This document shows, one piece after another, positions 1 through 64,000 of a stretch of DNA of 64,000 bases (its first letter is position 1; every line of letters starts with the position of its first letter). The notes beneath the pieces are model-generated. The model saw only the letters and a list, made by a program, of their open reading frames with translations, did no database searches and was not told where the DNA came from. The position numbers and the translations under genes are program-made. Where the stretch lies: the NCBI GenBank assembly GCA_051715425.1, contig JBPXJS010000041.1, forward strand, positions 336,360 through 400,359, written 5' to 3'. The DNA comes from Bacteroidota bacterium. Its GTDB lineage: Bacteria > Bacteroidota > Bacteroidia > UKL13-3.

Positions 1-690
1 ATACTTGCCGGTATGAAGTATGCCACCGGAGATTGCAATGTGGTGATCACAGCAGACCTTCAGGATCCTCCGGAGCTTATGGTAAAAATGTATGAACATT
101 GGGTGCGGGGAATAAAACTTGTTATTGCTAACCGCACAGACCGGGAAGATCCTTTTTTTTCAAAATTATTTGCACTCCAATATCAGAAACTCATCAAGAA
201 ATATGCCCTTAAAAACCTGCCTGAAGGGGGATTTGATTATTGTCTTTTCGATAAACAACTGCGTACCCAGGTTGTGGAAATGAATGAAACCAATACCAAT
301 TCTCTCTACCTTCTCCTGTGGCTCAAATACGATTATGTTTCCATACCGTATACCAGAAAAAAAAGAAGTATCGGAAAATCTTCGTGGACTTTTCAAAAAA
401 AGCTCAAACTCTTTATCGATTCTTTTGTTTCCTTTTCTTACGCCCCTTTAAGATTAATAACTATTATTGGCCTGCTGCTTGGTCTGCTTTCATTTATATA
501 TGCCCTGTATGTTATTTTTGCCAGACTAAGCGGCCTCATTGAAGTTCAGGGATGGACCACCATGATGGTGGTCTTCCTTCTTGTTTCTTCTTTTCAAATG
601 ATGGCATTGGGTATTATGGGAGAATATCTTTGGCGAAATCTGGAATCATCCAGAAAAAGACAGGCTTTTATTGTTGATGAAGTGATATGA
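1..690 (+). CDS. Family 2 glycosyltransferase, C-terminal part (N-terminus lies upstream of the window). Dolichyl-phosphate / undecaprenyl-phosphate sugar transferase-like with C-terminal transmembrane helices.
   Basis: The in-frame ORF runs from base 1. A GT2 DxD-type motif ITADLQDPPE appears near the window start. The tail is hydrophobic (LLLGLLSFIYALYVIFA, MMVVFLLVSSF), as in ArnC/DPM1-type GT2 enzymes. Confidence 0.65.
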   Translation: MLAGMKYATGDCNVVITADLQDPPELMVKMYEHWVRGIKLVIANRTDREDPFFSKLFALQYQKLIKKYALKNLPEGGFDYCLFDKQLRTQVVEMNETNTNSLYLLLWLKYDYVSIPYTRKKRSIGKSSWTFQKKLKLFIDSFVSFSYAPLRLITIIGLLLGLLSFIYALYVIFARLSGLIEVQGWTTMMVVFLLVSSFQMMALGIMGEYLWRNLESSRKRQAFIVDEVI

Positions 691-1193
691 AGAGTGAGCA
701 AAAATGGTATGTTCTTTATACCAATCCAAGAGCCGAAAAAAAAGTTGCTCAGGAACTTATTAAACACCAATATGAGTACTATCTCCCTTTGTTAAAAACA
801 TTAAAACATTGGAGCGACCGGAAAAAATGGGTAGAAGAACCCCTGTTTAAGTCTTACATTTTTGTAAAAACAAACCTGGAATTACACTATTACCACCTGC
901 TCAATATGTATGGTGTAGTAAAATTTATCAGAATTGGCAGTGAAATAGCCACTATCCGTGAAGAACAACTATTGGATATTAAACTGGGCCTGGAACAAAC
1001 AACCGATATTGAGTTAAGTTCAGATAAAATAGTAAATGGTTCAAATGTTGAAATTATTGCCGGCCCTCTTAAAGGCAAAACCGGATTGGTACTGGAAAGA
1101 CGCGGGAATAAATATTTTTCCATTGAAATTGAACAATTAGGCACCTTTATGCTCATTGCAATACCATCTAACTACTTAAAAATCAATGAGTAG
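687..1193 (+). CDS. UpxY-family (NusG-paralog) transcription antiterminator.
   Basis: 168 aa. NGN-like N-terminus (WYVLYTNPRAEKKV) and a C-terminal KOW-like segment (VEIIAGPLKGKTGLV). Typical first gene of Bacteroidota polysaccharide loci. The ATGA start overlaps the upstream stop. Confidence 0.8.
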   Translation: MKSEQKWYVLYTNPRAEKKVAQELIKHQYEYYLPLLKTLKHWSDRKKWVEEPLFKSYIFVKTNLELHYYHLLNMYGVVKFIRIGSEIATIREEQLLDIKLGLEQTTDIELSSDKIVNGSNVEIIAGPLKGKTGLVLERRGNKYFSIEIEQLGTFMLIAIPSNYLKINE

Positions 1194-1305
1194 TAGCTAA
1201 AATGATCAGATCTGGGATACCGCTATAACAGATATTTAAATCCTACTGGTTTTACCCTTATATTTCGAATAATTTATTTGCAAAATTCATAGCGGAGAGC
1301 TATTA

Positions 1306-1326
1306 TTGAGTAATTTTTCTACTCAA
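1306..1326. promoter_or_regulatory. Perfect 7-bp inverted repeat TTGAGTA-N7-TACTCAA in the 171-bp gap upstream of the HTH regulator. Candidate operator or hairpin.
   Basis: Read directly: ttgagta atttttc tactcaa. It is preceded by a Bacteroidota-like TTTG ... TAttaTTG element (about 1280-1310). Confidence 0.3.
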
Positions 1327-1364
1327 TCTTTAACATAGTCATTTGTGACTCACGGGGCGAAGCT

Positions 1365-1928
1365 ATGTTACATCCAGAAATAACCCGGTATTCAGGCATG
1401 CTTGATACACTTATCACATCTAAAACAAGAATAAAGTTGCTGCTTAAGTTTTTCCTTAATGGGAAAACCTCTTCTTATCTGCGCAATCTGGAGAGTGAGT
1501 TTGGTGAAAGTTCGAATGCCATACGCCTGGAGTTGAATAAATTTGAAGAAGCTGGTTTATTGCATACCACACTCGAAGGAAACAAAAAATTATTTAAAGC
1601 CAATACGCAACATCCGTTGTTTAAGGATATACATAATATTTTATTAAAATATACCGGCCTTGATCAGATTCTTGAAAAAATTATTCATAAACTCGGTGAG
1701 GTAGATAAAGTATACCTTGTTGGGGAGTTGGCACATGGGTTAGACAGCCCCATTATTGACCTTATTTTGGTTGGCGATATAAACAAATCCTATCTGATGC
1801 AACTCACAGAAAAGGCAGAGAAAATTGTAAAAAAGAAAATCAGGTATATCATTTATACTGCAAAAGAGGTTTCCGGAAATGAAGCCTCTGTTTTACCTAA
1901 GCATCACTTAATCTTATGGACAAGATAA
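1365..1928 (+). CDS. Winged-helix (ArsR/MarR-like HTH) transcriptional regulator with a C-terminal nucleotidyltransferase-like region. It occupies the position usually held by UpxZ.
   Basis: HTH segment SSYLRNLESEFGESSNAIRLELNKFEEAGLL. The C-terminal VYLVGELAHGLDSPIIDLILVGD resembles a minimal nucleotidyltransferase fold. Confidence 0.45.
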   Translation: MLHPEITRYSGMLDTLITSKTRIKLLLKFFLNGKTSSYLRNLESEFGESSNAIRLELNKFEEAGLLHTTLEGNKKLFKANTQHPLFKDIHNILLKYTGLDQILEKIIHKLGEVDKVYLVGELAHGLDSPIIDLILVGDINKSYLMQLTEKAEKIVKKKIRYIIYTAKEVSGNEASVLPKHHLILWTR

Positions 1929-2938
1929 ATTCTCCATATACCATTGCTGAGATAGGTCAGGCACACGAGGGTAGTCTGGGTATACTTCATTCCTACATTG
2001 ATGCATTGGCTGAAACCGGTGTAAACGCGGTAAAATTCCAAACACATATTGCAGAAGCGGAGAGCAGTGAACATGAGCAATTCAGGGTAAAATTCAGTTA
2101 CGAGGATGCCACTCGTTTCGACTACTGGAAAAGAATGGAGTTTACCCCGGAACAGTGGGCCGGAATAAAACAACATTGTGAAGATAAACATCTCGAATTT
2201 ATTTCATCCCCCTTTTCAATTGCTGCAGTTGAACTTCTGGAGAAATTGAATGTAACCAAATATAAAATCGGTTCAGGTGAAGTTTCCAATCTGCTTATGC
2301 TTGGTGTAATTGCCAAAACCGGGAAAGATATCATGCTTTCATCAGGGATGAGTTCCTACACTGAGCTGGATGCAACAGTAAACTTTATCAAGCCATTTGG
2401 GAATAACCTCTCTGTTTTGCAATGCACCACTTCCTACCCTACTAAACCAGAGCAATGGGGGCTTCAAGTGATTAGCGAGTTAAAGCAAAGGTATCAGATT
2501 CCTGTTGGTTTCTCTGATCATTCAGGTGATATTTTTGCCTGCCTGGCAGCCACCACGCTTGGTGCCGAAATTTTGGAGTTTCATACCGTTTTTGATAAAC
2601 GAATGTTCGGCCCTGATACAAAATCGTCTCTCACTATTGACGAAATAAAAACCCTTGTTTCAGGAATCAAAGCCATTAGCAAATCCATTCACACAAAAAC
2701 CGATAAAAACAATACTGAACCATATACCGGATTAAAAGTGTTGTTTGAAAAGTCACTTGCTGTTAATAAACCTTTAAAGGCCGGACAAACAATTAACGCC
2801 AGTGATCTGGAGTCAAAAAAACCAAAAGGGCACGGAATACCTGCCAATAAATACCAAAGCGTGGTGGGGAAAAAACTAAAACATGATTTAAAACAATGGG
2901 ATTTTCTAACAGAAGCTGATATATCTGATGAACAATAA
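1916..2938 (+). CDS. NeuB-family nonulosonic acid synthase (N-acetylneuraminate or legionaminic acid synthase-like, copy 1) with a C-terminal SAF domain.
   Basis: IAEIGQAHEGSL, VKFQTH, KIGSGE and GFSDHSGD motifs of PEP-dependent NeuB/PseI/LegI aldolases. The C-terminal SAF-like region is KPLKAGQTINASDL. Confidence 0.8.
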   Translation: MDKINSPYTIAEIGQAHEGSLGILHSYIDALAETGVNAVKFQTHIAEAESSEHEQFRVKFSYEDATRFDYWKRMEFTPEQWAGIKQHCEDKHLEFISSPFSIAAVELLEKLNVTKYKIGSGEVSNLLMLGVIAKTGKDIMLSSGMSSYTELDATVNFIKPFGNNLSVLQCTTSYPTKPEQWGLQVISELKQRYQIPVGFSDHSGDIFACLAATTLGAEILEFHTVFDKRMFGPDTKSSLTIDEIKTLVSGIKAISKSIHTKTDKNNTEPYTGLKVLFEKSLAVNKPLKAGQTINASDLESKKPKGHGIPANKYQSVVGKKLKHDLKQWDFLTEADISDEQ

Positions 2939-4088
2939 AAGAAAAGTATGTGTGGTGGTTACAGCAAGGCCAAGCTATAGCCGTATAAAAACCGCATTAA
3001 AAGCTATTCAGGAACACCCGGAGCTTGAATTACAATTGGTAATTGCAGCCTCTGCCCTGCTTGATCGTTATGGCTCTGCGGTAAACTACATTGAACGTGA
3101 TGGTTTTGAGATAGCTGCAAAAGTTTTTAATGTACTCGAAGGGGAGAACCTTACCGCAGCTGCTAAAACAACAGGTATCGGCATACTTGAACTTTCCACG
3201 GTATTTGACAACCTTTCACCTGATATTGTTGTTACAGTAGCCGACCGTTTTGAAACAATGGCCACAGCTATCTCTGCATCTTATATGAATATCCCCCTTG
3301 CGCATGTGCAGGGAGGAGAGGTAACAGGTAATATTGATGAAAAAGTAAGGCACGCCATCACCAAACTTGCCGATCTGCATTTTGTAGCATCGCCACTTGC
3401 AAAAGAAAGAGTAATAAAAATGGGAGAAAACCCGGAAAAAGTATTTCTTACCGGATGCCCGTCAATTGATCTTGCCGAAGAAATTTTACAATCAGGTCAT
3501 ATGGATTTTAATCCATTTGAAAGATACGGGGGAGTGGGAAAAAATGTTGATCTGAAAAATGGATACCTGGTAGTGATGCAGCATCCCGTTACCACCGAGT
3601 ATGATCAGTCAAGAAAACACATCGAAGAAACCCTTGAAGCCATTTACCAGTTGCAACTGCCAACACTCTGGTTTTGGCCTAATGTAGATGCAGGGTCTGA
3701 TGGAACATCAAAAGGGATCAGAACATTCAGGGAGTTTCGCGATGCATCCAATATCCATTTTTTCAAGAATATGGAGCCCCATCATTTCCTTAAACTACTT
3801 AAAGGAAGCCATTGCCTCATCGGTAACTCAAGTGTGGGTATCCGGGAATGCGCTTACCTTGGCGTACCTGTGGTAAACATTGGAAGCAGGCAGGCTGGAA
3901 GAGAACGTGGGCATAATGTGATTGATACGGATTATGAAACCTCCCAGATTAAAGCGGCTATTGAAGAGCAGATAAAACACGGGCATTATAAGCCAGATAA
4001 AATTTACGGTGACGGAACCTCAGGTTTACAGATTGCAAAGCTTCTGGCATCTCAACCATTAACATTCGATAAAAAACTATATTATTGA
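2928..4088 (+). CDS. UDP-N-acetylglucosamine 2-epimerase, NeuC/LegG-like (probably the hydrolysing type).
   Basis: 386 aa. It follows the NeuB-like gene. Epimerase_2 motifs are VVTVADRFETMATAI, HVQGGEVTG, GNSSVGIRE. Confidence 0.8.
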   Translation: MNNKRKVCVVVTARPSYSRIKTALKAIQEHPELELQLVIAASALLDRYGSAVNYIERDGFEIAAKVFNVLEGENLTAAAKTTGIGILELSTVFDNLSPDIVVTVADRFETMATAISASYMNIPLAHVQGGEVTGNIDEKVRHAITKLADLHFVASPLAKERVIKMGENPEKVFLTGCPSIDLAEEILQSGHMDFNPFERYGGVGKNVDLKNGYLVVMQHPVTTEYDQSRKHIEETLEAIYQLQLPTLWFWPNVDAGSDGTSKGIRTFREFRDASNIHFFKNMEPHHFLKLLKGSHCLIGNSSVGIRECAYLGVPVVNIGSRQAGRERGHNVIDTDYETSQIKAAIEEQIKHGHYKPDKIYGDGTSGLQIAKLLASQPLTFDKKLYY

Positions 4089-4089
4089 T

Positions 4090-4836
4090 ATGCTGGAAGT
4101 TTCGGTTAAAGGATTAACATATCACAGGTTTCTGGCAAAAACAGTTGTACCGGAAGATACCCTCCCTCTTAAAAATAAATTCGATTACTCCTTTATCGTA
4201 GCATACGAACACTTTACCGATCCCGATTATCATTGCATAGATAAAAATGCCTGCGTTATTGATCTGAGTATGGGTGCTGAAGCTGCATTTGCAAATTTTA
4301 ATTCAACAAGCAGAAATGAGGTAAGACGCTCGGAAAAAATAAGTGAGCTTACTTTTACAACAGGATATGAAACATTCGGATTTGATACGTTTTTTGAATT
4401 TCACAAAAATTGTGAGCATGACCGTGACTGGTTTCCTGTTCCTCCAGATGAATTAAAAAACAGTCTTCTTTTTTCGGCTTCCTTCAATGGAATGTTGATA
4501 GCAGGAATGAGTTGTTACACACATGAAAATTTTATCCGTGTAGGACGAATTTTTTCAAATAAACGTTCAAAAAAATCCGAAGTACTTACCAATCTCGTAT
4601 ATGGATGTGCCTCCAAAAGGATTGTTTATGAAATCTGTAAATATGGTGCAGCTAACGGATTTTCCCAACTCGATCTTGGAGGGGTTGACCTTAATGATCC
4701 GGCAAAATCAGGCATTTCACAATTTAAGCTTTCCCTTGGATCAAAGGTTATACCGGTAAAACTGGCAAGGTGGTCAAACGATCATTTTAAAACAAATGAA
4801 CACGTAATCAGAGATAATGGATGGGATCTTACCTAA
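4090..4836 (+). CDS. FemAB-family-like (GNAT-fold) acyl or aminoacyl transferase, hypothetical.
   Basis: C-terminal GISQFKLSLGSK resembles the FemAB-family G-x-x-FK-x-x-FG end motif. No other recognisable domain. Confidence 0.35.
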   Translation: MLEVSVKGLTYHRFLAKTVVPEDTLPLKNKFDYSFIVAYEHFTDPDYHCIDKNACVIDLSMGAEAAFANFNSTSRNEVRRSEKISELTFTTGYETFGFDTFFEFHKNCEHDRDWFPVPPDELKNSLLFSASFNGMLIAGMSCYTHENFIRVGRIFSNKRSKKSEVLTNLVYGCASKRIVYEICKYGAANGFSQLDLGGVDLNDPAKSGISQFKLSLGSKVIPVKLARWSNDHFKTNEHVIRDNGWDLT

Positions 4837-4846
4837 TTCAAAAAAC

Positions 4847-5860
4847 ATGGTAAAAAAATTGTACCTGCTGGGTGGAGGAGATTTTGTGTGGGAATTGCTT
4901 ACTTGGGCCACCAATGAAGGAATTAAAACAACTGCCATTACAAACCAAGCCCAGGCCCAAAAACAAATTAGCGCAACAGGTTTGTCCTTTCAGGATAGCC
5001 TGAACCAGCAACATATTCCTGCAGTGTTTACAGATCATGCTGAAGAAATAAAACGGGATGATTCTTATACTGCAGAAGAGTGTCTTTACATTTCATACGG
5101 AGCTCCCTGGATTTTAACCAAAGACATACTGACAAATACTTTCCATGGACGCCTTCTGAATATACACGGAACCAGATTACCTAAAGACCGGGGAGGAAAC
5201 ATTTTTACCTGGCAGATTCTATCAGGTTTAAGAACAGGAATGTGCCTTATACATCAAATGACTGAGCAAATCGATCAGGGTCCGGTTATTGCTTGGGACG
5301 AATTCATTTATCCGGCATCCTGCAGAATCCCGGCCGACTACATTTCATACTACGAAAGCAGGAATTTATCATTCCTTAAAGAATTTATTAAGAAGGAAGA
5401 GTTCTCTCTGGCTCCTACATTTGCTCAACCGGAATATCTGTCTACCTACTGGCCCAGGGTACTGGCAAATGTGCACGGATGGATAAACTGGGAACTGGAA
5501 GCAACGGATACAGAAAAATTTATTTGCGCATTTGATAAGCCATATGGTGGAGCCAGGTGCCGCTGGAATAACCAGGTGGTGATTATAAGGGATACCTACA
5601 GTCAAACCTCAGATGGGAAAACGCATCCGTTTCAACATGGACTCGTTTACAGAAATAATGGGAAATGGCTAAATGTATGCACAAAAGGGGGTGAACTCCT
5701 TATTTGTGATATAAGGGACGAGAAAGGGAATGATTTGCTTTCAAAAATAAAACCTGGAGACAGGCTTTATACACTTCCAGAAGATATAATCTCAACCTTC
5801 CAGCGTGTGGTAAAACAAAAAGATGGGCTTGTTACAAAAAAAATTGATCATCACCGATGA
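4847..5860 (+). CDS. Formyltransferase-domain protein (Fmt/ArnA-N-like, long form with a C-terminal extension). Putative sugar N-formyltransferase.
   Basis: LLNIHGTRLPKDRGGNIFTWQILSG and IHQMTEQIDQGPVIAWDE match the HxSLLPxxRG / DxG core of formyl transferases. Start set at MVKKLYLLGGG (the track ORF starts at 4817). Confidence 0.6.
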   Translation: MVKKLYLLGGGDFVWELLTWATNEGIKTTAITNQAQAQKQISATGLSFQDSLNQQHIPAVFTDHAEEIKRDDSYTAEECLYISYGAPWILTKDILTNTFHGRLLNIHGTRLPKDRGGNIFTWQILSGLRTGMCLIHQMTEQIDQGPVIAWDEFIYPASCRIPADYISYYESRNLSFLKEFIKKEEFSLAPTFAQPEYLSTYWPRVLANVHGWINWELEATDTEKFICAFDKPYGGARCRWNNQVVIIRDTYSQTSDGKTHPFQHGLVYRNNGKWLNVCTKGGELLICDIRDEKGNDLLSKIKPGDRLYTLPEDIISTFQRVVKQKDGLVTKKIDHHR

Positions 5861-6786
5861 AACTATTGGCCGTTAATTTTCATTATTACCGCAACGATGT
5901 ATATCATTCAGGAATTTATCCGGTAAGTCATGCCGCATTTGCACACCAAATAGAGGTACTTTCAAAGCATTATACTTTTGTTAGCCAATCTGAAATTAAC
6001 TTATGGATTGCCAACGATCATTATCCGGAAGGGAATTATTGTGTAATTACTTTTGATGATGGGTTAAAGGAGCAAATGAATGCCTTTTCCTGGTTGAAAC
6101 AAAATGGCATTCCTGCTATATTTTATGTGGTAACCCAACCTCTGCTTGAAGAAAAAGTGTTGCCGGTAAATAAGCTTCATTACATACGAACCCGCCTCAC
6201 CGATTCTGAACTGATTTCACTTATTGAAAATGAATATCCTGAAAAAGTAAAACATATTGATACCCATGCCGCAGAACAACAATACAGGTACGATAATGAA
6301 GAAGGCAGAAAAATCAAGTACTTGTTGAACTTCGGATTGGAAGAACATGAAAAAACGCTTATTCTGAATCAGTGTTTTCAGAATCTGGTTGATGATGAGG
6401 GAACTTTTGCCAGACAATTATACATGAACAAAGAAGACCTTATTGAATTGGCTAAAGAAGACATGCTCGGAGCACATGGTCACCAACATTTGCCCCTTGC
6501 ACAGGTAAAATACGAAACTGCTCACCATGATATCTTAACTTCCATAACCCTTATAGAAAACATGACCAATTTACCTGTTACGTCTTTCGCATACCCATAT
6601 GGAAGCAAAGTGGCAGTTAATGAATCTTTGCTCTCTATTTTTTCCGAGACAAATGTAAAATTTGCATTTACGATGTGGAGAGGTATGAATATATCCACAT
6701 CAGAAATTAATCCGATGCTGCTAAAAAGAATTGACACGAATGATGCACCTGGAGGTAAAGACAACTCTGACGAGTTTTTACCTTAA
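5857..6786 (+). CDS. Polysaccharide deacetylase (NodB homology domain, CE4 family).
   Basis: VITFDDGLKEQ NodB motif 1. AHGHQH and FAYPYGS motifs follow downstream. Confidence 0.65.
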   Translation: MKLLAVNFHYYRNDVYHSGIYPVSHAAFAHQIEVLSKHYTFVSQSEINLWIANDHYPEGNYCVITFDDGLKEQMNAFSWLKQNGIPAIFYVVTQPLLEEKVLPVNKLHYIRTRLTDSELISLIENEYPEKVKHIDTHAAEQQYRYDNEEGRKIKYLLNFGLEEHEKTLILNQCFQNLVDDEGTFARQLYMNKEDLIELAKEDMLGAHGHQHLPLAQVKYETAHHDILTSITLIENMTNLPVTSFAYPYGSKVAVNESLLSIFSETNVKFAFTMWRGMNISTSEINPMLLKRIDTNDAPGGKDNSDEFLP

Positions 6787-6792
6787 TCAACC

Positions 6793-7728
6793 ATGAGAAT
6801 ACTTATTGCCGAGACAAAGGACTTTAGTCGCGAAACTGTTATACTGCTGAATAAAACATTCGAAGTGGATGTGAGGGATATTGAGTCTGAAGAGGTTCCT
6901 TTAGTACTTGATCAATATGATGTATTCTGGTTCAGGTTAAAATATAAACTTACCTCAGATATTATCCTTAACAGCAATAAATGTAAGTATATCATTTGTC
7001 CGGTTACCGGGCTTGACCATATAGATATCGAGGCCTGCAAAATAAAAGGAATCAACATTATCAGCCTTAAGGGAGAAACCGCATTTCTCCGGGAGGTGCG
7101 TGCTACTGCTGAGCATACCATTGGGTTAACACTTTCTCTGCTCAGGCAAATTCCGGCCGCTGTACGTTCCGTTCAAAATGGAATCTGGAACAGGGATTTG
7201 TTTAAAGGAAATGAGATTTATGGTAAAAAGGTAGGAATACTTGGTGTTGGCAGATTGGGCAAAATCACCGCATCGTACTTTAAGTGTTTTGGTGCAGAGG
7301 TCTACGGTTATGATATCAGCCCTGTTGATGCATCAACCTGTACCCCGGTTTCTTCGATGGATGAGTTATTTGCAAGTACAGACATTATAAGCATTCATGT
7401 GAATCTGAATGACGCTACTCACCATTTGGTGACGAAAAAACAACTGGCATTAATGAAGCCAGGTAGCTTTCTTATTAATACATCAAGGGGAAGTATTATT
7501 AAAAGTGAAGATCTGATCTGGGCACTGGAAGAGCAAAAACTGGCAGGTGCAGCCATTGATGTTATTGAAAACGAATTTAACCATAAAACCGATCTCCTTA
7601 CTCAATATGCCGCAGCGAACAAAAATCTGATCATCACCCCCCATATTGGTGGTAATACCTGGGAATCATTCGCGAAAACGGAGTTGTTTGTTGCAAACAA
7701 ACTACTTAAGCTTACAGATAACAATTAA
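6793..7728 (+). CDS. NAD-dependent D-isomer-specific 2-hydroxyacid dehydrogenase (glycerate / phosphoglycerate dehydrogenase-like).
   Basis: GILGVGRLGKITA Rossmann motif. NTSRGSIIKSEDLIWALEEQKLAGAAIDV and IITPHIGGNT are catalytic-domain motifs. Confidence 0.8.
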   Translation: MRILIAETKDFSRETVILLNKTFEVDVRDIESEEVPLVLDQYDVFWFRLKYKLTSDIILNSNKCKYIICPVTGLDHIDIEACKIKGINIISLKGETAFLREVRATAEHTIGLTLSLLRQIPAAVRSVQNGIWNRDLFKGNEIYGKKVGILGVGRLGKITASYFKCFGAEVYGYDISPVDASTCTPVSSMDELFASTDIISIHVNLNDATHHLVTKKQLALMKPGSFLINTSRGSIIKSEDLIWALEEQKLAGAAIDVIENEFNHKTDLLTQYAAANKNLIITPHIGGNTWESFAKTELFVANKLLKLTDNN

Positions 7729-7735
7729 TCCAATA

Positions 7736-8758
7736 ATGAAACTAGCGTTAATAGGACTTGGCCCTCATGGACTCCGTTTATTGGAGGCAGCAAAGAGAAT
7801 AAGTCAAATTACAACTGTTGCCGTCATTGACAGAGATGAGCAAAAATTAAACCTGCCTCAGGTAGCGGAAATTCCTCATAGGTTAAACGACCTCTCCTTG
7901 TTATGGACCAATCAAATTCAACCCGATATCTTGCTTATTGCAACAAATGGTCCGTCACACGCCCCCATTGCACTTGAAGCAATGGATCATGGGGTTAGCT
8001 ACTTGCTCATATCAAAACCTCTTGCCTGCACCACTGAAGACTGTATAAACCTGCTGGAGAAGTCTAAACAAAAAAATATTCGTATTGCTGTAGATCATGC
8101 CATAAGATATGATGATACATATAACTGGATTAAAAGTCAAATATCATCAGGTTCCTGGGGTGACATAAAAAGTATATATATACAGCGCCCTGGCATAGGA
8201 TTAGGTTGTCTTGGCGTTCACTCTATTGACATTGCCAATTTCTTAATGGAAGAACTTCCAGAAACGGTTACGGGATGGATAGATAAACCATACAATATTA
8301 ACCCCCGCGGTGCTGAATTTATAGACCCGGGAGGATTGGTAGTGCTAAACTACAGCAAAGAAAAACGCGCTGTTATTTCTCAAATTGAAACAGGATCAGG
8401 CCCTATGAGCGTGGAAATAATCTGTAATTATGCCAGAATTAAAGTTGACGAAAAATTTGGTCAACTTGAAGTTGTTTCCAGAGATAAAAATTATAAAGCC
8501 GGGCCTGGGAATCCGGTTCCATATATGAAAGAAATAAACCCGCATAACCAACCCGTTAAACATGATCTTATTCTTTTGATGGAAACTACAATACGGGATT
8601 TGTTAGAATCAGAAAATCCAAAAGCTGATACAGAAGCAGGACTAAACGCTGTTGCTATTCTTGCAGCAAGCTATCTTTCCCATCAGAATGGCAATACCCC
8701 TTACCCTTTTCCGCTTCATAAAGGCGAAGATCTTAAACTATTTTTACCCATTACCTGA
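7736..8758 (+). CDS. Gfo/Idh/MocA-family NAD(P) oxidoreductase.
   Basis: MKLALIGLGPHG N-terminal Rossmann. Start moved to an internal ATG just after the upstream stop (the track ORF starts at 7646). Confidence 0.65.
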   Translation: MKLALIGLGPHGLRLLEAAKRISQITTVAVIDRDEQKLNLPQVAEIPHRLNDLSLLWTNQIQPDILLIATNGPSHAPIALEAMDHGVSYLLISKPLACTTEDCINLLEKSKQKNIRIAVDHAIRYDDTYNWIKSQISSGSWGDIKSIYIQRPGIGLGCLGVHSIDIANFLMEELPETVTGWIDKPYNINPRGAEFIDPGGLVVLNYSKEKRAVISQIETGSGPMSVEIICNYARIKVDEKFGQLEVVSRDKNYKAGPGNPVPYMKEINPHNQPVKHDLILLMETTIRDLLESENPKADTEAGLNAVAILAASYLSHQNGNTPYPFPLHKGEDLKLFLPIT

Positions 8759-8760
8759 GA

Positions 8761-9723
8761 GTGAGACTGGCCCTTATTGGTTATGGAAATATTGCAAAAA
8801 AGCACATCGAGGTCTTTAAACACTTCGGGGTAAATATTATTGCCTCCTGCAACCGAAGCGAGGCTGGAAATGTTGCAGCTAAAGAGGAAGCGGGCATCAG
8901 GAAAACGTATACAAACTACATAGAAATGGCTGAAAAAGAAGCACCAGATGCCATTTTGGTTTGTGTAACTTTTGATAAAATATATGAGGTTACGAAAGCC
9001 CTGATACCTCTAAAAATTCCATTACTTATTGAAAAACCGGCCGGAACAAGTGTTGCAGAACTATTGGATCTGATAGCGCTCAAAAACAAGTATGAAACAA
9101 TCGTTCAGGTAGCCCTCAACAGACGACACTACTCCATATTTAATACCGCAATTAATGATATGGGAGGAATCCAGAATTTAACTTCTATGTCCATTGAATG
9201 GTCAGAAAATCCGATAAGAGCCATTGAAAAAAAGAATTATACTGAGTCAATGGCTGCTAAATTAATCTATGCGAATTCTATACACGGTTTGGACACTTTG
9301 CTCCATTTTCCAGGCGTTCCTGTAGAAGAACAAATAATAACAAAAAACTTTGATGGGAAATTTCGTTGTCAGATGCAATTGTCAGGATTAACCGGATCTG
9401 GAAAATTAATTCATTTTAACTCCTCATGGGACAATCCTGTTCCCTGGAGAATCGTAATGACATCAGCCGGTATCCGATATGTATTTGCACCGCTTGAAAC
9501 ATGTGTAAAATTGGACAGTAATGGGACAGAGACTATTTTAGAAGCCGACTCATTTGACAAACAATTTAAAGCAGGGTTTTATACCCAGGCCAAACATTTT
9601 ATGCAAATTATTTCTGAAAAACGGGTTCATCATGAACATGACCTTGATTCTTGCATTTCGGGAATGGTTATAGCAGAAAAATTCTATAAAAAACTTTTTC
9701 AAGACAAGTCTACCCAATTATAA
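8761..9723 (+). CDS. Gfo/Idh/MocA-family NAD(P) oxidoreductase (second copy).
   Basis: MRLALIGYGNIAKKHIEVF Rossmann. The LLIEKP motif is typical of this family. Confidence 0.7.
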   Translation: MRLALIGYGNIAKKHIEVFKHFGVNIIASCNRSEAGNVAAKEEAGIRKTYTNYIEMAEKEAPDAILVCVTFDKIYEVTKALIPLKIPLLIEKPAGTSVAELLDLIALKNKYETIVQVALNRRHYSIFNTAINDMGGIQNLTSMSIEWSENPIRAIEKKNYTESMAAKLIYANSIHGLDTLLHFPGVPVEEQIITKNFDGKFRCQMQLSGLTGSGKLIHFNSSWDNPVPWRIVMTSAGIRYVFAPLETCVKLDSNGTETILEADSFDKQFKAGFYTQAKHFMQIISEKRVHHEHDLDSCISGMVIAEKFYKKLFQDKSTQL

Positions 9724-9732
9724 TATTTAATT

Positions 9733-10428
9733 GTGAATATACTCGCCATTATACCAGCACGCGAAGGTTCCAAAAGAGTACCTAAAAAAAATTTCCGCCC
9801 TTTTGCAGAAAGTACCCTTACAGATATCGCTATTAAACAAGCCTTACAAAGCAAACTTATAAAAACAATTGCAGTAAGCTCAGATAGTAAGGAAGTGCTT
9901 GGTATAGCAAAGAAATATGAGCGAATAATTCCGATGGAGCGTCCGGTTGAATTATCAGATGATCATTCTCCCGCTATTGATTATGTGAGGCATACCTTAG
10001 CGGTACTGGAACAAAACCAGCAATTTGATATGGTTGTGATTCTGCAACCCAGTTCTCCGCTGCGAACAGCCGCTGATATTGATGCTACTATAGATATGCT
10101 GCTAAACCACAAGCATGCTGACTCAGCAGTTAGTGTAGTAAAGGTAAGCCACATGGTGCATCCGGTGAAATTAAAAACGATAAAAGACAATGAGCTCCTT
10201 CCTTTTATTGAAGATGAAAAAGGGCGATTTGCTTCCCAGGATTTACCTGATATTTATGTAAGGAACTGCGCTGTTTATGCAACCTGGCGAAAAGACCTTG
10301 AGACAAGACCTGATGTGATAGGAAAAAAAAGTATTGCCTACGTGATGCCTCCTGAAACATCGGTTGATATAAATGATATGATAGATTTTGAGTTTGCAGA
10401 ATACCTGTATAAAAAACAAATTTCTTGA
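9733..10428 (+). CDS. CMP-nonulosonic acid synthetase (acylneuraminate cytidylyltransferase family; NeuA/LegF/PseF-like).
   Basis: ILAIIPAREGSKRVPKKN and ILQPSSPLR motifs of CTP_transf_3. 231 aa. Confidence 0.8.
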   Translation: MNILAIIPAREGSKRVPKKNFRPFAESTLTDIAIKQALQSKLIKTIAVSSDSKEVLGIAKKYERIIPMERPVELSDDHSPAIDYVRHTLAVLEQNQQFDMVVILQPSSPLRTAADIDATIDMLLNHKHADSAVSVVKVSHMVHPVKLKTIKDNELLPFIEDEKGRFASQDLPDIYVRNCAVYATWRKDLETRPDVIGKKSIAYVMPPETSVDINDMIDFEFAEYLYKKQIS

Positions 10429-11870
10429 GCGTTTTAAAATCTTTAGGTAAGGATACTTTTAACTACGGTATTGGTAAAATAATGCCTCAGGTTATTGGAT
10501 TCCTTCTAATACCCGTTTATACCAGATTTCTTAATCCGTCTGATTATGGGATAGTTGAGATGACTGGTGTATTCAGTGCATTTGTAATGATATTTATGCG
10601 AATGGCACTACCCGGTTCAATTACCAGATTCTACTATAATTACAAAGAAGGTAAAGACCTCAAGGATTATGTTACATCCGTATTTTGGTTAATGAAAATA
10701 CTTGGCCTCACAGTAGCAGTTATCACCGGTATTATTGTCTATTTTTTTGCCGGCACACTTATACCGGGATTGCCATTCTGGCCATTTGTACTTATTGCTT
10801 TGGCAACTGCCTTTTTAACAACCAACTCAGAAATTCAGAAAAGACTACTGCAGGCCAGAAGGCAATCTGCCTATTCTGCCAAACTAAATATTGCTACTGC
10901 CGCATTGGGAATATTACTGGTATTGTTATTTGTTCCGGTATTAAAAATGGGAGCCCTCGGTTTTATTTTAGCAGGTTTGATTGCGGCAATTGTATTTTTT
11001 ATTCAGGCTCATTATTATCTCCGTTTCGATTTGCAGGGTTCATTTAAGCCTGCATTGTTAAAGCATTCCGTTAAATATGCCATTCATATTCTTCCTTCTC
11101 ATCTGATTACGCCTTTTTGTGCATTATTCTCCCGCTCACTTCTTTCTTCCGGTTACTCGCTGGAAGCCGTTGGTGTTTTTGCTATTGCCAACCGCTTTAT
11201 GAGTCCTCTCAATATTGTTTCAGGAGCCTTTAGCAATTCATATGTACCGGTTTATTTTGAAACCAGAGAAAGTAATAGTGAAGAAAATTTGCAGAAACTA
11301 ATTGCTGCAACCCAACGAATATGGGTTCTGGCTAACATGATGTTTCTGGCTATGGCAGTTGCCGGTCCTTTATTTATTGTATTGTTAACACCCGATAAAT
11401 ACCACAGCGGTGCCAACCTTATTCCTGTCTTAAGTTTAACCTTTCTTATCGGGGTTTTCTATGATATGTATACACAGGAACTTTATTACAGCAAACAAAC
11501 TCAGTGGGTTAGTATTATTGCCGTTATGCGATTCATTGCCAATATCAGTGTATTGTTGTTAACGGTAAATTCTTTGGGCATTTTTGCTATTCCGGTGAGC
11601 TTACTTGCAGAATCAATAGTTATCACTACAACTGCTTACTTTATATCAAGAAAACAATTCAGGCTAAAAAAAGATAATTCCTTCCTTACCGTGATAACTG
11701 CTGCCAGCATATCACTCGCATCCATACAAACAATTATGCTTTATTACTCCTTTCCCCTGCATATTCTCATACTGAGCGGGATTGTATTAATCATCATGTT
11801 TCTCGGATTTCTGCATTATAAAAAGTATTTTAACTTTAATACCCTACTAACCCGAATAAGAAAATCATAA
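10425..11870 (+). CDS. wzx: Wzx-type oligosaccharide flippase (polysaccharide biosynthesis protein, MOP superfamily).
   Basis: 481 aa with about 12-14 predicted TM helices. The N-terminus NYGIGKIMPQVIGFLLIPVYTRFL is typical of Wzx. Confidence 0.8.
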   Translation: MSVLKSLGKDTFNYGIGKIMPQVIGFLLIPVYTRFLNPSDYGIVEMTGVFSAFVMIFMRMALPGSITRFYYNYKEGKDLKDYVTSVFWLMKILGLTVAVITGIIVYFFAGTLIPGLPFWPFVLIALATAFLTTNSEIQKRLLQARRQSAYSAKLNIATAALGILLVLLFVPVLKMGALGFILAGLIAAIVFFIQAHYYLRFDLQGSFKPALLKHSVKYAIHILPSHLITPFCALFSRSLLSSGYSLEAVGVFAIANRFMSPLNIVSGAFSNSYVPVYFETRESNSEENLQKLIAATQRIWVLANMMFLAMAVAGPLFIVLLTPDKYHSGANLIPVLSLTFLIGVFYDMYTQELYYSKQTQWVSIIAVMRFIANISVLLLTVNSLGIFAIPVSLLAESIVITTTAYFISRKQFRLKKDNSFLTVITAASISLASIQTIMLYYSFPLHILILSGIVLIIMFLGFLHYKKYFNFNTLLTRIRKS

Positions 11871-11874
11871 CCAT

Positions 11875-12885
11875 ATGTTATCAAATAAGTCAATTTTAAT
11901 AACCGGAGGAACAGGTTCTTTAGGTAAAGAACTTACCAAAACAATTCTAAGCAAATGGCCCGATGTGAAAAAGCTTATCATTTACTCAAGAGATGAGCAA
12001 AAGCAATTCCAGATGGAACAGGAATTTCCGGTAAGCAAATACCCTGCAGTACGTTATTTCATAGGCGATGTAAGAGATCTTGAAAGACTTAAACGCGCCT
12101 TAACCGGTGTGGATTACGTTATACATGCTGCGGCAATGAAACACGTACATATTGCCGAGTATAATCCGGATGAATGTGTGAAAACGAATGTAGGAGGGGC
12201 GGAAAATTTGATAAAGGCCGCGCTTGAAACTAATGTTAAAAAGGTAGTGGCGTTATCTACGGATAAGGCATGTGCTCCAATTAACCTTTATGGTGCCACT
12301 AAACTAACTTCAGACAAACTTTTTATAGCAGCCAATAATATCAAAGGATTCAAGGATATCAAATTCTCTGTTGTTCGTTACGGCAACGTCATGGGTTCAA
12401 ACGGCTCTGTTATTCCCTTTTTTATTAACAAGAAAAAAGAAGGTGTGTTGCCAATTACAGATCCCAATATGACCCGTTTTAATATCTCCCTTGCAGGTGG
12501 TGTTGATATGGTGCTGCATGCTTTAGAACATGCATGGGGTGGAGAATTATATGTACCTAAAATTCCTTCCTATAAAATAATGGACGTGGCAGAAGCGATA
12601 GGCCCGGAATGTGAACACAGGGTTTCAGGTATAAGACCCGGAGAGAAAATCCATGAAGAAATGATAACAAGTTCTGATTCATTCACCACTTATGATTTGG
12701 GTAAGTACTATGTTATTCTTCCACAGGAGCCTATCTGGGATTTGCAGGAATTTATTAAACAGTTTAATGCCAAACATGTGCCCGAAGGATTTAATTACAC
12801 ATCGGGTGAAAACACAGAGTGGGAAACTGTTGAAAGCCTCCGAAAATTAATTAAAGAACACGTTGATCCAACTTTTGTTGTATAA
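11875..12885 (+). CDS. pseB: UDP-N-acetylglucosamine 4,6-dehydratase (inverting), PseB / FlaA1-like.
   Basis: ILITGGTGSLGKEL Rossmann. STDKACAPINLYGATKL is the catalytic Y-x3-K region. 336 aa. Lies upstream of the PseC-like gene. Confidence 0.85.
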   Translation: MLSNKSILITGGTGSLGKELTKTILSKWPDVKKLIIYSRDEQKQFQMEQEFPVSKYPAVRYFIGDVRDLERLKRALTGVDYVIHAAAMKHVHIAEYNPDECVKTNVGGAENLIKAALETNVKKVVALSTDKACAPINLYGATKLTSDKLFIAANNIKGFKDIKFSVVRYGNVMGSNGSVIPFFINKKKEGVLPITDPNMTRFNISLAGGVDMVLHALEHAWGGELYVPKIPSYKIMDVAEAIGPECEHRVSGIRPGEKIHEEMITSSDSFTTYDLGKYYVILPQEPIWDLQEFIKQFNAKHVPEGFNYTSGENTEWETVESLRKLIKEHVDPTFVV

Positions 12886-12889
12886 AATA

Positions 12890-14044
12890 ATGAAACCAAT
12901 ACCATACGGAAAACAATACATTAACGAAGACGATCTGAAGGCAGTTACTGAAACGCTTCAATCTGATTTTCTTACCCAGGGACCTGCAATTGCTGAGTTT
13001 GAAAGTGCCTTTGCAACTTACACCGGTGCAAAATATGCTGTTGCATTAAGTAATGGAACGGCAGCTCTTCACCTATGTGCAATGGCATTGGATGTAAATG
13101 AAAAGAGTAATGTAATTACAACCCCAATTACATTTGCTGCATCAGCTAACTGCGTGAGGTACTGCGGTGGCAACGTTTTTTTCGCAGATATTAATCCCAA
13201 TACCTACACCCTTGATATTACAAAAGTCGAAGAACTGATTCTATCAAAACCTAAAGGATTCTTTCAAGGGATAATCCCGGTTGACTTTGCCGGATATGCT
13301 GTGAACCTGGAAGCATTCAGAAATCTGGCTGATAAACACGGCTTATGGATTATTGAAGATGCATGCCACGCCCCAGGAGGGTATTTTACAGATTCATCAG
13401 GTACCGAACAATTCTGCGGAAACGGAACTTATGCCGATATGGCTATTTTCTCCTTTCACCCGGTTAAACATATTGCATGTGGCGAAGGAGGAATGATTAC
13501 TACCAACAACGAAGACCTTTACAAAAAGCTTCTGTTACTGAGAACACATGGCATAACAAAAGATCCCAACCTGTTACACGAAAATCATGGCGCATGGTAT
13601 TATGAAATGCAAACTCTGGGGTATAACTACAGATTAACTGATTTTCAAGCCGCTTTGGGAACTTCACAATTAAAACGGGCGGATCAGGGTCTATTGCGAA
13701 GAAGAGAAATCGCTCAAACATATTTTGATGCTTTTAAAGATTGTGATTTCATAAAAGGACAATCAGGTGCGGTTGAGGGGCATGCCTATCACCTGTATAT
13801 CATTGAAACAGATAGACGAAAAGAATTGTATGATTTCCTGAGAAGCAAGAATATTTTTTGTCAGGTTCATTATATCCCGGTGCACACGCTGCCATACTAC
13901 ACTGAACTTGGACATAAAAAAGGTGATTATTATAATGCCGAACACTATTATAGCCAGTGTTTAAGTTTACCTATGTTTCCAACATTAAGTCATGAAGAAC
14001 AGACATATGTGATTCATCAGATAAAAGACTTTTTCAGTAACTAA
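12890..14044 (+). CDS. pseC: DegT/DnrJ/EryC1-family PLP aminotransferase, PseC-like (UDP-4-amino-4,6-dideoxy-L-AltNAc transaminase).
   Basis: YGKQYINEDDLKAV and FSFHPVKHIACGEGGMITT (PLP lysine region). Start set at MKPIPYG just after the pseB stop (the track ORF starts at 12863). Confidence 0.8.
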   Translation: MKPIPYGKQYINEDDLKAVTETLQSDFLTQGPAIAEFESAFATYTGAKYAVALSNGTAALHLCAMALDVNEKSNVITTPITFAASANCVRYCGGNVFFADINPNTYTLDITKVEELILSKPKGFFQGIIPVDFAGYAVNLEAFRNLADKHGLWIIEDACHAPGGYFTDSSGTEQFCGNGTYADMAIFSFHPVKHIACGEGGMITTNNEDLYKKLLLLRTHGITKDPNLLHENHGAWYYEMQTLGYNYRLTDFQAALGTSQLKRADQGLLRRREIAQTYFDAFKDCDFIKGQSGAVEGHAYHLYIIETDRRKELYDFLRSKNIFCQVHYIPVHTLPYYTELGHKKGDYYNAEHYYSQCLSLPMFPTLSHEEQTYVIHQIKDFFSN

Positions 14045-14087
14045 TCTTTACCCTTAGTTAGTCATTTAACACAACCAAATTATTTCC

Positions 14088-14951
14088 ATGTCTCCATCAG
14101 TCATTCTTGGTACTGTACAATTCGGCCTTCCTTATGGAATAAATAACTCCAGCGGTCAGGTAAGGAATGAAGAAGCAATAAAAGTGCTTTTGCTTGCTGC
14201 TGAACATGGAATAACCACCCTTGATACTGCTGAAGTATATGGAAACGCCCAGAAAATTATTGGCGATTTTCATCAACATCATGCCCAGCGGTTTCTAATT
14301 AATACCAAGTTTAAGGGCACAGAAAACAACACATTACTTGCCGAGTGCAAAAAAAGCCTCGCGGAGTTAAACATTTCACGTATTGAAACTTATTTCTTTC
14401 ATAGCTACCAGGACTATACCAACAAACCTGGCTTACGCTCAGAGCTTAGCGCTCTAAAAGAGCAAGGGCTTATAAGAAAAACCGGTCTTTCCATATATAC
14501 CAACGAGGAATTTGATACTGCCATTAACGACTCATCTATTGATACCATACAACTCCCGTTTAATTTACTTGACAACTATAACAAACGCGGTGCTTTGCTC
14601 AATAAAGCTAAACAATCAGGAAAATGCATTCAGGTAAGATCCGTTTTTCTTCAAGGTTTATTTTTTAAGCCTACAAATGAACTACCAGACTTTTTAATGC
14701 CACTTAAACCCTGGCTCGAAAAACTAAACTCACTTGCCAAAGCATATCAAACCAGCATGGAAACCCTTTGTTTACAATATGCAGCTTCCCAAAACCTGAT
14801 AGATGAGATTATTATAGGCGTTGATTCCTCTGAGCACCTGATAAGAAATCTTGCTTCACTAAACGAAAGATGTAACGAACAATTATTGCAGGAAATCAAT
14901 AACATAAACGTAGAAGAAACTTCCTTACTTTATCCTTTTAACTGGAAATAA
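14088..14951 (+). CDS. Aldo/keto reductase family oxidoreductase.
   Basis: ILGTVQFGLPYG and TLDTAEVYGN are AKR N-terminal motifs. Confidence 0.7.
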   Translation: MSPSVILGTVQFGLPYGINNSSGQVRNEEAIKVLLLAAEHGITTLDTAEVYGNAQKIIGDFHQHHAQRFLINTKFKGTENNTLLAECKKSLAELNISRIETYFFHSYQDYTNKPGLRSELSALKEQGLIRKTGLSIYTNEEFDTAINDSSIDTIQLPFNLLDNYNKRGALLNKAKQSGKCIQVRSVFLQGLFFKPTNELPDFLMPLKPWLEKLNSLAKAYQTSMETLCLQYAASQNLIDEIIIGVDSSEHLIRNLASLNERCNEQLLQEINNINVEETSLLYPFNWK

Positions 14952-14953
14952 CT

Positions 14954-15934
14954 ATGACTACTAAAACATATATTATCGCTGAAATAGCACAGGGTTTTGA
15001 AGGAAATCCCTGGTTATGCAAAAAATTTATTGAACTGGCAAAAAAGTCAGGAGCGGATGCTGTAAAATTTCAAATCTTCAGAGCAAGTGAAGTATGTACA
15101 GAGGACTATGTATACAATGAACTCTTTAATTCACTTGAGATTGACCCAAAAATCTGGACAGAGCTTATCAGCTACAGTAAATCCATAGGAATCGACTTTA
15201 TTTCCGATGTGGTTGGGATAGAAACATATGACTGGATAAGCAAAACAGACATTACCTCTTATAAAATCCATTCCACAGATCTGAAAAATTATCCCCTGCT
15301 AAAACATATTGGCAACAGAAAACACCGCATCTATGTTGGAATAGGTGGAAGTACTGCTGAAGAAATAGCTAAGGCGATAACCTTACTTGGAGATAGTGAC
15401 CTTGTTCTCCTCACAGGTTTTCAGGCAGAACCCAACCTGCTGGTTGATGTGGAACTTGATAAAATAAAGCTGTTGCAAAAAATGTTCAATCTGCCGGTAG
15501 GTTATGCAGACCATATTGATGCAAATGAAGACCTCGCTGTTGTATTGCCTTCAATGGCGGTGCTGGCCGGAGCCTCAACAATTGAGAAACACCTTACCAT
15601 TGACAGAAACAACCTTCAGATTGAAGACTATATTTCGGCTCTCAACTCTGATGAATTTATACGAATGGTTAACCTGATCAGAAACGTTGAGCAGTTTCCT
15701 TCTCAACAGGAATATAAGTTAAGTGACAGGGAAATTGAATACAGAAAAAAATCAAAGCGTGTAATTCTGGCTGCTAAAGATATTCCCGCAGGTCACACCA
15801 TTGATGCAAGTGATATTACCTTGCTGAGAACGGGAACCCCGGCAGAAATTCTAGATATTGATGAGGTAGTTCATAAACAAACCAAACGAGCATTTAAAAA
15901 ACTGGAAGTAATAACCAAAACGGAATTGATATGA
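14954..15934 (+). CDS. Divergent NeuB-family (SpsE-like) PEP-dependent sugar synthase (copy 2).
   Basis: YIIAEIAQGFEGNP, AVKFQIF, YKIHSTD and GYADHID align to NeuB family motifs. The metal-binding region is divergent. 326 aa. Confidence 0.65.
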   Translation: MTTKTYIIAEIAQGFEGNPWLCKKFIELAKKSGADAVKFQIFRASEVCTEDYVYNELFNSLEIDPKIWTELISYSKSIGIDFISDVVGIETYDWISKTDITSYKIHSTDLKNYPLLKHIGNRKHRIYVGIGGSTAEEIAKAITLLGDSDLVLLTGFQAEPNLLVDVELDKIKLLQKMFNLPVGYADHIDANEDLAVVLPSMAVLAGASTIEKHLTIDRNNLQIEDYISALNSDEFIRMVNLIRNVEQFPSQQEYKLSDREIEYRKKSKRVILAAKDIPAGHTIDASDITLLRTGTPAEILDIDEVVHKQTKRAFKKLEVITKTELI

Positions 15935-16668
15935 AATTAATAGCAACACTTGCCTGTAGAAACAATTCTAAGCGTCTTTACGGCAAACCAATGCAATTGC
16001 TGCAAACAAGAACTGTACTCGAGTATATTGTAAAAGGAATTGAAGCCAATGGAGAAGTAGATGAAATTGTGCTTGCTATCAGTTCTAAAACAGGAAACGA
16101 AATTTTTATTGAGGAAGCCAACAGACTTGGGGTAAGATACGTGCTTGGAGATGACAAAGATGTTCTTAAACGTTTAATTGATGCCTGTGAACTCGGAGGA
16201 GGAGATACCATTTATAGGGTAACCACCGAATCACCATTCCCATATATTGAAGGGTTAAAAAAAGCCAAAACTTCTCACGAGGAGCAACATGCAGATTATA
16301 CCACGTATTCCAACCTGCCTGATGGAAGCAGCTTTGAAATAGTAAGCCTGCGTGCTTTAAAAGCTTCTCATGAGCAAGGAGAAGATCGTCACAGGAGTGA
16401 GTTATGTACCTTGTATATGAATGAAAATAAATCCCGGTTTAAGTTCAATATTCTTGAAACACCGGAGGCTCTTCAACGTGCGGATTATCGTTTAACAATT
16501 GATTTTCCTGAAGACCTGATTCTTTGCCGTAAAATCATACTGGGTCTTGGCGGTGATACAAACTATATCCCTTTCGAAAAGATTATTTCTTTTCTTGATG
16601 CTGACCCGGAACTAAGAAAAACCGTAGCCAACCTGACAGATGAATCTTACATAAAATTCTTTCACTAA
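15931..16668 (+). CDS. SpsF-like cytidylyltransferase (CMP-sugar synthetase family, PseF/SpsF subgroup).
   Basis: MKLIATLACRNNSKRLYGKPM N-terminal nucleotide-binding motif. Overlaps the upstream NeuB-family gene by 4 bp. Confidence 0.65.
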   Translation: MKLIATLACRNNSKRLYGKPMQLLQTRTVLEYIVKGIEANGEVDEIVLAISSKTGNEIFIEEANRLGVRYVLGDDKDVLKRLIDACELGGGDTIYRVTTESPFPYIEGLKKAKTSHEEQHADYTTYSNLPDGSSFEIVSLRALKASHEQGEDRHRSELCTLYMNENKSRFKFNILETPEALQRADYRLTIDFPEDLILCRKIILGLGGDTNYIPFEKIISFLDADPELRKTVANLTDESYIKFFH

Positions 16669-18017
16669 TGAGACAAATCAGCAATTTCAGTAAATCTGAA
16701 GAATACCGTAAAAAAATTCACGACCTGATTCCCGGTGGAGGTCATACCTATTCCAAGGGAGACGATCAGTTTCCACAATTATCTCCTGCTGCAATACAAT
16801 ATGGCAAAGGAGCCTATGTATGGGATATTGACGGCAACCAGTACCTTGACTGTTCCATGGGATTAACTTCGGTTAGTCTTGGCCATGCTTATCCTGAAGT
16901 AACTGAGCGCGTAAAAAAGGAACTTGATTTTGGTGTAAACTTTCAACGTCCCTCCTATCTTGAAATGGAAATGGCGGAAAAGTTTCTATCCCTGATTCCG
17001 CAACACGATATGATTAAGTTTGCGAAAAACGGATCTATAGTTACTACAGCAGCAGTGAAACTAGCAAGGGCCCATACAGGAAGAAAACTTGTTGCGTTCC
17101 CCGGAGATCATCCTTTCTATTCATACGATGATTGGTTTATTGGAAAAACGGCATGCAATAAAGGTGTACCTGAAGAAATATCAGCACTCTCTGTAACTTT
17201 TCAGGGATGCAACTTGCAATCACTGAAAGAATTGTTTGAAAAGTATCCGGATCAGATTGCCTGTGTAATAACAGAGCCTGAAAGAAACCAATGCTATTAC
17301 AACTGTGCCTGTGGCGGCCAACCCGGAGCTTTCCTCGAAAAAGCGATAAAACTTTGCCATGAGCATGGGGCTTTATTTATTATTGATGAAATGATCACAG
17401 GATTTAAAACTGCTCTGCCAGGTTCTTTGGTGAAATATAACCTGAAACCGGATATGGCAACATGGGGAAAAGGTATTGCCAATGGCTTTTCCTTTTGCGC
17501 ACTCACTGGAACAAAAGAGGTAATGGAATTGGGTGGCATTCGAAACAAAGGTCAGGAAAAGGTATTTCTTACTTCTACCACACATGGTGGAGAAACACAT
17601 GCTATTGCAGCGGGTATTGCCTCCATAGACGTATTTCAAAAAAACAATGTCATTGCCCACAATCATGAAATCGGTAACTACTTTCTTGCTAAATGCAATG
17701 AAGTTATACAACATCATGAACTGACCAAATATGTACATCTGATGAATTGTAACTGGATGCCTGTATTTATATTCCGAAATTCAAAAGAGGAAATATGTCA
17801 GGGCATGCGTACGCTGGTATTACAGGAAATGATTAAGCGGGGAATCCTGTTTCAGGGAGCCTTTGTTCCCTGCTATTCCCATACAAAAGAAGACGTTGAT
17901 TATTTTGCCGAAGCCCTCGATCAGAGCCTTGTTATTTTCAAGCAAGCCCTTCACAATGGATATGAATCATATCTTACTGGCGAACCTGCAAAAGCTGTTT
18001 TTAGAAAATTATTATAA
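16668..18017 (+). CDS. Class III PLP aminotransferase (glutamate-1-semialdehyde aminomutase-like).
   Basis: GGGHTYSKG, DIDGNQYLDCSMGLTSVSLGH, IIDEMITGFK and MATWGKGIANGFS (PLP Lys) are hallmarks of class III aminotransferases. Confidence 0.75.
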   Translation: MRQISNFSKSEEYRKKIHDLIPGGGHTYSKGDDQFPQLSPAAIQYGKGAYVWDIDGNQYLDCSMGLTSVSLGHAYPEVTERVKKELDFGVNFQRPSYLEMEMAEKFLSLIPQHDMIKFAKNGSIVTTAAVKLARAHTGRKLVAFPGDHPFYSYDDWFIGKTACNKGVPEEISALSVTFQGCNLQSLKELFEKYPDQIACVITEPERNQCYYNCACGGQPGAFLEKAIKLCHEHGALFIIDEMITGFKTALPGSLVKYNLKPDMATWGKGIANGFSFCALTGTKEVMELGGIRNKGQEKVFLTSTTHGGETHAIAAGIASIDVFQKNNVIAHNHEIGNYFLAKCNEVIQHHELTKYVHLMNCNWMPVFIFRNSKEEICQGMRTLVLQEMIKRGILFQGAFVPCYSHTKEDVDYFAEALDQSLVIFKQALHNGYESYLTGEPAKAVFRKLL

Positions 18018-18035
18018 CTACTAAATATAATTATC

Positions 18036-19238
18036 ATGAGCGAATTAAAAAGATGTAAAAAATGTCTCCTTCCTGAGACTCACGAAACGATCATTTTTGA
18101 TGATGACGGAATCTGCAGTGTTTGCAGACAAAATGAATTTAAAAAAGAAAAAATCGACTGGACTTCTAAAAAAGGAGAACTTGATGAACTTATTGCACAG
18201 TATAAAGGAACCGGTGACTACGACTGTATCGTTCCGTTTAGCGGTGGTAAGGACAGTACCTGGACCTTGTATTATCTGATGAAAGAATACAAACTAAAGC
18301 CACTTGTGGTGAGGTTTGACCATGGTTTTCTTCGTCCCAACCTGAATGAAAACACCATTAAGGTATTGAGAAACCTTGGGGCCGATTTCCATTCTTTTAC
18401 CCCAAACTGGAAAGTGGTACAAAGATTAATGTTGCAAAGTTTTCTTGAAAAAGGAGATTTTTGCTGGCATTGTCATACCGGTATTTATTCTTACCCTATG
18501 TGGGTAGCTATCCGATACAATATTCCTTTAATTTTCTGGGGCGAACCATCTTCAGAGTATACTTCATACTATAGTTATGATCAATCTGAAGAGGTTGATG
18601 AAAAAAGATTCAACAGGTATATAAACCTTGGTATTAATGCCCTGGATATGGCTGTAAGAATTGGCGGTGATATAGATGAGCGTGATTTTAAACCATACTC
18701 TTATCCTCCATTAAAGGAGCTGAGAAGAATTGGTTACAGATCAGTTTGTCTTGGTTCCTATATTCCATGGGATGTAAGAACACAATCTGAAATAATAAAC
18801 AAAGAACTTGGCTGGCAGGGCGACCGTGTTGAAAATGTACCGGCTGAATACAGCTATGAGAAAATTGAGTGCTATATGCAGGGTGTGCGCGATTATATCA
18901 AATACATTAAACGAGGATATACCAGACCAACTCACCTTGCTTCAATAGATATCCGCAATGACCGGATGGAGAGAAGCAAAGGCCTGGATCTGATCAATCA
19001 GTTTGAAGGTAAAAAACCACCAAGTTTGGAAATATTCCTTGAGTTGGTTGGTTTAACAGAAGATGAATTTTTTGAGATCGCGAAAAGTCATACCGTTTCT
19101 CCGTGGAAGCTTAATGTATTTGAGCAGGAAATAGGAGAAAAATTACCTGACTTCAGCAAATGGTCGAGAGAAGGACGTGCGCAAAGGGATAAGGCGATGG
19201 AACAAATCGAACATTGGAAAAAATCTTCCGGCTTATAA
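18036..19238 (+). CDS. N-acetyl sugar amidotransferase (PP-loop ATP pyrophosphatase; WbuX/WbpG/LegX-like).
   Basis: N-terminal Cys-rich CKKCLLPET...CSVC motif. PP-loop IVPFSGGKDST. Followed directly by HisH/HisF paralogs. Confidence 0.75.
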   Translation: MSELKRCKKCLLPETHETIIFDDDGICSVCRQNEFKKEKIDWTSKKGELDELIAQYKGTGDYDCIVPFSGGKDSTWTLYYLMKEYKLKPLVVRFDHGFLRPNLNENTIKVLRNLGADFHSFTPNWKVVQRLMLQSFLEKGDFCWHCHTGIYSYPMWVAIRYNIPLIFWGEPSSEYTSYYSYDQSEEVDEKRFNRYINLGINALDMAVRIGGDIDERDFKPYSYPPLKELRRIGYRSVCLGSYIPWDVRTQSEIINKELGWQGDRVENVPAEYSYEKIECYMQGVRDYIKYIKRGYTRPTHLASIDIRNDRMERSKGLDLINQFEGKKPPSLEIFLELVGLTEDEFFEIAKSHTVSPWKLNVFEQEIGEKLPDFSKWSREGRAQRDKAMEQIEHWKKSSGL

Positions 19239-19241
19239 AAT

Positions 19242-19859
19242 ATGATTGGTATCGTAGATTACGGAATGGGTAATCTTTTATCCGTGTACAGCGCATTCGA
19301 TTACCTCGGAGAGGATGTAAAAATATGTCATCATCCGGAGGAACTTCTATCAGTTGATAAGATTGTGATTCCGGGTGTTGGCGCATTTAAAGATTGTATT
19401 GAAAAACTAAACTCCAGTGGTTTTACAGAAGCATTACATGAAAACACAATAACCAAGGCAAAACCTACTATGGGCATTTGTCTCGGGATGCAGGTGATGG
19501 CCAAATCGAGTCTTGAGGGGGGGGAGTATGAAGGTCTTGGATGGTTTGATGCCAGCGTCATTCGCCTCCATCCGGGTGATAAGGATAAAAAGGTACCCAA
19601 TATCGGATGGAATGATATCACTTATAACTCTTCTGTACCTCTGTTTAAGGGGTTACCCCAAAAACCGGATTTTTATCTTGTACATTCTTATTATATGAAA
19701 TGCAACAATCCCGGTCTGGTGGTTGCTTCATATGAATACGGGCATCAGGTAACGGCTGCCGTATTAAAAGATAATATCTTTGCAACACAGTTTCATCCGG
19801 AAAAAAGCCAGGATTACGGATTAAGAATATTAGAAAATTTTATTGACTGGAACCCCTGA
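19242..19859 (+). CDS. HisH-like class I glutamine amidotransferase subunit (WbuY-like).
   Basis: MIGIVDYGMGNLLSV, IVIPGVGAF, GICLGMQ (catalytic Cys) and FHPEKS. Contains a G8 homopolymer at 19517-19524. Confidence 0.85.
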   Translation: MIGIVDYGMGNLLSVYSAFDYLGEDVKICHHPEELLSVDKIVIPGVGAFKDCIEKLNSSGFTEALHENTITKAKPTMGICLGMQVMAKSSLEGGEYEGLGWFDASVIRLHPGDKDKKVPNIGWNDITYNSSVPLFKGLPQKPDFYLVHSYYMKCNNPGLVVASYEYGHQVTAAVLKDNIFATQFHPEKSQDYGLRILENFIDWNP

Positions 19860-19861
19860 TC

Positions 19862-20647
19862 ATGTCAAAAGCCAGATTAATTCCTAAACTTCAGCTTCGC
19901 AGAAGCTCTCAGAATCCATCAAGAATGGTACTGGTGATTACAAAGCAATTTGATACCCCAATTGAAATTGCTGATCCTGTATCGCAAGCCAAAATTTTTC
20001 AGGCACAGGCTGCTGATGAATTAATCTTTATCAATATAGATAAGGAACAAAAGGATATCAATAAATTGGCTGAAATCATTCATAAAGTTTCTGAAGAAAT
20101 ATTTATGCCCATTACAGTGGGCGGAGGAGTTAGCACTGAAGAACATTTCAGGATTCTGCTTGCCAATGGTGCTGATAAAATATCTATTAATACCATTGCA
20201 GTAGAAGATCCTTCTTTCATTACCCGCACCTCAGAAAAATTTGGTGCTCAGTGCGTGGTAGTGAGTATTGACTACCGACAGGAAGCAGATGGAACTTATT
20301 CTGTTTATACAATGGGCGGACAGAAACAAACGAATTTGCATCCTGTTGAATGGGCCATGGAAGCCGAAAGGCTTGGTGCAGGCGAAATTTTATTGTCAAG
20401 CATCGATCATGATGGAATGAGAAACGGGCTAAACCTTGAAGTAACACGAATGGTGGCCGATAAACTTTCCATCCCATTAATCACCTCAGGTGGTTGCGGA
20501 CTTGCACAACATTTTTCCGAAGGATTTCTTAAAGGCAGAGCTGATGCAGTTGCTGCGGGTAACTTCTTTGCTCACAGAGACCAGAATCTGATGCAAACCC
20601 GATCACAAATAAAAAACGCAGGAATTAACATCCGGGTGCATACCTGA
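19862..20647 (+). CDS. HisF-like cyclase/synthase subunit (WbuZ-like).
   Basis: TVGGGVST, ISINT, VVVSIDYR and EILLSSIDHDGM are TIM-barrel HisF motifs. Confidence 0.85.
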   Translation: MSKARLIPKLQLRRSSQNPSRMVLVITKQFDTPIEIADPVSQAKIFQAQAADELIFINIDKEQKDINKLAEIIHKVSEEIFMPITVGGGVSTEEHFRILLANGADKISINTIAVEDPSFITRTSEKFGAQCVVVSIDYRQEADGTYSVYTMGGQKQTNLHPVEWAMEAERLGAGEILLSSIDHDGMRNGLNLEVTRMVADKLSIPLITSGGCGLAQHFSEGFLKGRADAVAAGNFFAHRDQNLMQTRSQIKNAGINIRVHT

Positions 20648-20654
20648 TTACGCA

Positions 20655-21668
20655 TTGAAAAAAATAATACTAAGAGCAGACGGAAATTCTGCAATAGGTT
20701 TGGGTCATGTATATAGGCTGCTTTCCATTGCCAATATAGCCGGAAAAGACTTTGATGTTTGTTTTGTAATAAACAATCCGGAACCTTTTCTTCTTGACCT
20801 GTTAAACATGCATGTGAATAAGGTTATTTCCCTAAATGAAACACATGATTATTCATCACCTTCTATAAAGGATAAAGAAACAGAAATAGCATTTGATATG
20901 GATGGTATTTTAACCGGTGAAGAGATTGTAGTAACAGATGGATACTGGTTTGGAAAACAATATCAGCAGGCTGTAAAAGCAACAGGATGCAAATTGGTTT
21001 GTATAGATGATTTTGCTACCAACCATTTTTACGCAGATGTTGTGATCAATCATGCACCTGGAATACAACCATCACTCTACTCATCAGAACCTTATACAAA
21101 ATTTTGTCTGGGTTTGGATTATGCCATGTTGAGAAATGAATTTTATAGCACGTTTGCTCCGGTTGAAAAACGAGAAAAAGTACTCCTTATCTCAATGGGT
21201 GGAAGCGATGAATTCAAGCTCACTGGAAAATTTCTGCCTTCTATCATCAACAAGGGCGAATTTAAAGCCATTCATATTCTTATCTCTCCCTTATTTGATA
21301 AAGAACACCTGAACCAGATTAATCATTATGTATCCAATCCCAGTCTGAATATAAGATTACATAGCAATCTTACTGCAAAAGATCTTGTACATGTTATGGA
21401 TTCCTGCGCACATGCATTTGTTTCGGCAAGCACTGTTTTATTTGAGGCTTACAGCAGAGGGTTGATTTGTATAACAGGTTATTATACCGGCAACCAACAG
21501 AATATTTACAATGGATTTACCTCTCAAAAACTTGCACATGGTTTGGGTGATCTGAAAACGTTGGAACAAATTTCTTTTCATCATTTAAATGATAGCACAT
21601 TAATCCCTTTGCTTCAACCAATGAAGTCAGATAAAAATCTAAAAAATATTTTCCTTTCTCTATGTTAA
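20655..21668 (+). CDS. pseG: PseG-like UDP-2,4-diacetamido-2,4,6-trideoxy-L-altropyranose hydrolase.
   Basis: N-terminus KKIILRADGNSAIGLGHVYRLLSIA matches the PseG family start. About 337 aa, GT-B-like. Confidence 0.7.
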   Translation: MKKIILRADGNSAIGLGHVYRLLSIANIAGKDFDVCFVINNPEPFLLDLLNMHVNKVISLNETHDYSSPSIKDKETEIAFDMDGILTGEEIVVTDGYWFGKQYQQAVKATGCKLVCIDDFATNHFYADVVINHAPGIQPSLYSSEPYTKFCLGLDYAMLRNEFYSTFAPVEKREKVLLISMGGSDEFKLTGKFLPSIINKGEFKAIHILISPLFDKEHLNQINHYVSNPSLNIRLHSNLTAKDLVHVMDSCAHAFVSASTVLFEAYSRGLICITGYYTGNQQNIYNGFTSQKLAHGLGDLKTLEQISFHHLNDSTLIPLLQPMKSDKNLKNIFLSLC

Positions 21669-22291
21669 TTCAGATATTATGTGATAATCCTTCCTCATGG
21701 ATTATTCCTTATGCAAAAGAACTGGTAAATGAACTGACCTTGTCAGGAAATATTATCCGGCTTATTCATCATAAGGATGAGGTAGTTTCCGGAGATATTC
21801 TCATTATGCTTTCGTGCGAGCACTTATTCAGGAATCTTTCACTTAACAAGTATAATCTGGTTGTGCATGAGAGTGATCTCCCTAAAGGTAAAGGATGGTC
21901 GCCACTAACCTGGCAGGTGCTTGAGGGTAAGGATAAAATTCCGGTAACCCTTATCGAAGCAACGGAAGGAGTTGATGCCGGGCCAATATATGATCAGATA
22001 ACTATTAACCTGAACGGTACTGAGCTTGTTGATGAACTCAGACAGGCACAGGGAGAAGCGACAAAAGAACTGATCAGAAAATTTGTTAAAAATCACCCCA
22101 ACAATACAGCCACACCTCAACAAGGTGAGGAAAGTTTTTATCCAAGAAGAAAACCTGAAGATGGAAAACTTGATATCCATGTCCCTTTAAAAGATCAATT
22201 TAATCTGCTCCGTGTTTCCGATAATGAGCGATACCCTGCATGGTTCGAAATAGATGGTGTTACTTACCAGTTAAAGATCTACAAAAAATAA
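21662..22291 (+). CDS. Formyltransferase-domain protein (short form), putative sugar N-formyltransferase.
   Basis: VVHESDLPKGKGWSPLTWQVLEG and LIEATEGVDAGPIYDQ. Confidence 0.65.
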   Translation: MLIQILCDNPSSWIIPYAKELVNELTLSGNIIRLIHHKDEVVSGDILIMLSCEHLFRNLSLNKYNLVVHESDLPKGKGWSPLTWQVLEGKDKIPVTLIEATEGVDAGPIYDQITINLNGTELVDELRQAQGEATKELIRKFVKNHPNNTATPQQGEESFYPRRKPEDGKLDIHVPLKDQFNLLRVSDNERYPAWFEIDGVTYQLKIYKK

Positions 22292-22319
22292 CGTTTATCA
22301 AATACGTTCTAAACTAACA

Positions 22320-23318
22320 ATGAAAATTATTAATACTTTCAGGCACGCTGATATAGAAATTCAACACGTTCTTATTGACCTTGGTTCAACAACTGAAATG
22401 AATCAATATATGTTGTTGTTTGAGAAATGTTTTGGGAAAAGAGCCAATATTACCGAAGAAACTTTCACGTGGTTTAACCTTGATCAGCCCGGAGCCGAGA
22501 ATTACAACTTTGGATTTATTGATTGCAACAATAACAGCCTGATAGCTGCATACGGACTGTTGCCAATCGATGCTGCGCTTCATGGGAAAAAGGCAAAAGC
22601 TGTTTTATGCACCAATGTAATGACAGACCCCGACTATGCAGGCAAAGGTTTGTTTGTAAAAATAGGTGAAGAATCCATCAGGCATTGTGGAGAACAAGGT
22701 ATTTCTGTTTGCCTTGGCATCCCAAATGAAAATGCCATAAAAGGACATATGAAAGTAGGCTGGACACCGTTTGAAGATATTTCCTACTATGAGATGCTCA
22801 AAACTGATATGTCGGTCTTCCCTGCTGACAGCAGAATTCAGATCAGTGAATCAGACAGTTTCAACGAACGTGATTATATATTTGATGATCTGTTTAATAA
22901 CGACAGCGATTTTCGTTTAACAAGAACCAGCACCTGGCTTAACTGGCGATGCTCAAAGCCTCACAGTACTTACAGAAAGTTTAAGGTTAATGAAAATGGT
23001 TTTGTTGGTTACTTTATTATAAAGGAGTTTTTTGATGCAAAAGAGGCTGTAAAAAAAACACATATTGTTGACCTGGCCTTTAAAAACGAACAGGTTCTGG
23101 AAGCAATTCTAAAATATGCTGTAAATATTGCGGTGCTCAATCAATCAGATATTCTGAACTTATGGGCATTTGATAGTGATGAGCTGATGGCCCGGTCGCT
23201 AATAAACTGTAACTACAAAAAATCGTCTTCAAAAAATTATGTCATTCTTTACCCTATAGGTATTGAAAAACCGATAAAAAAAATAAGATTATCTTTATTT
23301 GACAACGATGTATTCTAA
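22320..23318 (+). CDS. GNAT / FemAB-like acyltransferase, hypothetical (paralog of 42295-43224).
   Basis: TDPDYAGKGLFVKIGEESIRHCGEQGISVCLGIPNENAIKGHMKVGWTP aligns with the paralog segment THPDHRGKGLFVDLAKK...GFEKLGWTF. Confidence 0.4.
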   Translation: MKIINTFRHADIEIQHVLIDLGSTTEMNQYMLLFEKCFGKRANITEETFTWFNLDQPGAENYNFGFIDCNNNSLIAAYGLLPIDAALHGKKAKAVLCTNVMTDPDYAGKGLFVKIGEESIRHCGEQGISVCLGIPNENAIKGHMKVGWTPFEDISYYEMLKTDMSVFPADSRIQISESDSFNERDYIFDDLFNNDSDFRLTRTSTWLNWRCSKPHSTYRKFKVNENGFVGYFIIKEFFDAKEAVKKTHIVDLAFKNEQVLEAILKYAVNIAVLNQSDILNLWAFDSDELMARSLINCNYKKSSSKNYVILYPIGIEKPIKKIRLSLFDNDVF

Positions 23319-23324
23319 GTAATT

Positions 23325-24383
23325 ATGAACAACACATTTGATATTGGTAAATTTAAGGTAGGCGATGGTCAGCCTGTATTTATTATTGCCGAGCTTTCCT
23401 GTAATCACCAGCAGGATTTTGAACTGGCAAGAAAATCCGTTCTGGCTATGAAAGAATGTGGCGTTGATGCCGTGAAGCTTCAAACAGCCAAACCGTCATC
23501 CATTACCATAAAAGCAGATACTGAGTATTTTAAAATAAAGGGAGGTACCTTATGGGACAATAAAACCCTTTACGATCTTTATTCTGAAGTGTATACCCCA
23601 TGGGAATGGCATAAACCCCTTCAGGAGTTGAGTGAAAGTCTGGGTATGACATTCTTCTCTTCTCCCTTTGATCATGAAGCTGTTGATTTTTTAGAACAAC
23701 ATCAGGTTCCTGCATACAAAATTGCATCCTTTGAAATTACGGATATCCCACTTATTAAATATACAGCCGGTAAGGGCAAACCGATTATTATTTCTACCGG
23801 CATTGCAAATGAAGAAGATATAAAAGATGCCGTTGAAGCCTGTCATTCTGTTGGAAACTATCAGATAGCCTTATTAAAATGTACTTCGGCCTACCCAACT
23901 CCACTTGAGGAAGTAAATCTGAATGTAATACCCGAATTGAAAAGAAAATTTAATACAATTATTGGACTTTCAGATCATACACTTGGTAGTCTGGTTCCAA
24001 CCGGGGCCGTAGCACTTGGAGCACGCATTATAGAGAAACATTTTATTTTAGACAGAAAGCTGGGTGGGCCAGATGCCGCCTTTTCTATGGAACCACATGA
24101 ATTTAAGGCGATGATTGATACCGTAAGGGATCTTGAAAAAGCAATGGGCAAAAGTGAAATTATCATTTCCGAAAAAGTTGAAAAAAACAGACAATTTGCA
24201 CGCTCGCTTTTCATCGTAGAAGATGTAAAAAAGGGCGACTTGCTTACACCTGAAAACGTGAGATCAATACGACCAGGATATGGCATAAGACCTAAACATC
24301 TTGAAAATATACTTGGAAAAAGAGTAACCAGAGATATAGAAAAAGGAACCCCATTGGATTTTAATATGATTGACGCATCATGA
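23325..24383 (+). CDS. pseI: Pseudaminic acid synthase PseI (NeuB family, copy 3).
   Basis: Close full-length resemblance to characterised PseI: FIIAELSCNH, VKLQT, FSSPFD, AYKIASFE, LLKCTSAYPTP, GLSDHTLG and a C-terminal SAF domain. Confidence 0.9.
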   Translation: MNNTFDIGKFKVGDGQPVFIIAELSCNHQQDFELARKSVLAMKECGVDAVKLQTAKPSSITIKADTEYFKIKGGTLWDNKTLYDLYSEVYTPWEWHKPLQELSESLGMTFFSSPFDHEAVDFLEQHQVPAYKIASFEITDIPLIKYTAGKGKPIIISTGIANEEDIKDAVEACHSVGNYQIALLKCTSAYPTPLEEVNLNVIPELKRKFNTIIGLSDHTLGSLVPTGAVALGARIIEKHFILDRKLGGPDAAFSMEPHEFKAMIDTVRDLEKAMGKSEIIISEKVEKNRQFARSLFIVEDVKKGDLLTPENVRSIRPGYGIRPKHLENILGKRVTRDIEKGTPLDFNMIDAS

Positions 24384-25093
24384 TGAAAGAACTCTTCCGC
24401 AACAAAAAAATAATGATGGTGGTGGCTCATCCTGACGATGAACTGCTTGGACCAGGAGCTACCATGAACAGGCTAATCAGTGAATTGGGCGTTAAGGCCC
24501 ATGTAGTTATACTTGGGGAAGGCATCACCTCACGCTCAGATACCCGAGATCCCGCACTTTGGGAAAAGGAGCTTGCTATACACCGCAACAATATCATGTC
24601 GGCCCAAAAGGCCATTGGATATCAAAGCGTACAAATTTATGATTTGCCCGATAACAGATTTGACAGTGTAGCATTGCTTGACATTATTAAAGTAGTGGAA
24701 AAGGAAAAAAAAGCCTTTAACCCGGATATTATTTTTACCCACCATGGCGGAGATGTGAATATTGATCATCAAAGAACTTTTGAAGCAGTGATAACTGCCT
24801 GCCGTCCGATGGAACATGAACAAGTTAAAACCATTATCACTTTTGAAACCCCATCCGGTACGGAGTGGAGAGCATCAACAGATCCAAGACACTTTATACC
24901 AAATCTGTATATGGGGGTAACAAAAGAAAACGTAGAGGCCAAAATAAAAGGGATGGAAAGTTATGAATTTGAAAAACGACCTTTCCCTCATCCACGCTCA
25001 CCTGAAGCACTAATGATTCAGGCCCAGAGATGGGGTGTAGCAGCCGGACTGCATTACGCTGAAGCATTCTGTATTGTAAGAAGTATATCCTAA
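24380..25093 (+). CDS. LmbE-like (PIG-L family) N-acetyl-sugar deacetylase.
   Basis: MMVVAHPDDELLGPGATM and IFTHHGGDVNIDHQ are PIG-L/LmbE zinc-site motifs. Confidence 0.75.
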   Translation: MMKELFRNKKIMMVVAHPDDELLGPGATMNRLISELGVKAHVVILGEGITSRSDTRDPALWEKELAIHRNNIMSAQKAIGYQSVQIYDLPDNRFDSVALLDIIKVVEKEKKAFNPDIIFTHHGGDVNIDHQRTFEAVITACRPMEHEQVKTIITFETPSGTEWRASTDPRHFIPNLYMGVTKENVEAKIKGMESYEFEKRPFPHPRSPEALMIQAQRWGVAAGLHYAEAFCIVRSIS

Positions 25094-25103
25094 TTCTAAA
25101 CCC

Positions 25104-25631
25104 ATGAATACAAAAGAATTAAACAAACCCATTTATCTCGAAATTCTTACTGATGCAAATTTTTCTAAGAATTACGTGAACTGGATGAATGATTATGAAA
25201 TCACAAAATACCTGGAAAGCAGGTGGAGAGGTCAAACCATTGACAGTATTAAAGAATACCTCAAATACATGAATGAGAGCCCAAACAATTTTATGTTCGG
25301 CATTTTCCTGTCATCAAACAACCAACATATTGGCAATATTAAAATAGGTAGTATTGACTGGATACACAGAAACGGTGATGTAGGCCTGTTGATTGGCGAA
25401 CGATCCACCTGGGGTAAGGGTTATGCTACTGAAGCCATCAAACAAATTACCCATATAGCTTTCAAAAATCTAAACCTGAACAAACTGCTTGCAGGTATTT
25501 ATGTTGGCAATGAAGGTTCTTACAAAGCATTTATAAAAGCAGGATGGGAGGATGTAGGTCTTCTCAAAAAACATCGCTTCTCTGAGGGGAAATTTGTTGA
25601 CGAATACCTGGTTGAGGTTATTACCAATTAA
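25104..25631 (+). CDS. GNAT-family N-acetyltransferase (RimL-like). Candidate PseH.
   Basis: 175 aa. Acetyl-CoA-binding region ERSTWGKGYATEAIKQI. Located inside the pse gene block. Confidence 0.55.
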   Translation: MNTKELNKPIYLEILTDANFSKNYVNWMNDYEITKYLESRWRGQTIDSIKEYLKYMNESPNNFMFGIFLSSNNQHIGNIKIGSIDWIHRNGDVGLLIGERSTWGKGYATEAIKQITHIAFKNLNLNKLLAGIYVGNEGSYKAFIKAGWEDVGLLKKHRFSEGKFVDEYLVEVITN

Positions 25632-25644
25632 TTCAGGAAATACC

Positions 25645-26676
25645 ATGATCATTGCAAAACCAGATAATATCTTTTTCTTCACCGGCCCTGCGGTATGGAT
25701 ACCCGAAGCCATCAACTATGCATCTGCCAATGGTATTCAGTGCTATGTTTTTGCCGTTACAAGGCATCTGGAGGAAATTGTAGACAGGGAAAACAATATT
25801 ACTTTTAAAGATGTATTGGAAAAGAATCAGATAGCTTATTTCCATTGTGATGATATCAATACGTCTGCCGATTTTAAAAGACTTGCTACTAAAAACAGCA
25901 TTGGTATAGGCTTAGGGGAAGCGTATACTTTTACAACAGAAACGCTTGCACTGGTTGACCGGAAAATCTTTGATATGATGATTATCCGTATGCCAAAATA
26001 CAGAGGCGGTGCTCATTTTACCTGGCAAATTCTGCAACAAAACAGAATTGGAGCATGGTACCTTCAACTGGTTAATGAAGAAATGATTCCAGGTGGTTAC
26101 GATCACGCTGAAATTATAAAAACACACGAATATATTTTGCCTCAATGGGCTCGCACACCAGCCGACTATTTTAAAGTAGCTGATGTAGAAGGACTCAATC
26201 TTTTTAAGGGGTTTCTTAATGATATTGCATCAGGAAAAGATTTTCATCTGACATGGTTACAGGAGAATTTTTCATTATACCTGCCACGCCTGTATACGTT
26301 AAAACATGCCTTTATTGACTGGAGTTGGAGCGGAGAAGAAATAGAACGTTTTATATGTGCCTTTGATGATCCTTATGTTGGCGCCAGCACCTTTTGCAAT
26401 GGTACCAGGGTATTGATAAAAAAAGCCCAGTTTGAACGTGGAGAGGGGGCTTTCCATCCGTTTATTAATGGTATCATTTACCGTATTTTTAACGGAAAAA
26501 TATTTGTGGCAGTAAATAACGGAAGCATCATTATAGAAACAATTCAAACGGAAAGCGGAGAATCATACCTTCCGGAACTGAAACCAGGATACCGGTTATT
26601 TACTCCGCAGAGCAAAATAGAAGAGGCCATGATGTTTAATGCCGAATTTGATTCAAAAGGAATAAAAAATAAGTAA
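25645..26676 (+). CDS. Formyltransferase-domain protein (long form with a C-terminal extension).
   Basis: MIIRMPKYRGGAHFTWQILQ. The C-terminal region is paralogous to that of 4847-5860 (W...ER.ICAFD.PY.GA....N). Start set at MIIAKPD after the upstream stop (the track ORF starts at 25594). Confidence 0.6.
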   Translation: MIIAKPDNIFFFTGPAVWIPEAINYASANGIQCYVFAVTRHLEEIVDRENNITFKDVLEKNQIAYFHCDDINTSADFKRLATKNSIGIGLGEAYTFTTETLALVDRKIFDMMIIRMPKYRGGAHFTWQILQQNRIGAWYLQLVNEEMIPGGYDHAEIIKTHEYILPQWARTPADYFKVADVEGLNLFKGFLNDIASGKDFHLTWLQENFSLYLPRLYTLKHAFIDWSWSGEEIERFICAFDDPYVGASTFCNGTRVLIKKAQFERGEGAFHPFINGIIYRIFNGKIFVAVNNGSIIIETIQTESGESYLPELKPGYRLFTPQSKIEEAMMFNAEFDSKGIKNK

Positions 26677-27962
26677 TGATATTTGACAGACAAAACAGTT
26701 GTAACAGAATGATGCGTTTTATAGAGGAAGTTTATCCTTTGCAGCGCATGATTAATTCTGAAGGACTTGACAGTGCTTTTGAGATCGTAAAACGAGAAAT
26801 TCCGGAAACCATTATACATGAATACCCTGCCGGAATGGAATGTGGAGACTGGATAGTACCTAAAGGATGGAAAGTAAAAGAAGCTTACCTGAAAAACAAA
26901 GCAGGTGATATTATTGCAGATTTTGCAGAACATCCGCTTTTTGTTGCCGCATACAGTGAACCGGTGAGCGGTTGGTTCACAAAATCTGAAATAGCCCGCC
27001 ATGTGCGTTGCCACCCAACCAAACCGGGAGCTTATTTTTTGGAGCATCGCAATGCCTACAATTATAAATTAACAGACTGGGGCATTACGCTTCCTAAAAA
27101 CACATGGGATAACCTGCCCGATGCAGAGTACCATGTTCATATTGATATAGAATGGAGCAACCGGAGTATGAAGGTTGCAGAAGTATTTGTTCAGGGTCAG
27201 TCAGATAAAATCATTTCTATTAGTGCGCATATTGACGAAATATGTAATGACAACCTGAGCGGATGCGCTGCCGGAATGGAAATGATCCGCTATATTCAGC
27301 AATTACCTTCTCCTAAATATTCCTATCAGTTGCTTTTGATACCGGAAACGATAGGTACCTTTTTTTATGTTTTTAATAACCTGCAGAGGGTAAAGAAAAC
27401 AATAGGCATGTATAACCTTGAAACTGTTGGCTCAGGTGAAAGTTGGGTATTAAAAAAAGCCCTTACACCAAACAGTTTAATTGAACAGGCTCTCCATTCA
27501 GCGCTTGTTAACACCGGTTTCCCTTATAAACATATTGATTTTTTTGAAGGATATGGGAATGATGAACGTGTGTACGAATGGCCTACGCTTAAAATTCCGG
27601 GTGTAGCACTTCAGCGTTATCCTTTTTACGAATACCATTCCGGAGATGATACCCCGGAGAATATTGATCAGGAGCATTTGTTTAATGCTGTTCAAATCTC
27701 GTGTAACCTCGTAGATGTTTTAGAAACCGATTATATTCCTGAATATACTCAGGTTATTCCACCATGGCTTACACGACACGATCTGTATTATGACAGCAGG
27801 GATAATACAGCCAACTTTCATAAGTTCAACAATCTCCTACTTTTTAATATTGATGGAACCAAATCCCTTTCGGAACTTTGCGGGATAGCCGGTATAAGAT
27901 TTACCGAGGCCTATGAATATCTGGAAAAATTTGTTGCCAAAGGTTTTATTATAAAAAAATAA
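26676..27962 (+). CDS. DUF4910 / aminopeptidase-like (M28 fold) protein with a C-terminal winged helix. Resembles the Campylobacter Cj1295 family implicated in non-acetyl acylation of pseudaminic acid.
   Basis: 428 aa. HIDIEWSN, SAHIDEICNDNLSGCAAGME and YEYHSGDDTPE are M28-like metal-site segments. Confidence 0.5.
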   Translation: MIFDRQNSCNRMMRFIEEVYPLQRMINSEGLDSAFEIVKREIPETIIHEYPAGMECGDWIVPKGWKVKEAYLKNKAGDIIADFAEHPLFVAAYSEPVSGWFTKSEIARHVRCHPTKPGAYFLEHRNAYNYKLTDWGITLPKNTWDNLPDAEYHVHIDIEWSNRSMKVAEVFVQGQSDKIISISAHIDEICNDNLSGCAAGMEMIRYIQQLPSPKYSYQLLLIPETIGTFFYVFNNLQRVKKTIGMYNLETVGSGESWVLKKALTPNSLIEQALHSALVNTGFPYKHIDFFEGYGNDERVYEWPTLKIPGVALQRYPFYEYHSGDDTPENIDQEHLFNAVQISCNLVDVLETDYIPEYTQVIPPWLTRHDLYYDSRDNTANFHKFNNLLLFNIDGTKSLSELCGIAGIRFTEAYEYLEKFVAKGFIIKK

Positions 27963-27975
27963 TTTTCATTGTTTT

Positions 27976-29436
27976 ATGCTTTTTAACTCATTCGAGTTTC
28001 TGCTCTTCTTTCCTCTTGTTACCCTGATTTACTTTTTGATCCCGCATCGTTTCAGGTGGTTTCATCTGTTGCTTGCGAGTTGTGTTTTTTATGCGGCCTT
28101 TATTCCGGCCTATATCCTTATTCTGTTTTTTACCATCATCATAGACTATGTGGCTGGTATCCTCATTGAAAAAACGGAAGGCCCAAAACGAAAATGGTAT
28201 CTTACCATGAGCATCATTGCCAATGTGGGTGTTCTTGCCATATTCAAATATTACAACTTCTTTATAGGGAACATCAACGATTTGTTGTTGCTTATTGGTA
28301 TTCATAGTAATCCACTCCCCTATCTTGGTATTATTCTGCCCATTGGTCTTTCCTTTCATACATTTCAGGCGATGAGTTATACCATTGAAGTGTATCGTAA
28401 AAATCAGCCGGCAGAAAAACATTTTGGCATTTATTCTCTTTATGTAATGTTCTATCCACAACTTGTTGCCGGACCTATTGAGAGGCCACAGAATGTGATT
28501 CATCAGTTCCACGAGGAGAAAAAATTCGATTACAGCCTTGCGGTCAAGGGAATGCGACTTATGCTTATCGGGATGTTTAAAAAAGTGGTTATTGCCGACA
28601 GGCTTGCCCTGTTTACCAGTCCTGTATTTAACGACCCCGACCAGTATTCTTCCGTTGTACTTTTTATTGGTGCTGTATTTTTTGCCTTTCAGATTTTCTG
28701 TGATTTTTCCGGGTACTCTGATATTGCTTTGGGATCAGCTCAGGTAATGGGAATAACCCTCATGAAAAACTTTGATAAGCCGTATCATTCTCAATCCATA
28801 TCAGAATTCTGGAGCCGCTGGCATATTTCTCTTAGCACATGGTTCAGGGATTATTTATATATTACTCTCGGTGGAAACAGGGTGTCGGTTCCAAGATGGT
28901 ACTTTAACCTGTTTTTTGTTTTTCTGGTTAGCGGTTTCTGGCACGGTGCCAACTGGACTTTTATCATATGGGGTATGTTACACGGATTCTACCTGATATT
29001 TGCATTAGCAACCTCCGGATTTAGAAAGTCGCTGGCTGCTGCAGTAAAACTGGATAAATTGCCCCGCATTCAATCCGTTTTAAATATACTTATCACATTT
29101 GTACTTGTAACCCTGGCCTGGATCTTTTTCAGGGCCAATACCGTAAAAGAAGCAATGTTCATCATCACTTCTGTGCTCCATATTCCGCTTGATATTTTAT
29201 CAGGATCTGCTAACCTGTTAAGCAAATTTCCTGTTACTGCCAATACCTTTCTCATCTCAGTAGCCATGATTATTCTCCTTGAAACATATCACACCTTACA
29301 TTCTAATGCAAAAATGATATCCCTGTTTTCAAAACCTAAATCTTACTTACGTTGGTCAGCATATTACATGCTTATAATAGGTTTGGTTTTTTTAGGAGTA
29401 TGGGGAGAACAACAATTTATTTATTTCCAGTTTTAA
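27976..29436 (+). CDS. MBOAT-family membrane-bound O-acyltransferase (AlgI/DltB-like).
   Basis: 486 aa, multi-TM. Conserved region FWSRWHISLSTWFRDYLYI with the catalytic His. Confidence 0.85.
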   Translation: MLFNSFEFLLFFPLVTLIYFLIPHRFRWFHLLLASCVFYAAFIPAYILILFFTIIIDYVAGILIEKTEGPKRKWYLTMSIIANVGVLAIFKYYNFFIGNINDLLLLIGIHSNPLPYLGIILPIGLSFHTFQAMSYTIEVYRKNQPAEKHFGIYSLYVMFYPQLVAGPIERPQNVIHQFHEEKKFDYSLAVKGMRLMLIGMFKKVVIADRLALFTSPVFNDPDQYSSVVLFIGAVFFAFQIFCDFSGYSDIALGSAQVMGITLMKNFDKPYHSQSISEFWSRWHISLSTWFRDYLYITLGGNRVSVPRWYFNLFFVFLVSGFWHGANWTFIIWGMLHGFYLIFALATSGFRKSLAAAVKLDKLPRIQSVLNILITFVLVTLAWIFFRANTVKEAMFIITSVLHIPLDILSGSANLLSKFPVTANTFLISVAMIILLETYHTLHSNAKMISLFSKPKSYLRWSAYYMLIIGLVFLGVWGEQQFIYFQF

Positions 29437-29437
29437 T

Positions 29438-30565
29438 ATGATTCGGTTTTTCAAGCGACTTTTCCTTTTTTCGGTTCCAATTATTGTTTTTTTCAGCGTT
29501 CCTCTGTTTGTTCTTTTTCCCTCAGGTGAACTTACCTCCAATACCACCATGCTTGAGGAGCATATAGAGAACAAACAATCCCTTATCGGCTTGGCATATA
29601 GTAATCCGGTAACTTTTCTTAAACTTCATGCGGCAAAACAGAAAACACCTGAAATTCTTGCTTTGGGTACCTCGAGAATAATGCAGGTACGAGACTTTTT
29701 CTTTAAAAATTCTTCATCATTCTACAATGCAGGTGGAGGAATTTTCAGAATAAATTACCTGCGCTATTTTACTTCAGAAGTAATTAAGTCAGCGAAACCA
29801 CGTATGATCATCGTTTGCCTTGATCAGAATTTTTTTAACCCTAACTGGGATAACCTGAGCAAAACGAAATTTGACGATGAATACAAGGATGAATACAACG
29901 CGTTGTCTTATATTTTTAATAATGCAACCACCTGCTGGCATGATGCTTTTGAGGGAAAAGTTCCTGCGGATTATTGTTTAAATCTAAAACCCGGACAAAT
30001 TGGTTTAACTGCCGCAGTAAAGAAAAATGGGTTCCGGAGTGACGGAAGTTATTATTCAGGACAGATAAAAAGTCATCCGGAAGAAGATCAGGATTATCAG
30101 TTCAAAAACACCCTTGATAGAATTGCTAAAGCAACCAAACGATTCGAATATGCCCAACAAATTAACAGCAGAGCAGTAAATGAGCTGGACTCTTTCCTTA
30201 CTTTTTGCAAAGTCAACAATATTCATGTAGTAAGTTTTCTCCCTCCTTATGCAAATAAAATATTATCAGTTATGCGTTCAAAAGGTAACGACTATGCGTA
30301 TCTGGATAAGATCATGCCCGCTTTAAAACCGGTATTTGAAAAACACAGGTTAAACGTATTTGATTTTACAGATCTTTCCACCATTCAGGCAGGAGATGAA
30401 GAAGTGCTTGACGGATTCCACGGATCTGAAAAAATATACCTGAGGATGATGATTCAAATGGCGAATAAAGATAGTATACTGGCAAAATCTTGTGATGTAC
30501 CTGCACTTCAGCATTTGCTCAACCAATCCTATTCCCACCAATTTATACATAACGAAACTTACTAA
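29438..30565 (+). CDS. Putative MBOAT partner protein (AlgJ/DltD-like, N-terminal signal anchor, SGNH-like).
   Basis: Starts immediately after the MBOAT gene. N-terminal TM helix. ALGTSRIMQ motif. The call is by position and architecture only. Confidence 0.35.
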   Translation: MIRFFKRLFLFSVPIIVFFSVPLFVLFPSGELTSNTTMLEEHIENKQSLIGLAYSNPVTFLKLHAAKQKTPEILALGTSRIMQVRDFFFKNSSSFYNAGGGIFRINYLRYFTSEVIKSAKPRMIIVCLDQNFFNPNWDNLSKTKFDDEYKDEYNALSYIFNNATTCWHDAFEGKVPADYCLNLKPGQIGLTAAVKKNGFRSDGSYYSGQIKSHPEEDQDYQFKNTLDRIAKATKRFEYAQQINSRAVNELDSFLTFCKVNNIHVVSFLPPYANKILSVMRSKGNDYAYLDKIMPALKPVFEKHRLNVFDFTDLSTIQAGDEEVLDGFHGSEKIYLRMMIQMANKDSILAKSCDVPALQHLLNQSYSHQFIHNETY

Positions 30566-30567
30566 CT

Positions 30568-32157
30568 GTGAACGCCCTTTTCCTGAAATTCGCAAAAGAC
30601 CCAAGCAAAAGAATTGTAAAACGTATTATAGAAGATTTACATATCAATCATGTGCATGTTATTTCTACAAGCACGGGGCATTTTAGTGAATCTGAACAAA
30701 AAACATTTACAAAGGGTACCAAATTTACCCAACTCTCTGCAGAGGAGCATTATTTTGGTGTTTATGAACATGTAAACTGGAATGAACTGGAGCCAGTTGA
30801 CAAAAGCCTGCTTGATAAGTTTGAAAAACATTACTTCAACCTGTTTGCCGTTTTTGATAAAGACTATCTGCCTTACAATTTTGAAGACCAATACTCTTAT
30901 CCTAAACATATTATTGAGCCTATACTTAAACATCAGTTTAATAAGTATGCGGTAAACAGGATATACAGCTATGATCATTTTGACAAGATCAGAATGATGC
31001 ACCGACATATCAGATTCTGGTATAACTATATCAAACGTGAAAAGATTGAAGCTGCCTTTTTTACCCTATGCCCGCACTTTCCTTTTGAGTATATTATTTA
31101 CGCGCTTTGTAAGGAAATGAATATTCCTACGGCCATGTCGTATTTTTCCAGCCCTCCAGGTTACTCACTGGTATTTAAAGATATTGATGATCCTTATGCA
31201 TATACTCATAAGAAATTTCTTGAACTATCCGCAGATGTAAACCTTCAAACTTCTATTAAACTAAATGATGACTTTGAGGCTGAATGGAATGCAAAAACCA
31301 GAGATATGGAAAAGCCCTGGTATTTTGATACAAAACTAATGGCAAAATTCGATCAGGAGGGTAGATTTAAACATGAAGAAAATTCAAGGGTAAATGAGTG
31401 GAAGAGGCAACGTCCAATTTCTTTTAAAGAGAAAATTTGGAGTAAAGTGAAACGCAGATTTGATATAGATTATATCTATTTCAAAATGAAATTTGGAAAA
31501 GTTCCATACTGGAAAAAGTTATACAATTATTATCAGTCTATAACTGAAACACCAGACTTTAATAAGCCCTACATCTATCTGCCGCTTGCCTACCAGCCTG
31601 AATTATCAACCATGCCGCTGGGAGGTTACTATTTCTATCAAACTACCCTGATTGATATGATTTCCCATTATTTACCGGAAGGTTGGTTTATTTATGTAAA
31701 GGAGCATATTATGCCAAGCAAGAGAATGAGGAGCGTTCAATTCTATCAGGATTTGAAAAACAATCCGAAGGTAAAACTCATCAGCAAGGATGTAGATTCC
31801 ATGAAACTTGCCGAACACGCAAAGGCTGTCGCCACCATTACAGGAACACCAGGCTGGGAAGGACTTTTCCGGGGCAAACCATGTCTGCTCTTCGGACATA
31901 TCTTTTACGAATACGCCCCGGGAGTTTTCAGAATCAGAACAAATGAAGATTGCCGGATGGCTATCAAGAAAATCGAAGAAGGCTTTACTACATCAACTGA
32001 TGACTTAATGATATTTATGAAAGCATTACAACTAACCAATATCAGAGCCGCTATGGAGCATGCCACACTCGATTTTAAAGGATACGATCTGGATGAAAAT
32101 GCTGAGATTTTCGGTAAAGAATATGTTCGGGTAATTAAAGAGCAATTAAAATCATAA
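30568..32157 (+). CDS. Capsule_synth-family (KpsS/KpsC-like, GT107-type) glycosyltransferase candidate.
   Basis: YIYLPLAYQPELSTMPLGG ... FIYVKEHIMPS resembles the KpsS core LQVYNDSQ ... YLVIKHHPMD. Confidence 0.45.
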   Translation: MNALFLKFAKDPSKRIVKRIIEDLHINHVHVISTSTGHFSESEQKTFTKGTKFTQLSAEEHYFGVYEHVNWNELEPVDKSLLDKFEKHYFNLFAVFDKDYLPYNFEDQYSYPKHIIEPILKHQFNKYAVNRIYSYDHFDKIRMMHRHIRFWYNYIKREKIEAAFFTLCPHFPFEYIIYALCKEMNIPTAMSYFSSPPGYSLVFKDIDDPYAYTHKKFLELSADVNLQTSIKLNDDFEAEWNAKTRDMEKPWYFDTKLMAKFDQEGRFKHEENSRVNEWKRQRPISFKEKIWSKVKRRFDIDYIYFKMKFGKVPYWKKLYNYYQSITETPDFNKPYIYLPLAYQPELSTMPLGGYYFYQTTLIDMISHYLPEGWFIYVKEHIMPSKRMRSVQFYQDLKNNPKVKLISKDVDSMKLAEHAKAVATITGTPGWEGLFRGKPCLLFGHIFYEYAPGVFRIRTNEDCRMAIKKIEEGFTTSTDDLMIFMKALQLTNIRAAMEHATLDFKGYDLDENAEIFGKEYVRVIKEQLKS

Positions 32158-32161
32158 GAGG

Positions 32162-33355
32162 ATGAAAAAATATAGTGATATATCCGTTGGCGACTCAGCC
32201 GAAATAAAGCACACCATAACCGATCATGATATACGCAAGTTTGTTGACCTGACAGGTGATGACAACAAACTTCATATTGATTCCGGTTTTGCAGCCAACA
32301 CCTCATTTAAAAAGCCTGTTGCACACGGTATGCTGGGTGCCTCTTTCATCTCCACTATTATAGGCACAAAATTACCTGGCGATGGTGCATTATGGTTTTC
32401 GCAAAGTTTAGAATTTTTGATGCCTGTAAGGGTTGGCGATACATTAACCATTACTGCAGAAGTAACAGGGAAAAATGACAGAAATAACAGTATAGAGTTA
32501 AGAACCGATATATATAATCAGAACAAACAAAAAGTAACCTCCGGCACCGCTAAGGTAAAAATAGTAGAACAGGAACTGCCTTCTGAAAAAAATCAGGAAG
32601 AATTAAGCTCAGGCATTAAAAACATACTTATAATTGGCGCATCCGGAGGCATCGGACAAGCCATCAGTAAAAAACTTAGTCAGGAGGGTTATAACCTGAT
32701 TCTCCACTATAACAACAACCCGGGCAAGGTGGAACAAATTGCAGCTACAAAAGTTAACGACAATCAAAAAATTGCCTGTGTTAAGGCTGATTTAAGTATA
32801 GACAGCGAGCTTGACGGGTTAATCTCCAAAGCAGAAAGAACACTTGGTTCTGTTGATGGTATCATTAATGCGGCAACTGTAAATGTTTCAAACATTAAAT
32901 TTGAGAAAACAGACTGGAACGACCTGAACAGGCATCTTCAGATAAACATTAAAGCCAATTACGAATTGTTGAAAAGGCTGGTTCCTTCTATGAAACAGCG
33001 GAAACAAGGGAAGATCATTTTTATAACCACCCAATATACAGAGAGCACTCCTCCTGCAGAGCTTATTCATTATGTAACAGCAAAATCCGCCCTAAATGGT
33101 TTTGCCAAATCTATGGCTGTAGAGCTGGGTCCTCACAATATCCAGGTTAATCTTGTTTCTCCGGGTATGACTGAAACTGAACTGATTGCTGATGTTCCTG
33201 AAAAAGCCAGACTCGTAGCCGCAGGTAAAACCCCGCTGCGAAGACTTGCTACTCCTCTGGATATAGCAAATGTGGTATCCTTTTTATTTTCCGAAAACAG
33301 CAATTATATAACAGGTGAAACCATTCGTGTGAATGGCGGACAAACCATGATATAA
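32162..33355 (+). CDS. Fusion of a MaoC-like (hot-dog fold) dehydratase and a short-chain dehydrogenase/reductase (FabG-like).
   Basis: N-terminus FVDLTGDDNKLHID and VAHGML (MaoC). C-terminus ILIIGASGGIGQAI and YVTAKSALNG (SDR Y-x3-K). Confidence 0.75.
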   Translation: MKKYSDISVGDSAEIKHTITDHDIRKFVDLTGDDNKLHIDSGFAANTSFKKPVAHGMLGASFISTIIGTKLPGDGALWFSQSLEFLMPVRVGDTLTITAEVTGKNDRNNSIELRTDIYNQNKQKVTSGTAKVKIVEQELPSEKNQEELSSGIKNILIIGASGGIGQAISKKLSQEGYNLILHYNNNPGKVEQIAATKVNDNQKIACVKADLSIDSELDGLISKAERTLGSVDGIINAATVNVSNIKFEKTDWNDLNRHLQINIKANYELLKRLVPSMKQRKQGKIIFITTQYTESTPPAELIHYVTAKSALNGFAKSMAVELGPHNIQVNLVSPGMTETELIADVPEKARLVAAGKTPLRRLATPLDIANVVSFLFSENSNYITGETIRVNGGQTMI

Positions 33356-35109
33356 TGGAATTGATAAAATACACAGACCTCTTAAAAGAAAACAAAATCC
33401 TGAAAGACAAACTTGCAGGAAAACCTCAGGTAAAAATTCACCTGTTGAATAATGTTACAGTGAATATCCTGAAAAATGTACTTGAATACAGGTTACGTTT
33501 GTCCGGCAACAATGTTGAAATGGTGATGCATGATTATGACACCATTATCCCGGACAGTATGCAACTTCAGGATGAGAATACTCCCAGAATCATATTTTGG
33601 GATATTTGCAATTATTTACCCGGTATTTATTACAAAAGCAATCTGTGGTCAAATAAGGAACTCGATGACTTTATCTCTAAAGTAAGAAATGATATTGATT
33701 TGGTGTTTCAATCTCTTTCCAAAGCAAGCATTGCATTTGTTAATACCTTTAGTGCATCGCCCTTTGCCCTGCATGCAGTAAAACAGACACCATTGCAGGT
33801 GGCCGCTGAGGTATTGAATAAATACCTCATTGACAGAAAACCGGAAAATGTTCATCTGGTTGATATGTCGGTCATTTATCAGGAAATATCTGTGAGCATA
33901 GCGACAGATCTGAGAATGTTTAATAACAGCAAAACGTTACACAGTTATCCGTTTTTCTATGCGTATGTTAACCGCATCATGCCCGTGCTGTCATCAGTAA
34001 CCGGGAAAGCCAAAAAGGCATTGATATTTGATTGTGATAATTCCTTATGGCACGGGATTATCGGTGAAGACGGGAAAGAAGGAATTAAAATGTCTGCAGA
34101 AGACAGCAAAGGCATTTTTTTTCATCAGGTTCAACGTATTGCTGTGGAGTTAAGTAAACAAGGAATCATTATTGGCTTAAACAGTAAAAACAACCCGGAA
34201 GATGTGGAGGATATCCTTCAATCGCATCCGGATATGTTCTTAAGAGATGAGCATATTGTAATAAAAAAAGTAAACTGGATCGATAAAGCATCAAATCTTA
34301 AGCAGATAGCCAAAGACCTGAATATTGGTATTGACAGTCTTGTTTTTATAGATGATTCTGATTTTGAAATCAATTTAGTAAGAGAACAACTGCCCGAGGT
34401 TTCCACATTTCAGGTTCCCAAGGCCCTGCATGATTACCCAAAGATGATGAAAGAAATTTCCAACCTCTTTTATAATCACTCACAAACAGGTGAAGATCTG
34501 GAAAGGGTGAACATGTATAAACAAGAACAGGCACGGGAACAACAAAAAGAAACATTCGGTAATATTGATGAGTACCTTCATTCACTTGGCATAAAAATAA
34601 AAATATATAAAGACGATGTATCATTGGTTGCCAGAACCGCACAAATGACACAAAAGACCAATCAGTTTAATCTCACCACCAAACGATACACTGAAAACGA
34701 TATTCAGCATTTTATCACATCTGCATCACATCATGTGTATGTATTTGAGGTTAGTGATAAATTTGGGTCGTATGGAATAACCGGCATGTGCATTACAAAT
34801 GCTGAAAACAATAACGTTTTGATTGATTCCTTTTTGATGAGCTGCCGGGTATTGGGAAGAAAAATAGAATCAAGTTTTCTTTCATACATCATTGATGATT
34901 TGGTAAAAGAAGGAGTTAAGTCTATGCTCTCCTCATATATCAAAACTGCAAAAAATGCTCAGGTTGAAATGTTTTTTGAAAACAATGGGTTCAGCCTCAC
35001 TGAATCATCAGAGGGTGCTAAGAACTATACCCTCAACACAATAGATTGGAAAAACCACACTCCTGATTTTATCACTATTGAAAACGCTGATAACATTAAA
35101 ACTGCATAA
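33355..35109 (+). CDS. FkbH-like HAD-superfamily subfamily IIIC phosphatase/acyltransferase with a C-terminal GNAT-like domain.
   Basis: KALIFDCDNSLWHGIIGEDG is the hallmark FkbH/HAD-IIIC motif I. Further HAD motifs VFIDDS and GLNSKNN. The C-terminal ~150 aa is GNAT-like. Confidence 0.75.
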   Translation: MELIKYTDLLKENKILKDKLAGKPQVKIHLLNNVTVNILKNVLEYRLRLSGNNVEMVMHDYDTIIPDSMQLQDENTPRIIFWDICNYLPGIYYKSNLWSNKELDDFISKVRNDIDLVFQSLSKASIAFVNTFSASPFALHAVKQTPLQVAAEVLNKYLIDRKPENVHLVDMSVIYQEISVSIATDLRMFNNSKTLHSYPFFYAYVNRIMPVLSSVTGKAKKALIFDCDNSLWHGIIGEDGKEGIKMSAEDSKGIFFHQVQRIAVELSKQGIIIGLNSKNNPEDVEDILQSHPDMFLRDEHIVIKKVNWIDKASNLKQIAKDLNIGIDSLVFIDDSDFEINLVREQLPEVSTFQVPKALHDYPKMMKEISNLFYNHSQTGEDLERVNMYKQEQAREQQKETFGNIDEYLHSLGIKIKIYKDDVSLVARTAQMTQKTNQFNLTTKRYTENDIQHFITSASHHVYVFEVSDKFGSYGITGMCITNAENNNVLIDSFLMSCRVLGRKIESSFLSYIIDDLVKEGVKSMLSSYIKTAKNAQVEMFFENNGFSLTESSEGAKNYTLNTIDWKNHTPDFITIENADNIKTA

Positions 35110-35111
35110 AA

Positions 35112-36524
35112 TTGAATAATTCCCGGGATTACTTATCGTACTTACTTCGTATAGAAAAACTTATTTCCGATAAACACCGGCATATTTTCAGCGCACTGTT
35201 TATACAATTCTATCTCTATCTAACAGGAAGTGTACATTCGAAGAAAACCCCAAAAAGAAATATCACCTTTTACCTAGCCAAGTTTTTGAGATTTATCCAA
35301 CTCACATTGTTAAATCTTAAATCAGCAAACGCGGATATAGTGGTATGGATAGCAGACAAATCGCATATTAACGAGGTTTCTGCTGTTTGTGTGAACCTAA
35401 TGGGCAATGGAAAAAAAGTATTAATTGTTTCAGCAAAAAATGATTTGCTCAAAAATCCTGCACTTCAACCCTTTCAAAGGTTATTCATTCCAATTCCTTT
35501 CACCAAACCAATGCCAGAATCAGAAGTTGATGAATTTGTTAAGGCATTTACAAGTGCTGAAGTATTGACCGGTGAGCTAAAGCTGAATGAGACCGAAATG
35601 AACCTTTTTAAACAATGCCTGACAGACTGGGGAAATAATACAAAAAGGCTAGGTGAAATTTTAAATCAACTCCTCAAAAGGATCAAGCCGGAAGCTGCCA
35701 TAATTGGTTATGATATCCCACCTGATGGAAGAACCTTTACCCTGGTATGTAAAGAAAATAATATTAAAACATTTATGATCCAGCATGGTTCAGTTGCTGT
35801 TAAAAATGGCATATTCAGCGGACATAAAGTTGACCATTACATGGTTTATGGAGAACTCACAAAATCTATTTTAAAAGATGTAAATTGTGAATCAGAAATA
35901 TATGTAGCCGGCCCGCCCTATTTAGACCATATAAAGACAAAGAAAAAAGCCGATATCCGGCAACAAACCAGCAGAAAAAAAAGAATTCTAGTAGCCTTTT
36001 CAGGACCGGGGCATTTTACCACATTGGAACATCACCAATTATCTATCAAGGTTCTGATTACTTTAGTTAAGCAAATGCCTGATACAGAATTCTTCCTTAA
36101 ACTTCACCCCAAAGACAGTTTAACATACTATACCGATCTGTTATCTTATTCTAATGTTTTTGATAAACTCCCAAACAACAATAGCACTGATATTTTCGAT
36201 TGGCTTGCCCATAGTGACCTTTTGATTACAGGAGCTTCTACTGTGTGCCAGGAGGCAATGATTATAAATATTCCGGCCATTTGCCTCGACCTCTTAAACC
36301 ACTACTCCAGCGTGGAGTTTATAAAAGATAAAGCGGTGTATTACAATACCTCTGAAACTCAATTAAGCGATACCATTAATAACCTATTTAATGGTATTGA
36401 GGATTTACAAATAAAACAAAATGCCATAGGGCATGTGGAACATTTTTTTGGCAGGCTTGATGGAAAAGCGTCAACCCGTTGTGCCGACTATATACTCAAA
36501 CAATTAGACAGAAATGGAAAATAA
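35112..36524 (+). CDS. TagF/KpsS-like GT-B fold transferase (Glyphos_transf / Capsule_synth superfamily), hypothetical.
   Basis: FMIQHGS, FFLKLHPKD (conserved K-x-HP) and LLITGAST. Confidence 0.35.
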   Translation: MNNSRDYLSYLLRIEKLISDKHRHIFSALFIQFYLYLTGSVHSKKTPKRNITFYLAKFLRFIQLTLLNLKSANADIVVWIADKSHINEVSAVCVNLMGNGKKVLIVSAKNDLLKNPALQPFQRLFIPIPFTKPMPESEVDEFVKAFTSAEVLTGELKLNETEMNLFKQCLTDWGNNTKRLGEILNQLLKRIKPEAAIIGYDIPPDGRTFTLVCKENNIKTFMIQHGSVAVKNGIFSGHKVDHYMVYGELTKSILKDVNCESEIYVAGPPYLDHIKTKKKADIRQQTSRKKRILVAFSGPGHFTTLEHHQLSIKVLITLVKQMPDTEFFLKLHPKDSLTYYTDLLSYSNVFDKLPNNNSTDIFDWLAHSDLLITGASTVCQEAMIINIPAICLDLLNHYSSVEFIKDKAVYYNTSETQLSDTINNLFNGIEDLQIKQNAIGHVEHFFGRLDGKASTRCADYILKQLDRNGK

Positions 36525-36741
36525 AGTAAAGGAAATAATGGCTGCTGTTTTCGAAACAGAGCCATCATTAATTAATGAAAACAGCAGTCCCGATAATATC
36601 GAGAACTGGGATTCTATCAGACATATGAATCTGATTGTTGCCCTTGAGGAGGAATTCGGAATCCAGTTTAATGATGACCAGATTGCCGACATGACCAACT
36701 TTAAGCTGGTAATTGCTACCCTAAAAGAATTTAGTTTATAG
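36514..36741 (+). CDS. Acyl carrier protein (phosphopantetheine attachment site).
   Basis: 75 aa, acidic. WDSIRHMNLIVALEEEFGIQF has the Ser (DSI) attachment motif and helix II. Confidence 0.75.
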   Translation: MENKVKEIMAAVFETEPSLINENSSPDNIENWDSIRHMNLIVALEEEFGIQFNDDQIADMTNFKLVIATLKEFSL

Positions 36742-36745
36742 GTTT

Positions 36746-37309
36746 ATGCTTAAAGCAATTGGCTACTTCCATGCGATTCTTAATTATGCTTATAAATATT
36801 ATTTGCAGATTAAGCACTACCCAAAATTAAAGATAGAGGGTCGCCCCTTGATTGGAAAAAGGGTTCGGTTTATTCTGGCAACAGGTTCCAAAACCACTAT
36901 TGGAAAAGGGGTAATGATTTCTGATGATGTGATTATCCAGGCATGGGCTGGAGCACAAATAACTATTGGAAAGAAATGCTTCTTTAACAGAACAGTATCG
37001 CTTATTGTTCATGAGAAACTGGAAATAGGCAACGAAGTAATGCTTGGAGAAAATGTGAAAGTTTATGACAATGAACATGTGATAAACGGGAATAAGGTGG
37101 AGCGAAAATTGTTTAATACGGCTCCTGTTGTTATCCGTGATAATTGCTGGATTGCCAACAGTGCGGTTGTATTGAAAGGAACAACCATGGGGCCAAATAC
37201 ACTAGTTGCAGCATTAACAATGGCCTCCGGCAATCTGGAAGCCAACGCCATGTATATGGGTGTACCATGCAGAAAATTAAAAAAACTGGAAACGGAGGAA
37301 TCAAAATAA
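36746..37309 (+). CDS. Left-handed beta-helix (hexapeptide repeat) acetyltransferase (WbbJ/PglD/LegH-like).
   Basis: Repeating [LIV]-G-x4 hexapeptides: IGKGVMISDDVII, IGNEVMLGENVKV, IRDNCWIANSAVV. Confidence 0.75.
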   Translation: MLKAIGYFHAILNYAYKYYLQIKHYPKLKIEGRPLIGKRVRFILATGSKTTIGKGVMISDDVIIQAWAGAQITIGKKCFFNRTVSLIVHEKLEIGNEVMLGENVKVYDNEHVINGNKVERKLFNTAPVVIRDNCWIANSAVVLKGTTMGPNTLVAALTMASGNLEANAMYMGVPCRKLKKLETEESK

Positions 37310-39163
37310 ATGTGTGGAATTGCCGGTATAATCGGAAATAACGCTTCAGAAAAAAGCATTGATGAGATGCTTAAGGCTACCAGGCACAGGGGGCCGGATG
37401 ATTATGGCATAGCCTCCTTTGAAGGCGCTGCTATCGGCATGAACCGCCTGGCCATCATTGATCTTTCTGCACTTGCTCATCAGCCCATGCTAAGCAAGGA
37501 TGGAAGATATGCCATTGTATATAACGGAGAAATATATAACTACCTGGAAATTAGAAAAGAACTCGAAAAACAAGGTGAGTTCTTTTTATCCAACTCTGAT
37601 ACCGAGGTTCTTTTAAGGGCTTTCCTTGTTTACGGTAAGGCTTGCCTTTCAAAAATACGGGGCATGTTTGCCTTTGTGATCTGGGATAAAGAAACACAAA
37701 CAGCTTTTGGAGCCAGAGATCACCTCGGCATAAAACCATTTATTTATAGTGTAAGGGATAATAACCTGATTTTTTGTTCAGAATTAAAAGGTTTTCTTGC
37801 CCTAAACAGCTACAACTGGATTCCCGATGACTACTCCGTGTCAGAGTATCTGATGCGTGGATACATTACAGCTCCATCCACCATACTCAAGGATATTTAC
37901 TCCTTGCTTCCGGGAAACTGTTTTGAGTTCAAAAATGGGGAATTAACTATTTCGACATACTGGGACTTAAAAGAAAACGAGCTACCGGCTCTGCCTGAGA
38001 AAGAAATGCTAAGCACCATCAAACAACATGTACTTGATGCGGTTAAAGAACAACAGGTTTCTGATGTTCCGTTGGGAGTATTTCTTAGCGGTGGGCTCGA
38101 TTCTTCCATAGTAGTGTCTGCCATGAGAGAATCCGGTATAAAAAAGATAAAAACGTTCTCCATAGGTTTGCAAAATGATTCAACTGAGCTTGATGAATCA
38201 TCTGATGCCCGCATTACTTCAGCCTTCTTTCAAACGGATCATTATGAGTTTATGCTAACGGGTGAAGAAATAACATCAAAATTTCATCATTATTATAAAA
38301 TGCTGGATCAGCCATCCGTTGATGGTTTAAACACCTATCTGGTAAGCGAAATGGCGAGAAAGGAGGTTACTGTGGCATTGTCAGGATTAGGAGGAGATGA
38401 GTTATTTGGAGGATATAGCTGGCAAACCAAACCATACCTTACATCGGCTTATAAAAAAACTGCGGCAAACATACTAAACCCAATAAAAAACTTTCTTCCA
38501 GGCTCACTTTCAAATAAAGTTAAAAGTACCTTACTGATGAATGATATGCATGATTATTACAAAAACCTGCATACAACTTTTTCAGAAAATGAGTGGGACA
38601 CCGTGCCCAATTCACCCATTAAAAAAGAATCTATTTTAGATAAAGTACTTTCTGCATACCAGCTTAAAGTGGCAGATAAAATGAGGCAGATTACGTATTA
38701 TGACATGAAAGTTTTTATGGCTTCGCGGTTATTAAGAGATAATGATGCGGTAGCAATGGGGCATTCCCTTGAAGTACGTTTTCCATTTATTGATTACCGG
38801 CTGTGTGAGTTTGCATGGAATATTAAAACAGAACAGAAAAGAAACGGATTTTCTGCCGACCCGGGATATGGAAATGGAACAAAAAAACTGCTCTATGAAG
38901 CGTTCAGGAATCAGCTCCCTCCTGATATTGCAAAGAGAACAAAGAAAGGATTTAAATTGCCTTATCAACTTTGGTTTAAAACTACACTGAAGAATGAAGT
39001 AGATCTAATCTGGACAAGCCCGTACCTGAGCAAATATATCAGGAAAGAAAAACTTGTTGAGATAAAACAAGGTTGGGAAAACGGGAAGGTGAACTGGGTA
39101 ATTATTCTTCAACTATTAACCCTTGACGGATGGTTCCGTCATGTTTATGAGCGCACCCCTTAA
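37310..39163 (+). CDS. Asparagine synthetase B-family glutamine-dependent amidotransferase (PseA/WbpS-like).
   Basis: MCGIAGI N-terminal nucleophile Cys. PP-loop FLSGGLDSS. 617 aa. Confidence 0.85.
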   Translation: MCGIAGIIGNNASEKSIDEMLKATRHRGPDDYGIASFEGAAIGMNRLAIIDLSALAHQPMLSKDGRYAIVYNGEIYNYLEIRKELEKQGEFFLSNSDTEVLLRAFLVYGKACLSKIRGMFAFVIWDKETQTAFGARDHLGIKPFIYSVRDNNLIFCSELKGFLALNSYNWIPDDYSVSEYLMRGYITAPSTILKDIYSLLPGNCFEFKNGELTISTYWDLKENELPALPEKEMLSTIKQHVLDAVKEQQVSDVPLGVFLSGGLDSSIVVSAMRESGIKKIKTFSIGLQNDSTELDESSDARITSAFFQTDHYEFMLTGEEITSKFHHYYKMLDQPSVDGLNTYLVSEMARKEVTVALSGLGGDELFGGYSWQTKPYLTSAYKKTAANILNPIKNFLPGSLSNKVKSTLLMNDMHDYYKNLHTTFSENEWDTVPNSPIKKESILDKVLSAYQLKVADKMRQITYYDMKVFMASRLLRDNDAVAMGHSLEVRFPFIDYRLCEFAWNIKTEQKRNGFSADPGYGNGTKKLLYEAFRNQLPPDIAKRTKKGFKLPYQLWFKTTLKNEVDLIWTSPYLSKYIRKEKLVEIKQGWENGKVNWVIILQLLTLDGWFRHVYERTP

Positions 39164-40349
39164 TATCGTATACATTCATCAGGATGGTCATATAACCGGA
39201 TCTGCTATCAGCTTAAAAAATCTGATCAGCGGATTTTTACCGGGTCAGGTAAATCCAACACTAATCATTCCAACTGAAGGGCCTTTGAGAGCTTTTATGG
39301 AAGAAGCGGGCATTCAGGTGATTTGTGCTCCCTTTCAATCATTTTGGACCTTTCCTGGTCCGAGGTGGTTTTCGAGAAATAATTTTAAGATGTACAAGGC
39401 TCTGATACCCGACAAGAAACTTTTGAAGTTGATAAGGGATCTTAAACCGGATATTATTCATATTAATGATAAAGCTGCAATGGCTGCCGGTATTTCCCTC
39501 AGAAAGTCTGGTATTCCTATTATACAACACCTGAGAAGCAACTTTCATAAAACTAAATTCAGGTTTAATAAATGGTTATCTGTATGGCTTACTAAAAGAT
39601 ATGCTGATTTATTCATCGCTATTTCAGAAGATGAAACGGATGGTTTTGATCGTGTATCCAACCTTCATATCATTTACAATACCATACATCCCTCCCTCTC
39701 TGCAAAAGCTCTTGCCAATAAGAAAAATATCCGTGAAGAGTTTAATATCCGTTCAGAAGATGTGGTTGTTTGTTATGTGGGCCTTTACAACGAATTAAAA
39801 GGTGCATGGGATTATATAGATACATGTGGTCGATTAAAGAAAAAACTGCCCCACAAAAAATTCCATTTCTTTTTCATTGGTCCCATTCCCTCACCGGATG
39901 TTAAACTAAATGAACATGGCACCCTTATCAACCCATACGATAAGGCAAAAAAACTTGCTGATGAAGCAGGAATAAGAGAAGAGATGATATTCACCGGATA
40001 CAGAAAAGATGCCCTGAGCCTGATTGCTGCTTCTGATCTGCTGTTGATTATGAATAAGCAGGGCGTGCTGGGCCGTCAACCCTTTGAAGCCATGTCGGTA
40101 GGTGTTCCTGTAATTGCAGTTGCAGGGCAAAGCAGCAAAACCAATATAGTTCGTTCAGGGGTAAATGGTATTCTTCTTAAAGAATATTCACCGGGGCTTA
40201 TTGCAGAAGAAGCTGCCCGTATGCTCTCTGACCGGAACTATTGCCATCAACTTGGCAATGCAGGCAAAGAAATAGCTGACACTGAATTTAACCCACTGAT
40301 TAACTCACAGAAGGTAATCAAACTTTACCACAGCCTCATAAAAAATTGA
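39147..40349 (+). CDS. GT4-family (GT-B) glycosyltransferase.
   Basis: The C-terminal GQPFEAMSVGVPVIAV matches the GT4 E-x7-E region. Start is uncertain (39123, 39141 or 39147) and overlaps the asnB-like stop. Confidence 0.7.
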   Translation: MSAPLNIVYIHQDGHITGSAISLKNLISGFLPGQVNPTLIIPTEGPLRAFMEEAGIQVICAPFQSFWTFPGPRWFSRNNFKMYKALIPDKKLLKLIRDLKPDIIHINDKAAMAAGISLRKSGIPIIQHLRSNFHKTKFRFNKWLSVWLTKRYADLFIAISEDETDGFDRVSNLHIIYNTIHPSLSAKALANKKNIREEFNIRSEDVVVCYVGLYNELKGAWDYIDTCGRLKKKLPHKKFHFFFIGPIPSPDVKLNEHGTLINPYDKAKKLADEAGIREEMIFTGYRKDALSLIAASDLLLIMNKQGVLGRQPFEAMSVGVPVIAVAGQSSKTNIVRSGVNGILLKEYSPGLIAEEAARMLSDRNYCHQLGNAGKEIADTEFNPLINSQKVIKLYHSLIKN

Positions 40350-41209
40350 AACCCGCCAACCCGTCTTTACAAATTGAAGGTCGCTCAGGATGTGAGCTCA
40401 AAATCATACAGCGTGATGGTGGTATATTTGTACGCAAATATTCCAGTAATGAATTGTATAACGAAAGGCTTGTTAAACAACAAGAGAAACAGGCCTCATT
40501 CAATGACCCAACATTAGTGCAATTCGGTTTTTCAACCCCCCAGGTCTTTCAAACCGGCAACGAGGGCAACCTGTTTTGGTTTGAGATGAATTATGTTGGT
40601 GGTGAAAAGTATTCCAACTACCTTCAAAGAATAAATAAACCGGAAATCGACCAACTGATTAACCGTTTTATTAAATACTTTGAGTTTCAGTTTGCCAAAG
40701 CGGAAACGATTGATGTACCCGTATTAATCATTCAGGATAAAATAAAATCCCTTGAAACTGCGGTAAATAATAACGCTGAAATAAATGCGGTACTGAGAGA
40801 AAAGCTCCTGTCTTATTTGCAAAAAAATATTCCTTCACATACAATCGGTATAGGGCAATGTCATGGAGACCTTACTCTCTCCAATATGCTTTTTCTCAAC
40901 AACGGACATATCGTTACCTTTGATCTTCTTGATTCCTTTATTGAATCACCTGTTATTGATTTTGTGAAACTCAGACAGGATACCCGATACGGCTGGTCCA
41001 TTTTTATTGAGGATATTGACACCAATACAAGGCTTAAGCAGGTATTACGTTACCTGGATAATGCGCTGGTTGAATATGCTCAAAGCAAATCCGATCTTAT
41101 TCACTGGGAGCATTATCTTACGGTGTTTAACTTTGCCAGAATATTGCCTTACGCAAAAGACCTCAGGGATTTACATTTTATAGAAAACAAATTGAATAAC
41201 TTAATATAA
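40346..41209 (+). CDS. Aminoglycoside-phosphotransferase-fold kinase (choline/ethanolamine kinase or anomeric sugar kinase, LicA/NahK/AmgK-like).
   Basis: Catalytic loop GQCHGDLTLSNMLF (H-G-D-x4-N), followed by the IVTFDLLDS metal-binding Asp. Confidence 0.7.
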   Translation: MKPANPSLQIEGRSGCELKIIQRDGGIFVRKYSSNELYNERLVKQQEKQASFNDPTLVQFGFSTPQVFQTGNEGNLFWFEMNYVGGEKYSNYLQRINKPEIDQLINRFIKYFEFQFAKAETIDVPVLIIQDKIKSLETAVNNNAEINAVLREKLLSYLQKNIPSHTIGIGQCHGDLTLSNMLFLNNGHIVTFDLLDSFIESPVIDFVKLRQDTRYGWSIFIEDIDTNTRLKQVLRYLDNALVEYAQSKSDLIHWEHYLTVFNFARILPYAKDLRDLHFIENKLNNLI

Positions 41210-41210
41210 T

Positions 41211-42287
41211 ATGATACTTATTGTACCTATGGCTGGCCGATCGAGCCGCTTTCCAAATATGAAACCCAAGTGGATGCTAACACACCCCAGCGGGCGTTTT
41301 ATGGTAATTGAAGCTATTAACGGGCTGAACCTTTCAGACTTTAGCAAAATTGTTTTTGTTTGCCTGAAAGAGCATGAAGAATTACACGGATTTACCAAAG
41401 GGTTCAGGGAAGAGCTTGAATCTTTAGGAATAAATGATAAAAGCGAAATATTATACCTTGAAACTACGACAAGACACCAATCTGAAACCGTGGCCAAGGC
41501 GATTGAACACTACCATATAACGGGTCCAGTGTTTGTTAAAGATTCGGATAATTATTTCACAGTTAGGTATACTGGAAATAATACCGTTTGTTTTTACGAC
41601 CTTAATTCATCGGGGTTAATAAAGCCTAAAAACAAAAGTTACATTTCATTTGATGAACATGGTTATATCAACAATATTGTAGAAAAGCAGGTAATCAGTT
41701 CGAGTTTCTGCGTTGGAGGTTATGGATTTGCCTCAGCAGGTGAGTTTATTTCCTATATGAATAAGATTGACAATGAAGGAGAGGTATACCTTAGCAATGT
41801 GATCTTTGAAATGATTCTTGACGGTAAGAAATTCAGCAGTACCATAGTAGATCATTACAAGGATTGGGGAACCCTTGAAGATTGGGATCGGTTCAAGCGT
41901 TCGTATGCCACCTTGTTTTTGGATATTGACGGCACTTTGGTGAAAAACTCCTCAGCTCATTTTCCTCCTTATATTGGGAATACACCAGCCCTGACCGAGA
42001 ATATAGAGATCATTAAAAAGCTGTATGAGAGCGGTAAATTTCAGGTGATACTTACTACATCACGTCCGGAGAAATACAGAAAGGAAACCGTAAACCAAAT
42101 GGAAAAAGAAGGCATTCCTTTCAACCACCTCATCATGGGGCTTTATCACGCTAAGAGAATTATTATAAATGATTACAGCAAATCAAATCCGTACAAAAGC
42201 TGTGACGCCATCAACCTGAAAAGGGATGCACAGGATCTTAAAGAGATATTAAGGGAATCATTGGGAATTGATTACGAAGAAATTTAA
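41211..42287 (+). CDS. Fusion of an N-terminal sugar-phosphate / phospho-alcohol nucleotidyltransferase (LicC/MurU-like) and a C-terminal HAD-family phosphatase.
   Basis: N-terminus ILIVPMAGRSSRF (G-x-G-x-R NT motif). C-terminus LFLDIDGTLVKNS (HAD DxDxT) and ILTTSRPE. Confidence 0.65.
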   Translation: MILIVPMAGRSSRFPNMKPKWMLTHPSGRFMVIEAINGLNLSDFSKIVFVCLKEHEELHGFTKGFREELESLGINDKSEILYLETTTRHQSETVAKAIEHYHITGPVFVKDSDNYFTVRYTGNNTVCFYDLNSSGLIKPKNKSYISFDEHGYINNIVEKQVISSSFCVGGYGFASAGEFISYMNKIDNEGEVYLSNVIFEMILDGKKFSSTIVDHYKDWGTLEDWDRFKRSYATLFLDIDGTLVKNSSAHFPPYIGNTPALTENIEIIKKLYESGKFQVILTTSRPEKYRKETVNQMEKEGIPFNHLIMGLYHAKRIIINDYSKSNPYKSCDAINLKRDAQDLKEILRESLGIDYEEI

Positions 42288-42294
42288 CTACAAT

Positions 42295-43224
42295 ATGAAT
42301 TACACTACACAAAAATTGGTTCCAGGTAAACTCAATGATTTACACTGGCTTCACAAAAAATCCTTTAACTCAAAATATGATTTCACCTACTTTAAGGATA
42401 AATACAATACACAAGCTTACCACGAAGACTTAATCGGCTTCTTTAGCTATGCTGATGAAACACCTGCCGCATATTATGGCATTTTTCCGATAGCGCTTAT
42501 GTATAACGGCACCAAGGTAATTGCCTCCCAATCTGGTGACACCATGACCCATCCTGATCACAGAGGTAAAGGTCTATTTGTTGACTTAGCAAAGAAAACA
42601 TACCAATTTGCCGGGGAATCAGGTATCAAGTTTGTGTTAGGCTTTACAAACACAAAATCACACCGGGGTTTTGAAAAACTTGGATGGACCTTCACAGGGA
42701 AATGGAAAGTGTTTACTATTGAAAATAAGCTGCCTGATACCTCTATTGTATTTAGAAAATTTCCTTTCTTAAAAAGAATATTCACAAATTGGTTAAAAAA
42801 GTACGTTGTAAAATTTGATCAAATAAAATGGGAATCGTTCATACCAGAAGGAGTTAAAGGTTATGTATTAAAAGACAGTGATTTTTTTGAATATAAAAAA
42901 TACAGTAATGCGCAATTAGTAAGTATCGATGGCTTTCATTTATATCTAAATATAAATCCATACCTGTTGCTTGGTGATGTTTCATATTTTCCTTATGATA
43001 AAATGCCTGCTTTTTTAGCTGTACTGCAAAAAATCGCAAAAAAATCTCTTGTAAAAAAAGTAAGCATAAGTATTTCTGAGAACCACTGGTTAACTGATTA
43101 CTTTAACAAGTCAGGCTTTACGCCTCAGGAATCTTCCAGTACAATTGGTTATTATAATTTTAGTACAGATCACTTTGACTTTAAATCCATCATGCACATT
43201 CAAGGTGATGCTGATTATTTTTAA
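42295..43224 (+). CDS. GNAT / FemAB-like acyltransferase (paralog of 22320-23318).
   Basis: See the paralog alignment for 22320-23318. Start set at MNYTTQ after the upstream stop (the track ORF starts at 42268). Confidence 0.4.
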   Translation: MNYTTQKLVPGKLNDLHWLHKKSFNSKYDFTYFKDKYNTQAYHEDLIGFFSYADETPAAYYGIFPIALMYNGTKVIASQSGDTMTHPDHRGKGLFVDLAKKTYQFAGESGIKFVLGFTNTKSHRGFEKLGWTFTGKWKVFTIENKLPDTSIVFRKFPFLKRIFTNWLKKYVVKFDQIKWESFIPEGVKGYVLKDSDFFEYKKYSNAQLVSIDGFHLYLNINPYLLLGDVSYFPYDKMPAFLAVLQKIAKKSLVKKVSISISENHWLTDYFNKSGFTPQESSSTIGYYNFSTDHFDFKSIMHIQGDADYF

Positions 43225-43227
43225 TCT

Positions 43228-44688
43228 ATGAATATCATTATAGAGTCTACGGTACTGGAAAAGTGGCAACATTCATTGCTTTCTCATCTTCATGAGCATT
43301 CCTCTGATGAAATCAGAATATTCTCATTAGGATTAAAAAATAAATCATCAGGCGGATTAATAAACCTTATTACATTCTTTGAAAATCGCATCAGAAAAAT
43401 TAATAACCTGTCATATAAAGCAACTCCACTTCAAAATGTTGAGGTTTTAAGCATAAGTGACTTAAAATCCTCCTTAGCGGGAAATTCTATAATCAATCTG
43501 ACTGAAACAGACATTTGTGCTTCAGGAGTTATTCCAAAGGATATTTCTGTTTCCGAAATATATTACGCAACAGAAAGCAGTCAATTTACGCGTAGTCCTT
43601 ATGTGATATTTACAAATTCAGACACATTATATATTAAAGCAGTAACCAAATTAAATGGGGAAATAATTCATTCTGCTACGACAAGAACCAGCAATAACCA
43701 GTATTTTACGAGCAAATCTCTTAGTGACCTGAAATGGAACTCTCTAGAACTTTTAAAGCTTTTACTTAAAACTAAAGACCAGGGTAAACAGGCAGAATCG
43801 ATAAAAGTCAATTCCTGGAAACCTCTGATGATTTTGTTTCCAGCAATGCAGAAAACTTTGAATTTGTTTATATCAAAATTTTTCACCTCCAAAAACACCA
43901 AATGGACAATTGCATTAAAGAATAAAAATACAAATATCACTAGCACCCTTATTCCTGAAAAAGATTACTTTCTGGCAGATCCTTTCATAGTTGAGGAAGA
44001 TTCACAATTACACCTTTTTGTTGAGCATTTTTCCTATCCATTAAATAAGGGGTTGCTTTCTTACATTAATATTGAAAACAATTCCATATCCGAACCCGTA
44101 TTAATTCTGGAAGAGCCTTTTCACCTCTCCTACCCTCACGTATTTTTTCATGAAGGCTGTTATTACATGATTCCTGAAACCCGTCAAAGCAATTCTGTAA
44201 GGCTATATAAATGTATTGAATTTCCCTTAAAATGGTCTTTTTTGAAAACCATTATTGATCATACTCAACTTTCAGATGTTACACTTTTTAAACACGACAG
44301 TATTTACTGGATGTTTGCCAATACATGCGTAGAAAACACCAATAACAGTATAGAAAAGCTACACCTTTTTTATACAGACGATCCAATTAATAGTGAGTGG
44401 CAATCTCACCCATTAAATCCTATTGTGAGTGATGTGTGTAGTTCCAGACCCGCAGGTAATCTCTTTGTAAAAGAGGGTAAAATTTACCGTCCCTCACAGG
44501 ATTCGGGTAAAACATATGGGTATGCGGTAAACATTAATGAAATAGTTTGCCTTTCTAAAAACAATTACGAAGAAAGACTTATTCGTAAGATAAGTCCTGA
44601 TGATGTTTCGTTAAATGCACTTGCCACGCATACTTATAATCAAACAGCCTCCTATGAGGTATTCGATATCATAACAAAATTAAAATGA
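43228..44688 (+). CDS. Hypothetical protein. The C-terminal half looks like a beta-propeller or GH-like sandwich domain.
   Basis: 486 aa. No confident motif. The C-terminal segment FLADPFIVEED...YYMIPETRQ...IYWMFAN recurs in glycan-locus proteins of unknown function. Confidence 0.3.
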   Translation: MNIIIESTVLEKWQHSLLSHLHEHSSDEIRIFSLGLKNKSSGGLINLITFFENRIRKINNLSYKATPLQNVEVLSISDLKSSLAGNSIINLTETDICASGVIPKDISVSEIYYATESSQFTRSPYVIFTNSDTLYIKAVTKLNGEIIHSATTRTSNNQYFTSKSLSDLKWNSLELLKLLLKTKDQGKQAESIKVNSWKPLMILFPAMQKTLNLFISKFFTSKNTKWTIALKNKNTNITSTLIPEKDYFLADPFIVEEDSQLHLFVEHFSYPLNKGLLSYINIENNSISEPVLILEEPFHLSYPHVFFHEGCYYMIPETRQSNSVRLYKCIEFPLKWSFLKTIIDHTQLSDVTLFKHDSIYWMFANTCVENTNNSIEKLHLFYTDDPINSEWQSHPLNPIVSDVCSSRPAGNLFVKEGKIYRPSQDSGKTYGYAVNINEIVCLSKNNYEERLIRKISPDDVSLNALATHTYNQTASYEVFDIITKLK

Positions 44689-45734
44689 ATTCACCTTTCT
44701 TTTCCATTTGCATCCCAAACTTCAACTATGGGAATTACCTCCATGAAACGATAGACAGCGTTCTTAGCCAGGATTTTAATGATTTTGAAATTTGTATTGC
44801 TGATAATAAAAGTACTGATAACTCCTGGGAAGTCATTACTGAATACACGAATAAACATAACAACATCAAAGCAATACAGAACACTCAAAATCTTGGATTT
44901 GCTGGTAATTTAGACGCGGTAAGCAAAATCTCAACCGGGAAATGGATGATTATGCTGTCTTCTGATGATTTAATGGAACCAGGGGCATTAAGCCTTTATT
45001 ATAAATGTATCACCAAAGATAATAATACCTTTAATGTATACAATTCAAGTGTAACTCAGTTTAACAATGACAAACCAGAGGAGCAAAAACATATAGGATA
45101 TAGGAAGCCTATCTGGAATAACACCGATAAATCTGAACATTGGACTACCATATTGGGATGCGAAACATATACCAAAAGCTGCAACAAATTACTCCATCTT
45201 GGATTGAAGACATCTAAGAGCCCTTTTAATTTTGTGTCCTTATGCTATTCACGGGAAATTTATAATCTTGTTTCAGGATATGGATCCACTCGCATGATTA
45301 ATCCTGATAAGTGGTTTCACTTTCGCTTGTGTTCGGTTGCCAATGAGGCAATATATATGGATCAGGTTTGTTTTAAATACCGTTGGCATAACAATAACCA
45401 AACAGCACAACAAACGCAGTCGGGAGCGTTGAAGTTTTGGATTGACGAATACAGAACAAGTTTTGAAGTTGACAAAGACTTGCTTCAAAAAATAGGGTTA
45501 AATCAACTGGATGTAAAAAAAGCGTATATCGAAAATGTAATATTGCCTTATATGCTCAGGCATCTTAGATTAAAAGAAAGGAAAATGTCCTGGCGGATTC
45601 TATATTTAGGACTTGCTACTTATCCTGAAATTTGCTTTAGAGATTTTAGATTTTATTTCCTGTTTATTTTATTAACTCTCGGACCACTTGGGAGTTTGAT
45701 TTCAAAACTTTACACCTCCTCCCCTAATAAATGA
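44685..45734 (+). CDS. GT2-family glycosyltransferase.
   Basis: FSICIPNFNYGNYLHETIDSVLSQ and MLSSDD (DxD). Confidence 0.8.
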   Translation: MNSPFFSICIPNFNYGNYLHETIDSVLSQDFNDFEICIADNKSTDNSWEVITEYTNKHNNIKAIQNTQNLGFAGNLDAVSKISTGKWMIMLSSDDLMEPGALSLYYKCITKDNNTFNVYNSSVTQFNNDKPEEQKHIGYRKPIWNNTDKSEHWTTILGCETYTKSCNKLLHLGLKTSKSPFNFVSLCYSREIYNLVSGYGSTRMINPDKWFHFRLCSVANEAIYMDQVCFKYRWHNNNQTAQQTQSGALKFWIDEYRTSFEVDKDLLQKIGLNQLDVKKAYIENVILPYMLRHLRLKERKMSWRILYLGLATYPEICFRDFRFYFLFILLTLGPLGSLISKLYTSSPNK

Positions 45735-45819
45735 AAAAGGCAGACATGGTTTTGCTCAAATGATAAAAAGTTAACAAACCGCATACCCATTTTTACTTAA
45801 AACCAGACTTTCCCATAGT

Positions 45820-47091
45820 ATGAAATCGTTAACGCAACAATTAAAAGTAAAGGACAGGCTATTATCTGCTTACACCATAGCCGTTGTTTTTCCTGTGATT
45901 TATATTGGCACAAACTTTTCGTTGGTAATGTTCATTTTTTTATGGCAGTACATACATAATATCACTAAGGTTTCATTTAGCAGTGTTAGGCTGGAATCCA
46001 AACTGCTTATGGCTTTTGGTGTTGGTGTTGTTATCTCCATTTTTGATATATGGACCCTTGAACAAGGTACAGGTAGGATAACTAAAGCGTTTGCCGTAGT
46101 ACCTAATTACCTCTATTGGGCACTAACTATTGTTTTGTTTGTTACTAACTACAGGCTTATTAATTTCTCAGTTATTTATAAGAGTGTAACAATTTCAATA
46201 GTATGTGTAATTGCCTATTATTATGTACCGTTCTTTAAACCTCTGGAAGCTACGTTTCTTTTCAGGGGACTACCAGATAATATCTTTGCGTTTATATTAA
46301 TTGGTTTTACCCCTATTACACTCTCCTATATTAAAAATAAGTTTGGCATATTTGCCTTTTTCATTTCAGGGATTTCTCTCATGTTGTTTGCCTTTCTTGG
46401 CGGATCAAGATCGGGATCATTGCTTGTTTCCTTAAATTTTGCCATTCTCACCATATTTTACTTAAGAAACAGCCTGCTTATTTATTTCTCGTTTGCCATT
46501 GGTGCTATTCTTTTCCTTTCCTATCTAAGCTTTGAGGATGATATTAAACAAATGGTTAAGGCACTTAACCCGAGAACCTATGACCTTCTTTATGAAGAAA
46601 ACACCCTTGAACTGGATCATTCCTATTTAACGAGAGTAGCTATCCGGGAGAAAGGGCTCTCCTTATTTGAGAAAAGCCCCATCACAGGAGTTGGAATAAA
46701 TAATTTTGGCTCTCTTGAAGGAGAAATATCTTACAACTTCGTTGGAGGTGATATTGTGGCCAGGGATGATGAGCATATCCAACATGCAAGTGCTCACAAC
46801 TCCTACATTTCTATTCTTACTGAAACCGGCTTATTGGGTAGTATTCCATTGGCTATATTTATTCTTTACTCTTTAAGCAGATGTCTCAGAATGGGATTAA
46901 AAGGAGATGAGCAATCCTTTGTGCTTGCTATTGGACTGATAGGTATGCTTATCCATTTTAATTTTATTTCCGCCATTCTGAATATTTATACATGGTTCTA
47001 TTTTGGACTGGTAGCAGCCAACAATCAGCGTTTTAACCAAAAAAATGAAACTAGGAATACATTATCACATACCGCTGCTTCAGGCAGATGA
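45820..47091 (+). CDS. wzy: Wzy-type O-antigen/capsule repeat-unit polymerase (O-antigen ligase family).
   Basis: 423 aa, about 10-12 TM helices. Wzy_C-like motif SAHNSYISILTETGLLG in a periplasmic loop. Confidence 0.7.
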   Translation: MKSLTQQLKVKDRLLSAYTIAVVFPVIYIGTNFSLVMFIFLWQYIHNITKVSFSSVRLESKLLMAFGVGVVISIFDIWTLEQGTGRITKAFAVVPNYLYWALTIVLFVTNYRLINFSVIYKSVTISIVCVIAYYYVPFFKPLEATFLFRGLPDNIFAFILIGFTPITLSYIKNKFGIFAFFISGISLMLFAFLGGSRSGSLLVSLNFAILTIFYLRNSLLIYFSFAIGAILFLSYLSFEDDIKQMVKALNPRTYDLLYEENTLELDHSYLTRVAIREKGLSLFEKSPITGVGINNFGSLEGEISYNFVGGDIVARDDEHIQHASAHNSYISILTETGLLGSIPLAIFILYSLSRCLRMGLKGDEQSFVLAIGLIGMLIHFNFISAILNIYTWFYFGLVAANNQRFNQKNETRNTLSHTAASGR

Positions 47092-48244
47092 AAACCAATA
47101 CTTCACAGTAGGCTTTTTTGGTGTATTTCTGGACAGCCTTGCCAATGAGGTTGATGAACTTGTTTGTTTTCTTCATACTCCACTGCAAGGAGAAAAAGAA
47201 ACAATGGACTATCGTTTAAAAGCCAAAAATATAACATTTGTTGATTTAGGTCCACACGATGCATTATATTACAGACTTTTGCGATCAGTTGCTATAAAAC
47301 GAAAATGTGCACCCCAACTTAAAAATGTTGATGCACTATTAATAAGAACCCCTACCCCATTGGTTCAAACAATGGCCGGTGCTATTGAAAAGAGTAAGGT
47401 AACACTGTTACTGGTTGGTGACTATGAAGAAGGAAGTAAAACACTGGGCTTTGGGACATTGAAAAATTTTGTTCTGAGAAAATGGGGGCAATTTTATAAC
47501 AGACAACTTGAAAAGTTGATTTCCCGGGTAAACGTTCTGGCCAACAGCAATCACCTTCAGCAAAAATTCAGCTTATTTAATCCCCAAATAAGGGTTATTA
47601 CCACAACCACACTTTCAGAACAATCTTTTTATAAAAAAGAAACAACCTGCACAAACCCTGAAATTAAACTTCTTTATACCGGAAGAATTGATACCGGGAA
47701 AGGGATACTTGAAATGGCAGAATCGGTTGCCATATTGCGAAAAAAAGGCTACAATGTTTCACTTTCACTTGCCGGGTGGGATGATGACCGTGGTTTAAAA
47801 TCAACGCGAATGCTTGAGGAATTGGCAGCTAAGCTCGGTATCACCCCATATATCCATTTTCTGGGTAGAAAACAGATTGGAGAAGAGTTGAATGCTGTAT
47901 ACCGTGAGGCTGATATTTATCTGATGTGTTCTCAGGTTATCGAAGGTTTCCCCCGCACTATCTGGGAGGCAATGGCCAACTCTCTTCCTGTTATCGCCAC
48001 AAAAGTAGGTTCCATGCCACATTTTCTTTCTGATAAAGAAACAGCCTTGTTAATAGATCCTATGAAGGTTGACCAGCTGGTTGAAGCAATAGAACAATTG
48101 ATAGTCAATCCGGTCTTAAGAGCAAATTTAATCACCGGAGGATATCAACTTGCTAAACAAAATACATTGGAAAGTCAGGCTAAAAAAATGATTGAAGCAA
48201 TTACAAATCCCATCATCCTAAATGCTGCTAAACATTCTTCATAA
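47045..48244 (+). CDS. GT4-family glycosyltransferase (paralog of 52671-53834).
   Basis: EGFPRTIWEAMANSLPVIATKVGS. The N-terminus MKLGIHYHIP matches the paralog MKLAFYYHIP. Confidence 0.75.
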   Translation: MKLGIHYHIPLLQADENQYFTVGFFGVFLDSLANEVDELVCFLHTPLQGEKETMDYRLKAKNITFVDLGPHDALYYRLLRSVAIKRKCAPQLKNVDALLIRTPTPLVQTMAGAIEKSKVTLLLVGDYEEGSKTLGFGTLKNFVLRKWGQFYNRQLEKLISRVNVLANSNHLQQKFSLFNPQIRVITTTTLSEQSFYKKETTCTNPEIKLLYTGRIDTGKGILEMAESVAILRKKGYNVSLSLAGWDDDRGLKSTRMLEELAAKLGITPYIHFLGRKQIGEELNAVYREADIYLMCSQVIEGFPRTIWEAMANSLPVIATKVGSMPHFLSDKETALLIDPMKVDQLVEAIEQLIVNPVLRANLITGGYQLAKQNTLESQAKKMIEAITNPIILNAAKHSS

Positions 48245-49037
48245 AACAGGTTTTTTTAACCTTTGCCGGTCAGTTTATAAAAATAAAAGAAGCATTTCTA
48301 TTCTTCTGCATGGAACCTATGGGAAAACCTTCCGTGATATTCCTCATAAGTTGCATTTTGGAATGCATACGGATGACCTTGAAAAAATGATTTTATGGTT
48401 AAAGAAGGAGAATATTCCCTTAATATCAACCACTGAATTACTTGCCGGTAAACCAGGTCTCAATATCAGTCTTGATGATGGGTATGCAAATAACTATGAA
48501 TATGGACTTAAGGTTTTTGAAAAAATGGAATCCCCATTTACCATTTTTGTTACTACCAGACATATCATTGAAAATGACCGCTGTGATATTCTTGACTACT
48601 TTACAGAAATAATACAAGAACAAAAAATAGCTGTTTCTGACGAAGCGGGCTATGAACTTTTCTGGGGTTTAACTCCGGATCAGGTTAAAAAACTGAGTGT
48701 GCATCCCTTAGCTGAATTGGGCTGCCATACACATAACCACCCGCATCTGAATCTGTGTTCAGAAAATGATATAAATAATGAAATTAGTTTATCTTCTGAC
48801 ATATTGAAAAATTTAACAGGTGAACAGCCAAAAACTTTTTCATATCCCTTTGGAGATTATGACCAGCGGACAATCAACAGTGTTATTAAAAAGGGATTTA
48901 TTGCTGCCTTTGCGGTAAAACCATCACTCAGGAACAATACACTCTTTGAACTGCCAAGAATAGGTATATACAATAACTCACCCGCTTACTTGTCTGCAAA
49001 ACTCAATTTCATATATCACTCTATCAGATGCGCATAA
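48222..49037 (+). CDS. Polysaccharide deacetylase (NodB/CE4 family).
   Basis: ISLDDGYANN (NodB motif 1). GCHTHNHPHL and FSYPFGD motifs. Confidence 0.65.
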   Translation: MLLNILHKTGFFNLCRSVYKNKRSISILLHGTYGKTFRDIPHKLHFGMHTDDLEKMILWLKKENIPLISTTELLAGKPGLNISLDDGYANNYEYGLKVFEKMESPFTIFVTTRHIIENDRCDILDYFTEIIQEQKIAVSDEAGYELFWGLTPDQVKKLSVHPLAELGCHTHNHPHLNLCSENDINNEISLSSDILKNLTGEQPKTFSYPFGDYDQRTINSVIKKGFIAAFAVKPSLRNNTLFELPRIGIYNNSPAYLSAKLNFIYHSIRCA

Positions 49038-49825
49038 CCATCTATACTTCACTTCAAACTGACTGGCTGGCATTGCACCAGATCAACTCCATTAAAAAAG
49101 AGTTTGAAAACGTAACAGTAGTTGCAGTGAACCGCTCTGAAAAAGAGTTTCTACAGGAACGGATTCAGACACAAAAAAAATTAATAAAAAAAAGGGGACT
49201 CATTTGGTTCATTAAGAAAAGAGTCGATAATTATTTTCTGCGCCCATGCTCTTCTGATTGGAACAGGCATCTTGAGGAACAAAAACAGATACAAAAAGCA
49301 CTACTTAAGACAGAGGAAATACCTTATGACCACATTGTTTCATCTGTTAATGGGAAAAACAGCGCACAAACAATATTGGATACAGAACCTGACCTCTTAA
49401 TTCAGGCAGGCGCAGGAATACTGAAATCTAATATTTTTAATATACCAGCCATTTGCACGCTAAATGTGCATGGTGCTATAGCTCCCCGTTTAAGAGGAGG
49501 AAGCTCCATTTTCTGGTCTTACTATTTTGGACGACCAGACTGGCTTGGGGTAACAGTGCATCAAATTGATAAAGGAATTGATACCGGTGCGGTTTATAAA
49601 AGGCAGACATTATCTTATACACCAGGAATTCACCCGGCTGGTAAGTTGGTAGAATCTGCTATTACCGGAACAGATTTGTTATGTTCTGTAATTGGTCAAA
49701 TTCAGAAAAGAGATATTATTGCACAAAAAATAGAAGAAGAAAGTACATACCTTGGGTTTTACAACTCAAAACAATACAATAGCTTAAAAAACAATAACTG
49801 GTACCCGATTAAAACAACTAAATAA
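49028..49825 (+). CDS. Formyltransferase-domain protein (short form).
   Basis: NVHGAIAPRLRGGSSIFWS and VTVHQIDKGIDTGAVY. Confidence 0.65.
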   Translation: MRITIYTSLQTDWLALHQINSIKKEFENVTVVAVNRSEKEFLQERIQTQKKLIKKRGLIWFIKKRVDNYFLRPCSSDWNRHLEEQKQIQKALLKTEEIPYDHIVSSVNGKNSAQTILDTEPDLLIQAGAGILKSNIFNIPAICTLNVHGAIAPRLRGGSSIFWSYYFGRPDWLGVTVHQIDKGIDTGAVYKRQTLSYTPGIHPAGKLVESAITGTDLLCSVIGQIQKRDIIAQKIEEESTYLGFYNSKQYNSLKNNNWYPIKTTK

Positions 49826-51636
49826 TGTCAATCATCTTAGGAATTAACTTTAGTCACGACTGTTCCGTATCCCTGCTGAAAAACGGAAAAGTTCTGGCAT
49901 CCATTGAGGAAGAAAAAACTAGTCGTATCAAACAGGATTTCGGCTGGCCCAAAACAGCAGTAGAAAGATTGCTTAAAGAGCATCATATTAAACCAGAAGA
50001 GGTAAACACCATTGCGTTTGGCAGTAAGTTCTTTTTAAGCATCAGCAAGAACGAAGTAAAATACCGTTTTAATAAAACGCAGTTAAACAGAAATGGCGAA
50101 ATATTAAACCGCATTACTTCTTTTCTGGGTTTTACCGATTCAAATTTTACTGATAAAAATACAGACACATTTGAAGAGGAGTTGAAAAAAGAAGGATTTA
50201 TTCATGCGAAAGTTCAATTTTTTAACCATCACCTTGCTCATGCTGCAAGTGCGTGGTATGCCGCTCCATTTGAGTGCGATCTCGTATTTACTGCAGATGG
50301 TCATGGCGATGGGGAATCAATCACATTTTATGAACCTGATTCCGTAGAAGGATTAAAACTGCTGCAATCATTTGGTCACGAAGTTTCTGTAGGTCAATTC
50401 TACAGCGGAATTACCAAACTGCTTGGTTTCAGACCCACAAGGCATGAAGGAAAGATTACAGGATTAGCCGCTTATGGTAAGCCCGGTGAATTACTGGAAA
50501 AGTTCAGGGGAGCATTTCATTTCGAAAATGGAATACTCACCCGGTTTCCTTTTAATGAATCTGAAACATTGTGGAAACAATATAATCTTGATAGTAACCT
50601 TGATCTGAAAACGAAAGTTAACTTTCAGTCTGAATCAGCTGTTGGTCAGCAATACGCTAAAAATGCATGGATACTTGATGCATGGCTGAAAGAAGTAACA
50701 GCAGGATACAGCAAAGAAGATATAGCATATGCCTGTCAGAAAGTAACAGAAGAAGTAATGGTGCAATTGATGGATTATGCCATTCACAAATTTAAAGGTG
50801 GCAAAAAAATCAAACTTGGTCTTGCAGGCGGGGTATTTGCTAATGTAAGGGTCAATCAGCTCCTGTTCGAACACCCTTTGGTAGAAAATGTTTTTGTTCA
50901 ACCCGCAATGGGAGATTCGGGTTTATCTATTGGGGCTGTTTATCTGGCCGATATTGAGGATCATAAAAATAAGCTTACAAACCAATATCGTTTTACTCAT
51001 ACTTATCTTGGACCAGACTATACCAATGATCTGGAAACCTTTTTAAACAACATTGATAAAGATAAATACATTGTAGAAGATATGGGAAATGAAGCACCTA
51101 AAAGGGTTGCCAAATTAATGCAGGATAATACCATAGTAGGCTTTTGGCACGGCAGTATGGAATGGGGCCCCCGTGCCCTTGGAAAACGTTCTATGATCCT
51201 CAATACGTTTGTTAGAAGCGTGAACGACACCCTCAATCAACGATTAAACCGTACTGAATTTATGCCATTTGCTCCTTCAGTTATTGATTATATGGTAAAA
51301 ACATATATGCCTAAATATGAGGAAAAGGATATTGCTGCCGATTACATGACAATAACCTACGATGTTGATCCTAAATATCACGACCAGTTGCAGGCCGTGG
51401 TTCATGTAGACGGAACAGCCCGACCACAAGTGGTAAAAAAAGAAACCAATCCCTATTATTATGCTATAATAGATGAGTTTTATAAACTGACCGGATGCGG
51501 GGCGATTGTAAATACAAGTTTCAATGTTCATGAAGAGCCCATTGTATCATCTCCTGAATCAGCCTTCAGGGCTCTTGTTGATCATCGGATTGATGCGCTT
51601 GTTCTTGACCAATTTCTCATCGTACATAAAAAATGA
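49825..51636 (+). CDS. NodU/CmcH-family carbamoyltransferase (Kae1/HypF-like fold), O-carbamoyltransferase.
   Basis: 603 aa. MSIILGINFSHDCSVSLL N-terminus. NHHLAHAASAWY (H-x-H-x-H metal site). C-terminal GCGAIVNTSFNVHEEPIV is the NodU carbamoyl-AMP domain. Confidence 0.8.
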   Translation: MSIILGINFSHDCSVSLLKNGKVLASIEEEKTSRIKQDFGWPKTAVERLLKEHHIKPEEVNTIAFGSKFFLSISKNEVKYRFNKTQLNRNGEILNRITSFLGFTDSNFTDKNTDTFEEELKKEGFIHAKVQFFNHHLAHAASAWYAAPFECDLVFTADGHGDGESITFYEPDSVEGLKLLQSFGHEVSVGQFYSGITKLLGFRPTRHEGKITGLAAYGKPGELLEKFRGAFHFENGILTRFPFNESETLWKQYNLDSNLDLKTKVNFQSESAVGQQYAKNAWILDAWLKEVTAGYSKEDIAYACQKVTEEVMVQLMDYAIHKFKGGKKIKLGLAGGVFANVRVNQLLFEHPLVENVFVQPAMGDSGLSIGAVYLADIEDHKNKLTNQYRFTHTYLGPDYTNDLETFLNNIDKDKYIVEDMGNEAPKRVAKLMQDNTIVGFWHGSMEWGPRALGKRSMILNTFVRSVNDTLNQRLNRTEFMPFAPSVIDYMVKTYMPKYEEKDIAADYMTITYDVDPKYHDQLQAVVHVDGTARPQVVKKETNPYYYAIIDEFYKLTGCGAIVNTSFNVHEEPIVSSPESAFRALVDHRIDALVLDQFLIVHKK

Positions 51637-52661
51637 CATCTCAGGTACTGTTTATCGGTACTTTCATTTCTTCAACATCAGGAAGTAAAGGCCCCTCGGA
51701 AAGTATTTCAGAAAAGCTGAGTGAAATGGGGCATTTGGTGGGCACTGTTTCCGGAAAAAAAAGCCCGATAGTGCGCTTTCTGGACACCACTTTTCACATT
51801 ATAAACAGGTCATACAGCATAGCCTTTGTTGATGTTTACAGCAGCAGAACTTTGTACCTCACCTATTTTTACACCTTATTGCTTCGATTAAAAGGGATTC
51901 CTTATATTTCCATTCTCCACGGTGGTGCCCTTGAAGAAAAGTATGATACCATACACAACTTCTTAAACCCTTTATTGCTAAGAAGCAAGCATATTATCAC
52001 ACCTTCAGTTTTCCTTCAATCTTTTTTTACAAAAAAGGGCTTTGAAGTGCAACATTTACCAAATCCGCTAAATCAAGATTTGTTTCCTTATAAAGAACGA
52101 TCCGGTATTCCTTCAATGAATGTGAAGCTGCTTTGGGTTAGGGCATTTAGTGAAATTTACCAGCCAGAACTTGCTATTTATACTTTGCTTCATTTGCGAC
52201 AGCGGGGGTACAAGGCAAGCCTCACGATGGTTGGGCCCGATAAAGGCAAATTAAAAGAATGCCAGTTTCTGGCAGAAAAAAACCAGCTTTTACCTTTTAT
52301 TTCTTTTACCGGCCCGGTGGATAATTCCAAACTTTATACATATTACCATACACACGATATCCTACTTAACACAACAAAGTATGAAAGTTTCGGAATGGCT
52401 GTGGCAGAAGCCGCCTCTTGTGGATTACCAGTTGTAAGTAATGCTGTTGGAGAGATTAAAGCTGCATGGAAACATGAGCATGACATTATTCTGGCTAATG
52501 AAAACGATTTCGCTGATAAAGTTTCGTTATTGATTGAAAACAGCAAGCTATATACTAAAATCTCTCAGGAAGCTTACCATCATGCAAAGCTATTCTACCG
52601 GGATAATATAATACCCCAATGGTTGAAGCTTATTCATACCATAAGCAAAAAAACTGCTTAG
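51633..52661 (+). CDS. GT4-family glycosyltransferase.
   Basis: ESFGMAVAEAASCGLPVVSNAVGE (E-x7-E). Confidence 0.7.
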   Translation: MTSQVLFIGTFISSTSGSKGPSESISEKLSEMGHLVGTVSGKKSPIVRFLDTTFHIINRSYSIAFVDVYSSRTLYLTYFYTLLLRLKGIPYISILHGGALEEKYDTIHNFLNPLLLRSKHIITPSVFLQSFFTKKGFEVQHLPNPLNQDLFPYKERSGIPSMNVKLLWVRAFSEIYQPELAIYTLLHLRQRGYKASLTMVGPDKGKLKECQFLAEKNQLLPFISFTGPVDNSKLYTYYHTHDILLNTTKYESFGMAVAEAASCGLPVVSNAVGEIKAAWKHEHDIILANENDFADKVSLLIENSKLYTKISQEAYHHAKLFYRDNIIPQWLKLIHTISKKTA

Positions 52662-52670
52662 CCTTTTATA

Positions 52671-53834
52671 TTGAAGTTAGCCTTTTACTACCACATACCA
52701 GCATCACTTAAACCGGATGGAATATATTTCCCATCCTATTTCGGTGTATTTATTGATGCATTGGCAAATGAATGCAGCGGTTTGGTTCTACTGGTTCATG
52801 AGGCTACTCCCTTTGAAAGTGGATCAAATGACTACAGGCTAAAATCAACTCATATTACCCTGATTAATCTGGGCATAACAACACCAGCCTGGCACCGTGC
52901 TTTGTTTCACAGGAATATCATGAAAAAGGCTAAGCAAACATTAAGCACTTGCGATTCCATGATAGTAAGATGCCCTTGCGCATTGGCTCCGTTTATGCAT
53001 CATTATATGCCTGCGGAAAAAATCTGGTTTATGGCCGTAGGTGATTACCGGGAAGCAGCTAAACACTGGAAAACGCCAACTTTAAGGGATAATGCCATTA
53101 AAGTTTATCTCCTCATTAATGATTACCTGTTTAGAAAAAGGCTGCCATACAGTAACCTGCTTGTTAACTCAAAGCTATTGTTTGACAAGTACAGCAAACT
53201 TGCAAAAAAAATTGACCAGATAAGCACCACAACCCTTTCCTCTTCTGATTTCTATGATAGAACAGATACCTGCACCCGACATGAAACAACATTGTTGTAT
53301 ACCGGCAGAATTGACCGGGCAAAAGGGCTGTTTGAACTGGTAGAGGCTGTTTCTATACTTAGAAATGATGGGATGCCGGTAAGACTGAATATTGCCGGCT
53401 GGGAATTGAAAGAGGGAAATGAAACCGAGAAGGAACTCAGATTATTTGCTTCAACATGCGGTGTAGCTAACCATATCCATTTTCTTGGTAAACTAAGTTC
53501 CGGAACCGAACTTAATCAGGCATACCGTGGGGCAGATATTTATGTTATCCCCTCCTATCACGAAGGATTTCCAAGAACCATCTGGGAAGCGTTTGCCAAT
53601 AGTTTACCCGTTATCACCACTTCTGTTGGAGGTATTCCTGATGTACTCACTCATCTTAAACATGCTTACCTTATTCCCCCGCGTGATACCCGGGCAATAG
53701 TAACTGCAGTTAAATATGTTACCGGCAATCAAGCGTGTCGTAAACTTTTAATAAAAGAAGGAAAATTACTTGCAGCACAAAATACCCTTGAGATTCAAAC
53801 CAACAAACTGGTTCAATGTATTTCAAACCCTTAG
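52671..53834 (+). CDS. GT4-family glycosyltransferase (paralog of 47045-48244).
   Basis: EGFPRTIWEAFANSLPVITTSVGG. Confidence 0.75.
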   Translation: MKLAFYYHIPASLKPDGIYFPSYFGVFIDALANECSGLVLLVHEATPFESGSNDYRLKSTHITLINLGITTPAWHRALFHRNIMKKAKQTLSTCDSMIVRCPCALAPFMHHYMPAEKIWFMAVGDYREAAKHWKTPTLRDNAIKVYLLINDYLFRKRLPYSNLLVNSKLLFDKYSKLAKKIDQISTTTLSSSDFYDRTDTCTRHETTLLYTGRIDRAKGLFELVEAVSILRNDGMPVRLNIAGWELKEGNETEKELRLFASTCGVANHIHFLGKLSSGTELNQAYRGADIYVIPSYHEGFPRTIWEAFANSLPVITTSVGGIPDVLTHLKHAYLIPPRDTRAIVTAVKYVTGNQACRKLLIKEGKLLAAQNTLEIQTNKLVQCISNP

Positions 53835-53903
53835 TACAATTTAAAGGAACATCTCTCTAAATCATCACAATATCCGTAAGAAATCATTTGGATTTCTATA
53901 TTT

Positions 53904-55022
53904 ATGAACACCATTTCAATGTCGCACAAAAACAAAATAAACTTTAATACCGATAAAAAAATATTATACCTGCTTCCTACCCCATCAATGAAAGGAGGAA
54001 TGACAGCAATAACACAAATGTGGTACGATGTAGGACTATTTGAATCCGGCAAAACAAAACATTTTGATACCAACTTTTTCTGGGGACGTAACGTTTTTGT
54101 GAGGTTAATGGAATCGTTTGTCCTGAAAATAAAATTCATATATGTACTTCTGCAATTTAAGCCTTACGCCATCTATGTAATCGCATCACCTTATTGGGGA
54201 TTTTACGATAAAATTTGCTATTGTGCCATTGCCAGGGTTTTCTCCGTTAAATCTATTTTTAATAACGTAAGTGCGCGTTTTATTACGTTTCACGAATCCA
54301 CTTTTTTTAACAGAGCGCTTTCAAAATGGTGTATAAAAATTCCAGATGCCCTTGTGGTTGGTTCGCCTTATTGGTACAATTACTTTAATAAACATTTCCC
54401 AAATGCAAAGGTGGTTGAAATTCCCAATCCGGTAACCTCAAATGAATTCATTAGTCGTCCCAAAACAGCGGAAAAATCAAATGGCAAAATCAAAGTAGTT
54501 ACAGCATCCCGGATTACCAAAGAAAAGGGGATATTTGAATTGATACAGGTGGTAAAAATGGTATGTGCTAAAAGTGACCGGTTTGAATTCACCATTATGG
54601 GTGAAGGCCCTGAACTGGATAATATGAGAAAAGAATTGGCCGAGTATGTCTCTTCCGGTTATGTAAAGATTAAAGGCTTTATTATAGGAGAAGAAAAAAT
54701 TAAAACAATCACAGATGCCGATATTTATCTGCTGCTTACACATTTTGACCTGATGCCCATCTCCATACTTGAAGCAATGTCTGCAGGCCTTCCTGTCTTT
54801 ACAACTAAAGTTGGCGGGGTTGATGATATGATTCAAGAAAATGAAACAGGGCATCTTTTTTCTGTAAAAGAAATTAACGAAGTGGCAGATAAACTCCTGT
54901 CTTACCAGTGCAAAAGAGAAAAGCTAATTGAAATGGGGCTGAAAGGACGAAAAAAAGTTCTTGAAAAATATGATATTGAAGTAATCGCTAACCAGCATAT
55001 TCATCTTGTAAATAGCATTTAA
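53904..55022 (+). CDS. GT4-family glycosyltransferase.
   Basis: LMPISILEAMSAGLPVFTTKVGG. Confidence 0.75.
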   Translation: MNTISMSHKNKINFNTDKKILYLLPTPSMKGGMTAITQMWYDVGLFESGKTKHFDTNFFWGRNVFVRLMESFVLKIKFIYVLLQFKPYAIYVIASPYWGFYDKICYCAIARVFSVKSIFNNVSARFITFHESTFFNRALSKWCIKIPDALVVGSPYWYNYFNKHFPNAKVVEIPNPVTSNEFISRPKTAEKSNGKIKVVTASRITKEKGIFELIQVVKMVCAKSDRFEFTIMGEGPELDNMRKELAEYVSSGYVKIKGFIIGEEKIKTITDADIYLLLTHFDLMPISILEAMSAGLPVFTTKVGGVDDMIQENETGHLFSVKEINEVADKLLSYQCKREKLIEMGLKGRKKVLEKYDIEVIANQHIHLVNSI

Positions 55023-55024
55023 CA

Positions 55025-56425
55025 ATGGCCTTAACAGATATTATATATAAATACCTTCCTGTTAGTCTTCAGAATTATGCCATTTCCCTGTATGGCTACA
55101 AGTGGCAGAAAAGACGTTTTGGAGGTATATTCGAAAAGGAACTGACAGGCTTTAAAACGCGGGAAAAATACACCCCTGAGCAATGGGAAGCGTATCAGAA
55201 TACAGAACTCAGAAAAATATTGACCCACGCTTTTTCCCATGTACCATTTTACAGGAAAAAATTCACCGATTCGGGCTTTACCCTGCATGACCTTGTAAAC
55301 TTTACCTTATCAGACTTAAGTCATTTGCCCTATCTGGAGAAAGATGAGTTAAGAACATTTGGAACCACAGATCTGATTGCATCAACAAAGGAACCCGGAG
55401 GAGACTTTTTTGCCAGCAGCGGAAGTACCGGAACGCCCACACAAATTCTTATTTCTCCACGGATGCATCAGGCATGGAGCGCGGGATTTGAAGCACGCAT
55501 CAGGCACTGGGCAGGAGTAAACAGGAAAACCCCTCGCGGAACTATTGGTGGCAGAAGAATTATAAAAGACGGAGACGCAAAAGGGCCATTCTACAGATAT
55601 AATCTGGTTGAAAAGCAGGTCTATTTTTCAGCATACCATATTTCCCCAAAAACAGTAGCCAACTATGTAGACGGTATGTTTAAACATCGGATCGAATACA
55701 TGACAGGTTATGCCATGAGCAACTATTTTCTTGCACGTTTTATTGAAGAGGCAGGAATCAAAGCTCCACAACTCAAGGCCGTTATTACCTCGAGTGAAAA
55801 ATTAACTCCCGAAATGAGGGAAACTTTCCGAAGGGTGTATGGCTGCCCTACCTTTGACTCCTATAGCGGTGTTGAAGACTGCGGCATGATAACCGAATGT
55901 GAATCCGGAAGTTTGCATATAAGTCCGGATCTGGGAATAATAGAAATTCTAAATGAACAGGGAAAACCTGTAAATCCTGGTGAAGAAGGTGAAGCAGTTT
56001 GCACAGGTACACTTAATTATGACCAACCTTTAATACGCTACAGAATAGGTGATATGCTTCGGCTAAGCAAGAATCAGAATTGCCCATGTGGCAGGCAAAT
56101 GCCGGTAATTGATGAAATAATAGGTAGAATTGAAGATACCGTGGTGGGTAAGGATGGGCGCGAGATGGTGCGGTTTCATGGCATATTTATCAACATTCCT
56201 GAGATTATTGAAGCTCAGTTGATTCAACATACATTAGAGATGTTTGAAATAAAATTGGTAACATCGCAGCAGCTTAACCCGGATCAATTAAGCCTTATCC
56301 AAAGCCGCATGGAAAGCCAGCTGGGTAAGATTAACCTTGAAATTAATGAAGTAGAGAGCATACCCAGAAACCAAAACGGAAAATTTAAAGCCGTTATCTC
56401 TAAAGTAAAAAGAAATACCATATGA
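55025..56425 (+). CDS. Phenylacetate-CoA ligase / CapK-family adenylate-forming enzyme.
   Basis: FASSGSTGTPTQ (adenylation P-loop-like core) and YLEKDELR. 466 aa. Confidence 0.7.
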   Translation: MALTDIIYKYLPVSLQNYAISLYGYKWQKRRFGGIFEKELTGFKTREKYTPEQWEAYQNTELRKILTHAFSHVPFYRKKFTDSGFTLHDLVNFTLSDLSHLPYLEKDELRTFGTTDLIASTKEPGGDFFASSGSTGTPTQILISPRMHQAWSAGFEARIRHWAGVNRKTPRGTIGGRRIIKDGDAKGPFYRYNLVEKQVYFSAYHISPKTVANYVDGMFKHRIEYMTGYAMSNYFLARFIEEAGIKAPQLKAVITSSEKLTPEMRETFRRVYGCPTFDSYSGVEDCGMITECESGSLHISPDLGIIEILNEQGKPVNPGEEGEAVCTGTLNYDQPLIRYRIGDMLRLSKNQNCPCGRQMPVIDEIIGRIEDTVVGKDGREMVRFHGIFINIPEIIEAQLIQHTLEMFEIKLVTSQQLNPDQLSLIQSRMESQLGKINLEINEVESIPRNQNGKFKAVISKVKRNTI

Positions 56426-57630
56426 ATACACTCAAACTAATAAAGAATCACACAGGAAAACTTGTTCCCCTTGCGCTTAGCACATTAAATCCGGCTAATT
56501 TTACGGTGCTTGTAAAAAATGCCTTTAGTCTATTATCAAGCCAGCAATGGGAAAACTACATTCTCAAAAACAACAAAAAACACACAGAACTGGCAAAGAA
56601 GTCACTCAACTGGCTAAAACATTCTCAGGATGTTATTGGATCAGGAGGCGTGGGCTGTTATGAATTTTACAGGTGGACCAAAGGTTATCCTGAAGTAACC
56701 GGATACATTATACCAACCTTTTGGGATGCATACCATTTATTTGGTGACGAAGAATATAAACAAAGAGCCATTAGAATGGCTGATTGGGAATTGGGTTTAC
56801 AAAAACCGGAAGGCGGATGGGAAGGCTTTTATGAAGGTGACGGCCAACCTCCCGTAGTTTTTAATTCCGGTCAGGTGCTGAGGGGACTTATCAGAACATA
56901 CAAAGAAACCAACGAACAAAAATACCTTGATGCGGCCATTAAAGGAGCTGATTGGATAGTTGGAACTCAGGATGCAGACGGTAGCTGGACCAGCACCAAC
57001 TTTAAACAAATGAAACGGGTGTACGATACTTACGTTACTGCACCCATTGCAGAATTGTATCAGATTACCAAAAACGAAAAGTATAAAGAAAGCTGCATCA
57101 GAAACTGCGATTTTGTATTGAAACACCAACATGCCAATGGCTGGTTTGAGCTTTGTGATAATACGTTGCTGAACAATGAAGCTCCTGTTACCCATACCTT
57201 ATCGTATACCACAGATGGATTAATTGAAACCGGACAACGGCTAGGAATTGATAAATATATTCAGGCCGGTAAACTTGCAGCAGAAGCTATGATGCATAAA
57301 GCTGAAATTTTACCGGTAATGCCAGCACGACTTGATAAGGACTGGAAAAAAAGAGCCAATTATGTTTGTAATACAGGTAACGCACAATTAGGTATTATCC
57401 TCATGAGACTGTATGAAATAACAGGAGAAGCCCGCTACATGAACACTGCTCTAAAACTGGCCGATTTCCTTGCCTATATCCAGCAACTGAATAGTGTGGG
57501 AGCACACCGCACCGGAGGAATAACAGGATCTTATCCGATATGGGGAATGTATTGCCCGCTGAAATACCCATCGTGGGCAAGTAAATATTATACCGATCTT
57601 TTATTCTATATCCATAAGCATGCTAAATAA
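56422..57630 (+). CDS. Alpha/alpha-toroid repeat protein with terpenoid-cyclase / prenyltransferase-like QW repeats. Function unknown.
   Basis: Repeats LQKPEGGWEG, TQDADGSWTS and HQHANGWFEL spaced about 45-55 aa apart. Confidence 0.4.
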   Translation: MNTLKLIKNHTGKLVPLALSTLNPANFTVLVKNAFSLLSSQQWENYILKNNKKHTELAKKSLNWLKHSQDVIGSGGVGCYEFYRWTKGYPEVTGYIIPTFWDAYHLFGDEEYKQRAIRMADWELGLQKPEGGWEGFYEGDGQPPVVFNSGQVLRGLIRTYKETNEQKYLDAAIKGADWIVGTQDADGSWTSTNFKQMKRVYDTYVTAPIAELYQITKNEKYKESCIRNCDFVLKHQHANGWFELCDNTLLNNEAPVTHTLSYTTDGLIETGQRLGIDKYIQAGKLAAEAMMHKAEILPVMPARLDKDWKKRANYVCNTGNAQLGIILMRLYEITGEARYMNTALKLADFLAYIQQLNSVGAHRTGGITGSYPIWGMYCPLKYPSWASKYYTDLLFYIHKHAK

Positions 57631-58372
57631 AGACACGCTTTCAGAGCAAATCGCATTTATCTCCATTAATCCTTCGGGTAAATTTGTAAAATCGGCTCAG
57701 CTGGGATTTGACAAGGTTGGTTTGCGGCCTAAGTTTATGATTTATGTAAACCCCGGAGGGAGGATAAAAAAAGAATTTAAAAAATATCGCCTTGGCATAT
57801 TCACTCAGTTTTTACTTCCAAAATTCAAACAACACTTTGGCAATAAACAAAGCTTTTCCAACGAGGTCATAAACATTCCCATTCCGGTTATCCATAAAGT
57901 AAGTTCATTAAACAGTGACGAAACAGTAAAGTTTATTACCGACAACAAGATTAAATACCTGGTGAATTGTGGTGCCGGAATTTTCAGAAAAAAAATCACT
58001 TCCATTCAAGGCATTCAAATCATTAATGCCCATGCCGGGAAACTTCCTCACTACAGAAATATGAATGTGGTGGAATGGGCACTGCTGAATGGAGAACCTG
58101 TTATCGGAACCATTCATCTGATTGATAGCGGAATTGATACCGGACCAATTCTTTATGAAGAAGAATTAAAGATTAGTGGTGCTGATCACCTGATACCTGC
58201 AAGGGAAATGGCTTTTGATCAGGTCATACAACTGGCAGGTAAAACCGTGCTTGCACTTGCCGAAGAAACATTAAACATCAAACCACAGCCTAAAGAGGGT
58301 AAAAAATGGTATACCATGCATCCCTTCTTTAAGGAAAAACTGAACAGAAAACTGGCCTCTGCGGGCAGGTAA
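57620..58372 (+). CDS. Formyltransferase-domain protein (short form).
   Basis: INAHAGKLPHYRNMNVVEWALLNG and IHLIDSGIDTGPILYEE. Confidence 0.65.
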   Translation: MLNKDTLSEQIAFISINPSGKFVKSAQLGFDKVGLRPKFMIYVNPGGRIKKEFKKYRLGIFTQFLLPKFKQHFGNKQSFSNEVINIPIPVIHKVSSLNSDETVKFITDNKIKYLVNCGAGIFRKKITSIQGIQIINAHAGKLPHYRNMNVVEWALLNGEPVIGTIHLIDSGIDTGPILYEEELKISGADHLIPAREMAFDQVIQLAGKTVLALAEETLNIKPQPKEGKKWYTMHPFFKEKLNRKLASAGR

Positions 58373-58396
58373 AATTATTCTGTCCAACTCTTTTTC

Positions 58397-59617
58397 ATGA
58401 AAATTCTTATCCTCACCCAATACTTTCCTCCTGAAACAGGTGCACCACAAAACCGGTTGCATTCACTTGCCAGTTATTTAAGTGAATTTGGCGCAGAGGT
58501 GAGCATCCTTACGGCCATGCCCAACTATCCCAAAATGGAAATATATGAGGGGTATACAGGTAAATTCTTTAAAAAGGAAACCGATGGACCGCTTACCGTT
58601 TACAGAAGCTGGATATATGTAAAAAAGAGCAAGGGGGTTTTGGCCCGGCTTCTTAATTATTTTTCTTTTGTATTCTCTTCTCTTTTTATTGGACTTTTCA
58701 GGGTACCACGACATGATCTGATCATATGTGAATCCCCTCCCCTTTTTCTGGGAATCACAGCCCTACTTCTTAAATGGATAAAAAGCAGTAAACTTGATTT
58801 TAATGTATCCGACTTATGGCCTGAAAGTGCCGAAAAGCTGGGTATCGTAAACAATAAGATCATGCTTGGACTTTCATATAAACTGGAATCCTTTATTTAT
58901 AAAAATGCCAACCTGGTGAGCGGACAAACCCAAGGTATCATTACCAGCATCAATCAACGATTCCCAAAAGTAAATACCCACCTCTTCCGAAACGGAATTG
59001 ATACCAAACAATTCTCTACAGAAGGAAACAGATCAGGGTTCAGAAACAAATATGGGATGTTGGAATCCGATTTTGTTATTGCATACGCAGGCATAATAGG
59101 ACATGCTCAGGGGTTGGAGGTAATTATACATGCAGCAAAAGAACTGAGTGCATATCCTCAGATAAAATTTTTGATTGTAGGTGACGGCCCTGAGAAACCG
59201 AAACTAATTGAGCTTACGGCACAACTGGGTCTTACCCATATTATTTTCGTTAACAATGTTCCAAGAAGTGAAATGCCTGATGTGGTAGCAGCATGCGATT
59301 GTTATGTAACTCCCCTCAGGAAAAATGATTTGTTCCTGGGAGCAATCCCTTCCAAAATTTTTGAACCACTTAGTTTTGGTAAGCCTGTGCTTTTGGGTGT
59401 GGATGGGGAAGCAAAGGAGTTATTTGTTGACACCGGACATTGTGCCCTACACTTTGAGCCGGAAAATGCATCACATCTGGCACAGCAGGCGTTAAAACTG
59501 TTTAATAACAAAACGCTCTTGCATGAGTTAGGGGCAAACGGAAGGCTTTATGTAAGAAATAATTTCGACAGACAGGTACTCGCAAAATCTTTATGGCAGA
59601 AACTACAAACTATATAA
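58397..59617 (+). CDS. GT4-family glycosyltransferase, WbuB-like.
   Basis: MKILILTQYFPPETGAPQNR is the WbuB-type N-terminus. Confidence 0.8.
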   Translation: MKILILTQYFPPETGAPQNRLHSLASYLSEFGAEVSILTAMPNYPKMEIYEGYTGKFFKKETDGPLTVYRSWIYVKKSKGVLARLLNYFSFVFSSLFIGLFRVPRHDLIICESPPLFLGITALLLKWIKSSKLDFNVSDLWPESAEKLGIVNNKIMLGLSYKLESFIYKNANLVSGQTQGIITSINQRFPKVNTHLFRNGIDTKQFSTEGNRSGFRNKYGMLESDFVIAYAGIIGHAQGLEVIIHAAKELSAYPQIKFLIVGDGPEKPKLIELTAQLGLTHIIFVNNVPRSEMPDVVAACDCYVTPLRKNDLFLGAIPSKIFEPLSFGKPVLLGVDGEAKELFVDTGHCALHFEPENASHLAQQALKLFNNKTLLHELGANGRLYVRNNFDRQVLAKSLWQKLQTI

Positions 59618-60264
59618 TAAAAGATGCAAAGGCGGATGATTTGAAAACAATTGCCCGTTGCCACAAAGCCGCTTTCCCCGATTCTTTAACAAGTCTGTTG
59701 GGTATTGGATTTATTGCCGACATGCTAAAATGGTACCTGAGCGGTTCAAATAAGTTTTTATACTGGATAGAAGAGAACGGAAAGTGTATTGGCTACTGCG
59801 GAGGATATCTGATGGATGGGCGCGATGCATACGGGGCAAGTTCAGGCATGACCCAATTTGGTTTTAACAGCGCGCTTCGCGCCATGATTTTCAGGCCATG
59901 GTTGTTTTTTCACCCGGAAATATTAGCCAAATACAAATTTATCTGGACCAATATAAAACGAAGGCTGATCAAACAACCAGCAACGGTTAAACAGGAGAAT
60001 ACAAAAAGCACCTCATCAAAATCCGGCAATCAATTACAGGCAGGGCTGGTAGTAATTGGGGTTTCTCCTGAACTTCATAAAAAAGGTTTAGGAACCTTGC
60101 TGCAACAGGAGTTTGAAAGACGTGCCTTAAACATGGGAGCAACTGTTTTATCCCTTTCTGTAAGAAAAGTGAACAACAAAGCCATCTCCTCCTACCAGCG
60201 AAATGGCTGGAATATCACTGACGAAAACGGCCCGTCTCATATTATGACCAAACGCATCAATTAG
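59593..60264 (+). CDS. GNAT-family N-acetyltransferase.
   Basis: VVIGVSPELHKKGLGTLLQQEFERRA (acetyl-CoA pocket Q/R-x-x-G-x-G/A). Confidence 0.55.
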   Translation: MAETTNYIIKDAKADDLKTIARCHKAAFPDSLTSLLGIGFIADMLKWYLSGSNKFLYWIEENGKCIGYCGGYLMDGRDAYGASSGMTQFGFNSALRAMIFRPWLFFHPEILAKYKFIWTNIKRRLIKQPATVKQENTKSTSSKSGNQLQAGLVVIGVSPELHKKGLGTLLQQEFERRALNMGATVLSLSVRKVNNKAISSYQRNGWNITDENGPSHIMTKRIN

Positions 60265-60289
60265 TGCAAAGTGTTTAGTGCAAAGTGCT
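60262..60289. repeat. Tandem 14-bp direct repeat (TAGTGCAAAGTGTT / TAGTGCAAAGTGCT) overlapping the stop codon of the upstream gene.
   Basis: Read directly from the sequence. Confidence 0.6.
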
Positions 60290-60353
60290 CGGTTAGCATG
60301 TAAATAATAAGCTTGAGTTTGTTCGTTCAAAGTTGGCCATTTAACGCATTCGC

Positions 60354-60409
60354 ACATTAACACTTCGACACCTCAACACCTCAACACATTAACACCTCAA
60401 CGCATCTAC
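60354..60409. repeat. Seven tandem 8-bp units ACMTYRAC (ACATTAAC ACTTCGAC ACCTCAAC ACCTCAAC ACATTAAC ACCTCAAC GCATCTAC) in a 184-bp intergenic region.
   Basis: Read directly. The 8-bp period is less than one helical turn. It is not CRISPR-like: no spacers, and the units are too short. Confidence 0.6.
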
Positions 60410-60448
60410 CAACTGGCCGGTGTTTTCAACTAACCAGGAATAAAAATA

Positions 60449-61201
60449 TTGATCTACTTCACCCACGATATAGACTGGCTTTCTCCTTCTCATCCGTATT
60501 CCATTATCAAGTCTTTAACTCATGCAGATAAATGGATAGGATTAGGGCAAATATCAGATAAAAATCTTTTTCTTAGGGAGATTGAAGCGTTGCTTTCAAC
60601 TGATATCACACTCCAGATAAATCCGGTATGGTTAATAGGTGCGCCAAAATCAGGAAGTTTTACACGTTACGGGTTACGTTACCATATTGGTGATACAAAT
60701 TACATGAAATGCTTATCCCTTCTTTTGGAGGCAGGTGTAGAAACGGGGCTTCATAGTATCAACTCGGAATCTTTTACTGAACAGGTAACCACATTGAGTT
60801 CCCTGCTGCAAAAACCAGTAAAATATCACAGAAGTCACTTTCTGAAATTTAGCACAAAAGAACTTACAGAGAATCTCATTAAGCACCACGTGAAGGTTGA
60901 TTTCAGTTTTGGTCACGCCAGAAATATTGCACTTCCGGGGTTACCTGTTTCTTCGGATCATGGTATTCGCTTTATTCCCACCGTCCTCTTCGACAATATA
61001 TTTTTCTTTGAACAACCTGCTGTTATTTTTAATATGCTCAGAAAGGTTCTTGCAGAATCAGCAAAACTAAAGCAGGATATTTCCATTCTCTTCCATCCGG
61101 AAAATTTCGTTTTAAAGCCCGCCCTGCACCAACATTATGCTGAAGTGATTCGCATTTGTAAAAATGAAGGTGATATCTTTAACCCTAAAGTTGAGGCATA
61201 A
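60449..61201 (+). CDS. Hypothetical protein (possible deacetylase or TIM-barrel-like fold).
   Basis: 250 aa. No confident motif. Coding potential is supported by length and codon usage consistent with its neighbours. Confidence 0.3.
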   Translation: MIYFTHDIDWLSPSHPYSIIKSLTHADKWIGLGQISDKNLFLREIEALLSTDITLQINPVWLIGAPKSGSFTRYGLRYHIGDTNYMKCLSLLLEAGVETGLHSINSESFTEQVTTLSSLLQKPVKYHRSHFLKFSTKELTENLIKHHVKVDFSFGHARNIALPGLPVSSDHGIRFIPTVLFDNIFFFEQPAVIFNMLRKVLAESAKLKQDISILFHPENFVLKPALHQHYAEVIRICKNEGDIFNPKVEA

Positions 61202-61387
61202 CCGGATTTCACCGCACCCCTAACTTTTATTTGCAGCCTTTCCCATTAGCTAAGGGCATCTCTTTTGGCTTTCTTTTAATGACTGTTGTTCTGCAGTCGC
61301 ATCCCCACCATCTTATTTATTTAGCGATTTTCATCTGAAAATCCTTATTTCGCAGGTATTGTTTATACTTAATACTTAAAGATACCT

Positions 61388-62599
61388 ATGCTGCCATTTT
61401 CTCCTCCGCACATCGACCAAAAAATTATTGATGAAGTAATCGATACCCTAAAATCCGGTTGGATTACTACAGGCCCAAAAACAAAAAAGTTCGAAAAAGA
61501 GCTTACTGCATATGCAGGAAACAAAGCCACCCTTTGCTTAAATTCAGCCACAGCCGGGTTAGAAATTATGCTGCGCTGGTTTGGTGTTCAGGAGGGGGAT
61601 GAGGTGATTTTGCCGGCATATACATACAGTGCAACAGCTAATGTGATTGTGCATTGCGGAGCCAAGCCTGTTTTTGTCGATATCGGAGATGACTTTAATA
61701 TTTCTGTGAATCAGATAGCCCAGGCAGTTACAGAGCGTACAAAAGTAATCATGCCGGTTGATTTCGGTGGTTATCCTTGTGATTACAATGGTATCAACGC
61801 ATTGGTAAATAAGCCTGAGATAAAAAGCCTGTTTAAACCAGCAACAAAAGAACAGGAACAATTGGGGAGAATAATGGTACTTTCAGATGCTGCGCATTCC
61901 ATAGGAGGATTTTACAACAGTAAACGTACCGGTTCATTAACAGATGTATCTGTTTTTTCTTTTCATGCCGTAAAAAACCTTACCACTGCAGAAGGCGGAG
62001 CCATTGCCCTCAATCTGCCACCTCCATTTGATAATGAAGAAATATACAAATACCTGTGTATAAAAACGCTTCATGGCCAGAACAAAGATGCCCTGGCCAA
62101 AAGTATACCTGGTAACTGGCGCTACGATATTATTGAAGCCGGTTATAAGATGAATATGACAGATATTATGGCCTCTATAGGCCTGGTTGAACTGGAGCGG
62201 TACGACAGGGAAATCCTTCCGGAAAGGAAGCAGATTTTTGAACAGTATACAGAAACATTTAAGCAATATAGCTGGGCTATCATTCCTGAGTATGCCAATG
62301 ATGTAGCCATATCATCCTACCACCTGTACCCGCTAAGAATTAAAGGGGCAACTGAGAAACAAAGGGATGCAGTTATTGCTAAGATATTTGAAAAGCAGGT
62401 TTCGGTTAATGTTCATTTTATACCCGTTCCTATGATGAGTTTTTATGTGAACAGGGGTTATGATATAACCAACTACCCTAAAACCTATAATATGTATTGT
62501 AATGAGATTTCTTTACCTGTTTATGTTGGATTAACACCTGATAAGGTAAAACAGGTAACTGATGCTGTAATTCAATCCATTCAGGAAGTAATGGGATAA
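61388..62599 (+). CDS. DegT/DnrJ/EryC1-family PLP aminotransferase, PglE/WbpE-like (UDP-4-keto-sugar aminotransferase).
   Basis: FSPPHIDQKIIDEV and FSFHAVKNLTTAEGGAI (PLP Lys). Confidence 0.8.
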   Translation: MLPFSPPHIDQKIIDEVIDTLKSGWITTGPKTKKFEKELTAYAGNKATLCLNSATAGLEIMLRWFGVQEGDEVILPAYTYSATANVIVHCGAKPVFVDIGDDFNISVNQIAQAVTERTKVIMPVDFGGYPCDYNGINALVNKPEIKSLFKPATKEQEQLGRIMVLSDAAHSIGGFYNSKRTGSLTDVSVFSFHAVKNLTTAEGGAIALNLPPPFDNEEIYKYLCIKTLHGQNKDALAKSIPGNWRYDIIEAGYKMNMTDIMASIGLVELERYDREILPERKQIFEQYTETFKQYSWAIIPEYANDVAISSYHLYPLRIKGATEKQRDAVIAKIFEKQVSVNVHFIPVPMMSFYVNRGYDITNYPKTYNMYCNEISLPVYVGLTPDKVKQVTDAVIQSIQEVMG

Positions 62600-62644
62600 G
62601 GATGTTTTGAAAGATGATGGCAGGATTGTAAACTTGCAATCACT

Positions 62645-63232
62645 TTGAAACGCCTTTTTGATATTCTATTCAGCCTCATTGGCATACTACTCCTTTCACC
62701 GGTTTTTCTGTTGTTATGGCTGCTTATTAGAATGGAATCCAAAGGGCCTGCCGTTTTTACCCAAATGCGCGTTGGACTTAACAACAGCAACTTTACCCTT
62801 TATAAGTTCCGCAGCATGTATTCAGATGCCGAAAAAAGGGGACAACTTACGGTAGGCATGCGTGACCCAAGGATTACCAAAGTTGGTTATTACCTGAGAC
62901 GGTTTAAACTCGATGAATTACCCCAATTATTTAATGTACTTAATGGCAGTATGAGTTTTGTAGGGCCCAGGCCCGAAGTAAGGCGCTATGTGGATTATTA
63001 CACGCATGAACAATTAAAAGTGCTTTCCGTAAGGCCGGGAATTACAGATTTTGCATCCCTGAAATATTATAAGGAAAATGAATTACTGGGTAAAGCCAGC
63101 GACCCTGAAAAGGAGTACATTCAGGTAATTATGCCTGAAAAACTGGCTCTTAACCTGGAGTATATTAAGAAAAACTCTTTACTGAAAGATATCGTAATTA
63201 TAGTACAAACCATTATCAAAATAATAACCTGA
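62645..63232 (+). CDS. Small (PglC/WecA-unrelated monotopic) phosphoglycosyl transferase of the bacterial sugar transferase family. It initiates the repeat unit on undecaprenyl phosphate.
   Basis: MKRLFDILFSLIGILLLSP, YKFRSM and DELPQLFNVLNGSMSFVGPRP are PglC-family motifs. 195 aa. Confidence 0.85.
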   Translation: MKRLFDILFSLIGILLLSPVFLLLWLLIRMESKGPAVFTQMRVGLNNSNFTLYKFRSMYSDAEKRGQLTVGMRDPRITKVGYYLRRFKLDELPQLFNVLNGSMSFVGPRPEVRRYVDYYTHEQLKVLSVRPGITDFASLKYYKENELLGKASDPEKEYIQVIMPEKLALNLEYIKKNSLLKDIVIIVQTIIKIIT

Positions 63233-63292
63233 TAATAAATAGTTTGGATTTGTATATAATAGTTTCTTTATATTCGTAAAGTTAAAGATAAA

Positions 63293-64000
63293 ATGAGCTT
63301 ACTCTACTCCTTATTCCCCAAAACCGGCAATGCACCGCGGTGGCTGATCTTCTCAATTGACATATTTATTTGTGTTTTCTCTTTTATTTCAGCAACACTC
63401 CTTCGGTTTAATTTCTTTATTGAGGATGCTTTTAACCCGGAATATTTCTATACTTTACCCCTTGTTCTGGCTATCAGAATCCTGTTTATCCTTTATTTCC
63501 GGATTTATGCAGGCATTATTCGCCATACCAGCGTGCAGGATGCCATCCGGGTGTTTTATACCATTACTTTCAGCACCATTGTTATCAGTATCATCAATAT
63601 TATTTACACCAAAATTAACCTGGATACCAAGGCACTTATTCCTGTATCTATTATTATTATTGATTATATAGGTACCACCTTGCTAATGAATTCTTTCAGG
63701 GTTGCGGCCAAGGTGATGTATATGCAGATTAACCGGCCCGATGAATCCAATATTACCAATTTTGCTGTTTTTGGTGCCGGAGAGGCCGGTATTATTGCCA
63801 AAAGAAAACTGGAACAAAATGGCAGCCGGGATATTAAGGTGGTAGCCTTTTTTGATGATGACCAGAAGAAATACAAAAATTATGTTGATGGTGTAACCAT
63901 TTACCATGGCGGAAGAGACCTGGAAACCGTCATTAAAAAACTCAATATAAAAGAAGTGGTTATTTCGCCTCAGGATATTTCTAAATCAAGAAAGCAGGAA
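63293..64000 (+). CDS. N-terminal part of a PglF/CapD/WbpM-like membrane-anchored UDP-GlcNAc 4,6-dehydratase (open to the window end, and absent from the ORF track because there is no in-window stop).
   Basis: ATG at 63293. 236 codons with no stop. Four N-terminal TM helices, then FAVFGAGEAGIIAKRK Rossmann and VAFFDDD. Confidence 0.7.
   Translation, partial: MSLLYSLFPKTGNAPRWLIFSIDIFICVFSFISATLLRFNFFIEDAFNPEYFYTLPLVLAIRILFILYFRIYAGIIRHTSVQDAIRVFYTITFSTIVISIINIIYTKINLDTKALIPVSIIIIDYIGTTLLMNSFRVAAKVMYMQINRPDESNITNFAVFGAGEAGIIAKRKLEQNGSRDIKVVAFFDDDQKKYKNYVDGVTIYHGGRDLETVIKKLNIKEVVISPQDISKSRKQE

Follow-up and report, generated by a model that had tools for sequence, protein, structure and literature searches.

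The window, a stretch of 64,000 nucleotides from a Bacteroidota bacterium, carries a giant surface-polysaccharide locus in which three overlapping + strand open reading frames (ORFs) encode a CapK-like adenylating enzyme, a toroid protein and a formyltransferase (FT). The dedicated partner of the toroid protein is FT, not the CapK-like enzyme, and profile comparison identifies the toroid as a distant homologue of VpsJ-like proteins. Judged from the sequences, the three-gene block is most likely a sugar-tailoring module. By analogy with the vps system, it is tentatively proposed, with somewhat less than even confidence, that an epimerase-like tailoring enzyme coupled to N-formylation was inserted as a module beside a uronate/amine amide ligase.

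The ORF limits given by a sequence-only reading for the three genes (466, 402 and 250 aa; Table 1) were all correct. The translational coupling which it described between the CapK-like and toroid genes was also found, the stop codon of the former overlapping the start of the latter as ATGA, and the toroid and FT genes have 11 nt in common. An ACP-like ORF is present at 36514-36741. An AsnB-like amidotransferase is also encoded in the window. No UDP-sugar dehydrogenase was detected by Pfam scans within the 64 kb.

Table 1. Genes of the CapK-like, toroid and FT block and its flanks (positions within the window)
Feature	Position	Strand	Basis or remark
GT4 glycosyltransferase	53904..55022	+	Pfam Glycos_transf_1 1.7e-27; directly upstream of CapK, part of the CapK cassette
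CapK/PaaK-family adenylate-forming enzyme, VpsH-like	55025..56425	+	Motifs, PDB PaaK match, PF27533 CapK_C
(alpha/alpha)6 six-hairpin toroid, predicted cytoplasmic, uncharacterised family	56422..57630	+	Pfam partial matches, AF2, Foldseek, hhalign
Small formyltransferase-fold enzyme (FT), toroid partner	57620..58372	+	Pfam Formyl_trans_N 4.6e-10
WcaI-family GT4 glycosyltransferase	58397..59617	+	NCBIfam PRK10307 WcaI family 2.5e-56
GNAT N-acyltransferase, conserved in the CapK cassette	59593..60264	+	Pfam Acetyltransf_1 1.7e-11
250-aa VimE-like (DUF7033, CE4-type) de-N-acetylase relative, orf250	60449..61201	+	DUF7033-cluster HMM, weak
DegT-family sugar aminotransferase, closes the conserved cassette	61388..62599	+	Pfam DegT_DnrJ_EryC1 4.6e-92
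Small PglC-type phosphoglycosyltransferase (PGT), initiating enzyme	62645..63232	+	Pfam Bac_transf 1.6e-60

The assignment of the first gene to the CapK/PaaK-type adenylating enzymes was borne out. The protein carries the core SSGSTGTPT, a C-terminal GK (A10-like) and CPCGR motifs, matches the PaaK structure 4r1l in a PDB sequence search (E 9e-26) and has PF27533 CapK_C as its precomputed Pfam family. Over its full length it is homologous to the protein in the VpsH position of a vps-type cluster (L095; 29% identity, E 9e-62), and the two share the P-loop-like SSG(S/T)TG, GK and CPCGR motifs; a difference is that the window enzyme falls in a clade of more than 3,000 matches that typically has two GT4s and a GNAT as neighbours. 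Genetically, VpsH is needed to place the glycine amide on L-GulNAcA of the Vibrio polysaccharide (PMC13463779). By analogy, the window enzyme may be an ATP-dependent amide ligase with a glycan carboxylate or amine as its substrate.

The cassette of this clade is widespread, with the order GT4, CapK, WcaI-like GT4 and GNAT, in some cases WecB, and then DegT and PGT. In all four close CapK homologues on long contigs (L087-L090) toroid and FT are absent from it. A GT4 precedes CapK in each of these; WcaI-like GT4 orthologues, 51-54% identical, lie directly after CapK in L087, L089 and L090, where GNAT orthologues (38-42% identity) are also present, and in L088 WecB comes between CapK and a 26%-identical GT4. 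A toroid or FT gene was found on the same contig for only 7-8 of the 78 top CapK matches on long contigs (~10%). A GT4+CapK_C fusion is known elsewhere (P0176, 801 aa). Because the close CapK homologues mostly keep the cassette without toroid or FT, we infer that toroid and FT form a mobile two-gene module that has entered the cassette between CapK and the GT4 which normally follows it. The CapK-toroid gene pair recurs in six other loci (L003, L005, L007, L009, L092 and L093); it is not an obligate pair. An FT homologue, in turn, shares the contig with the toroid homologue in at least 25 of 35 cases (toroid homologues on long contigs), and the toroid gene was upstream of FT in all three that were directly checked. 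Among the close relatives, a VimE-like gene accompanies the toroid and FT module only in the window and in L001.

FT is a diverged paralogue of the formyltransferase at 49028-49825 (27% identity, E 2e-15), in agreement with the sequence-only reading. The catalytic N-x-H...D is kept, with N136, H138 and D173 invariant, and a comparison with PDB sequences yields sugar N-formyltransferases together with the LgrA F-domain, at E about 1e-7. The AlphaFold2 (AF2) model has a pLDDT of 91.6, with lower confidence at residues 50-90, and its top Foldseek matches are 6v33, 6v2t, ArnA-FT, WbkC, VioF, WbtJ and Fmt. With the NDP-sugar N-formyltransferases (WbkC, VioF, WbtJ, the ArnA N-domain and 6v33/6v2t) FT shares the fold, the size and the N-H-D triad, but the identity is about 15% and the N-terminal, substrate-binding half is divergent. 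From sequence and model, FT is a predicted N-formyltransferase that would depend on N10-formyl-THF and modify the amine of a sugar or of an aminoacyl group. To our knowledge, an obligate toroid partner is without precedent among sugar formyltransferases.

The toroid contains three Q-x-x-x-G-(G/S)-W loops (Q127-W133, Q183-W189 and Q236-W241). By eye, the squalene-cyclase QW consensus is matched exactly by residues 173-189, KGADWIVGTQDADGSW, and partially by the remaining two loops. Matches to the Pfam families Pec_lyase (1.4e-14), GH88 (3e-10), C5-epim_C (6e-10), GH127 (4e-9) and SQHop_cyclase_C (5.6e-7) exceed the gathering scores, yet all are partial and all fall on the same repeat region. 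The repeats exceed chance, and the AF2 model is a 12-helix (alpha/alpha)6 barrel (pLDDT 94.7); the earlier description of an alpha-alpha toroid with three QW-like repeats was thus upheld by profiles and model alike. Neither a TM segment nor a signal peptide was predicted, and the protein is, on its sequence, soluble and cytoplasmic. The top Foldseek matches are cellobiose/GlcNAc 2-epimerases, GH88 and GH76 (TM about 0.65), the scores being equally good with the GH88 or GH76 hydrolases as with the epimerases.

The invariant residues of the toroid family (E91/Y95, N148/Q151/R154, Y201/D202, H258/Y262, C316/Q322 and W385/K388/D392) sit at the starts of helices 90-107, 146-163, 201-216, 257-274, 317-334 and 384-401, and in the AF2 model they share one face of the barrel, where each of the six inner helices has its N-terminus. 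This face is the usual active site of the six-hairpin fold, and the clustering of invariant residues there makes the suggested scaffold or binding role unlikely. The best fold matches belong to the AGE superfamily (4z4j, 7d5g, 6f04 and 2zbl; TM 0.59-0.67), represented by cellobiose 2-epimerase, GlcNAc 2-epimerase and YihS, which likewise form a barrel of 12 helices and have a His where helix 8 begins; in contrast to these enzymes, the substrates of which are free reducing sugars, the toroid has no GlcNAc_2-epim profile match and no evident second catalytic His or H-x-x-E motif. The C-terminal domain of Glce (PF06662), an enzyme performing C5 chemistry on uronates within a polymer, is also an alpha/alpha barrel and matched above its gathering score (39.3 bits), but the match, within the repeat region, covered only 59 of the 188 profile positions. 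Actinobacterial loci such as L004 encode, next to the toroid, a genuine C5-epim_C protein of their own, a point against the epimerase reading of the toroid. Overall, sequence and model place the toroid closer to sugar-acting six-hairpin enzymes (AGE-type epimerases, GH88, PL10 and the C5-epimerase C-domain) than to terpene cyclases.

VpsJ of the Vibrio cholerae pathway for the biofilm polysaccharide VPS was proposed in 2026 as a new class of C5-epimerase, converting D-ManNAcA to L-GulNAcA on a lipid-linked disaccharide, on the basis of genetics, mass spectrometry (which is blind to C5 epimers) and a structural guess (PMC13463779). Genetically, it acts after ManNAcA transfer and is needed before the Gly/Ac modifications and extension; deletion of vpsJ blocks extension and deletion of vpsH does not (PMC13463779). 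The vps-type cluster L095 has wecB, wecC, VpsD-family, VpsF-family, CapK-like and GT4 genes, and its VpsJ position is occupied by a protein of 402 aa. The L094 and L095 genes are putative orthologues of VpsJ (VC0926), assigned by cluster synteny and an ASADH annotation remark in PMC13463779. The VpsJ-position proteins are six-hairpin proteins, and the toroid and VpsJ-like families align nearly in register (hhalign Prob 98.3%, E 2e-14), toroid H258 falling on the VpsJ-family invariant H254. Both families have the helix-8 His, the QxxxGxW loop and Gln322, and in both helix 4 carries a basic residue. VpsJ is, like the toroid, soluble, about 400 aa long and encoded in a Wzx/Wzy glycan locus with a CapK-like ligase and GT4s. 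The two families also occupy the same slot beside WecB and VimE-like deacetylases: WecB is followed by a VimE-like deacetylase, then by the toroid or the VpsJ-like protein and then by N-acyltransferases, both in toroid-bearing Bacteroidota and in H. volcanii pHV4 (VpsJ-like). However, at about 19% identity they are separate families: VpsJ-like proteins lack GYPEVTGY and most of the remaining motifs that are invariant in the toroid family, and the toroid in turn lacks D307/H309, which are invariant in VpsJ-like proteins. The vps clusters have wecC and no FT partner, whereas the window has FT and no sugar dehydrogenase.

The view that this fold is not expected in capsule loci did not hold. The toroid family comprises 3,478 representatives (about 3,500 clusters at 50% identity), and every locus examined, from at least five phyla and from haloarchaea, is a glycan-biosynthesis locus. 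Fusions to GT4, LicD (LicD+GT4), GT2, methyltransferase and AAC(3)-type N-acetyltransferase domains were found, which tie the toroid to cytoplasmic glycan assembly. An N-acyltransferase was found within four genes on either side in 47 of 71 loci, an FT or AAC(3)-like gene directly adjoins the toroid in 27 and WecB is near it in 29; an adenylating enzyme of some kind adjoins it in 21, and 48 have none within four genes. UDP-ManNAc dehydrogenase lies no more than 10 kb away in only 5 of about 80 loci; because it is this rare, and the window has no sugar dehydrogenase, a uronic-acid substrate for the toroid is a tentative proposal. In Bacteroidota the commonest neighbours are VimE-like deacetylases (NCBIfam NF053580, 6e-40), FemAB/VimA-like and AAC(3)-like proteins, small GNATs, DltA-like amino-acid adenylation domains and WecB. 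In the window, orf250 weakly resembles the C-terminal part of VimE-like de-N-acetylases (hmmsearch with the DUF7033-cluster HMM, E 1e-8 to 9e-7, 23.7 bits), its NCBIfam VimE match is weak (0.0031), and the motifs THDID, GLHS and RSHF were recognized by eye; it is a possible source of the amine for FT.

The alternative that survives best, though it is somewhat unlikely, is that toroid and FT act on a nucleotide sugar in a Wbp/Vim-type re-decoration of an amino sugar. The Wbp/Vim linking-sugar pathway of Bacteroidota comprises the deacetylase VimE, the aminoacyl transferase VimA and the amidotransferase WbpS, and as described for P. gingivalis and T. forsythia it lists no toroid protein (PMC7468200). 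On this reading, a de-N-acetylase would free the amine, the toroid would isomerise or process the UDP-amino sugar, not necessarily at C5, FT would re-acylate it, and CapK would attach an amino acid to the sugar amine, not to a carboxylate, in mycothiol/bacillithiol style; in other lineages AAC(3)-like, GNAT or FemAB-like enzymes would re-acylate and a DltA-like protein would replace CapK. The Bacteroidota neighbours of the toroid listed above argue for it, their VimE-like, VimA/FemAB-like and WecB (WbpI-like) genes resembling the pathway, as do an AAC(3)+toroid fusion (P0441), the DegT aminotransferase and orf250 close by, and the nearest structures to FT, which are NDP-sugar N-formyltransferases, with an equally good score for the LgrA F-domain, the substrate of which is an aminoacyl amine. 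The window itself resembles the pathway in its VimE-like fragment orf250 and its AsnB-like amidotransferase and differs from it in having no VimA-like gene in the block. Against this alternative, VpsJ, a distant relative and the sole member with a genetic handle, acts on a lipid-linked disaccharide, VpsH adds glycine to a uronate carboxylate, and the GT4 and GT2 fusions suit a lipid-linked stage at least equally. We also know of no mechanism by which a six-hairpin enzyme would epimerise C2 of a glycosidically locked sugar.

It is unlikely that the toroid is a six-hairpin hydrolase or lyase (GH88/GH105, GH76 or PL-like) which trims, recycles or proof-reads a cytoplasmic or lipid-linked glycan, as MmpH does for mycobacterial methylmannose polysaccharide, with FT independent of it. 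The Pec_lyase, GH88 and GH127 matches, the GH88, GH76 and MmpH folds among the structural matches and an 'alginate lyase family protein' adjoining the toroid in one haloarchaeal locus are consistent with such a role, but the Pfam matches are confined to the repeat region, spanning about 35-120 residues where the profiles have 290-376 positions, and the GH88 catalytic Asp pair could not be aligned. The toroid is, in addition, cytoplasmic by prediction, lies inside biosynthetic operons and is translationally coupled to FT in the great majority of close relatives, and its GT4, AAC(3) and MTase fusions would be unusual for a degradative enzyme.

A still lower probability is given to a form of the sequence-only reading's proposal in which the toroid works obligatorily with CapK, whether as a scaffold or binding partner or as a new transferase of acyl or amide groups. 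Besides the ATGA coupling and the 21 loci with an adjacent adenylating enzyme, it draws on three CapK subtypes (61-65%, 31-35% and 23% identical to the window enzyme) found directly upstream of conserved toroid and FT pairs, and on the vps cluster, which also joins CapK-like and toroid-like genes. Against this stand the close CapK homologues without a toroid, the rarity of toroid or FT among the top CapK matches, the 48 loci without a nearby adenylating enzyme and the conserved polar pocket, which suggests an enzyme; since loss of vpsJ but not of vpsH blocks extension, the toroid-like protein is more than a ligase helper.

A genuine prenyltransferase or terpenoid-cyclase activity of the toroid on a polyprenyl lipid, such as the undecaprenyl carrier, is highly improbable and largely refuted: against the QW-like motifs, the alpha/alpha hairpins, an SQHop_cyclase_C score (29.3 bits) just over gathering, SHC as best HMMER match to a PDB sequence (2.9e-6) and the PGAP name 'prenyltransferase/squalene oxidase repeat-containing protein' of haloarchaeal homologues stand the absence of DxDD, DDxxD or a prenyltransferase Zn-ligand pattern, a single 402-aa barrel where the cyclase has two domains and about 630 aa, a full-length TIGR01787 score of only 23 bits (cut-off 323), no Pfam Prenyltrans match, no terpene cyclase in the top 50 fold matches and no isoprenoid genes in any of roughly 90 loci. 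Of the earlier label 'terpenoid-cyclase-like', the generic six-hairpin fold stands and the cyclase assignment gives way to sugar-acting enzymes.

For the favoured reading, an epimerase-like toroid coupled to N-formylation, we infer the chemistry and substrates of all three proteins from their sequences and relatives. The CapK-type enzyme would adenylate a carboxylate and form an amide on the growing lipid-linked glycan, as an analogue of VpsH. In a hexosamin(uron)ic residue, the toroid would invert one stereocentre, most probably the C5 of a 2-amino uronic acid as has been proposed for VpsJ, on a nucleotide sugar or an undecaprenyl-PP-linked intermediate; the candidate catalytic pocket is formed by the six inner-helix N-termini, with His258 and Tyr262 as putative base and Arg154 as putative carboxylate partner. 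The translationally coupled FT would N-formylate an amine of that residue, which a de-N-acetylase such as orf250 could make available. Three irreversible steps, namely formylation, amide formation by CapK and transfer of the next glycosyl group, would pull the reversible epimerisation forward. CapK on the one hand, and toroid with FT on the other, would then be two units side by side in one repeat-unit tailoring block, rather than a single machine.

The window was found to be a 64-kb polysaccharide super-locus in which all genes lie on one strand (+), with an unusual density of formyltransferase paralogues. The three ORFs of the CapK-type enzyme (CapK), the toroid protein and the adjoining formyltransferase (FT) were recovered exactly where the sequence-only reading had placed them. 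The CapK stop codon overlaps the toroid start codon in the tetranucleotide ATGA, and the toroid and FT genes overlap by 11 nt. Since a TM segment or signal peptide was found in none of the three (maximum 19-residue Kyte-Doolittle score of 0.98-1.14), all were taken as cytoplasmic.

Coordinates of the window genes and of the features cited in comparison loci (L-numbers)
Feature	Coordinates	Strand	Remark
NeuB-type nonulosonic-acid synthases (n=3)	1916-2938, 14954-15934, 23325-24383	+	
HisH/HisF-like pair	19242-20647	+	
Formyltransferase-like genes (n=5)	starts 4817, 21662, 25594, 49028, 57620	+	
ACP	36514-36741	+	
CapK	55025-56425	+	466 aa
Toroid	56422-57630	+	402 aa
FT	57620-58372	+	250 aa
orf250	60449-61201	+	
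Block with CapK, toroid and FT	53904-63232	+	GT4, CapK, toroid, FT, WcaI-like GT4, GNAT, orf250, DegT aminotransferase, PglC-type PGT
ORFs without Pfam match at the thresholds used	18036-19238, 20655-21668, 29438-30565, 33355-35109	+	400, 337, 375 and 584 aa
NeuC-like, PseF-like, Wzx, Wzy, many GT4 and GT2, deacetylases, DegT aminotransferases		+	
AsnB-like amidotransferase, carbamoyltransferase, MBOAT, M28-like DUF4910 protein, MaoC-SDR fusion, small PglC-type initiating transferase		+	
VpsJ-like proteins named otherwise by PGAP	L095:12392-13600; L097:6914-8230; L100:8293-9519		
Vim-type cluster (example)	L029:5463-13341		

A near-identical contig (L001) shared 93.8% nt identity with the window across 52663-63999, and the toroid gene was the best-conserved stretch between the two (96-100% nt, with flanks at 77-92%). 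Compared with window 49825-52663, L001 (1-6244) holds two more genes after the carbamoyltransferase and before the GT4 genes, one for an AsnB-like amidotransferase and one for a 439-aa CapK-like paralogue; because both extra genes are missing in the window, a strain-level indel of an "amidation cassette" was deduced.

Based on its SSGSTGTPT loop (the A3-like SSGxTG), its C-terminal GK lysine, a CPCGR motif and the PaaK fold, CapK is assigned to the CapK/PaaK adenylate-forming enzymes (COG1541); its precomputed Pfam family is PF27533 (CapK_C), and its closest solved relatives are PaaK ligases (4r1l, 9e-26). A function as phenylacetate-CoA ligase was rejected, given scores of 84.9 bits against a cut-off of 646 (TIGR02155) and 108.8 against 700 (NF041878), and a genomic setting that is a glycan locus with no paa operon. 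The CapK family is very large (>3,000 matches), and a GT4+CapK fusion protein of 801 aa (P0176) was observed. FT matched Pfam Formyl_trans_N at 40 bits (gathering score 26.1), and its Asn-His-Asp triad (N136, H138, D173) was invariant in 28 homologues; by this triad and its folate-binding core it is assigned to the Formyl_trans_N formyltransferases. The nearest sequences and folds were small NDP-sugar N-formyltransferases, the ArnA FT domain, Fmt and the LgrA F-domain, and the sequence matches to sugar formyltransferases and to the LgrA F-domain were equally weak (E ~1e-7).

When the toroid was modelled by AlphaFold2 from a 35-sequence alignment, a 12-helix (alpha/alpha)6 barrel with folded N-terminal helices was obtained (pLDDT 94.7, pTM 0.93). 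According to the helix limits of the model and the family alignments, the invariant residues stand at the starts of the six inner helices, which form the usual catalytic face of an (alpha/alpha)6 barrel, and this position argues that the toroid is an enzyme and not a scaffold. The fold had been described as one not expected in capsule loci, a view that was overturned: many carbohydrate enzymes have it, and glycan loci often carry a member of the toroid family. The family gave 445 word-index matches and, by exhaustive search, 3,478 representatives at 50% clustering (892 with E<=1e-30). Several other class assignments were rejected. As a LanC-like protein, the toroid gave no LANC_like match, a weak NF038150 match (E 0.0065) and no CHG or WCxG pattern of the Cys-Cys-His zinc ligands. 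As a member of the AGE/cellobiose 2-epimerases, it showed similarity in fold only (TM ~0.65), with no GlcNAc_2-epim Pfam match, and its H258-T-L-S-Y occurs without the second conserved His of the paired AGE catalytic His with H-x-x-E. The C-terminal domain of D-glucuronyl C5-epimerase (PF06662) scored 39.3 bits over profile positions 30-88 of 188 only, and the precomputed matches were faint.

Gene neighbourhoods were sampled in 80 genome loci from Bacteroidota, Proteobacteria, Actinobacteria, Acidobacteria and Firmicutes, to which two loci from haloarchaeal megaplasmids were added, and partners were counted, after clustering of neighbour genes, over the 71 loci with a called toroid gene. Within ±4 genes of the toroid, any N-acyltransferase was found in 47 of the 71 loci, WecB in 29 and DUF7033 in 27, and an FT or AAC(3)-like gene was directly adjacent in 27/71. 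At a distance of <=10 kb, WecB was present in 39 of 86 loci (a set that includes two duplicates) and WecC-type genes in only 5. The FT subfamily, which is small (116 matches), tracks the toroid: on contigs of 10 kb or more, at least 25 of 35 toroid homologues (>=53% identity) shared a contig with an FT match, and at least 25 of 41 FT matches shared one with a toroid match. When three "unmatched" FT homologues were inspected, a toroid gene was observed directly upstream in all three, broken by frameshift in two. The coupling is strict, and this FT subfamily is private to the toroid. A search of plasmids gave generic formyltransferases only, with no toroid-linked copies in cultured plasmids.

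The toroid was also found fused to GT4 (P0358, with a toroid 51% identical, P0439, P0461 and P0479), to LicD and GT4 (P0494), to an AAC(3)-type N-acetyltransferase (P0441), to a SAM-methyltransferase (Lachnospiraceae loci), to GT2 and a methyltransferase (L076, 898 aa) and to two methyltransferase domains (L083, Acidobacteria, Pyrinomonadaceae; 760 aa). Judged by these fusions, the toroid belongs within cytoplasmic glycan assembly, beside a glycosyl transfer or N-acylation step. In the loci of Lachnospiraceae and other Firmicutes (L073-L084), proteins of about 605 aa join a small Rossmann-like N-domain, the toroid and the SAM-methyltransferase; like the fusions of L076 and L083, they have GT2 genes and WecB as neighbours. 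Two toroid proteins of great length (P0425, 1,457 aa; P0496, 1,294 aa) begin with DUF2341 domains, P0425 having a 3-keto-disaccharide-hydrolase-like domain as well, and may be extracellular relatives with a different role. Upstream of the toroid in two Solirubrobacterales loci (L004, L013) are a PPTase, an A-T didomain (AMP-binding + PP-binding), a cytochrome P450 and a 632-aa hydrolase-like protein, and downstream are an AAC(3)-like gene, a GT4 and a true C5-epim_C protein; this gene content suggests that a carrier-protein-bound, hydroxylated amino acid is attached to a glycan.

In a VPS study of 2026, the PaaK/CapK-like VpsH was required for the glycine amide on L-GulNAcA, and VpsJ was needed at a step that follows ManNAcA transfer and precedes Gly/Ac decoration and chain extension (PMC13463779). 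VpsJ is unannotated; its fold was likened to those of 2-epimerases and of aspartate-semialdehyde dehydrogenase (ASADH), and the authors propose that it is a new class of C5-epimerase (PMC13463779). For comparison, vps-type clusters were taken from PLSDB, one on a Pseudoalteromonas chromid (L095) and one on a Vibrio replicon (L094). The order in L095 is wecB, wecC, acetyltransferase, VpsD-family, VpsE-like, VpsF-family, AAC(3)-like gene, CE4-like hypothetical, CapK-like gene, GT4, a 402-aa "aspartate-semialdehyde dehydrogenase", Acyl_transf_3, VpsK-like and VpsL-like. Window CapK aligned end to end with the CapK-like (VpsH-like) protein of L095 (29% identity, E 9e-62). An assignment of one of the window GT4s as the VpsI orthologue was rejected, the similarities being generic and uninformative. 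For the toroid and the VpsJ-position protein, pairwise BLAST gave weak, out-of-register hairpin matches only, and a profile-to-sequence comparison reached Prob 91%. When 59 toroids were aligned by hhalign with 8 VpsJ-like proteins (the VpsJ side being the VpsJ-position genes of L094/L095 and not VC0926 itself), the two families matched nearly in register at Prob 98.3% and E 2e-14, over 236-318 columns with 19% identity. At the level of profiles, this comparison shows separate families of a predicted common superfamily, in which the VpsJ-like proteins are likewise six-hairpin toroid proteins.

Toroid H258 aligns with the invariant H254 of the VpsJ-like family, and the QxxxGxW loop, a basic residue in helix 4 and Q322 are common to both. 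Of the features of a VpsJ-type locus, a CapK-like gene adjoins the toroid and Wzx and Wzy are present in the window, whereas neither the non-hydrolysing WecB nor WecC (the UDP-ManNAcA module) was found in the window, nor was a UDP-sugar dehydrogenase in its 64 kb. PGAP names VpsJ-like proteins "aspartate-semialdehyde dehydrogenase", "antibiotic ABC transporter permease" or "hypothetical protein", and the first of these names probably explains the ASADH remark in the 2026 VPS paper. The VpsJ-like family is common on haloarchaeal, Methanosarcina and Burkholderia replicons, where its neighbours are wecB, sugar dehydrogenases, a deacetylase and large FemAB-like GNATs.

The block around CapK, toroid and FT would serve to tailor and assemble one region of the repeat unit. 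The toroid would most likely act on a hexosamin(uron)ic residue as an enzyme of the epimerase or isomerase type, at the nucleotide-sugar or the lipid-linked stage; analogy with VpsJ favours C5 of a 2-amino uronate as its target. An amine on the toroid-treated residue would be formylated by FT, and CapK may form an amide, as proposed for VpsH; the irreversible FT, CapK and next-GT4 steps would draw the epimerisation forward. The specific model as a whole, in which an epimerase-type toroid is combined with formylation by FT and amide formation by CapK, is plausible, if somewhat short of probable. Its weak points are that sugar dehydrogenase genes are rare near the toroid and that a true C5-epim_C protein lies beside it in L004, and the uronate assumption is weakened by the missing UDP-sugar dehydrogenase and non-hydrolysing WecB in the window.

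The Wbp/Vim pathway includes VimE, a proposed de-N-acetylase, and VimA, which sets the amino acid (Ser or Gly) on the diamino-uronic "linking sugar" (PMC7468200). The DUF7033 proteins that flank the toroid in Bacteroidota matched the NCBIfam VimE model over their full length (6e-40), and the H. volcanii deacetylase adjoining a VpsJ-like gene matched the same model (4e-10) as well as DUF7033 genes in 16 toroid loci. With their shared VimE-type/wecB surroundings, the toroid and the VpsJ-like protein thus hold the same slot in analogous pathways. In the window, orf250 is weakly related to the C-terminal domain of VimE-like proteins; among the close toroid+FT loci, orf250 in the window and L001 was the only VimE-like or VimA-like gene found. 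The toroid could, alternatively, serve a Vim-type re-acylation route at the nucleotide level, which we regard as possible but unlikely.

Many Bacteroidota (L018-L072) carry a conserved Vim-type cluster beside the housekeeping genes radC, dnaX, proS and uvrA, for example in L029, L036, L053 (Thermaurantimonas aggregans) and L065 (Schleiferia thermophila). Its order is WecB, VimE-like (DUF7033), toroid, an optional DltA-like adenylation domain with GNAT, AAC(3)-like, a second VimE-like gene and a VimA/FemAB-like gene. As the toroid and the AAC(3)-like enzyme are absent from the published Wbp/Vim pathway for the T9SS linking sugar (PMC7468200), a linking sugar with further modification may be made in these lineages. 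Both families occur on haloarchaeal megaplasmids. On a Haladaptatus plasmid (L085) and a Halobellus plasmid (L086), the toroid has wecB, a sugar dehydrogenase and a sulfatase-family gene as neighbours, with an "alginate lyase family" gene in L085 only, and the VpsJ-like gene on H. volcanii pHV4 (L097) adjoins a complete Wbp pathway, a VimE-like deacetylase and two FemAB-like GNATs. Gulosaminuronic acid and glycine have been reported in haloarchaeal cell-wall polymers, and these gene sets fit with both. To our knowledge, the L-hexosaminuronic step lacks an assigned enzyme in many pathways for O-antigens, capsules, T9SS linking sugars and haloarchaeal glycans. More speculatively, the toroid and VpsJ-like families could form an unrecognised superfamily of cytoplasmic six-hairpin epimerases of bacteria and archaea that create L-hexosaminuronic acids (L-GulNAcA, L-GulNAc3NAcA, L-AltNAcA) after or just before glycosyl transfer, the toroid-FT pair being a coupled "epimerise then N-formylate" device for N-formyl-L-hexosaminuronic residues; we consider this broad view doubtful.

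A role as hydrolase or lyase was weighed against the epimerase-type reading. Five partial Pfam matches above the gathering score were obtained at toroid residues ~109-242 (Pec_lyase, GH88, C5-epim_C, GH127 and SQHop_cyclase_C), and they are driven by the Q-x-x-x-G-x-W hairpin loops; the GH88 match (39.9 bits) covers profile positions 29-117 of 352 only. The top Foldseek matches in the PDB were cellobiose, glucose and GlcNAc 2-epimerases, YihS, GH88 and GH76 (TM 0.56-0.67); by score, epimerases cannot be told apart from GH88 or GH76 hydrolases, a further weak point of the epimerase-type model. The loci of the family are biosynthetic, not degradative, and such a role seems improbable.

That the toroid is an obligate partner of CapK is considered quite improbable. 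Any adenylating enzyme was directly adjacent to the toroid in 21/71 loci, and within ±4 genes the CapK type was found in 6/71 and the DltA-like type in 17/71. In four close CapK homologues on long contigs (62-66% identity), a toroid or FT was found in none, the cassette order being GT4, CapK, sometimes WecB, WcaI-like GT4, GNAT (3/4), sometimes WecB, and DegT + Bac_transf (3/4); among the 78 top CapK matches on long contigs, only 7-8 shared the contig with a toroid or FT match. The window therefore carries the common CapK cassette, in which the toroid+FT module is inserted between CapK and its usual downstream GT4. As a caveat in favour of the sequence-only reading, toroid+FT recurs behind at least three CapK subtypes, at 61-65% (L005, L007), 31-35% (L092, L093) and 23% (L006) identity to window CapK, so the neighbourhood is not random: the expected co-occurrence was borne out to that extent, but most close CapK relatives are without a toroid.

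A place in terpenoid chemistry is very remote. The QW features behind the term "terpenoid-cyclase-like" are real, with one exact repeat copy, KGADWIVGTQDADGSW, at residues 173-189 (consensus [K/R][G/A]xx[FYW][LIV]xxxQxxxGxW) and partial copies at 118-133 and 227-241, all read from the translation, and the SQHop_cyclase_C profile did match in part; the motifs had nevertheless been over-read, being not exclusive to cyclases, since the same region also matches Pec_lyase, GH88, GH127 and C5-epim_C. As a class II terpenoid cyclase/prenyltransferase the toroid was rejected: it is a single barrel versus the two-barrel form of ~630 aa, inspection of its 402 aa gave no DxDD or DDxxD, no Prenyltrans (PF00432) match was found at E<=0.1, full-length cyclase profiles gave 23.1 bits (TIGR01787, cut-off 322.7) and 14.6 (TIGR01507, cut-off 431), and no terpene cyclase was among its top 50 Foldseek matches.

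Literature searches on CapK biochemistry, uronic-acid amide ligases, gulosaminuronic acid epimerase, "six-hairpin" in biosynthetic clusters, and "squalene oxidase repeat" with polysaccharide returned nothing beyond PMC13463779 and PMC7468200. Four points are new here: a large uncharacterised six-hairpin family lies in glycan loci that are biosynthetic; it is strictly coupled to an FT subfamily of its own; it is distantly akin, and equivalent in position, to the VpsJ epimerase class that has just been proposed; and it is present inside the Vim-type clusters of Bacteroidota. Misleading automatic names are corrected for the toroid ("prenyltransferase/squalene oxidase repeat protein", "GH88", "YyaL", "YesR") and for VpsJ-like proteins ("aspartate-semialdehyde dehydrogenase", "antibiotic ABC transporter permease"), and the toroid-FT coupling, together with the fusions to GT4, AAC(3) and methyltransferase domains, offers directly testable enzyme pairs. 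If the toroid is of the epimerase type, the VpsJ idea, which comes from one 2026 genetics paper, would apply in thousands of glycan loci, spread over Bacteroidota, Proteobacteria, Actinobacteria, Firmicutes, Acidobacteria and haloarchaea. Candidate genes would then be at hand for the rare L-hexosaminuronic acids of O-antigens and capsules, and an unrecognised extra enzyme would be flagged in the Vim-type clusters, which make the anchor sugar of type IX secretion cargo in Bacteroidota.
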